From the NCBI GenBank assembly GCA_973895155.1, contig OZ316891.1, positions 10,479,875 through 10,543,874 on the forward strand: a stretch of DNA of 64,000 nucleotides, written 5' to 3'. Positions 1-64,000 of this stretch are shown in pieces (the first letter of the stretch is position 1; every line of letters starts with the position of its first letter). The translations under genes were made by a program, and so were the position numbers. The DNA comes from Marsupella aquatica. Lineage: Eukaryota; Plantae; Marchantiophyta. The notes under the pieces are model-generated. The model saw only the letters and a list, made by a program, of their open reading frames with translations. It did no database searches and was not told the origin of the DNA.

Positions 1-591
1 CCATCCTTCTGCCATGCCCATACAGGACGCAACTACCAGGAACTCAGGGATGCACATCATCTTAGTCCTTATAGGTAACAATTTAAACTCATCAAATGGT
101 CACTTTCCAACCTTTTCTAGCAAATTGGTCCATGTGACCATTTTCATGAGTCATAATTCTTATAATTGATTAGTGAAAGGAGACACGCGTCATAGAATGT
201 TTTGGCTTCAAAGGTTAGGCTTAGAGAGCAAATCACTAATTTGCTGAATTCTGGCTCTATTTCCCCACCCCTCAATCCTATTTCATCAATGAAGTGGTCG
301 TTGCTGCACATCTTAATTGGTCAATGAAGAAGTGATATTAGGCTTATATATGAAAGAACACTGTCAGATGAAGAACAATCAAGGTTTGTTAAGCCCACAA
401 AATGAGTCACCATAAATTCTTGCACCGATATAGATTGACATGGCTAAGGTCGTGACTAAGGCAATGTTGTAAACTTGATGTTGTCTCAATTTGCTCCAAC
501 AAAATTGTGGGTGACTTAGAGCAAAACACGTCCCAAAGCCCTTTTGATAGTCTCAACCCCTATTTGAATCCTGAGTACTTCAACTGAGAAA

Positions 592-942
592 TGTTACATA
601 TGCATTTACTCTTAGGTCTAGAATTACATAGCCATAGTGAGGCTAATTGTAGTCGCAGCCTTGGTCAGGTTAGTCGTGTTATACCTATTTACCCAAACAA
701 TTTTTACTTGTATAGGAGACTCAGGCTCATTGGTACAGAGCCACTTGAGATATAGGGAGAGCTTATGGTACAAAGACTTGGTAAGGCTGATGGGGCTAGT
801 GGTCTTGCAGGAAAGCTTTTGTATTTTCCTGTGGACATCCCTGTGGACAAAGCCTCATCAAAGGCAAACCATGTATTGTTGCGTTGACTACTTGTTCGTT
901 GGATGGTCATGTGCTGGTGATAGCCTTGTGGAGCAAAAGACA
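592..942 (+). mobile_element. Degenerate solo LTR related to LTR family B
   Basis: Starts TGTTAC and shares blocks (CATTTACTCTTAGGTCTAG, AGGCTCATTG.TACAGAGCCACTTGAGA, CGTTGGATGGTCATG) with 19963-20142/58265-58427 and 41252-41708. No clean TSD and the right end is approximate. Confidence 0.55.
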
Positions 943-2091
943 AAACTCATGTGCCTGCAGTTCTTTCAGTAAGATTTGGTTTAGCGCCCCTATAGCGCTA
1001 GAGATGCTTTGACATCATGACATTCTAGTCAGGAAATAAAAAGGCATTTTAGTAATTAGAGAAAAAGATGTGACAATAAGGTCTTTCAAAGCTTCAGTTG
1101 CGGATGATGGCTTTAGCCATGGCCTTTTCACATGTTTATGTACAAGGGTTTTCTTTTGCTAACCTCTACAGTAGCTTCTGGTCACGACATATGACCAGTC
1201 TTTATGGCAAAAAACTATAAATCATGAATTTGGTAGTCTACAATGCTTTTTGTCCATACACGTAACTACTAATTGGAGGTCATGCATTCACTTATTATAG
1301 TCCTTGTCCATATATTCCTGTGCATGTGTACGTTTTAATTTCCCATTACAAGCCATACTGTCTCTGTGCAAAGTTGAGCACGACAAGCACAACAGAAATG
1401 TCAGCTGGTCCAATCATAATTGCACGCAGGACCTGAAAGTATGATCAAAAGCATACGGTTTCTTTCATGACTATACAGTCTCCCATATTTCTCCCCGCGT
1501 TGCAATCAACAAACGGTCGCCCATATCCCTCGGTCGCCCCATATCCCTTCTTATGCCCTTAGTCCTATATGGTAAAAGGTCCATCTAATTTTGAGGTTTG
1601 AGATCCCCTAATAATGTAACTCAGATTTGAACATGAGACCTGGGCTTTAGGGACATGAATATCGATAAGGGGTGAGGTACTCTTTGGTTGACAACAAGGG
1701 ACCCACTACTGTACTTGGAACACTAGCGCTGAGCTGTCCGCAGCCCCCAAAAGGAAATTCCATTAGGATAGAGAACTGGCTATGGTAGTGCTGCATCGGT
1801 TAAGACTGCCTGAAGTCGCTTCGGTTGCTGAGGTGAACCCTCGATCGAGTTGGCTATCGGTTGTCGCATTGGTGGGCTGCTGCATTGCGCATCGTTTGAC
1901 ACGTTTTTCGCTGCGTCTCGTGAAGCAGGGAAGCTGTGGGGGTGGGCGGAAGCTCCTGATTTGAAGGACTCCTCTGAATGCGAGGAGTTTTTTTTTTGGT
2001 TCTGTTTCTGACTGGGCGATTCCAATCCTGTAGTGTGTGAGTCGGGGATAGAATTAGTGGCATCAGCAGCACGGGCTGCAGGAAGGAAGCC

Positions 2092-5000
2092 ATGTCAATT
2101 CTCTTGTCCGCGACTGTAGTCAGTCCATCCGCTCGGCTATGGTGTTGTAAGGCTCCGGGGAACAATGTAGTGAGAGGCAACTGTTCTTCTTCGTATGGTA
2201 GAGGAGCAGTGAGCGTGAGAAGTGGGTTGGGAGATTCGTCCGCTGCTGCTGCAGATAAGAGGGAACAGCTCAGGACAGGCGAAGTATCACCAGCGGTAGA
2301 GGATGCGAATTTGACGAGGAGGAGCATATCTGAGGTCCCTTTCTCTTGTACATTCTTCAACGATGTTTTACTTGCATCACAGATTTTTCACTCAGAGTCC
2401 TTTATGAAATTTTGAGATGCTCAACTTCCGAAAATTCTATTTCTTCTTTCGTGTGATAAATTTGATAAATCTGCAAAGAAGCCACCGTATTAGTGTGAAT
2501 TGGGACACTTGTCCTTCCCTCTGGTGAAGTAGTCAAGTGTCTCTCGGTGGGATTCACGAGTTTAATTGCAAATGGAATGAATTCCATCAATGCCACAAAA
2601 ATCCCTCACGAATAAATTAAGACCTTGCCTGTCAATGCTGTTCGGTCATTGGTATATTCCAATTTCGCGAGGATAAATCTTGCAATCATGAGCAATGAAC
2701 TTGCTGTCTTCAAGCCCGCCCACGGATTGAAGGAAAGACTACTGTAGAGTCTGGAAGCTGGGTCCTACACGTTGAGAGTAGTTTTCGATGAAAGCACCTT
2801 CGAGACAACGGTTGCCACGGTGTCCAATTACATCGTCAACAAACTCTGCAGCCTGAACTCTGTACAATTCGAGCGTTCCATCAATGGCGCCAGAGCATGA
2901 TTTCAAATTACCATTCTGAGTGAAGGAGAGGCCAATGAGGAGAGAATGCAGAAGGTTGTAGCGTCACCGGCTTTATACTTGTCGCACATTGTTGGTCCTA
3001 TGGTCCGCTTGGGTCTTTATGGGCTTTACATATGGCCACGAATATTTCGATCTCAGTCATTTCTCCTTTCATCTACATTCTCGATCAGTCCAAGAGGGGC
3101 TCAATGGACGTAACAAGATACACTGTCGTTCATCTTGGCTTTTGCTATATCTTGTTTCCTTTCCGAGCTTAGCTTTCCCAGCACCTTTTTTGATCATTCA
3201 TTGCCTTTTACTATTTTGAAGAGTTCTACTTCTGCTCATCAAAAACTTCCTTTCATTTTTTGTGCTGCACTTAGTTTGAAAAGTGTTTCACTAACGCTCG
3301 AATTTTAATGGCTTAACCACATCTACGGATACTCTAGATATAGTACACGGGATCAGAGGGTTGATGCTGAACAGCATGTGAGTTGTGTAGCGTTCGAGTT
3401 TGATATGAAATTGTAGTCACCTTCCAAGATCTGTGCGCAGGATGGTGCAACACCAGCACGCCGGTCGTGGAGAATCGAGATGGTGGGATCAGCGCTAGCT
3501 GTGACTTTTACGTTGGCACAAGCAGTGGCGCCCATTTCTGCAGAAAACTTTCCCGGAGGTTGGGGGGTTCAAAGTGCCGAAGCGGTCCTCTATTCACCGG
3601 ATACAAAAGTTCCACGATCTGCAGAAGTCGCTCTCAGAAGAGCAATCCCTGCTGTGAATCCATCAGTGAAGAAAATGCAGGTTAAGACGAGTTGCGTCTT
3701 GGAAATGTTATGTGTAGGCTGGTGGACGCTTTTTAGAACATGATCCTTATGTGAACATCCTTCGGGGCATCTGGAAGTCTTCGGGTGTCACCTCAGACGG
3801 ATGTCGTGCATACTGAATTTGTATGTGTGGCTGATAGTAGGAATCGCTGGAGGAAATCTTCTACTTATTAAGGATTCCGCAACGTAAACCTTATGGCACA
3901 ATGGAGAGCAATGTCAAGAAGGCCCTTCAGGTATGTTTATCCGATTTCATTATTTCTTTTGCTCCTCGTGGTAGATGAATTAACTTTACTATTTTAGCAG
4001 CATAATAGTGAGTTGTACTCGCAAGGAATGTGTCAAGATGTCTGTGATTCTTGGTGCAGCTGGCTAGGGATGACAAAAGTGCCATTTTCGGAGTTCTCCC
4101 CGCCGACAAAAAAGAAGTCGGTTTGGAATTGTACGACGAGATTACCACTGGGAAGGTAAGTGGTGGAGTGTTACTCTGCTCATCAAGTTTAAAACGCCTC
4201 CAAAAATAAATGGGCGTAGGAGCGAAATTTTCAGCGACTCTGGGTTCTAGACATTTGCTTTAATAGATCGGTCAGCAGTTGTCTGAGGAACGTTTCAGCC
4301 AAACTCATGAGAGGAACATTTTTTGCAGTATGGTTTGGGGAAGCTTCTCGATTCTATTGCCGAAAAGGATGCAGATAAGGTCTCAATTAGGTTGGCTAAC
4401 GCTCTTGAAAAAATATCGGAGCTGGAGATATTACAGGTCTGACACCCTCCTGCATAAAGCCGTGGACCTGTTTTTCTGGAGGTTCCTGAGTTTACTTTGT
4501 TATTGCTTTGATCGCTATCTTCTCATCAACACTGTCTGTCGTTGCTCTCAAACAGGCTGACCATTGATAGGGTTTAACGACTCTGATTTAGGGCTTAGGG
4601 TAATCAAGGATGTTGGCCAAGAGAATTCATTTGTTGACGTGGAAAGTGCCCTCATGTTTCCAGGCACCTGGGTTGGCATTTCTACTGCCGTCACAATATC
4701 AAGACTACCCAAGGTAGCCCTCCTGTTTTATTAGTATCATCCTTACTCAGCGTTCAGAACCTTGAGGCTCGTTTGGTTTCTGTAGCCATTTCATGACGTC
4801 AAGGAGACAGTTTTTACGTATATTCTATGGGAGATGAAAAATACGGCATGAAAGCGGATTGTAAATTGATTTATTTAGGTTTTGGTAGCGGGATATTTCC
4901 GAGCATTTTTTCATGTATGCAGGTTGACAGGACGAGCAACAGTTCAATTTGTTTTGGAAAAAGGTGATGGGTCACTCTTTACAGTTGCAGCTGGCGGTGG

Positions 5001-6881
5001 ACCTCAAAAGACAGCGGAAGTGCAAGTGAGACCATCTAAATATTGCTTTGTTTGGAACCTTTAAAAACTATGAGCCTGCCTTCTCGTTATTTACAATCAT
5101 GTTAGCATGTGCCAGTAGGCTTGTATGACGGAAAACCTGAACAGATCTGGGATTTGATCTGTGAGAAACTTTTCTGCAGGTCGTTCTAGATGGTTATTCA
5201 GCTCCTCTCACATCAGGGAACTTCGCGGAGCTGGTCTGTTAGTTTCACACGTGCCTCTACTGAGACTTGAGGTTTTCACTCTTGATTGCTTTCAAGTTTG
5301 CTTTTTACCTCATGACTTATAGAAAAGGAGCCAGGTGCCACTATGAAACTAAAAGATGATGTGTTCGCCAGGTAATGCAAGGAAAATATAATGGGTTGAA
5401 ACTAAGGAGCGGGGAGCAGGCAGTTCTTTCAGATAACCAAGTGGACCAGATAGGAAGACCTATTCCACTTGAGATCCTACCTGCAGGAGAGTTCCAGCCA
5501 TTATATCGAACCATGCTTGACGTACAGGTAATCAGCAGAGGAAGCTGTAAGCAATGAAGAAATTTCGTGGCATCGTTTGATCAGGCCGCATTTGTTCCGT
5601 CTCCTATCGTAATATTAGTGCGTAAATGACAGTAAACGACTTTCAATCAGAGAATTGAAGGTCAGTGATGTCTGTTTCTCTGGTCGTTGCTTTGAATGCG
5701 AGGACGCTGTTCTAGAAACCCCTAAAATATAGCAGCAACGCTTTTAGCATTGATGAGGGAGCTCTGGTCCATCATATCTGACTCGGTCCGTGTTCGAGAC
5801 TGAGGCTAGTCAGGTTTAGGACGAAAGTACTGTCTCCTCTTGCGGAATTCTGAGTTTTGGGGGGCCGTTGTGGGCTTCTCATGCACCAGAAATAGTACTC
5901 CCAGAAAACCAAATAGAATGCAGAACATCCTTCACGAAAGATCACAGTAAACGAAGTGGGAGTGGATGTGAGACTACACCGCGAGTGCTCTCGAATCCCC
6001 AAGCGTCTACTTGTAAGGCCCGGAAGTACGTCAAACATGTTCAATCGATTGAACTTCTTTGGGATGGGAAACTGGGAAAAGTGACTCCCAGGAAAATGTT
6101 GAATGTAACCCAAAGGTAATTTAACGGTAGAGTCGGCCAGACCATAATTGAACATTTACTGTAGTGGGTGGGCCACTCTTAGGCCCCTCACTTCGTGAAG
6201 AAAGTAATTTCTTCTGACGAAAGTATCTGTGTGATCTTGTGAAGGATGGGGAGATTCCGGTCCTACCTCTATCTGTATACGGAGCTGTTGCGATGGCCCA
6301 CAATGCAACAGCCGAGGACTTTTCTTCTCCCAATCAGTTCTTCTTCTACTTATACGACAAACGGAACGTAAGTAGTGCCTTGTATGAAGCTGTGTTCAAG
6401 TAGATATCGAACGGCTTCCTTGCCCTGTAGCTCTATTCTCCTAATCACAATGCCTTAATTGTTTTGTGTGTGGCAGGCTGGACTGGGGGGTCTAGCATTT
6501 GATGAAGGTCAATTCTCTGTTTTTGGGTGAGGCCTGCCTTCTCAAAACTCATTGTCGTTGTTGGTGTCAGTGTTTCAGAGATCATGTTCATCTCTCTTTC
6601 TTGTGCCGCTGGGATTTTAGTTAGAGAGCTTTTCCTGAGAAGAACGTGGTATAAAAGTCCCGTTGCTAAATAGCATCAAGACAAACTTCCATGGTGGTAC
6701 TACAGAAGCTCAGTGCCCGAAGTTCCGACTTTCCTACTCAATACTAACCAAGTTCTCTCATGTCAGGTACGTAACCAAGGGAAAGGAACTTCTTTCCCAA
6801 CTGAAAACCGGAGACATTATTCAGTCCGCGATCATGATTTCTGGCCAGGAAAAGCTTGTCATTCCATCTAATAGCTCATAG
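2092..6881 (+). CDS. CYP37: Chloroplast thylakoid-lumen peptidyl-prolyl cis-trans isomerase CYP37-like, about 12 exons
   Basis: Approximate GT-AG exons: 2092-2334 (transit-peptide-like), 3441-3680, 3841-3930, 4060-4155, 4329-4436, 4664-4713, 4923-5025, 5180-5233, 5372-5527, 6245-6367, 6477-6526, 6767-6881. Peptides AVLYSPDTKVPRSAEVALRRAIP, LLRIPQRKPYG, VVLDGYSAPLTSGNF, IPLEILPAGEFQPLY, LPLSVYGAVAMAH, QFFFYLYDKRNAGLGGLAFDEGQFSVFGY match plant CYP37. Confidence 0.9.
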
Positions 6882-9503
6882 CTCTATGCAAAGTTAGCAG
6901 ATAATTACATCTGCGTGCCTCCAATTGTCCCGGCTGTGATCAAGTCTGCCATTCATTTCAAGGCATGATGCGGAAGGCAGATTAGGTTGTTGTATTGGAC
7001 TTATGCTTGCTTGTATAACTATCTGCGCTTTGCTCCATGTTGCTTACAACCACGCCAGTGGAATATGTCAACATACTGCCAGTGTGAGTCCAGTTCAATG
7101 AAAAGAGTTTGGGTTCTACTTCTAATCTCTTGTACTTCTAAGTTGTCTTTGTGGTGGCTTAATTGGATTGCTTTGCGGTGACTCGATTGTATTGATTTGA
7201 ACTCTTTTGACCGAACTCTTATCGTTCTTCCTGATTTAGCTCGCTTTAATAGTTCATCCCGACCACACTAGCAGCTCTCAGTCAAGCCATCATCATAGCT
7301 CTAATCGTTCTTCCCATCACGATTACCCCACCAGTCTTGCCCATCATCGCAGCCCCAACTGCTATGTAAAATCTAAAAATCTGGACAATCCTGCCGATAG
7401 CGTAATTATGGGTTCAAGATGACATAACATGGCATCTCTGCATTATGTGATCTCAAGGACTCACGAGCAGAAATGGGGCGAGACTTTCGTAAAAGAAGAC
7501 TGTTGAAGAAACGAATTCAACCTTCAGAAACACCCCAAGCAATACAAATTGGGAAAGTTTGTGTTCTCAAAGGAAGTCTCTATAGACGTGTCACAAGTTC
7601 TAGAATTGACTCCATGAAGCCATCAAGCTTTGTAGAATCTCAAAATTAAGCTCTCATGCAAGCTCTCTCTCACCCGACCTCTCAGCCTCTCAGTGTCACC
7701 ATCATCTCCCCACCCTCACTGAGTACTTACAAGCTCAAGATCGAGCTCTCGTGCCTCCCTCATCATCTCAACTGAGCTGTGAGTCTCACTTCTCAATTAC
7801 CACGATTTGCACCAGTTCAACTGGAGTCATGCGGATCGGAATGACGCAACGATGCGTGATCTGGCAAGAGTACAGCAATCGTTGGAAAGATCGTGCACAA
7901 TTTATCAAACAGTACCGAGAAGAACGTGGAAAGATGGTACTCTCAAGCTCCAATGCTCAGTGACGAGGAAGTGGGATGGCCAATAGACACTTAGAGAGCT
8001 CAGGCGGCAATTTCAAATTGAGATGGGACTTGGCTAGTTACTGCGCTGTGCACTACATACCGTTCGAAGTTTCAATATGGACATTGTCCCCAGTATGGTG
8101 AGCAAGCGCAGGGCAGGAAGGTGGCGGGTCACACAGCTTTGCATTGAATGTACTTCCAGCTACTCGTGGCTATGAGTGTACCACCATTTTCCATCCAAAT
8201 CTCTACTCTAGAAGTTGAATCAAAGAGAGCACACATTTGTGCGTAGAGACTAATAGGGCGTCTCAAACCTCTCAGGTTTGCCTCCGGATGCGGTCAGTTT
8301 CCTGGAGCCCAAGTGGTGGGACAAAAAAGCTTGTCCGCACACTTGTGACCTCATAACTAAGCTGGTACTTTCGGGCAAGGCATCTTTTCGCGAATGTAAA
8401 GGTTTGAGACACTCTAATCATGCCAAATGAAATATCATTCGCGAGCAAAGTTCCGAGCAAAGTGAGGGTTCTGTTGTCCATATGTGCCTAGGAAGAAACA
8501 AAGGGTGACAGTGGAAACAACCTGGTGAATTTTAATGTCTCCTGTGATCGAGAATCTAGGGTGACAGGAGAAATGGCCGGTGACAGGGGGAAGCAGCTGT
8601 GGGAAGCAAAATGTACAAATTCCTGAAAGTGAAAGCTCTAAATAGACAATAGTGTCTATGGATCTGTGTCTGCAGGGAAAAACAAAGGGTGAAAGGTGTT
8701 TAGGGTAACAGGGGAAACTGTGGGGTAAAGTGAAATATCCCATGTAAAAACCTTGGATGACAGGGGAGATGGCCAGGTGACAAGGGAAATGGGAGGCAAA
8801 GCAAAATGTCCAAAATTATGAAAAAAATATACAGTTTGCATTGTAAATAAGAAACGAGGGTACACCTTTCATCTGGACTTGCCTGGACTAACATAAGGTG
8901 ATCCATCTAACTTCTACATTACGAAATTCGCGGGGAATGTGAGGTAGTGTGAGAAGCTTTCCTAGGATCCTCCTCCAAACCTTTGAATCTGGACGAGATC
9001 CTACAAACGGTCGTCATATGAAATAAAGCATTGAGTTCGTAAATGATCTTCAAGGACAAATTATGACTTTGGGGATAGAAATTGAAAAGGGAGTGGATAA
9101 CTATACTCCTGGAATAGATAATTCTACATCCTAGCCTAGATTTGCTTTGGGTTTGAAAACTTTGTTGTACTCTTGAGGCAATATCGAACCAAACTGAGTA
9201 ACTATAAGGACCATGCTGCTCTGTTTGGGGAAGGCGGTAGCATGTGTAGACTCGTGTCAATATGTGATGATTGGTGGACACAATGGGCTGTCTGAGCACC
9301 TCCGGGAATTAAGGTAGAGCAGGAACTCACCAACAATCCACCTCATTCTCGTTGTCATGTCTTGGGTACTATTTGATCTCTGAAAGGTGGGCTTATTAAA
9401 AGAAAGGGAAGCCGGTGTAGAAAACCTGTACAGTAAGGTTGACAATCTCAGACACCCTGAAAATCGGCGCCAAATTGTGAGGTGAACACAAACGGCATGA
9501 GAA

Positions 9504-9835
9504 TGTTGAACTATGACGTCTTCCTTCATGACGATCCAATCATTACTCATTCCATGCACACATAGTCGACACAATCTCTACGTGGTTCACCTCTTCTCCA
9601 AGGCTACGTCCACACACACACTCAAGCTTTACTTCAAGAGTAGACGAACACACATGTTCTCCCTCTTCCTCAAGTTGCTTCGTTACAATGAGTAAGCACC
9701 ACACGCCAGCGGCTTACACTAGCCCTGGTATATACAAGGTCACACACGACTAACCTAACCTCAGCTAAGACCGTAACTGTGGTTAGCCTAAGTGCCGTAA
9801 CCTTTGAGTCACAAGACTAAGAGCAATCCTTAACA
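9504..9835 (-). mobile_element. Solo LTR (family B-related)
   Basis: Minus strand reads TGTTAAGG...CGTCATAGTTCAACA, similar to the family B end CGTCATCTATGCTCAACA. Flanks GAGAA/AAGAA are a 4/5 TSD match. Confidence 0.65.
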
Positions 9836-10819
9836 AAGAACAGGGGGTAATGATTTCGCTGATCTAAACAGGCACGGCCTTCAAAAAATTGGTCAAATTT
9901 AGACTCGCACTCTTACTAGACCGAATGTCACCCAATCTTTTAGGAAATTGAAAGGTCTGCAATCGCAATCCTACGATTACCTATCTCCCAATGCTGCAGC
10001 GGCTGCGCTAAGGAAGTCTGTTGCTATTGGCCTTGGGAACTACAGTCTAAATTGATACAGCTGCTGTAATTGACGGCTATGAAAGATTCACAAACCCAGG
10101 GCACCGAAGGAAGCACAAGCAGCACATCAACTCACCAAATTATAACCTGTCCAGGCAAAGACGTCAAATTTGCGATATATTCGCACATCAGAAGCCACAA
10201 TTACTACCGGGAAATGTTGAACAGGGAGCTTTTACACGTTTACACTACAGACGAGAAGTAGACGGCACAAATTTTGCTTGCGCTGGTTCTTTGGACAATA
10301 CTGTAATGAGGTTCGACAAAATGCACAAACAGAACGCTTGTCATCTTTTGCAAAGCAAATTCTCCTCCGGCATGGTAATGTCTAAAACTTAGGAAGTATA
10401 CAAAATTTATCCATTGACGGTTCTTAGAAAATTGTTACGACGAAGTGTTGCTATAACATCATGTTGATTCCGCAGGAAAGATGTTGTTAATGAAAAAAAT
10501 TGTTGGGTGAAAGAGGTTCTTGCCTAAGAGATGTCGTTGCTAAAAAGATTGTTCCACAAAGGAGATTGTTGTATTTAGTATTTCATTCTGTAAAAGAAGT
10601 TATATAAAAGGTGTAGTTGCACAAAAGATGTCATGAAGGAAAAGACATTGTAATGTAGAAAAAACTGTTCCCTAAAAGAGGCCAAGAGCAGGCACTTGAG
10701 CATAGGCTGATAAGAGGCTCTATTTGGGATTTAAGAAGAAAATGTGGAAGAATGACCAACTTTGATGCTAATAAAAGTGTTTTTAGTTTCCCTGTGTAGT
10801 CTTTGGCAAATGTCACAGA

Positions 10820-11500
10820 AAAAGTAGTTGAAGTGAGAAAAAGATGTAAAGGGAGAGGAAAGATGTCGAGGTGAGAAAAATATGTCAAGGCGAGGAGAAG
10901 ATGTCGAGGTGAACAAAGATGTTGATGAGAAAAAGAGATGTTGAGCTGAGAAATAGAAGTCGAGCAAAAGATGGCAATGTGAGAAAAATATGTGGGGATA
11001 GGGGAAAGATGTTGTGGTGAGATAAAAATGTGAAAGTGAGGAAAAGGTCATATGTCGAGGTGAAAACGAATGTCAATTCAATGAGAAAAAGAGATGTTGA
11101 GGTGAGGCAAAGAAGTCAAGGTGAAAAAAAGATGTCCAAGAGAGAAAACATGGCGAGGTGAGAAAAAGATGTAAAGATGAGGAAAAAATGTTGAGGAGAG
11201 AAAAGATGTTGAGGGTGAGGGAAAGATGTTGTGGTGAGAGAAAGATGGTAAGGTGAGAAAAGATAAGATGTCGATGTGAGAAAAGATGTGGAGGTGAGGA
11301 AAAGATGTCAAGTCAAATTATAAAATATATGGAGGAGAGAAACAAAAATCAAGGACCTAAAAGATGTCGAGTCAGATGAGAAAATATTTGGAGGAAAGAA
11401 ACAAAATCAAGGACCTAAAAGATGTTGAGGGTGAAAAAAACATTGTCTTGGTGAGATAAAGATGTAAATGTGAGGCGAGATGAGAGATGTCAAAGCAAGG
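10820..11500. repeat. Degenerate purine-rich tandem array (unit about GAGAAAAAGATGTCGAGGT, 18-20 bp)
   Basis: Recurrent AAAGATGT(C/T)GAGGTGAG units plus a duplicated block of about 58 bp at about 11320-11430. Confidence 0.7.
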
Positions 11501-12634
11501 TAGAGTTGTTGTGGTGGTGTTCAACAACTCATGCATTTGCACATAGAAATTGGAGCCGCGAGATAACGGTCACTGTAGCATAGAGTCCAAGCACAACCGA
11601 ATGATACAAAACAATTGTTAAATTATTTTTTTTAGAGAAATGAATATTGCATACATTTTATTTATACTCAAGTTTTACCAAAACTCTAAGGCTAATATCC
11701 AATTCTTTCAAACTCAAGTTCTTTTCTTCTTTCCCAACTATACACTTTTACCCCAAATGTACACTTCTGGTTGCTCAGGTATGCTCTTGTTGTGACTATA
11801 AAGTGCACCTTTTGATGCCCGAATCTGCCGGATAAATTCAACTCCTTGGCTTTTAATGAATACTGTGATATATGACACTGACAGTTGGCATAGGTGGAGT
11901 AATAAGTCCTAGTTGCATAGTTTTGCATAACCTTGCACTGAATCTGTGGAGAGGAAAGTATGACAATAGCATGATTCAAAGTATGCCCTTTCTGGTTTTT
12001 GGGTTTCCCCTTGGTGCTCGTGGGCTTTTTGGCTCTTGGGTTTACTCAGTTTCCTTTGATTTCCCTCTCTATTGGGTTTTTTGGCTTTTGGAATCATGTA
12101 GTTTCCTTTGTTTTCCCCTTTATTGGGTTTTTGGCATTTGGGACCATGGCTGCACTTTAGGTATTTCTATTCCTTTGCATTTCTATATAAAATATATATT
12201 ACCACCTAAAAATATCAGCCCAATTAATCTAGTCACAAAGGTGGTGCCCGACTTCACCCGTCACTGGCGGAACTATATATAGAGAGAAGTGGCCTCCCTT
12301 TTTGGCGCACTACCCCCTTCATGACTGTATCGGAAAAGGTATGGATGTCCCCTGTTACCTGCTAGCAAGTTAAAAGCTAGGCACCTAGAGTATTGCCCGG
12401 TCAAGAAGTTTGTGCACGATCCATTCTCAAAGTATATAGAAACCGAGACTCTCTCTTGCAATGACAAGACAAGCATTGTTCATTTCCATTCTTCTTTGCA
12501 GCCTGATGCCTACGAAACCTCACAACTCTCTTCCTCACTCAAAGGGCTTCTAGATGATAACGGGGATCTACAACTACAACACACGTGATGGGCAACTATT
12601 GGGTGAAGGACATGTTCTATGTAAATGAATTGAA

Positions 12635-14592
12635 GATGAAGATATTAGCTGCGGTCATTGTGGGAGTGGTTCTCTGGCTTATCGTCATCAAGACCTTCCC
12701 GGGATCCAAGTCTAGGCGCAATCTACCACCAGGTCCTCTTAATCTGCCTGTAGTGGGTGCCATGTTCTCAGTGGACCCAAACATTGGCGAGTGGTACAAA
12801 CGAATGGCCAAAAAGTTTGGGAAGATCTTCTATTATCGTCTGGGTTCCCATGGGATGCTCATTGTCTGTACAGCGGAGGGAGCCGAGGAAGTTTTGAAGA
12901 CGAAGGACGTAATATTCGCAAATAGACCCCCATTCCTGAAATCTGCTTCCAAGTACTTCGGGTTTGGCTCACAGGACATATTTTACTCGAGTTATAACGA
13001 GACGCACAAGAACTTGAAGAAGTTGCTCACCATCAATGTCTTCAATCCATCAGGGCAGCACCGTTTCGAGAACGTCAGGAGGCGTGAGGGTACGGGTTAT
13101 CTGGTCATTTCTTGCTTTTATGTGGATCGTGGGAGTCGATCTTCCAATTCTCACGTCTTTGCCGCGCGTGAAGTGCATGATCATCGGGTTTTTTTATTTA
13201 CAGCGAGACTGGATACCAGCAGCAGATGGCTGCTGGACGATGTAATTCATCCTGATAAAGAGTTTTCATGGTGTAACACTAGTTTCTAATTGATGGAGAT
13301 TTGAGGATCAGCTTCTCCTCGAGTTCCGATTTGTTATTTACGCCACATCTCTTATTTCAAATTGGTGACCAAAAACTGTGTTTCGCGGCGCGCTCATTGT
13401 CCACAAACTTGTTGCAGGTGCGTTTCTGGTGGAAAGTATTCAAAGGCAGATAAACTCAGAAGGCATCATAAACGTCGCCGAGTCTACTTTTGACCTGACC
13501 GTCAACTTGTTCTGCTCGCTCATGTTCGGAAGGCGGTACGCTGATTCGTTGACTGCCGAAACGGACCAGCTCAGGCACTGTCCCGAAATTATCCATGGCT
13601 TCACTGATCTCGTCCTGAAACTGAATTTAGGGGACATGTTGCCATGGCTTCAATGGGTGAATTATCAAGGATGGACCAAAGAGTGTCCGTTCCCCCAGTG
13701 AGGATATTCACCAATGCTGTCACTGCAGAGTGGGCGATGCTGGAACTCGTAAAAAATCCAGGTAATAGGAGATCTGCAAACTTGCGATCAGTTTCTTTTC
13801 GTTGTAACGTACATCTTGCGGTTCATCCCCTTTACTTCAAGAAAGCTTTCAGACTTGGTTGTCTCGATCAACGATGGTAGCCAATTCACCCAGTGCAATA
13901 AGTCACACAATACAACACAATTTGCTCGCAAGAAAATGATCAGAACAACTAGAACCCTTTCGAAGCTGTAAACTACTTAATCGCTTTTAACATGGTTTGC
14001 CATATTTTCGACAGATTGTCTCACCAAGCTGCAACAGGAGATGGACGAAGTAGTCGGCAAAGGGAAACCCGTGGAGGAATCTGATTTCCCCAAGTTGCCA
14101 TATTTCCGAGCTCTTATCCAGGAGACTTTTCGCTTTCACCCTCCTGCTCCTATCTTGGCGCCCCACTTCACTGCCGAAGCGACGACCGTGCAAGGGTTCT
14201 ACGTCCCTGCCAACACAACTGTCTTTGTGAATGCTGGATTCATCTCTCGGGACCCTCTCAATTGGGAGGACCCTGAGAAGTTCGACCCCGAGAGGTTCAT
14301 GAACTCCAAGGAGCAGATCAACCTCACAGAAGGCAATCTCTTCAGCTTGCTTCCTTTCGGAAGCGGGAGGCGGAAGTGCCCAGCGGCTGCGATGGGGCTG
14401 CTGACGGTGCAGAGGATTATTGCCACTCTCGTTCATGCGTTCGATTGGAGTCCGCAGCCTGGCAAGACAATCGATGACATTGATAGGACGGAAGTGCTTA
14501 CTATCGTGTCTCGTCCAGCGACTCCGCTTGAACGCTGCTGTTTACAGTCAATTACTAGCTTGAAGAATGGATTCCACAATTCTTGGAGGTGA
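12635..14592 (+). pseudogene. Cytochrome P450 (CYP71 clan) with internal deletion, probable pseudogene
   Basis: N-terminal TM helix and LPPGP, then FANRP. Exons about 12635-13089, 13418-13761, 14014-14592. ETFR, PERF and heme motif FGSGRRKCPA are present. The sequence jumps with a frame change from WLQWVNYQG to TNAVTAEWAMLELVKNP, so helices G/H and the AGxDT motif are missing. Start codon uncertain. Confidence 0.85.
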
Positions 14593-17500
14593 AGAAACTC
14601 GTTGGAGCAGTTTTCGTAGTAAATTAGCAAGATAACCAAATGAACAGTGGGAAGGACCTTAAGAATAGGACGGCGAGGAAATGCTCCGCACCAGAATAAG
14701 AGAATGCTAATCTGACCGTAAGCAGGATTAACCCTAAATCTAACGGTAAACACAAATATACAGGGCCTGCTTAGATAACACCTATACAGAGAGCAAGCGG
14801 ACACAGTGGCAGTAAGAAGAGTATAGAACAAGGATGAACGGCGAAGCTCAACAGGAGGTTCCACAATCGAGTAGAGGAGAGTATCCCCAAGTTGAGTGTC
14901 CAAGAATTGAAGTCAATCACACCTTTGTGGTATAAGGTTGGGTGTAAAGTTTATATCAGTAAGAAAAGTTAGAACCAACTATAGACATGATTTGCTTTGG
15001 CCGTTTTACTTGTGACCCGACTTCAGACAGGCAGATGACCACGTAACTACTATAGTAAGATCACAATGGGCTTAGGATGACTGTAGAAGAAGTTGGGGGC
15101 ACTTCCAGCTGGGGCTTCTTCACAGGCCAGTGTGCTGTTGGGTCCTACTGAGTGTGTTGCTTCTTCTACAGTAGTTGAACTTCTTGTTTAGCTGCCTTAA
15201 TTTTGAGGCCTTCCTTCTGCCACGGTACCGGTTTCCCTGGCTTTTAGCACTTGTCCACCCTGTTGCACTCTGTCTCTTTGAATGGAATTCAATTGGATAT
15301 TTCATGGCTAAAGAAGTTGGGGGCACTTGTGAGTTTTTTCACCCAAAGCAAATTGGAGTGCCATTTCACACACGAAAGAGTGTTTGGGGCTAAAAACGTT
15401 TTTCAAATACTCTCATGGCCCCTAAGGTCTTGTAAAGCAAGTGCAACCAGAGATGTTAGATTAGTTTGCAAACAGACATATTGGGGACCCACGTAGCTAA
15501 CAGACATATTGGGGACCCACTCCACCTGAATGTCACGGTATTCCTTGACTAGAGTCTTTCTAAGTGTGACAAGGGAATATCTTATGAAGGACTTGTGGGT
15601 CCCCTTTTAATGCAAATGATTTTAAATAGGAATAGACAAAGGGGCCAGACGAAGAGAACTCCAAGAGAGGTGGTCTACAATATATCTGGGTCAAAAATGA
15701 GCTCCACATAAGCAAAAATTGGACCCCACCCCATTCTATGTAGGATTGGTAATAGGTTACGTTGAAAGTGCCTGCAACATTTTGTAAAGTGAATGACAGA
15801 AGTTTCTCCCCAATGGATGGCCCTGATCAGATCTTGGAGATGCCCAACCTGTTGTTTGGGTATGGAAGTGACACAAAAGTGTCATATCATGTGCAACGAA
15901 ATAAAGGCCCATTTAAATAAGTGTAGCAAAAAACTTCCAAAGTTTTGTAGAAGAACAAATACCACATATTTTATCAATTGGTCGGCTTTAAAGATCAAAT
16001 TAGGCCTATTTAATTGTAAAAAACATTTTCTTTAAATTTTTAGGGGTTTTTAAATAAAATTTGCAAAATTTAAAGAAAAACTGGTGTTGGAAAAAAACAT
16101 TTTTCACTTATAAATCAGGGGGATCAAACCCTAAAAACTCGCATGCAATGTATGACCCTCCATATAGTGACCCCCTGAGCTTGGGACTCGGAGTGAATTG
16201 TATTCCTATTGTTACTAATATTCCAAAAATCTGCAAAGTAGAGGTTTGGTTGCAGTTCCAGATGGGGTCCTTGCTGGCTGGAAACAGTGAGATACTTCAA
16301 GACCTATAAGCTCTTGTCTGAAATATTTTTATGTAATAGTGTTTTCTGTAAAAGCAGCCCATGAAAAGATGGGCCACTTACCCTGTAATTCTAGAAGACT
16401 AGTTACCGTGAAAATAGAGCATGAAAAGACTTTTTTTGTCAAAACTCAAGGTGAAGTCCTGTAGCTGATGATTTCTAGGGCAAGTCTCTCCCCTCACACT
16501 TTCCAACGTGAGCATTTCTGACATCCCCTCACACTTTCCATAGTGTGAGCATTTTTGTCATTGTACGCATGGTCCAGGGTGATGCTCTGTTTCACTCTTG
16601 TTTTGCTTTAGGTTGGTTCACTAGTGTGGCTCTTCCAAATATTCTTCTTGTTGCTCTGCAGATCTAATTGATGCTGCAAGCTCCCACTTCCCATGTACAC
16701 TATTGCCATGGTTGACCTCCCACTTCCCCATGTACACTATTGCCATGGTTGACCTGCCTAAACTTCCACGGTCCCACATACTTGAGTCTCTTTGGTCCCA
16801 TGTACTTGAGTTCCTTTTTTATGTAGCCTTGTTTTGTCAAATCTCTCTAGGCTTTGGTGCTTTGTAGGTTTGTCTTTGCTATTCTATGGTCCCACTTACG
16901 TTAGGTAAAAAAAATAGTTTTTTAGTCTTTGTTTGTATTTGCTGTTTGATCTTTCTTTGCTATAGGTGAAATGGAGAACAATTGGCCCAACAGTTCACCC
17001 ATCCCTAGTAGTATTGATGATTCTCAAACATCTGATAGTTATCTTGAATTGAGTGATGACTAAGATCTATTAGACTACATGGAGGATGATTGGATGACTA
17101 TGCTCCATGCTGCTTCAGTAGCTGTAAATAGTAGACATTTTTTCAATTCATATGAGTTACAAGCAAGCAACTCACTGAATGTATACAAATCCTGCAGCAA
17201 GGGTAAAAGATGTATTAAGGAGCATGAAGAATTTGCCAGGACTATTCAAAGAGCTCACCAATTTCATTATAGATGAGTGGGGAGACCTCTTTTGTCGTGT
17301 ACTTCCAATAATTGCATCACATGCTAGGGCCACCAGAGAAGCTCACAACAGTAGAGGTCATCCTTCAACATTGTCTTAGAAGAACGATTACTCAATTTTG
17401 TACTCTACATGAAACATGATAACACTATTGTTCATGATAGTCATCAATGAAACTGGTCGCGATCTTCTCTGTGTGATGATGCATATTTTGTTGCATCATG

Positions 17501-17651
17501 TTTGAACGTGGCTCTCTCGGACGAGATTCGATGGCCTTCAGCTCAGGAGCGAATGGAGCTCTCTACCCACAACCCCGATTGGCCAGGTTGCATTGGCATT
17601 ATTGATGGCACTTTGGTGAAGAGTCAAAGACCATTTAACAATGAGAATCAC

Positions 17652-19629
17652 TGTAGTATTGCACTAAGGACACCAATCAACATTTAATGCTTAAAACTTG
17701 GTATTCGATCCCGTGGAAGAACAAGTAAGGAATGATTTTCTAACATTTAACACTTATGAATGACTAAGGTAACAAAAACACAGGTTTGAGCCTTTTACTA
17801 TGATTGCTCAACAAGACCTAGATTTGATTTATTGTAAATAAAATAACAAAATGGAAACAATTAACAAAACACAATGAAATCTTGAGGTATGATGAGAGAG
17901 TCTAGAAAACACCAAGATAACTTCTCATCATTCAATACTTCATTTGATGTGATTTAGGTGGTATATCTGCAAGAACATTTCTGAAAAGAATTATTATACT
18001 AGGATGATTACTAAAATGTCTTCAACACGTCTCAACTTTTCCTTCCAAGGTACTTAGTGGAGACTAGTAATCAATCACTTTTGTATCCATTAAATACTTT
18101 GTGTCATGAATAAGGAACACCATCATGCTCAAATAGAAGTCATAAATAATTGGTGAGTTGATAGGTTGTCACCACTTAAGGAATCTACTCCCTCATACTT
18201 CTGAGATTCAACTTCATACAAGTAATTTTACTTCAATGATCTAAACTCTCAATCATTCAGACCAAGGAAGGGAAAAGAATAATTCATTTTATATTTTACT
18301 TTGCAAAGGTGATTCCAGTGCTGCAACACATGCCACAAACACTCACTTTATTTCTTCACACTTGAAAATGACACAAATTCTACTTCATATAGGCCAGCAG
18401 GAACCCAAGGAGATTGAGATACTGAAAAGATATGCCCTTTCATATCTGAAGGGTCCTGAATAAAACTTAAAGACGGTCAACCCTTGAAAAATGGAAAAAT
18501 AGAAAAATGCTAAAAGCAAACGTCACTTGAAGTGTCAGAAATGTAGTGGACGCTTCACAAAACGTCAATGTTTGAGGCGGACACTTTGCAAAGCATCGGT
18601 ATTTACAATAAAATTAACAAATAGTGATCTTAACAAAATTTTAACTTCTAAACTAAAGGTCGGAGTGAGGTGAAACTTTCCAGGGTACTCTACTACATGT
18701 AATCTCTATGCTAGCAAAGTTTCAGAATTTTCTGAGACCTCTAAGTGCCTCAAATAATCGGTAAAAGTGTCAAAGCGTTAAACCAAATTTTTTACTAAGT
18801 GTCGGGATTTGGTGGACGCTTCACAAAGCGTCCAAAACTACAAAGGACTTTTGTGGACACTTCACAAAGCGTTGGCTGAAATTTGAGGTTTTGGTCGCAG
18901 CGTTCGGGTGGGCGCCTTGCAAAGCGTCGAGGCCTGTAGCGGACGCTTCAGTCAGCGTCAGTGTTGATGTCGCCTTTGGGGTAGTGGACGCTTCTGTTAG
19001 GCGTCGATACTTGTCGGACGCTTCCGAAAGCGTCGGCTCTCCTTTGTCGTCGAACACGGACAGATGCTTCTTGAGGCGTCACTTCTCATGTTGACGCTTC
19101 ACAAAGCGTTGTGGTCTTGGGTGGACGCTTCACAAAGCGTGCAAAAATACAAGGACGCTTCTGAAAGCGTCGGTAAAGTCGCGGCTAGACTAAAAACAAC
19201 AAAACAAAATTATTTTTAACTTTCAAACCACGTGTTGGTTTGAGCTGAAACTTTCAACAATGATTCTACTATGTAACTACTACCTCCTCAAAAAGTTTAA
19301 GATTTTTCTGAACGTGATAAATGTTTAACTAAAATAGCTGAGATCGACTGATCTTGATAAGTGCTTTGGAGTCTGGTTCTTGAATCTTCTAGTGTGCATT
19401 GCTTCTCCAATGATGTCCAGTCTTCCTTCTTGGTAGCATGCAAAGAACAAGGATTTATATTGTCAATCCTTGTCCAATATAGACAATAGCCTCCAATAAA
19501 GCATAGCATTAGGTAAAGTATTCAGTTGATCTAAATTGCTACAAAAGGTAACTATACTACACCTTTGAGTTAGAAAAAGTTCAAAATTTATAAAATTTCC
19601 ATCATTTCTAACTAATGTACCGCATTACA
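17652..19629. mobile_element. Solo LTR A (about 1.98 kb) inserted in the Harbinger transposase
   Basis: TGTAGT...ATTACA termini; perfect 5-bp TSD ATCAC (17647-17651 and 19630-19634); no recognisable coding content. Confidence 0.85.
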
Positions 19630-20869
19630 ATCACAATGATTGGTTTTAAGGGAGGAAGAATATGTACTGTCTGAATAATACAATTATTGTTGATCATCAT
19701 GGTTTGTTCACTTATCTGGACTTTGGCTACCCAGGTTCACATGTCACAACATTCTAGGTAGTGTTAGAGTGTATTGTACTAACTAGATCCATATGTTTGG
19801 TATGTGTGTTATATGAGCCAATAAGGTTCTGTTAGGTTTGTATGAGAGGGTAGTTCTCTCTTGTGAGGCATTGAAAGGTTATATTTTGGTGTTGAGCCTT
19901 GGAGAGAGGAGCTCGTGTTGTGGCTATGGTGGTCGGAGCTCCTTCTATGTAACGTGGATTCCTGTTAGGTATTTACTCAAGGTCTAGGGTTACGACATGT
20001 AACCGTAGTTAGGCTAATCGTAGTCAGAGATGTGGTTAGATTAACTAGGATTCACACTATATGCCAAATGGTGTTTGCTTGAATTTGTGGAACTTAGGCT
20101 CATTGTTACAGAGCCACTTGAGAGATGAGGAGAGCTTACACTCACTACAACACTATGCACCTCTTTTGCGAACCGCCACCCTTTGCATCATACAAAGGAA
20201 ACAAAATCCGAAATACCCACGTTGTGAACTTACTCGCATCGCAACGTCTTCGCTACTTCCCATCTTAAATCCTATGCAAACAGCCCTTCGCAAACGCAAA
20301 TGGCCCTTTGCAACTACTTTGCAACTTGTGATTCTAAATACCTCGCAACATCTCCGCAACGTTGTGACGACATTGTCTTGGAAAATATTGAGAAACAACA
20401 AATTTTATTATTTTGCAAGAACAAATGGATCGCTCATGTTGCGATAACACTCATATCGCAATTTCCGATGTTAAAGTTTTCTATAACTTGCGATGCAAAC
20501 TACCTCGCAAGATTGCAAAAATTTGATGACAGCTTTGTTGCGAAGGCATTTAACTCGCAAACGTGCAGAGAGGTAGTCTTCGCTAGGGTTGTGAGTGGGA
20601 CAACATTGCAAGCGTTGCGATGCTTTTGTTCTCGGAATTGTTGCGATACGTTCGCCGTGGCTCTTTGAGATGGGGGTTGGGTCTCAAAAGCTTCGCAAAA
20701 TGTATTTTTTATGGGTTTTTGTGTATTTGGGTTAGGGTGAGGGTGAGGGAGACCATTCATGGGTTTTGAAGGAGGGAGGAAAGTGATGTTGACCCAGTCT
20801 ACCGCAATTAAAATGGCATTACTAAAAAAGTACAAATTAAACTTACAAAATGGAAGGGTAAAAACCCTT

Positions 20870-23187
20870 AGGTAACGCGCCACAGCCATGCATGCTGATC
20901 GCTATGCATGTGAACTTGATGTAATAGGGTACATGTAAGTGCTTTAGCTACAACCTGTCTACATAGAGCTAGAAAGGAGTGTTCCAACCCCTCCTTGCCT
21001 TCTTCCCCTTGGCCTTCTCCTTGCCCTTGCGTGCTCTTGGGGGGGTGCAACCTGGACTTCCTCCTCCTCTTGGTCACCCTCCTCCTCATCCTCATCCTCA
21101 ATCTCATCCCCACCTCCACCGCCTTGGCTTGCCGCGCTACCACCCCCAGCACCACTGGAACGTGTTGATGCAAATGACTGGTCTCCAATGCTAGTTGGCC
21201 TGGGTTGAGTAGCAGGAGCTGTGCTCCCCTCCCCTGTCCCCTCCACATCCTCATCACTACTATCGGTGCCACCCTTGGTATGGGAGTCACCATCCTCCCC
21301 TCCCTGCTTCCATTAGCAAACCAGGGTGTCTGTTAGTCTCATATTCTTTACAAGTATGAACAAAAGAGATATTCATCCAAAATTGCAATGAATGTAATAA
21401 CCTAAAAATGCTCACCAATAATTCATCAACTTGCTGAAAGAGATGCTCCTTCCCATGTTTTTGGCCCACCTCCATCTCAGTCACCGTAATCTTCCTCTTA
21501 TACCTCTTGTACTAAGCCAAAACAAAACCAGCACAATTGGGTTAACACCAACCCATAACCCGATTCACATGGCTCCTAAAAATTAGGGGGTTTGTTGGGG
21601 CTGGTGGGGTGGGGCATCAAGGTTTTGGGTTTATGGAGGGTGGCATATATGGGGAAGACCCTCAAAGAACACTTAAACGACCGGAAAATTTTAAAATTCA
21701 AATTTTTGAAATTTTGTGAAGGCGTCAGCTTCGCAATCATAAGGACAATTACGTTTGCAAAGCTAGTTGCGATGCGAACGTCTTTGCAATGCCTTTGCAA
21801 ATGTAAGCAAAAAAAGGGCATAATAAGGTTTGCAAAGGATTTGCGAAGCTACCCGCATCGCAAATGCATTGCAAACTCTATCATGGCAAAAACCCGAAGC
21901 AATTGTACGTGACCTAATCTGACACAACAAGTCTAATTGTAACTACTTGGTGGAAATGCAAGAAAGAGTTGGCTCATTGCAGGTGTGTTGGAATAGGAAT
22001 TGGAGTAGCAAGAAGTCAAGGGAGGAGAGGGAGGTGCACTCACGAATGCTGCTTTGAGGCCGGGGAGGCCACCTTGACCCAGCCTGTGGGTGATGTTGGG
22101 CTTGTCTTGGACTCGCTCAGCTACCTTCAGGAACTTGTTGGGTGAATCGCCTACTTCTGCTACAACCTACTGGAGCTGGGCTACCTTCTGCTCCATAACC
22201 TTCAGGTCCTGGTCAGACTTCCCGGCCTCCTTTGCCCTTCGAGCCTTTGCCAGCTTCTCTGTGAAATCATTGAGGAGCCTGGCTGCTTTCAACTTCACCT
22301 CTGTCTGGTAGAAGGCCTGCCAGATATCTTCTGAGAGTTGCAACGGCCTTTGCAAATTCCTATACTCCTCCAAATCTCTAAGGTGAGACCTGATCGTCAT
22401 TCTATCATGGTATCTAGCTTGTGACATGGAGTTTGAAATTTTGTCAGCAAGCCACTGTGAATCCATCTCTCCTCCATTTCGAAATGCATCTTTCACCTGA
22501 TTGATGACTTGCTTTTGCTCTACCTTTGAGTGAGTGCCCCACTCCCTGGGCCCTCAGTCTTAACTAATACGTGGAGGACGTGCAAACGCTTGAAGGATAA
22601 TTTTTATTCATTTTGAACTAATAATTATAATTATTACCGGTAATAAGGGAACTTTTAATAGTAAAATGGAAATAACAAGGGATAAACAGGAAAAGTGCCC
22701 GATCGCAAGGGGGTCCACTTCTTTTACATAGAGTGAGGACCCAAGGGCCCCACTCGACTCCTCTTGAAAAATTTGTGGATACAATGTGCCTGATTGTGCT
22801 CTTGGCTCCATCGTAAGCAAGCTCAGTGGGAATCCCCTCATCCTCTAAAGTAATCTGAGGCAGCTTCCTCCTTGCTGCCTCCGTCTTTCTTTGCTCCTCC
22901 CTCTGTTTCCTGATCAGGTCTCTCTCATCTATCCTCCTCTTCTTTTCCAATGCTTGAGGCGAGAACACTCCAGCCTGAGCTCTCTCATCCCTCTTTCGCT
23001 TCCACTCAACAGCCGCTTGCTCTGCTGCCTTCCTTGCATCCTCCTCTACTGCAGCTTGCCCTGTAGTGAGACCTACTTGCAAGGCTTGGCCAGGAAGGGC
23101 ACTCAATGATGCCAGCCCTGCTGGACTACTGAAATTAATTTGACTCAATTGTGCAACCAAAAAATGTTCATCCACAATTGCCTTCAA
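20870..23187 (-). pseudogene. CACTA-1 second gene, TnpA/Transposase_24-like, multi-exon and degraded
   Basis: Minus-strand segments 23187-22730 (charged, coiled-coil), 22550-22045 (W.THSKVEQKQVINQVKDAF...QRPLQLSEDIWQAF) and an acidic tail 21330-20960. Family assignment is by position and weak motif resemblance. Confidence 0.5.
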
Positions 23188-23984
23188 TCAATCCCCCCCC
23201 CCTCGGTTGCCTCCACTACTGCCAGAAGCTCCTCCATCACCACCAGTCCCCTCTCCACTCGCCATCGCTCCGCCCTTGCCCTCGTCGCTCTCCTCAGGCC
23301 TGAATGAACTGAATCCGCCTTGTACGCGCTCGAAAATCCATAAGGATTCAAAATATTAGGCTTTGCGATTCGCTTTGCATCGCAGTTTGCGATGCATCTG
23401 CCTTCGCAAAAAGCTTTGCAAATGCTATCTTTGCGAAGCTTCAGGATTCGCAAACGCCTTCGCTATTTGGTTTTGCCATAACCCCCGTCTCGCATGCGTA
23501 TTTGATGTGTTGTTAGGGATACTAAGGGGGCTTATGAACATTAAATGGGGTAGAAGTAGAGGATTATGTTGCATTTTAGTGGGATGTGATCAGATAAGGA
23601 TTGGGGGGTTAGAAAATTGAAGGAGTTATATTGGAGGGTAAGAGGAGGGGGTTTGGCCTGGTTAGGGGAGGGTTTCTTTTGTGAAGGTTGGGCTTAGATT
23701 GGCTTAGATACGAGGGATTTTATGTTTTGGGTTTGCAAGGGGGTTTTATTTATGAAGGTTGGGGTTATATGTATTGGAGGGTAAGAGCTAGGAGGGGTTT
23801 TATGTTTTGGGTTTTGGGTTTTAGGCCAACTTAGGAGGGTTGGAAAGAGAGGTTTCAGTTTTATAGTATCTTGGGTTACTTTTATGGTATCGTAGGAGGG
23901 TAACCAAGAGGGGTGGCATATAATTATGGTAGAGAGAAGCATAGAATGGTTGAAGGGAATTGACCATTTAGGTTTTTGCTAACT

Positions 23985-24915
23985 TCATTGGCTTACACTT
24001 TTAGAGTTCCCAAGGGTCTAGGGTGGGTTTTTATTGCATGACACTCACCTTTCACTTGAAGCGGGATGAGGTTTGGTTTTTATGCTAACAATTGAGGGAA
24101 AGCCCATGTAATCATGATCCAGCGCAGGACCATCACTGCTTCCTCAACTTTTGTCTAATGCATATGCATTGTGGGATCTAAAAGGTATATTTAAACATGT
24201 ATGTTAGCAGGGTTTGATAAAGAGATTGTTCATAAACCTTGCCCTTTGTTGTTGTGCAAGAATATCTATATGTACATGTTTGGGGGTCTACAACTTGAGA
24301 GAAGCTAATGGCTATCCAAACTTACTTTTTGTTTCCAGTATTTTCCTCGTGCTTCTAGATTCAGCTCATGTTCATTGAGCCACACGACCTACAGGCACTA
24401 TTGAGTCCGGATCTCATTCAGGTAATTGTCCAACTTCATTCTGGGCTTAGGCCTTTAGAGTTTTCCCAGGGGTCTAGGGTGGGTTTTTATTGCATGACAC
24501 TCACCTTTCACTTGAGGGGGGATAAGGTTTTAGGGTTTAGGGTTTTATGCTAACAATTGAGGAAAAAACCCATGTAATCATGATACAACGCAGGGCCAGC
24601 ACTACTACCTCAACTTTTGTCTAATGCATATGCATTGTGGGAACCCGGGCATCTAAAAGGTATAACATCATGTGTACAGTCAATGTTGTTAGTACAGATT
24701 TTTATGCTTGCCCTTCTTTGTTGTGCCATGATATATATGGGTAAATGTCTAAGATTCCACAACTTGACGGCTGCTAATTACCATCCAAACTTACATTTTA
24801 TTTCCAGTATTTTCCTCCTACTTCTAGATTTGGCAAATGTTCCAAAAGCCATGTGACCTACTAGGTGACCTATAGGCACTGTTGAGCCCGGGTCTCATTC
24901 AGGTAATAATCTAAC
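23985..24915. repeat. Diverged direct tandem duplication (unit about 450-480 bp) in CACTA-1
   Basis: GGGTCTAGGGTGGGTTTTTATTGCATGACACTCACCTTTCACTTGA at about 24014 and 24470; CTCATTCAGGTAAT at about 24413 and 24894. Confidence 0.8.
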
Positions 24916-25145
24916 CTCACTTAGGACATAGGGTATTACAGTTTTCCCAAAGGTTATAATGTGGTTTTTTCTTGCATGGCATTCACCTTAATTTGGGTTT
25001 CATGCTAACAAATATAAAAGGGTAATAAAACCCCATCTATAAACCAACCTAATTGTTTTTTGAGTTAATTTTTTTGAAAATTGCTTTATATATGGCCTAA
25101 TTTTTCCTAATCATGCCCTACATGCAATGTAATGTGGCAGTGGAT

Positions 25146-26301
25146 ATGTCCTCTTCCTCTGAACTATCCAGTAGTGAGTACTCCTCTGATGATGATATAC
25201 CCCCTCCTCCTCAGCCGAGGTTACCGGTCCTCGTGGTCCACCCCGAAGACTTTGTGACTGCACCAGATGTGTGGGCCAAATTTCTCAAAAATCTTATGTG
25301 TGTGCTCAACATATCGAGAGATATGGACGTCTTACTCCCGGGGCTTCTTCATCCCACATAGTAAGTTTGTTTCAATTGATTGCCATTCTTTACTCTTATT
25401 TTTAGAGGTGAATCAATGTTTACACATATGGTTTACACAAATGGTTGTTTGTGGGTGTTTGCATGGAATAGGGATCCAGTATGCGTAGATTGGTGACACC
25501 ACCACCCTATGTCTCATCACAAGGAGTTTTAGATGCTATAGGCAATGCACTTTTACAAGCCTTGGGTTTGGGAATCAGTACCAGTCATGGGACAGAAGGG
25601 GAACACCCTCATGTGCCCACTGAGACACGAAGACCCCGGTCTAGGCCCCAGTCCAATAGGAGGCCACAAGCACCCAATGACCCATCCAGAACACTAGTTC
25701 AGGGTAGGTGGGGTGTTTGTTCATTCACTGGCAAGTGTGCCTCTATCATCAAGGATTGGGAACCTATCACTCTTGGCTTGCCTTATTTTACAGATTTGAT
25801 GAGGAGATTGTGGTTTGGGGTAGACGTTGGATTGTGAAAACTTCCACACTTGGAGAGAGACATGGATATGGAGTATTTGCTTGTGAGGATATCATCATGG
25901 ATGAGGAGGGTGGGTCAAGTGTTTGTGGTAGAGAGGGTCCTACTTTGTTCCCATACGGTGGACCCATCTACAAGAGAAGATATTGGAACATAATCCTTGC
26001 ACAACATCCTAAGTGGAAAACATATGCTCTAGAGATGGATACTTTTGATGGTAGCACTAGAAGGTATAGTGAGCAGCGGGTGATAGACGGTGATCCCATA
26101 CGTAATGGGAATATTGTTGGTTTCATAAATAGTATTGTGGGGACTCGGCCCAAGCATAGGGCCAATTGTGAGTGGGTTTTTACTGATGGTCCAATGCCGG
26201 CACCATATGGCACGACATATCATAAGGACCATTGCTTAGTTCTTGCTACTAGGACCATTAGAGCAGGAGATGAGTTATTCACACACTATGAGTGGGATTA
26301 G
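25146..26301 (+). CDS. CACTA-1 cargo gene with a C-terminal SET domain (putative lysine methyltransferase); probable frameshift near 25795
   Basis: ORF 25708-26301 has SET motifs in order: VKTS..GYGVFA, PYGG, YAL, IDG, GNIVGFINS, ANCE, VLATRTIRAGDELFTHY. Upstream exon-like pieces at 25146-25341 and about 25470-25795. Confidence 0.8.
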
Positions 26302-28899
26302 GAAATCATGTCCTTTATCCTCTTGCACCTATTTTGGACTTCCCATTTACTATTATATATATATGGCCTTTGGGCTCATTTTGGAGTAATAAGGTTTTAG
26401 CCCATGCATTTACTTTAATTCTTAATGTCTTGAATGAATGGTGTTAAGTCTATTTTAATTTGTTGTACTTGGTCAAATAGACATGAAGAGGTTTTTTGGT
26501 TGTAATGTGTATAGAATGTGCAACCATCTCAACAAATGTTACCACAAAGGTTGAGAGTAACATATCGGGAGATGGGTATGCCAGAAGAGGAAGAACCATT
26601 AGAGGGTGATTCCTCGTCAAGTAATGATGTAGGTGGTGCTGATGAGGAAGCCGCACCTTGGACTGATGACCAGGTCATGCATGATCAAGATAGAGCCATG
26701 GATGACTTCATGGTTGATTGGTTTGGTGCCGATGTTGAGGATGATGTGCCTCACATTGGTCATGAGGATGGCCCTTCAAACGACCCACGGCCACAACATA
26801 CTCCAGAGGGACAACAACAATGGAAAGAGGCAGAGGAACATGCTTGAACACCTCTTTTTGAGGGTGCTCGGTTGAGCCGTCTTTCTGCCATATTGGGGCT
26901 CTTGAACTTCAAGCCAAACACAAGGCAAGCAATTCTATGTTATCAGACATATTTGAATATTGTCATGACTTGATGTTACCCTCGGAGAATGTGTTGCCAA
27001 GGACTTGGAAGGATGCAAAGAAGGTTCTCTCATCCATTGGCATGGATTACCATATTATTCATGCCTGTGTGAATGGTTGCATGTTATTTCATGGGGATAC
27101 AACCCATATCACAGAATGCACAGTGTGTCATGAGCCACGGTATGAGCCAAACATGCTAACCCAGAAGGTACCAAAGAAAGCAGTTCGTTGGTTCCCTATA
27201 ATTCCTCACTTGTTGCACATGTATAGATGTTCTGACTTGGCCGAGTTGATGGTATGGCACAAGAAACATCGTTCGAAGCCTGGTGTCATGCGATTACCAG
27301 TTGACTCTCCTGCTCATAAACATGTGGAATCAACATGGCCAGATTTTGAGCATGACCCTCGGCATGTGCGACTGGGGTTGGCATCAGATGGAGTTAGCCC
27401 TCATTCACTTGGAGAGAAGGGGAGACCTACATCGGTCTGGCCTGTGGTTCTCATGAATTACAACCTTCCACCATGGTTGTCCATGAAAAAGGGTTTTTTG
27501 TTGCTATCTTTGATTATCCCAGGGCTAAAGAAGGTGAAGAACATGGACACCTATTTGATATTACTGGTTCAGAAACTCCAGAAATTATGGGAAGGAGTAT
27601 GGGCATATGATGGTCGAAAGACTACAGGGGGTACCCCATGGGTTTTCAAACTGAAAGGGGTTTGTATGTGGACCATGCATGACTACCCAGGTAAGAACTT
27701 TGTTGTTTAAATGCATCATATTCTAATGCATGGTATCCCCTCATTTCCATGTGCTAATCCTAACATAATGTGTGTTTATATGACCAGCATTTGACCAAGC
27801 CTTGGTGATGTAGCCAAGAATTCATGACATCTTCGCAAGATTGTTTATCTTGGGCATACAAAGTTTCTTCCAATGGGACATCAGATGAGGCGTGACCCAC
27901 TACTATTTCCCTCTATTGATATGCCCTTTGGTGACGAGCGTGATGTACCTGAGCCAACAACTTTTACACACTGGAAAGACATGGCTGCAAGAGTGGCAGA
28001 CCCAGAGGATCCCATGCAATTTGAGAGTAGTGGCTTGACAAGGTGGAGTATATTAACCACTTTGCCCTATTTGGGTGAGTTGAAGATCCACCATCTATTA
28101 GACCCCATGCACATTGAGGGAAATGTGGGAAACTAAGGCTTTGATAAAGGCTTTCTATGGAGAGAAAGACACTAACTTCAGGGAGGCTTGTGAGGATCTT
28201 GAGATGCATCCAAACGTGTGGGTCATAAGTGATCCTATCACTAGTAGAAAATGGGGCCTTTTATGACTAAGACACATATGACTGTTGTGCCCAAATGACA
28301 ATATATTTTAATGACAGGACATGAATGACACATAAATGACTGTCTATAATGACAGGGTGAAAAAATGACTAATAATTGCAATAGGGTCATTTAAACCAAT
28401 GAGCCAAATGACCGTGACTACTATAATGACAACACCAATGAGTTGTAGTCATTTTGGACAATCTTTGTCAATGACACAAATGACAATAACCTTGTCATAT
28501 CAATGTTTGACATTTGGGAAGTCATTTAGGACGACGGTGACTAATGACTACTAAAACAAATTTGGAAATATCAATGTTTAAAAATTTTAGTAGTCATTTA
28601 AACCTAAAGTGATAAATGACATGATAAACAATATATGACTATTTTGAGGTCTAGGGTTTTAGTATATGATTTAACTTTGTAGGGTATTATATATTAGCTA
28701 TCCAACACGCATGGTACTATAAAGACTAGGGGCACACACAAATTAGATTTTAAATATATTTTGAGACTTAACAGATAACATTTCTGGTGTAGGTTTAGGG
28801 TTTAGGTGCTAGATGTCTGTATTTGCTATTGTCATTTTTCCAATTACGCGGACTGTTATTTGCAAAGAATTGTAAGTCATTTATGCTTTCACTCAACTT

Positions 28900-30070
28900 T
28901 CTAGTCATTTGACAAGTGCCACTAAATGACATGAAAACAAGTCATTTGGGATGTCAATGTTGTGGTCATGTATGTCATGCACAATATGACTCCTAAGGGC
29001 CTTCGGTGTCTGATTGGCCATAATGGTGATAGGGGCCAACCATTAGGGATGCTACCCACTCCACATGGTGCCGGATGTAGAAGGCATAAACTCTGGGCCA
29101 CTAGTTATCGGGATTTGGCCTCGCTATAGTTTTTATGACCCAACTTTTGCACCTTGAAAGGGCATCACCCAACTTTCGGCAAAACACTCGCAAGTTGTAT
29201 GACTTTGGAGTCATTTGCCCAAACAGTTGCAAACCACACTCATTTTGTAAAGGATTTTGGGTCATTTGTGCGTGTGAATGAATATTTTTGTCATTTATGC
29301 AGTCTTTTGCACCTTTAAAATACACATTTTGCACCTTGGAAGAGCATCACCCAACTTTGGGCAAAACACTCCCAAGTTGTATGACTTTGGAGTCATTTGC
29401 TTGAAGGGATGCAAACCACTATTGCTTGGTCATTTGGAACAGAATTAGAGTCATTTGTGCACGTGACTACTTAAGGGTTTTTGTCATTTTGGGAGTGCCG
29501 GGAGACGTCATTTGTGCAAATGACACATAAATCAGTCATTCATGATGTCAATGTTGCAGTCATGCATGCCATGGGTAATATGACTTGTTTGGGCCATCGG
29601 GGGCTGATTGGCAATATTTGTGATTGTAGCCGGCCATTAGGGATGCTATCCACTCCACATGGTGCAAGATAGTGTACTCTCAAACCTTGCGCCACTAGTT
29701 ATGCCACTTTGTCTCCTAAAGGTTTTTTGTAGCCAACTTTTTGCACCAAGGAAGGGCACGGCCCAACTTTGGCCAAAACACTCCCATGTTGTATGACTTA
29801 GGAGTCATTTACCTAAAGTGGTCCATATCACTCCCATTTGGTCATACCCAAGGGATTCCGAGTCATTTTGCGAGTGATTGCACTTTTTGGTGATTTGTGG
29901 AGTCCTCTAATACGTCATTTATGCATTTGACATGAAAATGAGTCATTGTTGATGTCAATGCGGCAGTCACGCATGCCATGGACAATATGACTCTTTGGGG
30001 GCTTGGATGCGGGATTGGTCAGATTGGTGATAGGAGCCCACCATTAAGGATGCTACCCACAAAGAATGTA
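28900..30070. repeat. Internal diverged direct repeats in the CACTA-2 left arm
   Basis: GATGTCAATG..G..GTCA...CATTAGGGATGCTACCCAC blocks at about 28930, 29545 and 29950; CCAACTTT.G.CAAAACACTC.CAAGTTGTATGACTT at about 29170, 29350 and 29762. Confidence 0.8.
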
Positions 30071-33000
30071 TTGCATTTGGCTATTATAGAGTGCCGTGAG
30101 TTTAGGTTTTGGGCAATGACATCAAAACAAGTCATTTATGTTGTCAACCCTAGGACTGAGGACTATGAGATTAGTGATTTAATATGTGAGTGACTAATTT
30201 TATGAGAATGTCCACCAAATGACTTCCTCACTTAGGTAATTGTGACGTGTCAATGAGGATGTACATCCTAAACCTATGCATATGTGCGTAATTTGTTTTG
30301 TGTTACATGCATATACTATTTGGGAATTTTGGCACCTAGGTTTCCACATCAATGGGTTTCAAAGGCCACCAGTACATTAAGTTTTTGAGTCACTGGTTAT
30401 TGTAAATGGTAATACATACTTGTGACAAGTATTTGTGTCATCAAAAAAGCATTTGGCCCCAAACTTCCTCCATCTTCTAAAATTGATTGGCGAGGGGATA
30501 ATAATGTTAGAGGGGTATTATGGAACCTGGAGATTGACTCCATTACTACCCTCAACATCCCAATAAAATTCCCGTTGGTGTCCCAAAGCTTATTTGCCAA
30601 CCATGTGTCATCCTGTCATGCCCCGACCCTATCTTCCTTGGATCCCATGAAACAATGCCTGGCCACATTGGATCCCATTTTCCCATAAGAAATTCAGACC
30701 TGGGTTTAGGGTCGCCCGATCAGTCACACCGGTCACACAAGTCACAAGTTCACGTTGGGAGTTTAGCTATTCTCGTGAAGTTGAGCAGCGAGTGGAGGTT
30801 TAGGGTGAATTGAGCGGTGAGTTGAAGTGCGAGGTCGCTGCTGCGCGTAAGATTGGTGCTGAGCAGTGAGTTGAGGTGCAAGGGCACTGCTGTGAGGTCG
30901 CTGCTACGAGGTTGCTGTGAGGTCACTGCTATGAGGTCGCTGCTATGAGGTCGCTGTTGCATTTTAGGGCGAAGGAGTTGAGGTCCGCTGCGCCTATGTT
31001 TCTTGAAGGTCGTGCATGCTGCTCCCCATCTTTTCAGTGTGGATGGAGTGTGGCCCGGTCTCTTGCGCTTAGTCTCTGCATTCCATCCGCAAGCCATTCG
31101 TGAGGTGGGATTGATCGGTGAGGACGGTGGGATTGATTCGAAGCTGTGCACTGTGAATAGGGAGGCATTTGCGTTTGGGACTAGCTTTGGCCGTGGGTTG
31201 TCATTAGGGAAAAACCAGGTGAAAGGGACCGAGCTCAAGCTGCGCGCACTTGGGCAATGCTAACCGTCCTACATGTTGGAGCTGCAACGTGAACGAGAGT
31301 TTTGCTCTACACCTTTGGCTAGAGCTACGGAGGGAGTTGCTGCAACACCACTGCCGCTACCTGCTACCATTTCATCCACATCGAATACAGTGCGTCTCTG
31401 AGGTATCTTGGATAGTTGTGCATTCTCTGTCCACCTGCTGTGCTTCTTCCCCCTGCCGGCCATGCTTTGATTTCATGCTTCCTGTCCCCTTTGCCATGCT
31501 GAAAATTTAGCGCTTTTGCTTCCCCTTTGCTGGATGCTGCCCATTACAATCGTAAATTGAAGTTCTCCCTTTCCAATGCGCCTAGTATTAGTCCCAACCT
31601 CATTTGCCATTCAGTTATGTACATCGAGCTTGTGTAAGTGTGTCCCTGTTTCTGACCCTTGCCTAAATGTTCTACCTTGGGTACCTTGCTATCAGGTATT
31701 TTGCTGTCTCTCATTTCCGAGTCCTTGTTTGCTGGAATTTGCTCTTCAATCATGAAAAACAAAGATACCAGTATTTTGTACCAGACCTGAGTTGCTGGAA
31801 TGTTATTGATCTTTGTACAGGGTTGGGATTGTTGCTTTGTTGGCTTGGGATTCACAGTCCCTGTATAATATTCACTGATTTGTTTCTGTCATTGTCTGGC
31901 CATGGTCCAAGTTTTGTCTTTTGGTATACTGCGCTTACTATGCAATGTCGTGCAGTATACTCGTTTCCTGCGAATTGAGCATTGAGCCAATTGGAGGTGG
32001 ACATTGGAGTTGCAACAACCTACAAGGTTAGTTGTGCTAATCTTGAATCCGTTGTAGTCAGCGCCCCCCTCCCTCACAAAAAGTTGCGGTCCTGCCTATC
32101 CCGGGTCTCTTTTGAATTGAAGACCAAGCTCTGTTTGACAACATCTAATTTCCTATGTAGCGGTAGGTCTCTGTTGCTTTTTCGACGGATTGCTTGCTCA
32201 AGCTTAGGGAAAGAATTGAAATATTTGCCTTCTATCCTACTCCTTCACCTGCGAGCATTGACTTTTTTTAATGTTTTTTCAAAGTAGCCACTAAATACTG
32301 TGTGACTGCTAAGGTTTGCTCGTTGTGAGGAGATCCATGATAGTTTTGACTCTTCCCAAATCTTACCTGTGTTGGAACCACATTGGACCTACATATCTGC
32401 AGAGACTAGTTGCTGCCGAGGTGCGATTGGAGCTGCATTCCTGCCTGCATTTCCGCTTGCATCAATTTTAAGGATTCTAAGGAAGATTGGACCTCTGTTT
32501 GGTAGTGGTGCTACCTAACAAGGGTCCAGTGGAGGTGGGCTTGCTCCAGTTTTGCTTGCATTATTGTCGTGTGTCTACTGTCGTTATTGGTTTATTGTTG
32601 AGATTATCTGAGAAACCCTCATTGTCTTTAGAAGAGATGATGGGAGTGATTTGTAGGATGTGTTTGAATTGCAAACTTTTTTGGATTAATTTTTGCTATT
32701 CAAAATTACCTTGTCTGTCTGGTGATCCCATCAAATATAATGTCTTTGTTGATCCATCACTGAAAAAACCCCGGCTCTGCGTGGAGTTAAATGAACCAAA
32801 GTAAGAGTTGTTGCTGAGGTTCTACCTGAGCCATTGCATTGAGCCATGTTTGCTCTTCTACTCAATCTCTCGTATTTTGTTTGTTTCTCAACACCTCTAA
32901 TAGAAATTGAGTACATAAGAATTTAGAGGCAGCATTGGTAATTCCTTGATTGATCACTACATTTACCAAGTATGTTTAACTTGTTGCTCTCTGCGCAGAA

Positions 33001-33203
33001 CACATAAACCAGAGCCAAGTTATTTTTGACATTGCTTCTACTCCGTGAGACTGAGTTGGGCAGGACATCTTCTGACGTGTACTTAAACCTCAGATTACGG
33101 TAAGTACACTACGCATACCATCTTTGTACTTGTTTGTTGCCCTTCTCCATAGACTTCTTGTAATATTTAAGGTAATTGTGCAGATCCACACATCACATCA
33201 GGC

Positions 33204-33902
33204 ATGGCACGGGCTGCTACTGCATGGCTGGATCCAAAGTTTGCCCATAAAGAGCACCTTCGCATGGATCCCCCTTGTTGTTTTGAATGTGATGAGGGAG
33301 GTACTGTTTTGTTCTGCGATGGGCCTTGCAGTCGTCATTTCCATTACTTAGTTGTTGGGCAGGATCCCGAGGAGCCTGATGGCCATGGGTCTGAGTGCAC
33401 ACGCATTGCCATTTCTAGAGGGCATGATTGGGCCAAGGAATGGCTCTGTGAACTCTGCCAGCAGAACCGAGGTCGTTGCTTTGCTTGTGGACTACTTGGC
33501 CGAACCCTAAAGCCCACTACAGATGAGCCCCTTGTGGTTCAATGTGCACAAGATGATTGCTTTTCTTTCTATCACGTGGGTTGTCTGCGGACCATACTGA
33601 GGGCAAGGGAGTTGCCTCTCTTGGGGTATGCAGAGAACTTAGATGCACATCCCGCTGCTCTGATATGCCCAAGGCATTATTGTAATGTTTGCAAGGAGTA
33701 TCGGGATGGCATCTGGGAATTTATCCAGTGTCGTAGGTGCCCTCGTGCGTGGTGTAGGGATGAGGGACCAGAGGCAGACAAACACCTCAAGAGAGGGGTG
33801 AAGGGTAGAGAAATGTGGGATATTGGACCATGGCGTATGGTGTACTGCAATCGCCATGTCATTCCAGAGGGTTCTGAGGTGCCACCACATGATTTCAAAT
33901 AG
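33204..33902 (+). CDS. Stand-alone EDM2/NSD-type composite PHD-finger protein (232 aa, intact, intronless), CACTA-2 cargo
   Basis: CFECDEGGTVLFCDGPCSRHFH..WLCELC..CFACGLLG..VVQCAQDDCFSFYHVGC..ICPRHYCNVC..FIQCRRCPRAW..MVYCNRHVI follows the Cys/His order I recall for the EDM2 PHD region. Confidence 0.82.
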   Translation: MARAATAWLDPKFAHKEHLRMDPPCCFECDEGGTVLFCDGPCSRHFHYLVVGQDPEEPDGHGSECTRIAISRGHDWAKEWLCELCQQNRGRCFACGLLGRTLKPTTDEPLVVQCAQDDCFSFYHVGCLRTILRARELPLLGYAENLDAHPAALICPRHYCNVCKEYRDGIWEFIQCRRCPRAWCRDEGPEADKHLKRGVKGREMWDIGPWRMVYCNRHVIPEGSEVPPHDFK

Positions 33903-33959
33903 ATCATAATTAAGCCTTCAGTTGTGTAGAAAACACTGCATAGTACAAAGTATACTGAA

Positions 33960-34240
33960 GTTAAAATGGGCTAAGGACTTATGGAAGTATACTGGACATA
34001 AAAAAAATGGACTAAAGGGGTACAGTGGAGCACCTGAGTTTTTGGTTGGATGAAAATGGAGTACTGTGTCAAGTTGGATTCAATGGACTAAGTTGAATTG
34101 GACTAAAGTAGGATGATTGTATGAAATGGACTCAACTGTTTGATTGTATGAAAAGGACTAAATTGTCTGATTGTATGAAGTGGACTACACTGTCTAATGG
34201 ACTAAACTCAAATGGACTAAACTGTGTGATTGTATGAAAT
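33960..34240. repeat. Short degenerate tandem repeats (AAATGGACTAA / GATTGTATGAA)
   Basis: About 10 TGGACT-containing units between the two cargo ORFs. Confidence 0.6.
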
Positions 34241-34321
34241 AGTTGAATGCTAAATTGTTGCATGAAATTCATTGAAGCGTTTGGGTTGGATAAGCTATTG
34301 CTTCTTGTATTTGTTATAGTG

Positions 34322-34768
34322 ATGCCAAGGACGCGCAGCAGCTTGGGAGCTGACCTTGAAAGCAGAGCTGAGAGGCTACGCCTGAAGCTGAGTGGAATGA
34401 GGTTAGTGCCTGCCAGTTCTGCTGTGCAATGGGAGTATTCGCCTGTACATAGAGACACGTACAGTCGGCCCATTACTCTGGATGCTCCACCCTTGCCCAT
34501 AGGTTTTTGTATTGTGGCAGTTGATAATGGAGTGGTACAACCAGAGCAGATATGCTACTCTGCCTGTATCCACAGTTGTGAGGATTTTTGCCCAAAATTT
34601 CGAGTGCGCCCAGGGGATATATATAGGCGGGATGGATACAATAGGCTACAGAGGAGGTGTGCCTGTATAATATTCCACCATGATGAGCCAGTCTTGGGAC
34701 CAGGGGTTGAGACTGTTTGCCCTAGAGTAGAGCAACACTTACTGGAGAAAGACCAGTATCAATTCTGA
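34322..34768 (+). CDS. Hypothetical 148-aa Cys/His-containing protein, CACTA-2 cargo
   Basis: Uninterrupted ORF MPRTRSS...CYSACIHSCEDFC...RRCACIIFHHD, GC-richer than its flanks; no family recognised. Confidence 0.5.
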   Translation: MPRTRSSLGADLESRAERLRLKLSGMRLVPASSAVQWEYSPVHRDTYSRPITLDAPPLPIGFCIVAVDNGVVQPEQICYSACIHSCEDFCPKFRVRPGDIYRRDGYNRLQRRCACIIFHHDEPVLGPGVETVCPRVEQHLLEKDQYQF

Positions 34769-35744
34769 TTGTATGATGACTGTTAAGAGTGTCAGTGGCA
34801 AACATGTGAAGAGCCTGAATGGAGATACATAACAAAAAAACTAAAAAACATCACACTGACCTGAGCAAGACCTAAAATCCACCCAAGGTCTTAAAATTTT
34901 TGTTGTCCCTTTTCAGGGATCTGGCCATAAGAAGGCAAACTTCACTTAATGTCTTTCAAGTATTGTAGTATAATTGCCTTTCTAAACCCACAGCCTTAAG
35001 AACGCTCTCAACCCGGGTCTCTGAACTTTCTCAAATTTTCTCATTTTTGATAATTTTGAAGACTGAGTGTGTATTTCATTCTTACTACTGCACAAAAACA
35101 CTATATGTTTAATTAAATATGTACATTACATGAAACCCTTCTGGAATCTATTCTAGTACCTGCCCACAACAAACTGCCTTGATGAAGAGGATCATTTCAA
35201 CAAATGAATTCAAAAGACAAAGAATGAAGGAGGGGATTGTTGGACATTATGATTAATGTTTGTTATTGTACTCACTGTTTTGAAGGGTCCAAGATTGCTG
35301 ACTACTGTGAACACCCTTGCCCTAAATCTGGTTGAGGTAGGCCTTTATTTGGTTTTGTAAACTTTTGTCATTTTGATTTGTACAATTCAGGTCTCCTTCA
35401 AATACCCAATGCCACTTACAATATGAAATGAGATTAGGTAACGTACACCCAAGTAAATAATTTCTGATCAAGTTGCTAATATGTCATCTGTTTACCTGTT
35501 GCTGGCATGCATGAACTATTCTATTGGCAAACGGGGCTAAAGTGGGAGTTGCCTTTACCTCAGTTGGAGTCCAGTACCTCAAATGTATGTCTAATTCTTC
35601 ACTTGTGCACACATTTGCTTCACATGACGCTCTAGAAGATGGTATGGAAGGGTTTTGGAGTTGTCTAGAACAATTAATATGCTCTGCAAGATGTCAAAGA
35701 AGAAAGATGTGCAACTGTGTTTTTGATTAGGTAGTGCTGCAATC

Positions 35745-38700
35745 ATGGCTTCTTCTAGCCAGGTTGGGTCACATAACACTGCATATACAATAGAGGCAGA
35801 CAACCTGAGAAGTTTACCTCTTTCCCATCCACGTCAAATACAACGTCGTGATGATAACTTATGGGCTCGGGAACAGACAACTTGCTCTGGTAGTGCTGAT
35901 CATAGAATGTATTGCTCTTGCATGGAATGCAAAGGGATTGTTAAGACTACTCGAAAGACCAGTCGATAACATCTTCTTAAATATGGCCGCTACCCTGCCT
36001 GTCGAGTGTGGATAGGAGAGGGTGAAGACTCTTCTGATGAGGAGTGGAGATCCAATTACATCTGTAACTCTGGTCCAGAGGCACTGAGGGCAGGAATGTC
36101 TCGAGAGGCATTCCACTCAGGCCAGCCATCAATAGATGTTGAAGAGCAGGTCAGAGTTTTACTTCAGGAGACATTGGCAAGAGCTTCTGAAGAGTCTGAC
36201 GAATATGTGGATAATGATCCTCCTTTTGATATAGATTCAATGTTTCAAAATGATGAGAATGAGGCAGATCCACCCTCTGCTGAGACCAGGGCTGAGGACA
36301 CACCTACAGCGCGCAGGGCATCCTGTAAATCCTGTCCCTCTGCAAGGGTCTTTACAAGAAGCCATGAAACCCTTATTTCCAGTCAGTAAGATAGATGTAG
36401 TTTCCTTCATGTTGTTGTTTTTAAACATCTGTCACAACAATAGGTTCTCGAACACGGGAGTGAATGCCATGCTGTCTTTGTTGACTGAGCATGGAATGCC
36501 AACAGAGCACACTCTCCCTAAAAACCTATATGCTGCAAAACAATTACTGAGAAAATTGGGTTTAGACTATGAGAGAATCCCAGTCTGTGAGAATGGATGT
36601 ATGTTACTTAGAAATGAGACTGCAGAGTTGGACAATTGTTCCAAGTGTAATCAGCCAAAGATGAAGTTAGTGGGGAATTCTTTACAGCCTGTGAAGGTCT
36701 TGAGATATTTCTCTATAATCCCTCGATTGAAGAGATTGTATGCCACTAAGGGTACATCTAAGCTAATGACTTGGCATCATGAGAACAAGAGCAAGGACAA
36801 CATGGTCCGACATCCAGCAGATTCAAAGGCATGGAAACATGTGGACACAGAGATCGACCCTGCTTTTGCTGCTGAGCCAAGGAATGTGCGAATGGGATTG
36901 GCACTTGATGGGGTAAATCCATTTGGGAATAATTCTACTGCCTGGTCTACATGGCCAATCCTATTGTTGAATTATAATATCCCTCCTTGGCTTTCCACAA
37001 AGAAGTTTTTTGTCATGCTGGCTCTTCTAATTCCAGGTCCTGTGTCTGTAAGCGAGGAACAATTTGATGTATACATGGCTCCACTTGTGGATGATCTTGA
37101 GAGATTATGGTCAGAAGGAGTGGATTGTTTTGATGTTCTACCAAGGCTAGGATTGCAACAAGAGTTCAAGCTAAGGGCTTCAGTATTGTGGACAATCAAT
37201 GATTATCCTGCATATGGATTAGTCTCTGGCCAACAACATGCAGGGTACAAAGGATGTGTGGTTTGTGGGCCAAATTGTGTGGCACATGGTTCAAAACAGT
37301 TGGGCAAGTTACTGTTTGCTGGCCATCGTCGTTGGTTACCACAGAGACACTATTTTTGCACAGAGGAAGTGGCAAAATACTTTAATGGTGAGGTAGAGGC
37401 ACGAGCTGCACCGTGTAGAGTGTCCAGCTCTGATAGGAAACGTTGGGGAGAAAAGGCCGCTAAATATGTGGAGAAGAAACCAGGGAATGCGCTGGATGAT
37501 GAAAACTCTCCAGTAAAGAAGAATGGAGTGAAGAGGGTTACTGGATTATACAAGCTGCCGTACTGGAGTGTAAGTATCCGGTTTCCCATATTGAATCCCT
37601 CAGTGTGTATTAATGTTAAGTAGCAAAGAGTAACATTTCTTATTTTAACTTAGTTTGTACTGAACTGTGCGTCCAATGCAGAAACTTCTCATCAACCATT
37701 GTTTGGATCCCATGCACTGTGAGAAAAATCTTGCACACAACATTGTGCACACTATTTTGGGGACAAAGGATACTCCTTCTGTTCGAGAAGACATAAAAGC
37801 ATGGACGTGCGGGAACACTTGTGGCTGGTTCCAAATCCAGATCCAAAAAAAGATTCAAAGATCATGCCGCCAGCCCCATACTGCCTCAGTAAGACAGAGA
37901 AGACTAAGTTCTTAGAGGTATTGTTGACCTTTAAAGGGCCCACTGGTTTCAGCAGTTCTCTGGCTAAATGTGTCACAGTTAAGAAGAAGTTATCAGGGCT
38001 GAAATCTCACGATTTCCATCACCTCATGCAACAAATCCTTCCATTGGCAACAATGGGATTACTTGATGAAGGTGTTCGGTTGGCCATAGCCAGAGTGAGC
38101 AATGTGTGGCGTACCATCTGTGCCAAGTTTGGGATCCCTCACAGTACGACTCTGTGATGATGGATGTTGCATTCACACTCTTCCTTATGGAAATTCATTT
38201 CCCACCAAGCTTCTTTGATGTCATGACCCATCTGTTGATTCATCTGGTTCAGGAACTAGACATCTGTGGTCCAGTGAACATTAGATGGATGTACCCAATA
38301 GAAAGATATCTAAAGACCTTGAAGGGTTATGTTCGAAATAAGGCACGTCCAGAGGCTTCTATGGCTGAAGGCTATCTTCTGGATGAATCTTTAGGATTCC
38401 TTTCTGAATACATGATCGATGTTAAGGGGACAGGAATGACAACATGGGACTTGGAGGAGAATCCTGGTGTTGCAGGCATTGTCTTGGAAGGAGCTGGAAA
38501 ACAAATCACCTTGGAGTGGAATGATATGATAGCTATGCATCATTACATACTGGAGAATGAAGAGCTGGTGGAACCATGGTATAGGTATGAGCATGCATGG
38601 TTTATATTGTTAAGTTCTTTGTTGTTTATTATTAAACATAATTGAGTTTTGAGCAGAAATTGTGTGGGCCTAGGAGCTGACTATCATTCTTGCCATGCAG

Positions 38701-39541
38701 GGTTTATGATGATCAAAAGGAGGCAGTTACCAAGCACAGAGCAAATTTCCAGAAAGAATGGATGAAGAATCCAAGAAATCAGAGGAATCCTGTGCCTTAT
38801 CCCTCTGATTTGGATGAGTTGCCTCTTTTTAGAGAATGGTTTGAAGTGACAATTAGAAGGCATAATTTTGAGAATGAGTTTGAACGAATGGTGTTGGCAG
38901 CGTATAGTGTACCACCTAGTCTGAAGGCACTGCGGTACAGGGCCTGCAGAGCCTATGGGCACCATTGGAGGACCATTCCATCACTAGGTTCCTTGATTGA
39001 TTGTGACTCATCTGGGTTCAAGACTTTTGATTCTGGGATGGCTTGTACATTCACTGAGAAGCGGGTCATTAGGCCAGGGGCAACAGTAGATGAATCTGTA
39101 CAATATGTGGGGGTGTTGACAGACATCTTAGTGTTGAACTATAGGCCTCTGATAAAGGAAGTGGTCCTTTTCAAAGGAAGGTGGGCAAACCCATCTTGGA
39201 CTCCCAAAGCCACTGCAAGTATGAGATATGATGCGTCTGGATTGTGGCAAGTAAATTTTCAGAAGGAGTTGGGTGCTTCCAAGAAAATGGACTATGTATT
39301 GCCATGACAGATAGAACAAGTGTTTTTTTACCCAAATGATAAGGGGATTGCATGGAGGACAATCCTCCACAAGGAATCCAGGTCTACAAGGGTGTTGGGT
39401 GATTACATGGAAGTTGATTTCCATGATACTATGGATGACAATGCTAAGTTTCATATAGAGTTGGCAGAAGCCTGTACAACTAGACAGGAGCCTGGACCAA
39501 GTACTACAGACAAAGGAAAAAGGAAGTATAAAAGGAAATGA
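35745..39541 (+). pseudogene. CACTA-2 TnpD-type transposase
   Basis: MYCSCMEC, IPVCENGCML, RHPADSKAW, RNVRMGLALDG, YNIPPW, WTINDYPAYG, LDPMHCEKN, GLKSHDFH, FPPSFFDVMTH, RWMYPIER, RNKARPEASMAEGY. Introns at about 37571-37681 and 38585-38700; frameshifts and stops. Confidence 0.93.
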
Positions 39542-39619
39542 ATGGTTTGAAGATACTGTACAGTCCGGTTTCATTTAGTTGGGAGTGGGATCATACTAAC
39601 ATGGCATGCCATAGTCTAG

Positions 39620-42600
39620 CAGTGAATGCAGCGAATACCTCCATATGAGGAGGAACGAAATAAGAAGGTAGCAGACAACAATAAAAAATTTAGGGAGATA
39701 TTTGGAGAAAATTTCAATTTCATGTGAGTATAATCTTGCATGTTGTTTTGAATGTGCAAAGATGTGTTAATATTGCTCATCAACAATATGAGTTGGTTTT
39801 TGGTACTTGTCATTCATTCATTGATATTCTCTGATGTAGATTGGGTGCAACACAGACCGTAGGGCGCAAGAAGGAAACAAGTGCACGTCAAACTCCTAGA
39901 AGTGAGGTTACCACACAGAGGAGACAGAGCTCCAGACTATCAAGAATTGCCTCAGTGATTATGGCAGAGTCTGGTGATGAGGGCTCTGAATCAGATTATG
40001 ACACTGATGCTGAGTACAGTGAAGATGAGAAACCAGAAAGTTCATCCAATGTGAGATTCCTATTACATTTCACCAACATTATGAGGAAACTATAGACATT
40101 GGTAATGATTCTGTTTAATAACATTGGTTTTAATTTGATCTAGACAGGAACATCTGCAACCTCCATCTAAGAGCTTGGCAGATGCAAAAGAAACCCCTAC
40201 AAAGGTTGGACCTTCCATGAGTGGCATGGTGCAATGTTACAAAGACCCTGTGACCAGCTAGTTGAATGTAAGTAATTTCAAAGATTTTTAATGTATTTTT
40301 CAATGTTGATCTATATGAATGTTGGATTCATAACTCCAGTGGTTTGCATGTGTATAGTGGTGGTTCCATCAACATCAATTGGGAAATCTGGACACTCTGC
40401 CGTAATGACATCCAGTCAGGGTTCAGGTAAGTCAAATTCAATGAAACGTCCTCCTATTATATTATAATATTTCTTCTCCCTCATTTTCCAATTGTGGATG
40501 ATCAATATTGGATGCTCATTGTGTATGTAGAGGGAAGAAAGACTGCAACAGAGCAACGCAGGGAATCTAGGCAAGCCAAAAAACAATTCCAGAGAACCGG
40601 TAGTGCAAGAAGGGCTGACAATAAGAAGGGAAAATTGATAACGGTAAGATTTTCATTGCACATTTCACATTTGTGGCCTACAGTTTGTGTACTCAGAAGC
40701 AATTGGGTGTTTGTTTCATTCCCAATGTTGATGACTATCATTTGTGGTGTTTTTTTAGATTCATGACAATGATATTGATGATTCTTATCCTAATAAACCA
40801 TATTGGATGGAGGAGCTACGTGCCAATGTCTTGAGGCTTTTTGATGTATCAGAACCTGATTGGAACAAACAAGATCCAAACATAATTGAGGATGTGCAAA
40901 ATTGATGAAGGCAGATTGGGAGTATCCAGATAAGCAGTCAGTGTCTGACAAGAAATTTATTAGTCACTGTCGAACGTTATTGAAAAGAGAATGTCACAAA
41001 CTAAATACTTATTGGAAGGATGTATGTAAACGTGATCGCTCCAAACCAGGACCTCAATATGTTGACCCATTGAAATGGGCACGACTGGTGGATCATTTTG
41101 ATAGTCTTGCTTTGATTGCAAGGAGTGCTGTGATGAAAGCAAGGAGGGCAGAAGTGATGAACAAAGAGCATTTTGGAAGAGGAGGGGCTGCTGGAGCAGA
41201 AAAAAGATTGGTAAGAATCTTCATATGGTCCATCTCATTGCAGGTCTAGACTGTTGGGTATTTACTCTTACGTCTAGGTTAGGTATGACGTGGTTGGTAC
41301 AACAACGTGGGTTGGTACAACTATGTGGTTAGGTACAACTACGTGATTAGGTACAACTATGTGGTTAGGTACAACTACGTGATTAGGTACAACTATGTGG
41401 TTAGGTACAACTACGTGATTAGGTACAACTATGTGGTTAGGTACAACTAAGTTGCACACTATATCATAAGAGGCATGTGTGCTTGGAGAGGTAGGACCAA
41501 GGCTCATTGTTATGGAGCCACTTGAGAGATAGAGAGAGCTTACACTGTGGAGACTTGGTATAGCCGACGGGCTTAGAGTTCAGTAAAGCTCTCTTGTGTG
41601 TTCCCGTGGACGTAGCCTCAAGGAGGTGAACCACGTATCTCTTGTGTCGACTATTGTGCGTTGGATGGTTCATGGGCTTGTCGTTGCGATCGTCATCTAT
41701 GCTCAACATAGACTGTCATTTGAATTGAAGTGTTTATCTAGTATAGGAATAAACAATGATATGATGAGTTCTCATTAATATTCCAATTGCTTTGAATATG
41801 ATTATGTGTTTCCAGAAAGCAAAAAGAATGACGAGCCCTGTTATATCAAAACTTGTGTCTAGTAGTCCAGTCCCCCCAATGCAGATCAGTCCATCTATGG
41901 GCAGTGGTGAACATCGAGGCAGCAGTTTTGTTGGAATTGGATCTGCACATGGATCAGCGATATGTAATGAAAACCTCTGTATATATTCAATTTTGATTAT
42001 CAGTTATCCATGATGTTCAAATTATCATTAATGATTGACATTGTATGGTGTGTTTATGTATGTAGACTCCACTGTCCAGGGAAACTACAATTGAGGAACC
42101 AGCTCGATTACTCAAGCTTGAATAGTCTGTGGAGAATTTAACCAAGCTTGAATTCAAAGTGGACAATTTGACATCTATGATGACTTCTTTCATTGCACAA
42201 AATCAACAGAATCAGTTCCATATGCAATTATCAAATGCAATTGCTACTAAGGTGGTGGTTGAGCCTAAAGGTAGTAGCAGGAAACGTTCTCTTACTTTCT
42301 CAGGTGATGGTGATGGTAAGAACATACAAACTTATACTCTAAATATATTACATATGCAATAGTTTATTTTTCAATTTAGAATGAAGTTTTCTAAGCATTT
42401 ATTGTTTGGTTTTGTGGTAGCTTCTTCAGGGGAGAATCCTATATCACAACAAGAGAAATCAGATACTTTAACAAGGCAGAAGCCAAAGCCAAGTATGGGA
42501 GAAGCAAATTTGGGAGCACTGCAGGAACCTTGCGTTGTACAAAGTAGCATTGGTAATGGTGAGAGTGATGAGATTGCTGTCACAGATGAACAGATAGTGT

Positions 42601-43086
42601 CAAATGCAATTCAGGAACAAGAGGCTACACCACCTAGGCCTTCAAAGAGATTCAAGAAATCAACCCCTATCACTATCTCACCTAGTGAACGAGGACCAGT
42701 TCTCTCCCCAAATCCAGCAGCAAAGGTGAATTTGTTTTCAGTTGGCTTATGTTCTTAAATTGATGATATGCCCAAATCAGTACTACAAGACAGTATTTTG
42801 TCCTAACAATTTTGTGTGGCAGTTTTCAAAAGGAGATGTTGTAGAAGTACGAAGCGTTGTGGATCGCTCTACAGTTATTGCTAGAGGTGAAGTGACAGGG
42901 TTACCAGGAGAGGATAAATTTCATTGTGTCATGATTGAGAGTCCTTGGGTGCGAGTATCAGTTAAGGCAGTGTATTGTGGTGATGCAGCATTACCAATGC
43001 CCAACAAAGAAGAGAAACAACTTTGCTTACAGAATGTGTTAGGAATGAATACATTGTGGAATGCTAGGTTCCTTCGGAAGTGTTGA
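39620..43086 (+). pseudogene. CACTA-2 second gene, TnpA-like (Transposase_24 region plus C-terminal Tnp1/En/Spm-like domain), multi-exon
   Basis: PPYEEERNKKVADNNKKF; VDPLKWARLVDHF..RSAVMKARR..HFGRGG; C-terminal VIARGEV..WVRVSVKAV..DAALPMPN..LGMNTLW. In-frame stops present. Confidence 0.7.
41252..41708 (+). mobile_element. Solo LTR B (457 bp) in an intron of the CACTA-2 second gene
   Basis: TGTTGGG...CTCAACA termini; perfect TSD TAGAC; contains about 9 copies of an 18-bp repeat (GTGGTTAGGTACAACTAT) at 41280-41450. Confidence 0.9.
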
Positions 43087-43429
43087 ACATTTTCTCTGAT
43101 CATGTAGACCAGAGATTTTTGAATATTTTGGTTACCATTGTTTCACTCATGGAGTGAAAAATGTGTACTTTCTATCACTTCATCATAAAGACTTCTGTTT
43201 TTTCAATTGTTCTATACTAGAGCTTGTGAATGTTGGAATGTGAATTTCTGAATACAATGATGACTTCTGTTTTTTCAATTATTCTATATTAGAGCTTGTG
43301 AATGTTGGAGTGTGAATTTCTAAATACAATGATGATGCGCAAAGTGATATCTTTGTTAGGGATTTAAGTGGATTCATTGTATGTGATTTTGAATATAACT
43401 ATGAGCTCTTCTTAGATACATCCCATATG

Positions 43430-43601
43430 ACATTATTTAAAAACACTCTGTATGACACCCTCAATGACACCATATATGACACCATGTATGACACCCTCAA
43501 TGACACCCTGTATGACACCCTCAATGACACCCTATATGACACCCTGTATGATACCCTCAATGACACTCTCAATGACACCTTGTATGATACCCTCAATGAC
43601 C
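43430..43601. repeat. 12-bp tandem repeat (TATGACACCCTC/AATGACACC), CACTA-2 subterminal array, resuming at 55121-55205
   Basis: Direct reading; the array continues after the MULE insertion. Confidence 0.9.
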
Positions 43602-44314
43602 GGGTATGATAGCCATGACAGAAAACAGAAAACAGAAAACCTGTTACCAGGGGTTTATTTTCTGTTAACAGGGAAATTGTACCTGTTACCAGTAAGCTTG
43701 TCCCTGTTACCAGTTTTGCCTGAACCATAACGTGCATATCCACCACTCTAAGGTGCATATCCACCACTCTAATGGCATAATTTTTCGGGGGGCAATAAAG
43801 TTTAAAACAAACAATTATTTTATGCCATCCGATGGATGAAGTGTACTATCAATCCTCCATTGACACAACAATTTATTGTAGAAGATAAAAAACATGGTAT
43901 TAGGAGTGTGCCTAAAGAAACATTCATGCAAATTCATCTATTTTCATCGCCAAATAGTGACCCTTAGAGTGGGACCCACCATAGCACATGTCAATCGTGG
44001 AGTCCAAATCAACCCAATCTAAAGGAGTTGATTAAATGGACCTTGTAACGTCACAAACAAATGACAAATCACATCCTCGAGGCTTTGAAGACAGTAGACA
44101 ATTTAATCAACTTACACATTTTAAATAAAACAAGAGGTCATTCTTCCACAATGCACGTACATAATGAAGCAATGAATATCCAGTTTCCTAGAACCAGCGC
44201 CTTGCGCTAACCAACAAAGTCTCAATAAAACAACTAAAATATCCGTTGGAAAAAGACAAAATAGGGAATAATCGTTATATTGAACGACGACCTATTGGGC
44301 AGTTTCAATCTCTC

Positions 44315-47300
44315 TCATAAGCCATTCAAGTTCTGCCTCTCCAGCACAAGTCTGACTTCGCCTAAAGTCAAAATAGGTTGGCTACAAAGAGTCGACTCCT
44401 CAATCTCAAGTTTGAAAACATTTATGTACACCCAGTATAGATGTTTGCAAGGCATGTACGACTTGCCACGCGAATGTCGGAGGAAGAAGTCTTCACAAGA
44501 GCAAGCGGGGAAGATACAGATTTGGACAAAGTATGTGCTTGGTGATCGATGGTTCTCATGGGTTCGAATTCGAAATTGCTTTCCAAAAGCATTTACGGTC
44601 TGAACATTCCATTCCCCATCCAAACTCATCACTTCTTATCGTGCAGACTCCATTCGCTTCGTGTGACCCACAGTGAGATTAGACCGAGGCCTTGAGTTCC
44701 TCCCATTCCGACTACCAAGTCGGAGATTCGGCTCCAAAAACCTTATTGTTTATGGGAACACGTTAACATTTATCCTGAGGTCAAAAGCAGATGGCGCAGA
44801 TCGACTCAATCCTGTTGTTCGCTCTAAGACAAGTCCTTGCTCTTCCAGTAATTTCAGAAGGAGACAGGCTCGTACCCTTCAGAACAGGAAAAATGTCAGG
44901 AAAAGGAGGAAGCTTCTAAACACCATGACGCGGATGACTCTTGTAACATGCTTGGTTCGGGCAAAACCAAATCATTTTGGAGATGGGTTCGCCCCTGAAG
45001 AGACGATGGCCCTTCACGACAATTCCGACAACACCTTCAGACGAATGGAAGCCAACCTTCTTGATACAATTTCGACACTCATCGCGATCCGAACTCCCAT
45101 TCAGTGTACCATTGCATTGCGGACCTGCTCCATACTTCGATGTCCGTCGCAACTGCCACTGCCCCGGAGGGACATCCTTCTCTAGCACAATCGTGCGTGG
45201 AAGTTGATTCTGAAGTGCTGCTGGGGCACTGAGCGGAGGTTTTGAGGATCTTGTTGTTCGGGTTGTTTGAGGAGTATAGTCCAGTGAATCAGTATCACTC
45301 TCTGATGTGACCATACCTGAGAGATTCACCGCCTTTGTGATAGGATGATCAGAACTTGAGGGAATAGAAGAAAAGTCAGTTCTGTTCAGGTTCTTCCTTT
45401 TCAAACCACGAGTATTTGGTGTGGTTATTAGAACGGTGTCATGCCGATGGGAATCTTGTGGAGAGACATTCCCAGTTGCATGTCCCTTCCTCTTCATTGA
45501 CTTCGTCATTATATCTCCATTCAGGGGAGTACTTCTTTCCAAATCGAATTCTGCTGCGTTAGATAGAAGCATATTAGTCGCTTCTTCAAACAATCTTGGC
45601 AAACCTGCTTAATCGGCGGAACGGAACGCCAATTCCCATATAGTTGGCCCCTTCCCCCGGTTCAAGCCTTTACGGTATGCACTGTATCCGGCAACTTGAG
45701 ACAGCACGGTTTTGGTCAACTTCGCAAGCTTCATAAAGACCGACCTTTTTCTTTGTAGCCGAGGCTTTCATGGACGCATGCCTTGATTCTGACCTTGTAC
45801 AGTTGGGGATCAAGGCACCTTCCTCAGCGCTTTTGCTCTGCCATACAAAAATGTCAATCGTAAGTAGTATTCTATTACCAGCGCCCGACGCTGGCAACAT
45901 AAATATGTAGAACAGGCCTGAAATACAATTTCAATGTTTAATACTGAATTCTAACTACATATTGGCTTCAATTTCTTGTACTACTTGTTTTGACGTGTAT
46001 GGAGAAAATAACCAGCGCCTGGCGCTAATATGAAGTTGATGAACATTACAGTCTAGATAGATGGATGCCTTACCACTCGAATAAAATTGCCCCACTGGCG
46101 CCAGCAAACAACCCACCAAGATATCCAGCTTTGCAGCATCTTCAGCTTTCCGGGGACACAGTTTCCTGATTGCCACCACACAACAATCTCTCGGGACACC
46201 CGGTATGCTGCCACAAATGATGGAGCATTTCTTAGTTTCTCCCAAAGTCTCCGATGCTCCGATTGACATTCTTCCAGTACTCCTTCCTTGGAATGACGAT
46301 GAAAAGATTGATAAAAGTGAAATGCATCAGAGCGCTCCCTCTCCGGGTCCGGGTGTCCACCAAACAAACATTTCGCACTGCATTCCATCCAGCTTGTGCA
46401 TTGTCGGCCATAAATCCTTGGATGACAACCTCCTGAAGTTCATTTTCTTTGCAAACCTCAATCATCACTCTCCATGCCTTTTCAAAAGACTCAGTGTCTT
46501 CACCTTTCAACTCGCATGTGAAAATTGTACACAGTGCACGGAAATTGTGGTCGTAGACGTGTGCGCTGAAAGTAAACCAATCCGTGGTGACACGCTGCAT
46601 CACATCGAAACTTACCCAGGCTCCTTCGAGTCTTCCACCCGGTTGCATCTGCCTCAAAAGATCCACACCCGAACCGTGACCTTTCACGGTCATTTTAAAG
46701 ATGTGAGGCCTATCATTCTGACATCCCTGACCTGGAAGCAAATACCTCTGGAGAAACGATACATGAATCCTCCTCTGCATTTGCGAGAGAAAATCTAATT
46801 CACCCCGACCTTTTTGGTCTATCCTAACTCTCCGACAAAGAGATGCAAACTTCTGCGGAGTGGAAAGGACCATCAGAGACTTCCATATTTCAGTTTCTTC
46901 GATATCGACCATGTCGTCAACATGTTCATAGAGAGATTTCACTAAGGACCCTGTAGCAGAATTCAAGATCCTTGCCGGTTTTGACAGAGGATTGGCTTCA
47001 TGTTTTTTTTAATTAGATCCTCAGCTATCTTCTCCGCACTCCTACATAAGGTTTTTCTACTTGGATGGTTGTGCTCACCTATATGAATTGCCAGGTGGGA
47101 CATATGACTACATGTTTCCGCATCAAGTAATACTTGGGGGTACATGTAAAACAAACGGGCAGTGCAGTACTTCACACAAAAAGGAATCTGTTCGTAGTAA
47201 TGACAAACAACACCTCCCTCTTCGATGAAAGATCCCACAGCATACTGACCACTGAGCTTTGGAGTACCCTGCCATGCCTTAGCATTTGCCTTCTTCTTCA

Positions 47301-48057
47301 TTTGGAAATAGTCGCAGGACTTGTTCCTGCATTCAATGAATCCCGTACAGGTAACCTTCCCAAACTGCCAAAGGTTTTTAGGATGAACAGTTGCAGTTGT
47401 TGGAAATATGCGTGTCTAAATGTAACAATCTTTGGCACGATCCATGTCCCTAAGCCTAGAGCCTTTAGAGAGCATCTTATCAATGGGCGGCAACTCAAAC
47501 ATGACGTTACCATTGTACTTAGTTGGCAGACAGGACACTTGTTCATGCCTGAAATCACCCACTGATATGAACCGTGACAACTCACTATGACCAGTTGATT
47601 TGAGTAACGTATCCATCGCATTGCGCCGGTACACGACCTCCAACTGCTTAGAGCTTCCCGGAGTCTCAGCTTTCATGACAACAGGGAGCAGGATTTTTTT
47701 CTTCGACGGTGGACTTAGAGTACGATCTCCATCCTCACTTGAAGAAATCTCAACCACATCACATGGAACTGGCGGGAAACTGGACAGCCCTGCATGCTGT
47801 CTTAAATGAACCGAGTACGAGATCCCTGCGTAGAGATGCCAAAACCGTTCACCGTCATCGACATTGAACGTTGCAGCATCCTCGATATCATCAATGGATT
47901 CGAGCTCTCGAACAATGGCCTCAATGTCATTCATCTTCAAATCAAATCTCCCGGAAAGATACCTCTCCCGGACCTGCTTGTATGTATATTCCATGGGGAT
48001 GGGGATAGTCACAATATCTTCAGAACCGAATCGAGAAAGAACGATAGACCGAGACAT
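44315..48057 (-). pseudogene. MULE transposase (Zn-ribbon DNA-binding region, DDE core, C-terminal SWIM finger), disrupted
   Basis: C..C..LAIHIGEHNHP; WVSFDVMQRV; GFMADNAQAGWNAVR; DAFHF; SESRHASMK; SWIM PACSCEDF..PCKHLYWV. Intron at about 46074-45839; frameshifts and stops. Confidence 0.85.
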
Positions 48058-49021
48058 GGTGAACAAAAACAAAAACCGAGGGCTATAGCGTTTGAAAGAA
48101 GAAAAGTTCATGGTATTGTTCAGCTTATATTTGTCGAACCTGGGAATTTGACGTTAACCGATCCGTTTGTATACGACATAAAACATAGACGATGGAGGAT
48201 CCGTTGGCACCATAAATGATTTTTGTCGTTTTTTCCCCGATAAGTCCGGATGTCAGACACGAACATATTGCTAAAAAGATCACCAACCTTACTTAAACAG
48301 ACCGTAAGATATGACAAGGTATTGTCAAATTTTAGTAGCGCCTGGCGCTAACTAAAATACGCCACTAAAAATGTGTCTGAAATCTCGACATTCCAAACTA
48401 GCGCCCGACGCTAGTATAGAATAAATTCCCTGAAAATGAACATTATGACCACATACCAGGTGGTAATTGGGAATAAATGGTGCCTTCAAAGGATGGTTTT
48501 GATGGATTATGGATGATAAATGAACATTTATACTAGCGTCGGGCGCTAGTATTACATTTGAGAAATATTTCTCCGTAAACGATGTACTGAAGGACACTTT
48601 AATAAAATATGGGGGTGGAAAGGCCAAAATTTATGTCATAGCTCCTTCAAAAAAGACCTCTAAATTTCTTCCAGTTTATACTAGCGTCGGGCGCTATTAT
48701 AAGCATACTCTAAATTGTTCCCCTTGATGGTCATCATTAATGCTAGCGCCCGGCGCTAGTATTGATATGATGTTAGGAAATGTCTTTAACGGTAACATTT
48801 AACGGTAACTTATGACTTCCGTGTGTGTTACGCATCTTCTACCGTTTGATTTTGGTAATTAAACCTTCCGTATACAGACGTTGGAAACCGCCAAACATCA
48901 GAGCTAATGGCTTTCCTCTAGGTTATGTCTTCCTCCCGCTAGAATATATTACACATTCAGAGATGATTATAGTTCCATAATTTCATTGTACGATAGTTCG
49001 TACGCTTCTAGAAGGAAGACG

Positions 49022-52000
49022 ATGGAGGTATTTCCCTCTTCTTCCAGAGGGTATAGTGCGGTTCCTGACCAGGAGCGAGCTTATTTTGAATCTTCGCAGT
49101 CTTCATTTACTGGTTCAGTCTATACACGTTGTATAACTCGTTCCTCAAAGTTGTTGCCGCTCACTTCTATCAGCGGTGTTTTGGGTCCAAATCCTTTGCG
49201 AAGAAAGATGGACAACGTAGACACAATTGTGATCTAGGATGTTGCGGATTGCGCGCTTGCTGAGACTGATCTCATTTTGAAACATGTCATGTCTTTTGGA
49301 AAGGATTCTCATGGATTTGACAAGGAGCCGCCTCGAATCCCTCTGTGTCGATTGGTTCACATGGAGGTGGTTCGTACTCTGCAGAAAGACAGCTCTTCCA
49401 TCGAGAAGCTGAAAGACTCTTTTCGTAGTATGGGTTACAAATCTTTGACAGGGATGCATTTCTATGTGCAACCAACGGATGAGAACAAAATTGTTCTGAC
49501 CTATACCCAGGACATTCGTGATTCATGGGATCCAATATGGCAATTGGAGAACGAGAAGTTTGAGGCTGAATGCGAGGCTGACCCGGATTTTCTCGTCTTG
49601 AAGGATAAGATGTTCTCTGTATTCGATGGAAATCACAGGCTGTACTCCTGGACGCTTGTAACAGAGGAGAACCCGGACAATCCAAAATATCATCCTCGTG
49701 TGCTCTGTACAATATTTAAAGGAGACAAGGGATCTCTCATTGAAATTGAGGCAGCTATGCACACCGTGAATCAGTAAGTTCTCATGATTTCCAGTTCTTT
49801 CCTTAAATCTTGCGAGTGTTGTATTTACTAGCGCTCGGCGCTGCTTATACATGAATTGTTTTTCATTGACTCTTACTCTCAACGTTTGTTCGTCTAGGCT
49901 TGGCCAAGCAGTTGTAGAGCCTTCTTGGATCCTGGATGCGGACAGAATCAAACAAATTCTGGCGCATGACCTTGAGTATTACAGTAAACTGATTGACCCG
50001 GGTAATTTCAAGAAGTTTGAAAGCATTCGGCTGAAAACTCGGAAGGGGTCATGGTATACGAAGAAGATGCCACAAGAAGCACTTGTTTACATTCTTTGTG
50101 AGAATAAGATAAAGTCGTACTCGCATCAATTCAAACTCGACATGGAGGCAGCGGAGGCTCAAGGGAGTCCATGGTCGGCGGATGAGATTTCAAAATGGCA
50201 TGCGGCCATGATGAAAGACGCAACCAAAGATTGGGCAGTGAAGTCTTCAAAAATTACGCCCTTATTAAGTCCTGAATTTGAAAATTTCCTCAGTACATGT
50301 GCAGAAATGTATGCTGTCACAGAGAGAAACAAGAGAGAGAAGAAGACTGACACCGTTGTATGTACGATGGACCGCGCACGATTGTTCACCGCTGTTTCTG
50401 CTCTAGACCCAAAGTTACGAAGCACTTTACTTGTGGCACATTGCAATCCTGAGCTGCGGAGACAGTTTTTTCACCTAGCAAGTGTTAACGATGATCCAGT
50501 CAAATAGTGGTGCCACACTTGGATCACTTGGAATAGTGTGGAGGGAATTGCTGCTGGCATGTTACATTCATGTCTACGTGAAGTTGAGCAAACCATGCCC
50601 GCGAAGAGATTGGAAGAGTGGAATTGTAGTTCGTTTGATGATCTAGTTCAGTTTGTTACAAATGAATTCAAGAGATTTGGTGATTCCGTGAAGAATAAGT
50701 TCTTTCACACTATGTGGCCTTCAAAGTACCCTGACAAAGAAGATTACACCCAGAGAAACCAGAAGCGAGCGAAGAGGTTTGTGTATAGGTTCTACATGCA
50801 CATGGAGGTAACCAAACCTGATTACTTCTGGGCATATCCTGCAGCTTTTATGAAGTGGATTTCAATAAGTGAAGATGATGCCTTGGCTGATTTGTACTCT
50901 ATGTACCCCACAAAGGGCATATTTCCTCCGAGACCAATGACAGAATGGGAGAGAACTCACTGCCCCTGGTATCTAGATACAGATAGATGGGATTCTCCTT
51001 TTGATCAAAGGGAAAAAGATGCCTTCCATAAGCTTTCAAAGTCTCAGATGCCAGCAAAACTTGTGTCCGACATGAAGCAGGGTCTACTTGACGATGTAGA
51101 CAAGTCTGCCACAAACTTGCAAACTATCTGTGAAACAACTGTTGTGCATGTGGACCGGAGTCGCAAACCTCGCGCGAAAGCCAAAGCGGAGCTAGCAGCA
51201 CCGAGCGAGTCTACTAAATCTGGAAAGAAGAGTAAGTATTGCTATCCATGATTTTGCCAGCGCCAGACGCTGGCAAAAAATATTCTGTTGAGGGTATTCT
51301 TTTTCTTGGTTATTAGGCTTCGGTTGCGACTTAAGTGAATTGCATTTGGTTAGCGCCAGGCGCTAGCTTCTTTCAATACTTTAAAAGTACTTATTCTAAC
51401 TACGACCTGGTTATATTTTAGGAGGGAGGAAGTCTAATACGGTGGGAACGGGAGATCCAAAAAAGGATGCTACACCTGAAGTTTCCGAGGCAAACACGGG
51501 AGCTCAATCGGACCCCATTACTCCAGTCGACAAAGGGAAGGTTATAGTTCCTATCGACGCCACGAGTACCAGGAAGAAACGAAAGAGAGCTGTCAAAGGT
51601 GGACAATCTTTAAGGGAGAGTGTTATAGCTTCTGGTTTCCAACGTGAAGTTGGAAACTTCAAAACAACTGTGTCTCGCCATTGCATGGTTGAGACAAGCC
51701 TTTCTGAATTTTTTGACTCGACGTTCAACAAGGAGGAGAAGCCCGAGTGGGTTAGTGATGTGGAGAAATGGGGAAAAGACCTCGTTAAGTTGGGATTTAA
51801 AGAGAAGGGAGTTGTTCGGGGGGGAAAAGTAAGATCGTTTGGAGTGGATGCCGGCTTCATTTACCTACCGACCGGGTTCAAACCATCTATCATTGATAAG
51901 AAGGTTCCTAAATGGAACATTCCAGATCACTCAATGGCTAGATCTTTTTTCAAATCCATGGATCCATTTTTATCAGATGATGGGTTCCTTGTAATTCTAC

Positions 52001-53112
52001 ACAATGGGGAGTACGATCCCATGTCGCAAGTCATTGCTGCCTGTCAGGAGTCAAGGAAATTTTAGTGTATATGCTTGCATAATGTTGTGATGTCTGACCC
52101 GATGTATGCGGCAAAGATAGACCGAGAGATGTTTACCCTCAGGCTCGACATATTTGGCCGAATTAATGGGAAATGTAAAATTCCCAAAGACCCCAAATTT
52201 CGGCCGCTGTCCATCAGTGAGGACCCTTCGGTTACCAATTTGATTGGACTCTCTTCGCTCAAATCAGATCCATTCCCGCAAATGGAGTTTGTTGGAAATG
52301 CTCGTCTGTCTGTGGGTTTTATGCAATCTGTTATAGAGCTTGTCACACGGCCTCGTGATATTTTTATGGATTGGACTGCTGGGGCTGGAAGCTCTTACAT
52401 TGCTGGCGACTTCTCTGGATGATTTGTACTCGGGATAGAACACCGGAAAGAATTTATTGAAACCGCTTCAAAGGTTTTCATGGATTTGTTGTCTCCCAAA
52501 GAGATTGCAGTGTTACCTCCACCTGTTCCTACTGCCGACAAAAAAAAGAGAGATAAGCTTCGGTCGGTTCTCAATTTTGATTCTGATGATGAATCGAGTG
52601 AAGGTGGAGAGGAACAAGGTACAAGAAACTCCGAGGAGGAAAAGGGAGAGCGTCGTGCAGCTGCAGATGAAACCGATAGTGATGACTCTTCCGAGTAATG
52701 TTCATAAACTCGTAAGCTTCTTTCTCCATTCCCGTCAATTCATAACATTTCTTTTGTTGTTTTGGGGAAAGGCGCCTTACAAAATGGACTTTGTTATATC
52801 AGGTCAGAGTGGAATGCAAGGAGACGATTCAAACTGCGGAGGAAGATCGCGAGACACAACTTAGAAACACCAGAAAAACCGTTTGTTCTTCCCTCCTATG
52901 CAGAGAAAGCCGCAAGGAAAGCAGAAAGTGCAAGGACACTTTGTTGGGAAAACAAAGGTCTTTGGTTACGAAGGGGTGTTGACCGAAAGTTCATTAAACA
53001 TCCTTATGTTGATGACTTCTCCCGCAGCCAGTACGTAGATGATGAGGCTGTGTCCACGAACAGATCCTAGAGTACAGATTCTGGTTCCGATTCAGAATCT
53101 TCGGAACCATGA
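49022..53112 (+). pseudogene. MULE cargo gene: N-terminal ParB/Srx-like domain fused to a C-terminal beta-class amino-DNA-methyltransferase-like domain; 4 exons, 5 in-frame stops
   Basis: ParB-like IPLCRL..VR..IEKLKDSF..GY..VFDGNHRLYSW. MTase-like VDAGFIYLPTGF..WN..FLSDDGFLVILH..SVIELVTRPRDIFMDWTAGAGSSYIAGDFSG*FVLGIEH. Introns about 49774-49888, 51232-51421, 52695-52802. Stops at 49235, 50505, 52063, 52420, 53068 all read through in frame. Confidence 0.75.
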
Positions 53113-53384
53113 GAAGTAGTGGGTAGTTGAGGCTAAATCTTTTAGCAGCACCCGGCGCTTGTAACATCTGTATTATTTCCCTCTGCTGAGGGTCCTTTTA
53201 AATTGTTGATTTCTCTCTACTTGTTGATTACTTTTGACTTCTATTCTTTACAAGCGCCTGGCGCTCGCCAAATGGAATCTCTAAATGGCCGTTTAGTCTT
53301 TGTCGTTTCCTGTCAATGGTCATCGTCATTGGATACCAACTGCCATTTGGATTGTGTTCTTTAGTCAGTCGTCGAAAAGCCGTT

Positions 53385-53800
53385 GGGGACCATAGTTTCG
53401 GGACAATGATTCCATAGTTTAGGGACCGGGCGGAAGGGACGACTATAGTTTCAGTTTAGGTTTGTTCGGGATGACGAGAGTTGGGGACGTCGATAGTTGA
53501 GGACGACGATAGTTTCGGGAGGACGATAGAATGGGACGATAGAACGGGACGATAGAACGGGAGGGGAGACTTTGTTTCAGGAGGACGATAGAACGTGACG
53601 ATAGAACGGGACGATAGTTCGTTTGGGAAGACTTTGTTTCGGGAAGACGATAGAACGGGACGTTAGAGCAGGGCGATAGAACGGGACGTTAGAGCAGGGC
53701 GATAGAACGGGACGTTAGAGCAGGGCGATAGAACGGGATGATACCTGTTACCAAGGCGAAGATAGTTTTGGGAGGCAATAGAACGGGACGATGATAGTTT
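53385..53800. repeat. Tandem array GGACGATAGAACG (13 bp) and a 25-bp variant inside the MULE
   Basis: Repeated GACGATAGAACGG and GTTAGAGCAGGGCGATAGAACGGGAC units. Confidence 0.85.
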
Positions 53801-56800
53801 GATGGTCGTTTTGGAACGGTAGTGTACGCGGACCTTTATCTGGCGTCTTAGTCTTTGCGGACCTTTCTTTGGCCTTTGTCGGCTATAGCACTCGCGGACG
53901 ACATTCTTATGGGAGGAGAGGTTACATATTAGATCGGGATCTTTGAAACATGGTGAGTCAGTATGAGCCAATGGATTGGGAGGCAGCTTTTCGTCCTTCT
54001 CGTGTGCGTCCGGAAGAGAGCCATTTCAGCTCTTTTGAATCGCGAATGGAGACTGAAGAAACTGAAACTTCCACTTTTCGGAACCGTCATGCTCTCCCGT
54101 ATGATGAGGCTATTAGTCCTGGAGAGAAGAACATCCCTTGGATTGTCGATTCCCCTGCGCCTCCGTTCTCTAGTCGGTTTTCATCTCACCCGGGAGTTCT
54201 TGTTGATGGGGTACTCCCAATCAATTGAAGAGGACAAGAAATGTTCGGGCGAGTTGATTTTAAGGACAGTAATATTCCTAATGAACATTTTACGAGGGCT
54301 GTTCATCGAGGACCTTCAGAGGGATACGTTCGTTTGCGTGGTCTCGGCTTCAAGAAAGATCGGCGGAGAGAAGCAGCAGGAGTGGATGATGATTGCAACT
54401 CGGAAAGCTAGATGGAAATTTTGTTTTGCTGATCGCTTTAAGCTAGCGCCGGGCGCTGCTAAAGTTTTCCGGATTTTGTGGCATTGAAGTCGACCTCAGC
54501 TCTGGCGTTAGGGTTTTCCCGGTTGTCTACTATTTAGGTTTTGGCTAGCGCCGGGCGCTATTGAAACGACAACGGATTTTGTGGGAGGGAATGGATCTTG
54601 ACTATGTTGTCTGGGTTTGGATGCATCTTGTCTCCAAGAAACGACTAGTTTTCTAGTTAGTTTTTGGCTAGCGCCGAGCGCTTTTCATGTATTAGTCGAA
54701 AACCTCCGACGGTGTCGACCGTGACTTCATGGATGGGATTTTTAGGCCAGATTGTTGATGTTGATAACTGCATTTTGTATCACTTAAGTCGAGCGCATTT
54801 TCTATTTTGCGATAATATATGCAAATGTTTTTTCCGGCCTTTCTTTTCTACTTGTATTTGTCTTGGATTTTGTGTATCTCAATTGGCAACCGTCTTTTAT
54901 GTTTCAAAAAAAAATTTCCGTGTTGTTCTTTTATTTATCACGAGGGTTTGGTGGTTTTGGTTTCTATTCTTGTACTTTCAAATGGAGATTTTGAGACCTT
55001 TTTTTAAGATCACTGTTCACGACCATCCAAACACTGTTCACTGGTAACAGCTCCTTTTAACTGGTACCAGAATCTATTTCCTGTTACTGTTATCTGTTTG
55101 CTGTCGTTTGTAAATTCCCCCAATGACCCCTTGTATGACACCTTGTATGACATTTTTAATGACACCATGTACGACACCTTCAATGACACACTAAATGACA
55201 CCTTAAATGATTTATTATTGTGTCATTTATGACATGTCTGAAATGACATATAATGACAACCGTGCGTAGTTGCCACGTGTTGTAATATGATTTGTTTAAA
55301 TATGTGTCATTAAAGATATGCCTAAATGACTGACGGCCGTTCATTCAGTCATTTAGGACAACATGTCATTTCAGAAATATTGTGTCATTTAGGACTACCA
55401 TAAATGACTGGTGAGAGTTTTAGTCATTTGTCTTAATTGACTGTCCTAAAAGACGAGGCAGGTATGACAGAAAAGCTCTAGTCATATATTGGTACATATG
55501 ACTCATTTTTCAGTCCTCATTCTAGTCATTAAGGACACTATTTTCCACTAGTGTATCACAAGGATCGAGCATCGACCTTCAGCTCCATGGGTGCTTCCTG
55601 TTGGCCAGAGAAGGGAGTTTCGGAATCGCATAGGAGACATGCGGTTTCCTATCAATTATGGTGCCAATCTCCGAAAGGCCTTTGGGATGGAGGACAATCA
55701 TAAGTGGCCAAGGTATCTCAAGACACATGACTACCATAGGTTACTGCAGCACATATTGCCTGTGGCCATAATAGGTTTGGCAAGTGAAGAAGTGCAAGAT
55801 GCCCTTTGGTCATTGGGAAAACTTTGAGATGGGTATGCTCTAAGAAGATATATACTGACGAAATCCCTGGGATGGAGGTTTTGGCAACAGAGGTAGTATG
55901 CAAGTTGGAGAAGGCCCTTCCTCCTTCCTTTTTTGACTGTCAAGTGCATTTACTTGTTAATCTTGTTCATGAGGTGGCCATTGCAGGTCCTATGCATTGT
56001 CGGTGGATGTATTGGCTAGAACAATACATAGTAGTGTTAAAAGGTTATATACGTAACCGATTTCTATGAGGATGCCAAAAGTAACAGAACAAGATCAACA
56101 ATTTTTCCAAAGTACCTTGACTATATGAAGGAGAAGTTAGTTGAGGTGGATGACATGGTGGTCAGGGGAGAGAGTGTATAATTACATTTTCCAGCTATCA
56201 CAGAATGATGATGTTTGTACCATTGTTCATGGTCCCTTGAGAGTGGTTATGTCAACAAGGACAGCAATGTGGACACAAGGAAGACATTTCAGGTGATCTC
56301 CATCTACCTTAGTAACCTTTTATTTGAATCACTTGGTTTAATTTAATTCATTTGTAATTGATTTCACAAGCACGTATATTGAAGAGGCAGATTCTTGGTG
56401 TGTTCCATTAATTGGAATATGTTTGTGTCTATTTTTGTGTAACATGTCCTTATGGTTTGATGAATTTTAGGATTTCTTCCCTTGATGAGAAGAGGGGTCG
56501 TACCTTTGATTGTGGAGTCCAAGGACAATTCTCTCAAGATTCTCGCAACAGTCGCCATGACACGAATATTATTCGAGATATTGTGTCACATTATGGAAAG
56601 GTAGAAGAGATTCTAGTGATATCTTATGATGCACAATCAAAGTTTGAAGAGTATGTCTTCAAGTGCAAGTGGTTCAAAGTGAACCTTGCAGGTAACAATC
56701 CTACTGTGGTTCAAGATGAGTGTGGATTTACACGATTGAAGATGTCTGCCACTAGTTTCCAGCCATCTCATTGGCAAACATCAGAGCCGTTAACTTTTCC

Positions 56801-59800
56801 AAGTCACGTGGAACAATGTTTCTATATTTCATACCCCCCAAACCCAGAGGAATGGTCACTTGTCATCACATATGTGCCACGGTCTCGTTTAATCGTTGGG
56901 GAAAAGCCTAATATTCTGGTTGTGTCCCAACCTGAAGATGATGAGGACCAAGTTTGAGGAGTTTGTGTTTGTGGATATATAGCTACACGGATATATAGTT
57001 AGATTTGACGATATGAAGATTTCTCTTCTCGGTAGAATGGAGAAATATGTGCTTCTCAATTATTAATAAACTTATGTTTTGTAAGTATATTATTTTCAAA
57101 TATTGTTTTCTATATCTCCCATCCCTACCCCACACTCACCACACCTTTTGGTAGACTTTCTGCAAAGAAAACTCATGTTGCTTGTAGTCCTCTATCCTCC
57201 GTGCTTTCCTAATCCCCCCTAGCCTTTCTCCTTATTACTTGTACCCACCTCCCTCCTCCTTTCTTTCATTGTCTGTCCCTCTTATTAAACCCTCCTTCCT
57301 CCTTCCTCTCCTTGTCCCAACCCCTTTCTATTTCAACCCTATACTTTCCTTACTTTCCACCCCTGTCCCCCACTCTTACCTATACAACCTAGCTTCTCTC
57401 CTCCCTCCTAAACCTATACCCTTAAACCTCCCTCATTTCCTTGTCCCTTTCTAAACCAATACCCTCCCTCCTTTCCTTGTCCCTCTCTAAACCCTAAACT
57501 CCCTCCTTTTTATTTTCACTCCCTAAATCCAAACCCTCCCTAAAACTATATCTACATACCCTTCCTCCTCCCTCATTTCCTTGTGCCCCCTAAACCTGTA
57601 TTCTCCCTCTTGGATCCCTCCGTTCCTTGTCCCTCCTAGCCCCATTCCCTTCCTCCTCCTTTACTCTCCCTCCCCAATCCCATTCCTTTTCCACCTCTTT
57701 GAAGCGCTCATAATATTTTGCGAAACATCTTGCAAAACCCCGACCCCCGCAAACTCATCGCTAAATTTGCGATACTAAAATGCTCGCTAATTGCCATCAT
57801 AAACTTATCACAAACTTCCAAAGAGACCACCCTCTCAACGTTGCGAAACCAAAAACTTCACAAAATGAGACCCTAGACAGGCACAGGATTTGCGAGCCTA
57901 TTACTATCGCAAGTTAGCCATTGCGTAAACATCGCTCATTTGCGAGACAATAAGGCTCGCAAAATAGTTTGAGATGCTAAAATATTCGCAACTTGTTAGT
58001 TGGCCGGCGCATCGCAATGAAACTGCGAAGCGGTAAAGATCGCTAAATTTTTCAATGATAATTACTTAGGAAATTTTTTGCGATACGTGAAGTATCGTAA
58101 AATGTTGCGATCGTCTAAGTTTTGCAATTACGTGTTGCGATGTGGATAGATTTGCTAAGTGCGATGCGTATCGTATCGCAAGTTTAGCGATGAGATTAAT
58201 CTTGCAAAGCTTTCTTCCTCCTGTAAAATGCCTTCGCAAAATTGGCAGATATGTAGTAGTGACTATGGAGACTTGGTATGGCCAACGGGCTTAGAGTTCA
58301 ATAAAGCTCTCTTGTGTGTTCCCGTGGACATAGCCTCGAGGAGGTGAACCACATATCTCTTGTGTCAACTACTTGCGCGTTGGATGTGTCATGTGCTTAC
58401 TGTTGCGAGTGTCATCTATGCTCAACAATTCCTTGAGTGCAAGGTGCATTGGCTTGACATATGTGTGTAATCAGATCGGACCGGATCGAGCACGTATTGT
58501 TGGCATCGATCGTTGTTTGGATTCTATTGAGATTATTGTGGATTTGGACATGTGTGGACATGAGTTCCACTTGTATTTAATTCTCTTGTGTTTGTGATAT
58601 GGTAGTGTGATTATGTCTGGATGTATGTGACAAGCGATGTATGTTGTGTAGCGATGAGTATGCGCATGACACATATCATGACAAACATTTTGAGGTAGAT
58701 TGATCTCTTCAAGAATTGGAGAGAGTATTTTCAGCACACTGATGAGTACCATGAATATTTGTGGGCGATCCTGGATATGTTGGAGCAGACAGCTTCATCA
58801 TACGCAGGTTTGGTGGGACAAAAGATACTCAAGGCATGAGTGTTGGTACTTTGAGAGCATGGAACAAAATGCATGTTGGATACAAAATCAAAGTTGAGTG
58901 GGGAATCAAGGGAATGAAAAGAAAATGGCATCGACTGATGAAAGGATATGATTTGCGGAAGTGCAAATTCAAAGAGTTCCTTCAAGCTATAGTTCTATTG
59001 ACAAATTTCCTCCAACGGAAACAAAATGATTTCAGTGAAATGATAGAGGGGGAACCAATTGAAGACAATTATGAAGCAGCATGGTTGGGTTGGAGACTAC
59101 CCAAGAGAGTTTGCCATGTACAGAAAATCAAAATATTAGATTGAAGTGTGGGCGGACAAAATTTGCTCTATAGCAATTTCCTGAAGTTCAAAATTTTGTA
59201 ATGTATGAGTTAATGATTAATCTAAAATCATTTGTCAATGCTGCTATCTATCTAAAATCTGTTCAAACTACATAGATTTTGAACTCATGAGCTACAGTGT
59301 CAAAATTAGCTGTACTTGCTCTTTGAAGGTCTCTTCCAATATGCATCCCAGGTCCCTGGCCTTTTTCAGGTTGTTGATTTTGATCTTTTCCTGTAGTAAG
59401 CTTTCTCCCTATATGAAGCAGGTGGCTTCTTTTGTTTGGGGACTTGGGACTTTTGAGGATAATGTCTCCTAGTTTGAATAACATTGGCTTCTTTTGTTTG
59501 GGGACTTGGGACTCTTGAGGTTAATGTCTCCTAGTTTAAATAACATTAGCCTGATTGCCCCTTCTTCAAACATAAAGAAAGGCTAAACATTTTTGGTGGC
59601 CATTTTCAGAAACTAGCCCTGCCCCCAATCAATGTTTTCCACTAGCACCCTCAATTTCAATTATGTTCCCAAAGTCCGAGTCTAGAGGTTTCGATCACTC
59701 AAGACAGGTAGGCCCTCAAGTGTAATAGAGGTCTCTAGACAATATAGTGTAGTTAGATTACATAACTCGTGTAATATTGTCAGCGCTTCTGGCAACAATG

Positions 59801-61021
59801 TATGATTGAGTCTTTTAGTCTGGCTGCAATCTGTGTCTGGCGTTTAAGTCTTGGGCTTTTATGATTTGCAATGTGCCCTGCAGGGCTCTTTGTGGCCCCC
59901 ACTGTCACTGGTCCTGGCCTTCAGTTTGTGGCTGCTTGGATTTTCATTTTCTTGCTCGAAATAAAATTAGATGGATTTTCCCTGCCCCCGTGTACATCTG
60001 GTTGTGAGGCTGTAACTCTTTGGATTTTTTGGGTGCTTGGGACTCTAAGCTGATTGCTCTGTAACTCTTGGATTGTTTGGGGGCTTGGGACTTTAAGCTG
60101 ATTGTCTTCTATTGTCAAAAACATTCCAAAAAGCTACAAAGGAAGAGGTTTTGTTGCAAGTCTTACATTGGGGAAGAGTGTTATTTACCTTCATTCATTG
60201 TTTTGAAACAATTCATTGATTTAACACACCTTTGATGAAGAACACAGAGTATGCACTGGGTATGAATTGTGTAATAAATTGATCCTGGTAGCCCAAGTTT
60301 GAATCCCAAAGTATGAAGGTCATTGGGTGGGAGGTCTGATTGCACACCTCCACATATTGAACAATATATCTGCTCAAAATTGTGACAACAAGTGAAAGGT
60401 GTCAACACATGACCCCAAAATTGATGGCACAAAGTTGATCAGGCAAGGGACAAGTAATAGTGTGGCAGAGTATTGGTTTATGTCTTGGTAAACTTGGGTC
60501 GGAGCATTGGGGACTCCGACTGGGGCCCCAAGAAATGGGGGAGCATTAATGCATTGTAGATTAGATAGATTAATGTGAGATCTCCATTCCCCGTACACCC
60601 GGTCCCGAGTATCCCCAGAGTTCTAGACTAGCTTGGGCTGGGAGTGTAAGAAGTAAGAACCCCCTGTTTGAACGCCCATGGAACCGCTCCCTTTTTAAAC
60701 CCCGCCGATCGTTCGCTTTCGACACCTCCCTTGTATGCTCGTCCCTCTGACGTCCGCCATAGCCACCTTCGCGTCTTCTCCTCACTCTGTTGTGTAGTCA
60801 TTTCTAATGTAGACATGGCAAGTGCAAGAGAACAACATTGAAAAGTCTGTTAAGCCTCCACTTTCCACCATAAGGTCGAATCGTTGCCGAGGAGGGTGCT
60901 CTTCAATTTTCCTCCGGGTTTCAGCACTTTCCAGTTGAAATCGGAGAAGCACCAATTCTGTTCATAGTCTGTTCTGTTGACATTTGGTCGGGGGCGGTGG
61001 AGGCAAAGGTGGAAGGACGAG

Positions 61022-62730
61022 ATGGAAGCATTGGCGAGCACCAGCTGCTGCACGAGAGGATCGGCGTTGGTAACACAATGGTCAGGACTGAGGAAGCAGT
61101 CAGGCAAAGCTGCACTTCCTGCTAGCGCTGCTGGTGCTCTTCCACAGGGGAAGAAGGCGGCCTCCAGGGTGGTCAGGATGGCGTTGGCCGTCGACCAGAA
61201 GGCTTATGTGACCACGAAGTCCGAGGAGATCTTCGCGGCTGCGAAGGTTTATGGCCTTTCTACACGCGCTTCACTTCGCTTGAATTTGTCCACAGCTTAG
61301 GAAGCACTCTGTGCTGACAGAGACTTTTTTCCTGCCGTGTGGCAGGAGCTGATGCCGGGAGGTGTCAATTCCCCCGTGAGAGCTTTCAAGTCTGTAGGTG
61401 GTAGCCCCATTGTCTTGGACCGGGTGAAGGGCTCTCGTTCCTATGACGTAGACGGAAATGAATATATCGACTATGTAGGGTCCTGGGGCCCTGCCATCCT
61501 TGGCCATTGTGATGACCAGGTATAATCTCAAAGAAGAGCACCAATATTCGTTCGATTGGTTAATGTCTTGCAAATCTCCTTAAGTTTTTCTAGTCCCCTT
61601 GATGTCAAATGCTGTTGTGCTGTTGGAATTTTGAGAAGATTCTCGTTGGGTGTTTATCTCAGATAAATGCAGCTTTGATAGAGACCTTGAAGAAGGGAAC
61701 TAGTTTCGGTGCTCCGTGTCTTTTGGAGAACCAGTTAGCTGAGCTGGTCATCGCAGCAGTCCCTAGCGTGGAGATGGTTCGAATGGTCAACTCCGGTACC
61801 GAAGCCTGCCTGTCGATGCTCCGTTTGTGCCGGGCCTATACCAAACGTGAGAAGATTCTCAAGTTCGAGGGCTGCTACCATGGTCATGCTGATTCTTTCC
61901 TAGTGAAAGCGGGCAGCGGTGTTGCCACTTTAGGTTTGCCAGATTCGCCTGGAGTTCCTAAATCATCTGCTGCGAGCACTCTGACTGCACCTTACAACAA
62001 TCTCGAAGCTGTTGAGAAGATGTTTAAGGAGAATGAGGGAGAAATTGCAGCTGTCATTCTGGAGCCAGTTGTTGGAAATGCCGGGTACATTGTCCCAACA
62101 ATCGAATTCCTCAAGGGTTTGAGGGAAATTACCAAGAAGAACGGTGCTCTCCTCGTCTTTGATGAAGTCATGACAGGTTTCAGGATATCTTATGGTGGTG
62201 CCCAAGAGTACTTCGGCGTCAGCCCTGATATCACAACGATGGGAAAAATTATTGGGGGAGGACTTCCCGTGGGTGCCTATGGTGGACGGAGAGACATTAT
62301 GGAGTTGGTCGCCCCAGCTGGCCCTATGTACCAGGCCGGTACCCTCAGTGGAAACCCCTTGGCCATGACAGCTGGGATAGAGACCTTGAAGAGATTGAAG
62401 GTACCAGGAACTTATGAGTACTTGGACAAAATTACGAAGACTCTTGTTGAGGGACTGAGCGCAGCAGCAAAGGAAGCAGGACACGAGTTTACGTCAGGAA
62501 ACATTAGGGGCATGTTTGGATTCTTTTTCCAAAATGGCCCGGTTCACAACTTTGAGGATGCTAAGAGGAGTGACACAGCCAAGTTCGCCCGATTCCACCG
62601 AGCAATGCTTGCAAAGGGAGTCTACTTCGCACCTTCTCAGTTCGAGGCAGGATTTACAAGCTTGGCCCATACAGAGGAGGATATTGCTTACACCATAGAG
62701 GCTGCCAAGGAGGTGTTCAAGTTTATATGA
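61022..62730 (+). CDS. GSA: Glutamate-1-semialdehyde 2,1-aminomutase, chloroplastic (3 exons: 61022-61246, 61346-61519, 61663-62730)
   Basis: Transit peptide, then [58 protein letters not shown] lysine [21 protein letters not shown]; canonical GT-AG introns. Confidence 0.97.
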
Positions 62731-63044
62731 ATTCCGGTGACGCTTACGACACTGAGCAAGCTGTTCACCACTCACATTTGGGTCCAGCATTGGGGTCCTG
62801 TCGTCATCAAGATTAGAATAAAATTGCCTAGATGGCCAGAATCTTTGACAGGCAACGAGGAGTCTACATCCCCTTTTTGGTGGCTCAAGTCCTCCATTTT
62901 TTGCAGATGGAGATGTGGAATCAACATGATGTTATAGCAACACTTCGTATTTTCTAAGAACCGTCAATGGATAAATTTTGTATACTTCCTAAATTTTAGA
63001 CATTACCATGCCGGAGGAGAATTTGCTTTGCAATAAGATGACAA

Positions 63045-64000
63045 CCGAACAGCGATCGATGCCAACAGTACGCGCTCGATCCGGTCCGATCTGATTACAC
63101 ACATATATCAAGCCATCGCACCTTGCACTCAAGGATTCTACATTACATAGAAGGAGTTTCGACCACCATAGCCATAACACGAGCTCCTCTCTCCAAGACT
63201 CAACACTGAAAGATAATCTTTCGATGCTTCACAAGAGAATTACCCTCTCACACAAAACTTAACAGAACTTTATCAACTCATTCAATCTATATATCAAATA
63301 TATGGATCTAGATAGTATCATACATTTTAACACTATCTAGAATGGTGTCACATATGAACCTAGGTAGCCAAAGTCTAGATAAGTGAGCAAACTATGATCA
63401 TCAATGATAATTGTATTATTTCGACAGTACATCTTCTTTCTCCCTTGAAACCAATCATTGTGATTGTAATGCGGTACGTTAGTTAGAAATGATAAAAATT
63501 CTATAAAATTTGAACTTTTTCTAACTTAGAGATGCACTATAATTATCTTTTGTAATAATTTAGATCAACTAAACACTTTAATTATCTAATGCTATGTTTC
63601 ATCGGAGGCTATTGCCTATATTGGACAAGAACTGGCAATATAAATACTTGCTCTTTGCATGCTACCAAGAAGTAAGACTGGACATCATTAGAGAAACAAT
63701 GTATACTAGAAGATTCAAGAACCGGACTCCAAAGCATTTCTTCAACAAGAATGAGCTTTGTGTGCATTTATCAAGATCAACCTATTTCACCTATTTTAGT
63801 TAAATAGTTATCACAATCAGAAAAATCTTAAACTTTTTTAAGAGGTAGTAATTACTTAGTAGAATCATCCCTTAAAGTTTGAGCTCAAACCGACATGTGG
63901 TTTGAAAGTTAAAATAATTTAGTTTTGTTGTTTTTAGCCTCGCCGCGACTTTACCGACGCTTTCAAAAATGTCCCTTGTATTTTTGGACGCTTTGTGAAG
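63045..64000 (-). repeat. Inverted paralogous copy of LTR A end, Harbinger fragment and LTR C, running off the window
   Basis: Reverse complement aligns to about 19128-19962 joined directly to 58433-58520. Confidence 0.9.

Follow-up and report, generated by a model that had tools for sequence, protein, structure and literature searches.

The window, that is the whole 64-kb stretch of DNA analysed here, contains a Mutator-like DNA transposon of 11,518 bp that is a defective copy of a multi-copy family (Table 1). The element has GGG...CCC ends with degenerate terminal inverted similarity over about 28 bp, and contigs of runs X1, X2, X3 and X5 cover its full length. Its target-site duplication measures 9 bp with one mismatch, or 8 bp exact, which fits the 8-11 bp criterion for Mutator-like elements (MULEs), and is less diagnostic because the left copy sits in a 12-bp tandem array. 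A duplication of 8 bp is also compatible with other superfamilies. Non-palindromic CTGTTAC-type repeats, likely the sites of the transposase, cluster in the terminal 110 bp.

By eye, the layout of the transposase fits the scheme described for MULE transposases, namely a WRKY-GCM1 domain, a DDE core and a C-terminal SWIM finger (PMC1702500). The Pfam scan recovered SWIM alone (E=1.4); the MULE domain was not found and exon 1 was without match. In the window copy exon 1 carries one stop and two frameshifts, and in other family copies a further base is present at each of 46361 and 47002.

Divergent from the transposase lies a second gene, here called the cargo, with a product of about 1,100 aa in three parts. 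Exons were inferred from reading frames and splice sites, and those of the cargo are also supported by relatives: the three large exons correspond to one protein in Riccia (P0095), and the named relatives are liverwort proteins, with Riccia sorocarpa and Calypogeia fissa among the species. The short exon 4 also lies behind the same gene in the metagenome contig L122 (E=9e-15) and weakly matches the C-terminus of a Riccia protein (P0072, E=0.002). Local phmmer searches of the retrieved proteins with exon 4 and with the further ORF returned no match, nor did a search of longer proteins with exon 1, and no protein family was found for the further ORF.

Table 1. Features of the transposon and its surroundings, in positions of the window
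Feature	Position	Strand	Remarks
Mutator-like DNA transposon	43602..55119	.	GGG...CCC ends, flanking duplication
Left target-site duplication	43593..43601	+	9 bp with one mismatch, or 8 bp exact
Right target-site duplication	55120..55128	+	
Left subterminal CTGTTAC-type repeats	43641..43713	+	likely transposase sites
Right subterminal CTGTTAC-type repeats	55013..55087	.	
Transposase exon 2, broken	44315..45837	-	SWIM-like zinc finger at end
Transposase intron, GT-AG	45838..46073	-	two motif copies inside
Transposase exon 1	46074..48057	-	Cys/His-rich N-terminal part and DDE-like core, by eye
Cargo exon 1	49022..49773	+	predicted ParB/Srx-fold domain, invariant FDGNHRL; one premature stop
Cargo exon 2	49898..51231	+	helical middle region; language-model features resemble DUF3723 (lead); one premature stop
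Cargo exon 3	51422..52694	+	beta-class N4/N6 methyltransferase fold; two premature stops
Cargo exon 4, short, C-terminal	52803..53070	+	after motif-free intron
Further ORF, about 150 codons	53948..54412	+	one stop
Motif copy 1	44196..44208	.	behind transposase
Motif copy 2	45880..45892	.	transposase intron
Motif copy 3	46014..46026	.	transposase intron
Motif copy 4	48337..48349	.	divergent intergenic region; kept in diverged subfamily
Motif copy 5	48400..48412	.	divergent intergenic region
Motif copy 6	48535..48547	.	divergent intergenic region
Motif copy 7	48683..48695	.	divergent intergenic region
Motif copy 8	48745..48757	.	divergent intergenic region
Motif copy 9	49830..49842	.	cargo intron 1
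Motif copy 10	51259..51271	.	cargo intron 2
Motif copy 11	51352..51364	.	cargo intron 2
Motif copy 12	53147..53159	.	behind cargo; one outer half-site change
Motif copy 13	53253..53265	.	behind cargo
Motif copy 14	54445..54457	.	behind further ORF
Motif copy 15	54547..54559	.	behind further ORF
Motif copy 16	54670..54682	.	behind further ORF

A palindrome of the non-coding DNA of the element

The palindrome AGCG-N5-CGCT occurs in 15 copies in the window, all of them inside the element, and a 16th copy at 53147 has a single change in an outer half-site. The other 52 kb, including host-like genes and several CACTA elements, hold none. Around the 13-bp core the symmetry extends to 19 bp, and the both-strand consensus with its weaker symmetric flanks reads TTTACTAGCGCC.GGCGCTAGTAAA. 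The full 15-mer is exact at 48336, 48744, 51351 and 54546 (n=4) and did not appear in 100 shuffles. When up to three mismatches were allowed, 19 matches were obtained, all of them between 44195 and 54683 (0.48 expected), three of which are chance matches within a tandem repeat. Spaced 4-bp palindromes in five other stretches of the window reach at most nine copies each, the top ones being A/T runs.

The spacer is 5 bp in all 15 perfect copies, and AGCG/CGCT pairs with other spacers (0-15) gave 0-2 matches per length, every one outside the element. The constant part of the motif is AGCG..CGCT, with the outer CG intact in 31 of 32 half-sites. The core is the most variable part: eight of the nine deviations from the consensus fall at positions 5-9, CCNGG is intact in half of the copies (8/16), and broken cores almost always show C>T or G>A. 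A further 33 CCNGG sites lie elsewhere in the element, outside the palindrome.

None of the 16 copies falls in an inferred exon, with a non-coding share of 33-39% (P 2e-8 to 3e-7). Two are found in the transposase intron, five between the divergent genes, one in cargo intron 1 and two in cargo intron 2, and these counts agree with the earlier note, which had reported that the palindrome sits in introns and intergenic DNA and avoids the main exons. That note had assigned the rest to 3' and terminal regions. The 3' placement held (one copy behind the transposase, two behind the cargo, three behind the further ORF), but the outer 594 bp on the left and 437 bp on the right are free of copies. The CTGTTAC-type repeats that cluster towards the ends are distinct from the palindrome, and the proposed difference between palindrome and terminal motif was borne out. 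Cargo intron 3 (52695-52802) is likewise without the palindrome. Next to the copy at 48535 stands an exact VANC21 motif, which was judged a chance occurrence.

More than 6 bp away from the palindrome the flanks agree at 32% of positions, against 30% in random pairs of non-coding segments; the best of the 120 pairs of copies reaches 48%, and no tandem arrays were found around the copies. The copies are thus not remnants of one inserted repeat with shared flanks. Confinement to the element and to its non-coding DNA, a fixed 5-bp spacer, invariant outer half-sites, weaker symmetric flanks and the lack of common sequence farther out together give the profile of a repeatedly gained site that is read by a two-fold symmetric protein.

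Among the family copies seven differences are listed in 481 bp, none of them at outer palindrome positions (0.6 expected), numbers that are too few for a statement on conservation. In a diverged subfamily (runs X1 and X2) the match to the window is limited to 48328-48358, 31 nt with one difference around copy 4; of the 30 letters next to it, 17 are identical by eye. In other contigs the alignment resumes exactly at palindromes, although contigs matching at palindromes alone have been selected by the aligner for carrying one. Run X6 gave no contig in the divergent promoter region.

Scans for related loci in viral contigs and prokaryote genomes found no relative; the one relative obtained was the short metagenome contig L122 (1,118 bp), which lacks the palindrome and is too short for motif and cargo to be compared for joint change. 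A paired-motif scan of viral contigs returned 121 loci, the richest of which consist of coding sequence or tandem repeats and have different cores; tblastn on these loci gave one weak match to methyltransferase motif I alone. The extended 19-bp pattern was present in 75 viral loci of at least 50% GC with at most three copies each, again with 0 tblastn matches, and the 23-bp pattern was not found in prokaryote contigs.

Domains of the cargo protein

The cargo protein is predicted to have an N-terminal domain of the ParB/Noc/KorB-type fold. The model of this domain (pLDDT 84) has ParB, Noc, KorB and PadC as its top 12 structural matches, with Z scores of 6.3-7.2 and an rmsd of about 3 Å over 91-104 residues, and these rank above sulfiredoxin; the scores are modest, and Z values below 8 can reflect a common fold arrangement. 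The top Foldseek match is ParB-CDP (probability 0.99, E at best 0.007-0.09). FDGNHRL and N188 are invariant in 18 N-domain sequences, so that both the N-terminal fold and the GxxR motif by which ParB/Srx proteins are recognized appear here, in the model and in the invariant DGNHR respectively. A further resemblance of GNHR is to proteins of the DGQHR/DndB type (TIGR03187, E=0.055).

The middle region has no Pfam hit, and the single-sequence model of P0095 is unusable in this part (mean pLDDT 39). No helix-turn-helix or other sequence-specific DNA-binding domain was identified in the cargo. A language-model comparison pointed to DUF3723 for two separate parts of the protein: the N-domain (0.94; 8 of 30 hits in DUF3723 clusters, the best cluster being 31% labelled) and the middle region (0.88, top two hits). 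These resemblances are leads only, and the cargo members scanned gave no Pfam match to DUF3723 (PF12520) at E up to 1-10.

Exon 3 encodes a methyltransferase fold with profile matches to the beta-class structures of DpnA, CcrM, MboIIA and rotifer N4CMT (E 8e-9 to 5e-3), and motif IV precedes motif I as in that class. Relatives were compared in alignments A1-A3, with 40, 17 and 14 sequences chosen from 88 hits plus the query. The SAM-binding motif I (D-x-x-x-G-x-G) is kept in 35 of 51 aligned rows. The catalytic motif IV, [S/D/N]PP[Y/F/W], is replaced by YLPTG in the window, and neither the canonical motif nor an aromatic fourth residue is present in any of 49 aligned relatives, a count that omits rows gapped at the motif as well as P0083 (1,598 aa), which has canonical DPPF motifs and matched in motif I only. 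Riccia relatives retain the first Asp. Judged from these residues, the fold is probably catalytically dead.

Candidate readers of the palindrome

On balance, the palindromes are likely parS-like loading sites for the cargo protein and would serve self-regulation or anti-silencing as VANC does for VANDAL elements. That the cargo protein is the binder is rather probable, and for the outcome the chances of anti-silencing or autoregulation are about even with those of other self-serving roles. A cargo dimer would bind each palindrome and then spread along the element, possibly as a nucleotide-gated sliding clamp by analogy with ParB and KorB. The spreading protein would regulate both divergent genes and would likely keep the element less methylated, with the methyltransferase fold acting as a SAM- or DNA-binding module and not as a writer. 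The ratio of CG to GC dinucleotides is 299/329 in the exons of the element against 78/235 in neighbouring CACTA coding DNA (P=1.5e-11); host-like genes of the window have similar values (0.58 and 0.82), and the higher CpG content of the element could reflect family age or codon use.

The earlier note had likened the CCNGG core to targets of N4-cytosine methyltransferases, a comparison that finds no support, given the variable core and the YLPTG of the cargo; the ParB-like domain, which that note did not name, is the better candidate partner for the dispersed palindrome. The related proposal of an active amino-methyltransferase with an unusual active site, writing 4mC or 6mA in or beside the palindrome, is considered quite unlikely. 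It could draw on the largely kept motif I, the beta-class profile matches, the first Asp of the Riccia relatives and the Ectocarpus protein described as a predicted 4mC or 6mA producer (PMC12477816), but the catalytic motif is missing from all 49 relatives, half of the cores are broken and the 33 other CCNGG sites are not singled out. Alternatively, the transposase could bind the palindromes, as activator of its own transcription or at internal synapsis sites. MULE transposases have a WRKY-GCM1 DNA-binding domain (PMC1702500), one of them can itself be a sequence-specific activator, and the AtMu1 transposase alone is described to bind and hypomethylate cognate copies (bioRxiv 10.64898/2026.08.24.746577); the peaks of AtMu1 are, however, at terminal repeats, the very part of the present element that lacks the palindrome and carries the non-palindromic repeat, which leaves this alternative unlikely.

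Ranked just behind it is binding by a host transcription or chromatin factor whose site the element accumulated for expression. Five copies do lie in the divergent promoter region, and in run X5, from another organism, contigs of very high summed depth carry the palindrome between short flanks and thus show it in other settings; the remaining 52 kb of the present window, host-like genes and CACTA elements included, are nevertheless free of it. A short RNA or DNA hairpin acting as a signal in splicing, termination or stability is very improbable: a 5-7 bp stem with a 3-nt loop could form and five copies are intronic, but five others are intergenic, the intronic copy at 51259 would have a C-A mismatch in the sense strand, and the constant spacer, together with the lack of any stem swapped for a different pairing sequence, points to sequence reading. 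Equally remote is the view that the copies have no function and were left behind by small duplications or by a tiny inserted repeat, since the few extra flanking bases in common within the pairs 48535/48683 and 54547/54670 are set against flanks at the random level, nearly intact outer CGs and the absence of copies from exons and from DNA outside the element.

Known systems and implications

Proteins combining ParB-like and N4/N6 methyltransferase domains are already known from algal transposons. In Ectocarpus Sola1-1 (Sola1-1_Ec32) such a gene lies opposite the transposase and its product is proposed to bind its own element, and similar proteins are cited for transposons of green and red algae (PMC12477816). 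By description, the cargo shares with them both the domain combination and the gene orientation. In contrast to Sola1-1, the carrier here belongs to the Mutator-like elements and comes from a land plant, no member of the aligned cargo family has the catalytic motif, and a candidate target site can be seen; the main text of PMC12477816 does not contain the word 'palindrom', and a target motif of an algal member may be published. In the literature consulted, neither this palindrome nor a ParB-like cargo of any liverwort or Mutator element is described. What is new is the candidate target site, the land-plant Mutator-like carrier, the lost catalytic motif and the resemblance to DUF3723 of Starships.

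A similar arrangement is that of VANDAL21/VANC21 and VANC6 in Arabidopsis, which likewise pair a MULE and its accessory gene with a short family-specific motif concentrated in non-coding DNA; VANC21 is reported to bind its motif throughout the non-coding parts of the MULE that encodes it, namely in introns, between genes and at the ends (PMC5735166). VANC motifs are described there as asymmetric 8-9-mers in one orientation and in tandem repeats, whereas the present motif is a 13-19 bp palindrome without common flanks. VANC is MAIN-like (PMC13547354), a Pfam family not seen in the cargo exons with their ParB and methyltransferase folds.

In bacteria, KorB/OB of plasmid RK2, ParB-parS and Noc-NBS also combine a ParB-fold protein of a mobile element with palindromic operators off promoters, and the plasmid that encodes KorB has a 16-bp operator at which the protein is described to load as a clamp (PMC11790492). 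The 13-bp core of the present palindrome fits the site length of such systems, about 13-16 bp. The OB operator (core TTTAGCGGCTAAA) differs in spacing from the palindrome (PMC11790492). Other differences are the eukaryotic host, sites in spliceosomal introns, the additional methyltransferase fold, and the lack of a visible ParA or KorA partner and of an identified helix-turn-helix.

DUF3723 is an auxiliary gene of fungal Starships of unknown function (bioRxiv 10.1101/2021.12.13.472469, 10.1101/2025.02.28.640899). Its likeness to the cargo is that of language-model features in two protein parts; the enzyme of Starships is a tyrosine recombinase, and these sources mention no methyltransferase fold for DUF3723. 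MpDN4MT1a/b of Marchantia offer another beta-class amino-methyltransferase fold in a liverwort, but these are host genes with intact TSPPY that write 4mC at CG in sperm (bioRxiv 10.1101/2021.02.12.428880), while the cargo is transposon-borne, lacks the motif and has a ParB-like domain.

The candidate site is sharp enough for binding, nucleotide dependence and spreading to be testable with one protein and one 19-bp oligonucleotide. A sliding clamp would explain how one accessory protein acts on a whole 10-kb element from few short sites. The locus brings a Mutator-like element from a land plant into the ParB-plus-methyltransferase class, suggests that this class can do without an active methyltransferase half and connects it to DUF3723, the unexplained gene of Starships. 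A broader and rather doubtful proposal is that DNA transposons of eukaryotes have taken over a bacterial sliding clamp of the ParB-parS type. A DUF3723-related ParB-fold protein would load at private palindromes in introns and intergenic DNA, slide over the whole element and shield it from host methylation, its methyltransferase fold being non-catalytic. If true, a CTP-clamp mechanism would operate on eukaryotic chromatin, and the algal ParB-methyltransferase accessory proteins and the DUF3723 genes of Starships would gain both a function and a target open to testing.

A palindrome confined, within 64 kb, to the non-coding DNA of one element

The 15-nucleotide palindrome described in the earlier note occurs four times exactly in the 64-kb window, and 19 matches are observed there at up to three mismatches vs 0.48 expected, which establishes the motif as real; three of the 19 are chance matches inside a 26-bp tandem repeat. 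Reduced to AGCG-N5-CGCT, it is found in 15 copies in the 64 kb, every one within 44196-54682, with an additional copy at 53147 carrying a single change; spacers of 0-15 other than 5 give 0-2 matches each, all outside that interval. The consensus, counted on both strands, is TTTACTAGCGCC.GGCGCTAGTAAA. Core positions 1-3 and 11-13 are invariant in the 16 copies, the flanks are symmetric but weaker, and the surroundings are A/T-rich (29% GC). Nine deviations from AGCGCCNGGCGCT occur, eight at positions 5-9 and eight being C>T or G>A, and the outer CG is intact in 31 of 32 cases.

Exons, inferred from reading frames, GT-AG sites and relatives, take up 61-67% of the element, and none of the 16 copies overlaps them (P 3e-7 to 2e-8); the palindrome does sit in introns and intergenic DNA, as the earlier note states. 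Cargo intron 3 has no copies and the motif is absent within 437-594 bp of either element end. The copies are not arranged in tandem arrays. Their flanks beyond 6 bp are hardly more alike than random non-coding pairs (32% vs 30%), so they did not come from a single inserted repeat with shared flanks, the alternative raised in the earlier note.

Features of the element and of its surroundings in the window
Feature	Position	Strand	Remarks
Inserted element	43602-55119		11,518 bp; termini GGG...CCC
Motif copies, transposase intron			2
Motif copies, between divergent genes	48337-48757		5
Motif copies, cargo intron 1			1
Motif copies, cargo intron 2			2
Motif copies, behind genes			6
Cargo gene	49022-53070	+	four exons, ~1,100 codons
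Tandem array in element	53464-53790		13/26-bp GGGACGATAGAAC-type; the terminal CTGTTACCA word occurs once in it, at 53745
Further ORF in element	53948-54412		~150 codons; could be a third gene or captured fragment; family assignment sought, none found
Subterminal array of CACTA element	43452-43600 and 55122-55210, to 55553		12-bp ATGACACC-type, interrupted by the element
CACTAGTG word	~55547		may be the end of the split CACTA element
SET-domain and NSD-type PHD-finger fragments	25708-26301 and 33171-33902		adjoin CACTA transposase genes (26862, 36235), whose elements may carry them as chromatin-modifier cargo
Subterminal cluster of TCGCAA/TTGCGA-type words	57700-58240		ends TAGTG; words resemble the TnpA motif CCVTCGCAAA described for Arabidopsis Spm elements (bioRxiv 10.64898/2026.08.24.746577)
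Host-like coding DNA (class III aminotransferase; cytochrome P450)	61603-62730 and 12561-13289		

The element and its copies

The insertion shows weak inverted similarity of its termini (~28 bp), CTGTTAC-type repeats within the terminal 110 bp and a flanking duplication of 9 bp with one mismatch, or 8 bp exact. The window is plant-like with many CACTA remnants, and the two halves of the split CACTA array are joined in one contig of X2, one of the sequencing runs aligned to the element. By eye the minus-strand gene resembles a MULE transposase, with a Cys/His-rich N-terminal part, a DDE-like core and a C-terminal SWIM-like finger in the layout described for those proteins (PMC1702500); as Pfam yields only SWIM (E=1.4), assignment to the Mutator-like superfamily is likely rather than proven. 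The full length of the element is covered by contigs of four runs from three organisms, and their identity to it falls at several levels, which marks a multi-copy family with diverged subfamilies. The window copy is broken by stops and frameshifts, and at the sites of the frameshifts other copies have a different sequence.

In a diverged subfamily (runs X1 and X2) the stretch 48328-48358 is matched with one difference and the following 30 letters agree by eye at 17/30; judged from these letters, the motif site is kept in place while its flanks drift. Over the promoter stretch, X2 contig depth climbs at motifs and that of run X5 is almost wholly limited to motif bins, and several joints of the whole-element contig alignment stop or restart at motifs (44191, 48358/48532, 51344), signals that are biased because the aligner picks any contig containing the word. 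Among close copies, three of seven listed differences fall at inner motif positions, whereas the outer half-sites are free of them; the core tolerates change, and the differences are too few to prove outer conservation.

On 48729-48768 the source organism of X5 has many very short contigs that match the motif and a few flanking bases only (summed depth >25,000); a further contig carries two copies ~32 bp apart. These contigs may represent a motif-bearing satellite or another abundant family. In a giant-virus contig (L073:4021-4146, 39% GC), a stretch of 130 bp contains three perfect hairpin-like palindromes of greater length, each with AGCGC...GCGCT at its centre; no relation to the element was found.

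The cargo protein

All three large cargo parts occur in one Riccia sorocarpa protein (P0095; E 1e-24 for exon 1, 9e-32 for exon 2), and the fourth exon is present likewise in a 1,118-bp contig with a related gene (L122). A search with exon 1 found 18 relatives at E<=0.1, and in the alignment of 17 of them FDGNHRL, YxPR and N188 are invariant. Its predicted model (pLDDT 84) best matches the N-domains of ParB, Noc, KorB and PadC (Z 6.3-7.2, rmsd ~3 A), followed by sulfiredoxin (Z 4.4-5.6); Foldseek is consistent with the ParB-type match, but at weak E-values. A language-model search suggested DUF3723 for the N-domain (0.94) and the middle region (0.88), a kinship treated as a lead because the Pfam search gives no confirmation. 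Pfam found no helix-turn-helix in the cargo protein.

Exon 3 gave 88 matches in a protein search; names were retrieved for 11 of 20 clusters, and each belongs to Calypogeia fissa or Riccia sorocarpa, which makes a bryophyte host probable. Profile comparison matches the exon to beta-class amino-methyltransferases (DpnA, E=8e-9; CcrM, MboIIA, rotifer N4CMT) and motif I is retained. In active enzymes of this class the first residue of motif IV activates the amino group, and the flipped base is stacked against its aromatic residue; here the motif reads xLP[T/S/N]G, canonical or with the aromatic residue in none of 49 aligned rows, so the domain is probably inactive. This, together with a CCNGG core intact in just 8 of the 16 motif copies, leaves the earlier hint of an N4-cytosine methyltransferase target unsupported. 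Riccia sorocarpa has many cargo paralogues (P0051, P0061, P0070, P0072, P0081, P0087, P0095, P0100, P0102), several auto-named 'trimethylguanosine synthase', in whose motif IV the Asp is kept and the aromatic residue is not.

Candidate loading sites

Palindromic form, fixed spacer, invariant arms and repeated gain only in non-coding DNA and only in this element make a site for a dimeric, element-encoded protein the best reading of the sequence, and uphold, as a candidate, the binding site proposed earlier. Of the two proteins the cargo is favoured as binder: terminal repeats already serve as likely sites for the transposase, whereas the predicted fold of the cargo is that of a family whose members, such as KorB, load at palindromes on their own replicon and slide (PMC11790492). 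The 16 palindromes are best read as candidate parS-like sites, where a cargo dimer would load onto its own element and then slide.

Binding by the cargo may serve to keep CG methylation off the element, a purpose we infer because its exons retain CpG far better than neighbouring CACTA coding DNA (CG/GC 299/329 vs 78/235, P=1.5e-11) and because VANC21 motifs are placed in a similar way within VANDAL21 (PMC5735166). Such retention is expected if the lineage long avoided CG methylation; the excess could also reflect family age or codon use. As plausible a direct effect would be KorB-like repression of the divergent promoter.

The loading system proposed for the cargo shares its architecture with KorB/OB and its non-coding site placement with VANC/VANDAL, but belongs to neither system. 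In algae, methyltransferases linked to ParB and derived from phage loci are described (PMC4738411), and a transposon-borne class with ParB and methyltransferase has already been noticed, as in Ectocarpus (PMC12477816); the binder here we infer. The published guess that an accessory protein binds its own element becomes directly testable, and the findings suggest that a transposon of eukaryotes may employ a clamp mechanism.

Follow-up and report, generated by a model that had tools for sequence, protein, structure and literature searches.

What is a gene that joins a ParB-like domain to a DNA methyltransferase-like domain doing in a plant transposon, and is its methyltransferase part a working enzyme? 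The question is raised by a stretch of 64,000 nucleotides from the liverwort Marsupella aquatica (contig OZ316891.1; here called the window), in which a first-pass annotation had read such a fusion gene, with introns and five nonsense codons. The gene and its setting stand, and three observations are new: motif IV of the methyltransferase has been lost across the family while the domain was under purifying selection, at least one premature stop is private to this copy, and the element carries a palindrome of its own.

The gene and its element

The fusion gene lies in a multi-copy element of ~11.5 kb, head-to-head with a broken MULE-like transposase, and the element is inserted in a CACTA-type repeat. 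Its placement in a plant DNA transposon is thus upheld. The features, in window coordinates, are:

43452..43600, + strand: left part of the 12-bp tandem array of the host (ATGACACC..), which the element splits; the array resumes at 55117-55210
43601..43720, + strand: left end of the element, a terminal inverted repeat, imperfect, with GACAG-AAACAG.. and repeats of CTGTTACCAG; the exact end lies somewhere in 43598-43617
44196..54682, no strand: 16 copies of the palindrome (RCY)AGCGCC-N-GGCGCT(RGY), outside the exons of both genes
44315..48057, − strand: broken MULE-like transposase, divergent to the fusion gene, with a Cys/His-rich N-terminal part, stops and two frameshifts (~47010, ~46360)
~45837-46073, − strand: transposase intron, containing two palindromes
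48058..49021, no strand: shared divergent promoter region, containing five palindromes
49022..49773, + strand: fusion gene exon 1, with the ParB/Srx-like domain at ~49238-49773, DGNHRL at 49625-49642 and a premature TAG at 49235
49774..49897, + strand: intron 1, GT-AG, 124 nt, phase 2, with one palindrome (49830)
49898..51231, + strand: exon 2, a conserved middle region with no fold assigned, which may be the DNA-binding part; a premature TAG lies at 50505
51232..51421, + strand: intron 2, GT-AG, 190 nt, with two palindromes (51259, 51352)
51422..52694, + strand: exon 3, encoding a basic linker, the beta-class amino-methyltransferase fold (~51640-52524) and an acidic tail, with two of the stops (52063, 52420)
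52695-52802, + strand: intron 3, GT-AG, 108 nt
52803..53112, + strand: exon 4, with a premature TAG at 53068 and the final TGA at 53110
55040..55117, − strand: right end of the element, mirroring the left end in inverted orientation; position 55117 is where a high-depth contig ends

The four exons splice in frame over three GT-AG introns to give 1,222 codons, interrupted by the five premature stops (49235 TAG, 50505 TAG, 52063 TAG, 52420 TGA and 53068 TAG). We infer the splicing from the sequence and its conservation. The GC content is 36-39% in the introns and 45-46% in the exons. The position of intron 1 is common to four of five related metagenome loci (L001-L004), which are relatives ~40-50% identical, and the claim of spliceosomal introns is supported. 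Past intron 1 the homology of exon 2 picks up again in two related loci (E 6e-42 and 3e-17); the identity of exon 2 to L002 and L003 is 30-34%. Pfam searches gave no match for exon 2 and no relevant match for the stop-to-stop pieces of the gene.

A search for longer homologs of the ParB domain gave no full-length fused homolog among 326 candidates. This counts for little, as intron-containing genes of this kind are split by gene callers. The link between exon 2 and the methyltransferase in Riccia is weak, a score as high being reached in 3 of 999 shuffles, and a pairwise comparison of exon 2 with Riccia was not significant (E 0.25). The named relatives are from liverworts. A tree of 18 rows, restricted to long hits and made up of plant-type sequences with one bacterial-type outgroup, separates Riccia-type from Calypogeia-type sequences; it contains no starred clade holding the window protein, and carries no information on the donor.

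The transposase was placed with MULE by Atlas (0.91), all ten named hits belonging to a single family or clan, while profile searches of Pfam and the PDB gave no match to it. By eye it contains what look like the D..D..(D)xxH..E core and a C-terminal SWIM-like CxC..CxH. The ends of the element are short and imperfect inverted repeats. An empty-site join from 43504 to 55221 occurs at a depth of 4157 in run X2. This, together with differing depths in the same run, led us to reject the possibility that the fusion gene is part of the flanking CACTA element. There is a possible 11-bp target-site duplication with one mismatch, which the 12-bp tandem repeats alongside make hard to judge; Mutator and MULE elements make duplications of 8-11 bp (PMC6446971).

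Two predicted folds and a degenerate motif IV

The C-terminal domain is strongly predicted to have a beta-class amino-methyltransferase fold. The model (pLDDT 92) is a complete, circularly permuted Rossmann fold of the beta class, and matches CcrM (Foldseek E 3.4e-12; Z 18.3, rmsd 3.4, 214 aligned). The top 11 VIA rows are all beta-class, and the profile of the domain matches DpnA in the PDB (E 1.6e-7). Of 68 rows, 25 have a match to Pfam N6_N4_Mtase, which lies over motif I; for the read-through domain itself the match was below the cut-off (E 0.0025). In the sequence FIYLPTG, corresponding to motif IV, lies at 51856-51876, N-terminal to motif I (IFMDWTAGAGSS, at 52360-52395, then G-stop-FVLGIE), which is the beta order.

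The N-terminal DGNHRL domain is predicted with moderate confidence to have a ParB/Srx-like fold. Its best Foldseek match has a probability of 0.98 and an E of 0.097, and none was at E<=0.001. KorB aligns at Z 6.6 (rmsd 2.8, 94 aligned), where a Z under 8 can arise from a common arrangement. Among the VIA rows at Z>=2, 12 of 14 are ParB/Srx-superfamily proteins; this count includes SerK, SbnI, SspE, BrxU and Dnd as members of the superfamily. The Atlas lead is ParB_N (0.92), the family being present on 11% of members, and profile searches of Pfam and the PDB gave no match for this domain. The first-pass annotation had singled out DGNHR (49625-49639). The extended DGNHRL, which contains the Box II GxxR phosphate motif (PMC12704722, PMC7333895), is invariant in 18 of 18 rows. 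Note that among purified ParB-fold proteins 17 of 28 did not bind NTP in vitro, and that the sequence does not allow one to predict which nucleotide is used (PMC12704722). The fifth related locus, L005, is distant and ParB-like (profile match probability 95.6); a methyltransferase is not supported there (probability 0.5%). Both parts of the proposed fusion therefore have structural matches, firm for the methyltransferase and moderate for ParB.

Motif IV is covered by 42 of 86 relatives and motif I by 43. None of the 42 has the canonical (D/N/S)PP(Y/F/W), and none has an aromatic residue at position 4; D or S occurs at position 1 in 8, including the Riccia-type relatives, which have D (5 of 42; one is DPPT). 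In the subfamily of the window protein position 1 is taken by Y, F or A, within [YFA]LP[TN]G, and the window copy and the high-depth contigs have YLPT. Motif I and the PxWN beyond it are conserved. Among the 43 relatives covering motif I the D is present in 42 and the two glycines in 37 each, with an acidic residue after the next strand in 40, and the downstream PxWN retains W in 36 and N in 38 of 42. In CcrM, Asp31 and Pro32 of DPPY bond the target amine (PMC10406627). As judged from the sequence, Y, F or A at position 1 cannot do so.

Copies were compared through contigs of sequencing runs. Between 51780 and 52480 there are 49 differences, of which the 40 best supported were analysed. Of these, 35 are between subfamilies; 28 of them are synonymous and 29 fall at third positions (p 2e-9), and the YLPT codons themselves carry synonymous changes. 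This pattern points to purifying selection on the methyltransferase domain between subfamilies. The remaining five differences are private to the window copy; all are C-to-T and four are non-synonymous. The stop at 52063 is a sense codon in all covering contigs, so at least one premature stop is private to this copy, and at the position of the 52420 stop a second subfamily reads Arg. Organellar RNA editing was rejected as the cause of the stops, given the spliceosomal introns, the nuclear transposon context and the sense codon in other DNA contigs.

The non-canonical motif IV noted earlier is therefore the state of the family and no product of decay; loss peculiar to the window copy was rejected. 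With motif IV degenerate throughout the family and purifying selection acting on the domain, we regard the domain as a likely pseudo-enzyme, catalytically dead but maintained.

A palindrome particular to the element

The 16 palindromes start at 44196, 45880, 46014, 48337, 48400, 48535, 48683 and 48745, and at 49830, 51259, 51352, 53147, 53253, 54445, 54547 and 54670. The candidate site is AGCGCCNGGCGCT, of 13-19 bp with the centre CCNGG. All the copies in the window are within the element, against 0.45 expected, and all 16 are non-exonic though exons make up 63% of the element (p 1.5e-7). Mismatches to the consensus are C>T/G>A in eight of nine cases. The consensus was picked after the sequence had been inspected; an unbiased palindrome scan of the window returned it as the top family, with seven perfect copies, the next unrelated family having four. 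The palindromes avoid the termini of the element, which carry the other motif, CTGTTACCAG.

The distant locus L005 has its own, different palindrome three times. L001-L004 have at most one strong palindrome each, in loci of only 1.2-1.8 kb. The distribution in the window resembles that of parS/OB or VANC target sites, and by this analogy the fusion protein likely binds the 16 palindromes of its own element, shielding or regulating it. The effect there may be protection, or self-repression of the kind exerted by KorB.

Proposed role of the fusion protein

Cargo of a similar kind, ParB with methylase, has already been reported in algal transposons. In the brown alga Ectocarpus the accessory gene of Sola1-1_Ec32 is described as encoding a ParB-like domain and an N4C/N6A methyltransferase in one protein of ~1,100-1,200 aa, on the strand opposite to the transposase of a large DNA transposon, with self-binding proposed (PMC12477816). 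The likeness is one of description; there the transposase is Sola, and here the host is a land plant and the transposase MULE-like. Similarly likened by description are accessory genes of Bostrychia/Chondrus Plavaka and Mutator elements, PAG2 (N6A methylase and SET) and PAG3 (ParB and 2OG oxygenase), which share a transposon-borne ParB-like domain beside inverted repeats, methylase cargo and proposed self-binding (10.1101/2025.02.11.637652). In the red algae, however, ParB and methylase are separate genes and the PAG3 repeats are adjoining tandem arrays, whereas here the domains are fused and the palindromes dispersed through introns and promoter. Phages fuse the same two domains (PMC12704722); the fusion protein has ~550 extra residues between them. 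A tblastn search of phages found no close relative, the best E being 0.1 (motif I only) and 1 for ParB.

VANC of the VANDAL elements is likewise a Mutator-like accessory gene, and VANC21 binds short motifs enriched in intronic, intergenic and terminal non-coding DNA (PMC5735166). Its motifs are 9-bp non-palindromic tandem repeats, and its function is demonstrated where that of the fusion protein is inferred. The KorB/ParB CTP clamps (PDB 8qa8, 6sdk) are the best N-terminal fold matches, and share the GxxR box and palindromic sites; KorB acts at a distance from its palindromic operator (PMC11790492). They differ in having GERRxRA where the fusion protein has DGNHRL, the latter being eukaryotic, spliced, fused to a methyltransferase and without ParA. 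The first-pass annotation had drawn a parallel with Marchantia DN4MT1 and rotifer N4CMT. The beta-class fold and motif order, shared also with CcrM, M1.HpyAVI and PvuII (Z 18.3 to 15.7), sustain this, although identity to N4CMT is only 10-13%. The parallel is weaker than those with the algal cargo and VANC because motif IV loss is the family state here, while MpDN4MT1 and N4CMT are active, host-domesticated 4mC writers that, like CcrM-type enzymes, keep TSPPY, SPPY or DPPY. On this comparison the multi-copy transposon cargo resembles VANC more closely. DIRS1 provides a precedent for a dead methyltransferase on a transposon (PMC4738411).

The protein might instead be an active, divergent amino-methyltransferase that places 4mC or 6mA at its own palindromes or close to them, either to block 5mC or to flag the element as active. 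Self-modification has been proposed by the Ectocarpus and Bostrychia authors, and the complete fold, the conserved motif I and PxWN, the purifying selection and the D of the Riccia-type relatives would fit. We think this unlikely, since neither a canonical motif IV nor the base-stacking aromatic is found in any of the 42 relatives and position 1 in the subfamily would be unable to bond the amine. It is similarly improbable that the palindromes are sites for the transposase or a host factor, with the fusion protein a transposition helper (e.g. a nucleotide-switched partner of the transposase) that has no sequence-specific role at them. The Cys/His-rich region of the transposase could bind DNA, no DNA-binding domain was recognised in the fusion protein, and transposases by themselves can bind and derepress cognate elements; AtMu1 transposase alone hypomethylates its cognate termini (10.64898/2026.08.24.746577). 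Yet the palindromes avoid the termini, which bear the other motif, and lie in introns and promoter in the manner of VANC, and ParB cargo is described beside inverted repeats in unrelated transposase superfamilies (Plavaka).

The five stops and broken transposase of the window copy might suggest inert captured cargo, as in Pack-MULEs, with the palindromes as by-products of duplication. This is very hard to reconcile with the synonymous bias between subfamilies, the invariant DGNHRL, the intron position conserved in relatives ~40-50% identical, the sense codon at 52063 in all covering contigs, and palindromes that are dispersed with unlike flanks.

The reading that we favour, and to which we give about an even chance, is that this is a decayed copy of a conserved MULE-like accessory gene, whose ParB-like and likely dead methyltransferase product would bind palindromes of its own element and likely shield it from host silencing. 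A dimer would recognise the palindrome, probably through the middle region (exon 2), where canonical ParBs have their HTH. A nucleotide triphosphate of unpredictable identity would occupy the GxxR pocket, allowing loading and spreading as in ParB and KorB. The methyltransferase fold would retain its contacts with SAM or SAH and DNA; instead of writing marks, it would serve as a module for dimerisation, DNA occlusion or reading. Overall this would amount to a VANC-like, sequence-specific guarding of promoter and introns against 5mC silencing. The window copy would have lost that protection, and be decaying by C-to-T change.

A rather doubtful extension is that a parS/ParB system of bacterial style operates on plant chromatin in the MULE-like transposons of bryophytes. 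A nucleotide-gated clamp would load at palindromes specific to each family, in the promoter and introns, and spread along the element, while the dead methyltransferase would grip or flip bases so that 5mC writers are excluded.

Among transposon proteins that bind their own element and give it epigenetic protection, VANDAL/VANC is the chief proven example, and the algal ParB-methylase cargo is so far prediction only. The present family adds a case from land plants, for which a candidate site can be named and intact relatives exist, in a plant group that has transformable models, and poses the biochemical question of whether the methylase is dead or alive and which NTP is used. If the clamp extension were true, it would amount to a second anti-silencing machine of independent origin, made of phage parts, a ParB-type sliding switch on eukaryotic chromatin, and a compact tool of one protein and a 13-bp site for shielding transgenes against silencing.

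The fusion gene and the element that carries it

The gene that fuses a ParB-like domain to a beta-class methyltransferase-like (MTase) domain can be read as four exons that stay in frame once three GT-AG introns are spliced out; the AT content of these introns is above that of the exons. It lies head-to-head with a broken transposase-like gene.

49022-49773, + strand, exon 1 of the fusion gene
49898-51231, + strand, exon 2 of the fusion gene
51422-52694, + strand, exon 3 of the fusion gene
52803-53112, + strand, exon 4 of the fusion gene
48057 to 44315, - strand, transposase-like gene, with stops and two frameshifts

The predicted splicing gives 1,222 codons, with premature stops at codons 72, 454, 910, 1029 and 1209. 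The intron-containing gene with five nonsense codons described in the first-pass annotation is upheld, and the motifs quoted there were all found in their places. The position of intron 1 is common to four of five related metagenome loci, in two of which homology to exon 2 resumes beyond it. The stop at 52063 is a sense codon in all the covering depth of three sequencing runs (X1, X2 and X3). Among the best-supported differences in 51780-52480 it is one of five that are private to this copy, all of them C-to-T, which argues that this copy is decaying in the manner of methylated DNA. At 52124-52127 related subfamilies have an apparent extra intron within the MTase domain that is absent from the family of this copy; the loose ends read CAG-GTAATT, and many homolog ORFs end there.

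The element, whose inverted ends are short and imperfect, begins at about 43601-43617 and ends at about 55105-55117. It is inserted in an array of 12-bp tandem units that belongs to a CACTA-type repeat. A contig of run X2 (depth 4157) joins 43504 to 55221 and represents the empty site, while the element interior has a depth of about 560-600. In X1 the interior depth is 364-429 vs 12-22 for divergent contigs. Depth suggests, as a rough estimate, some tens of copies at most. The first two-thirds of the transposase-like gene are read in one frame by six relatives from 316 candidates. The gene has no match in Pfam or PDB; its core is linked to MULE transposases by Atlas (0.91), with all ten named matches in one family or clan. 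We take its D, D, DxxH, E and SWIM-like motifs, fitted by eye, to be consistent with this. The proposed location inside a plant DNA transposon is supported. The range of Mutator/MULE target-site duplications has been described (PMC6446971); here the surrounding tandem array obscures any such duplication.

At 53512-54411 the element also contains a 13-bp tandem array (GGACGATAGAACG, ~17 copies) and, after it, a short, broken ORF of unassigned kind (53950-54411). Elsewhere in the window, at 25708-28133, a SET-domain ORF (E 1.2e-5), possibly chromatin-modifier cargo, is immediately upstream of a CACTA Tnp2 transposase; at 33171-38642 an NSD-like PHD-finger ORF (E 1.4e-8) has a second transposase, Tnp2/DUF4218, downstream of it. 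An insertion of 467 bp at 41242-41708, which includes an 18-bp tandem array, is missing from high-depth contigs of the host repeat in three runs. There is a Harbinger-type DDE_Tnp_4 fragment at 58755-59141, and host-type genes, cytochrome P450 and class-III aminotransferase, lie at 12561-14589 and 61603-62727.

A methylase fold lacking its catalytic motif

In PDB searches the single MTase-domain sequence matches M1.HpyAVI (DpnA) with E 0.0025, and a 68-row profile matches it with E 1.6e-7 and CcrM with E 7e-5. The domain model (pLDDT 92) matches CcrM with E 3.4e-12 (Z 18.3, rmsd 3.4, 214 residues), and its top 11 structural rows are all beta-class DNA amino-methyltransferases, PvuII and rotifer N4CMT included, at 10-19% identity. 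The N4C/N6A methyltransferase-like assignment of the first-pass annotation is well founded. A search over 1.84 billion representatives gave 87 relatives; seven of ten looked up were named, two from Calypogeia fissa and five from Riccia sorocarpa, both liverworts, which makes a bryophyte host likely.

Leaving out one bacterial-type match (P0084), 86 relatives were used for motif counts. None of the 42 that span motif IV has the canonical (D/N/S)PP(Y/F/W); none has an aromatic residue at position 4, and in eight of them position 1 is D or S. In CcrM the target amine is reported to be bonded by Asp31 and Pro32 of DPPY (PMC10406627). Motif I is kept among the 43 relatives that span it (D in 42, the two glycines in 37 and 37), with an acidic residue past the following strand in 40. 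The FIYLPTG of this copy is identical letter for letter in high-depth contigs of three runs. The stretch 51780-52480 holds 49 differences, and among the 40 with the best support 35 are between subfamilies. Of these, 28 are synonymous and 29 are third-position changes (p 2e-9); a pair of them sits in YLPT codons. This bias, together with the lack of any canonical motif IV, argues that the family maintains the methylase fold without the catalytic motif, under purifying selection. The motif IV noted earlier as non-canonical is indeed so, but the loss is family-wide and the domain is maintained. DIRS1 provides a reported precedent for a dead MTase borne by a transposon (PMC4738411).

The N-terminal domain (17 relatives from 47 candidates) has an invariant DGNHRL in 18 of 18 rows. 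Foldseek with its model (pLDDT 87) gives nothing at E<=0.001 but ranks ParB and sulfiredoxin highest (E 0.097, probability 0.98). A wide structure search is headed by KorB (Z 6.6, rmsd 2.8, 94 aligned), and members of the ParB/Srx superfamily make up 12 of its 14 rows with Z>=2. A ParB/Srx fold is likely from these models, though not proven; the ParB-like reading has moderate support, and profiles run against Pfam and the PDB gave no match. The middle region of the protein, a conserved stretch of 444 residues, has no Pfam match. At a distant metagenome locus, L005:436-3190 is a ParB-like ORF with DGNHRL and a weak Pfam DndB match (E 3.7e-4), in which no MTase was detected.

A palindrome specific to the element

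A palindrome absent from the first-pass annotation came from the follow-up. AGCGCC-N-GGCGCT was first chosen by eye, and comes out top when GC-rich palindromes of the window are scanned without bias. There are 16 copies at <=2 mismatches vs 0.45 expected, all within 44196-54682. All 16 are outside the exons of both genes (p 1.5e-7), and these exons make up 63% of the element. The shared promoter has five copies, 3′ or terminal DNA six, the introns of the fusion gene three and the intron of the transposase gene two. The symmetry reaches about 19 bp (RCY..RGY), and eight of nine mismatches are C>T/G>A. VANC21 sites are reported to have the same distribution (PMC5735166), and ParB/KorB operators to share the form (PMC11790492). 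The metagenome loci L001-L004, which are short, have at most one palindrome each. In L005 a different palindrome of ~24 bp occurs three times.

A second clustered family, GGACGCTT..AAGCGTCC, has nine degenerate copies at 18548-19173, and a homologous block in inverted orientation lies at about 62900-64000; GGACGC..GCGTCC upstream of the ParB exon of L002 is similar to it.

Possible role and known systems

We give an even chance, the best among the readings considered, to the intact fusion protein being a self-targeting accessory factor with VANC-like protection, each functional step of which we infer. A dimer would bind the palindromes, loading and spreading may be switched by an NTP at the ParB pocket, and the dead methylase could be a SAM-binding, dimerising or DNA-occluding module, the outcome being VANC-like shielding from 5mC. 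Of 28 ParB-fold proteins assayed elsewhere 17 are reported to have bound no nucleotide, and the identity of the nucleotide was not predictable (PMC12704722); the role of the ParB GxxR motif has been described (PMC7333895). An active divergent writer seems unlikely. We rate similarly low the chance that the palindromes are transposase-bound sites, for which AtMu1 is a reported precedent (10.64898/2026.08.24.746577). The effect may also be KorB-like self-repression rather than protection. That the fusion gene is inert cargo is very improbable.

The fusion gene here is real, and genes of its kind are already known from algae, where self-binding is proposed. Iyer et al. 2011 is cited for green algae in the algal-transposon literature. 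Ectocarpus Sola1-1_Ec32 is described as encoding, opposite in strand to its transposase, a 1,104-aa protein that combines ParB with an N4C/N6A methylase (PMC12477816), and red-algal Plavaka and Mutator elements as carrying ParB cargo accompanied by inverted repeats and, separately, methylase-SET cargo (10.1101/2025.02.11.637652); the authors of both propose self-binding. MpDN4MT1, in contrast to the window family, is reported to have TSPPY and to be active (10.1101/2021.02.12.428880). In literature including few subscription journals, no transposon of a land plant turned up with a gene like this one; Bostrychia Table 6 and DN4MT1 Fig. S4 may bear on this. What is new here is the land-plant, MULE-like setting, the family-wide pseudo-catalytic methylase and the element-specific non-coding palindrome, the last of which makes the idea of self-binding directly testable.
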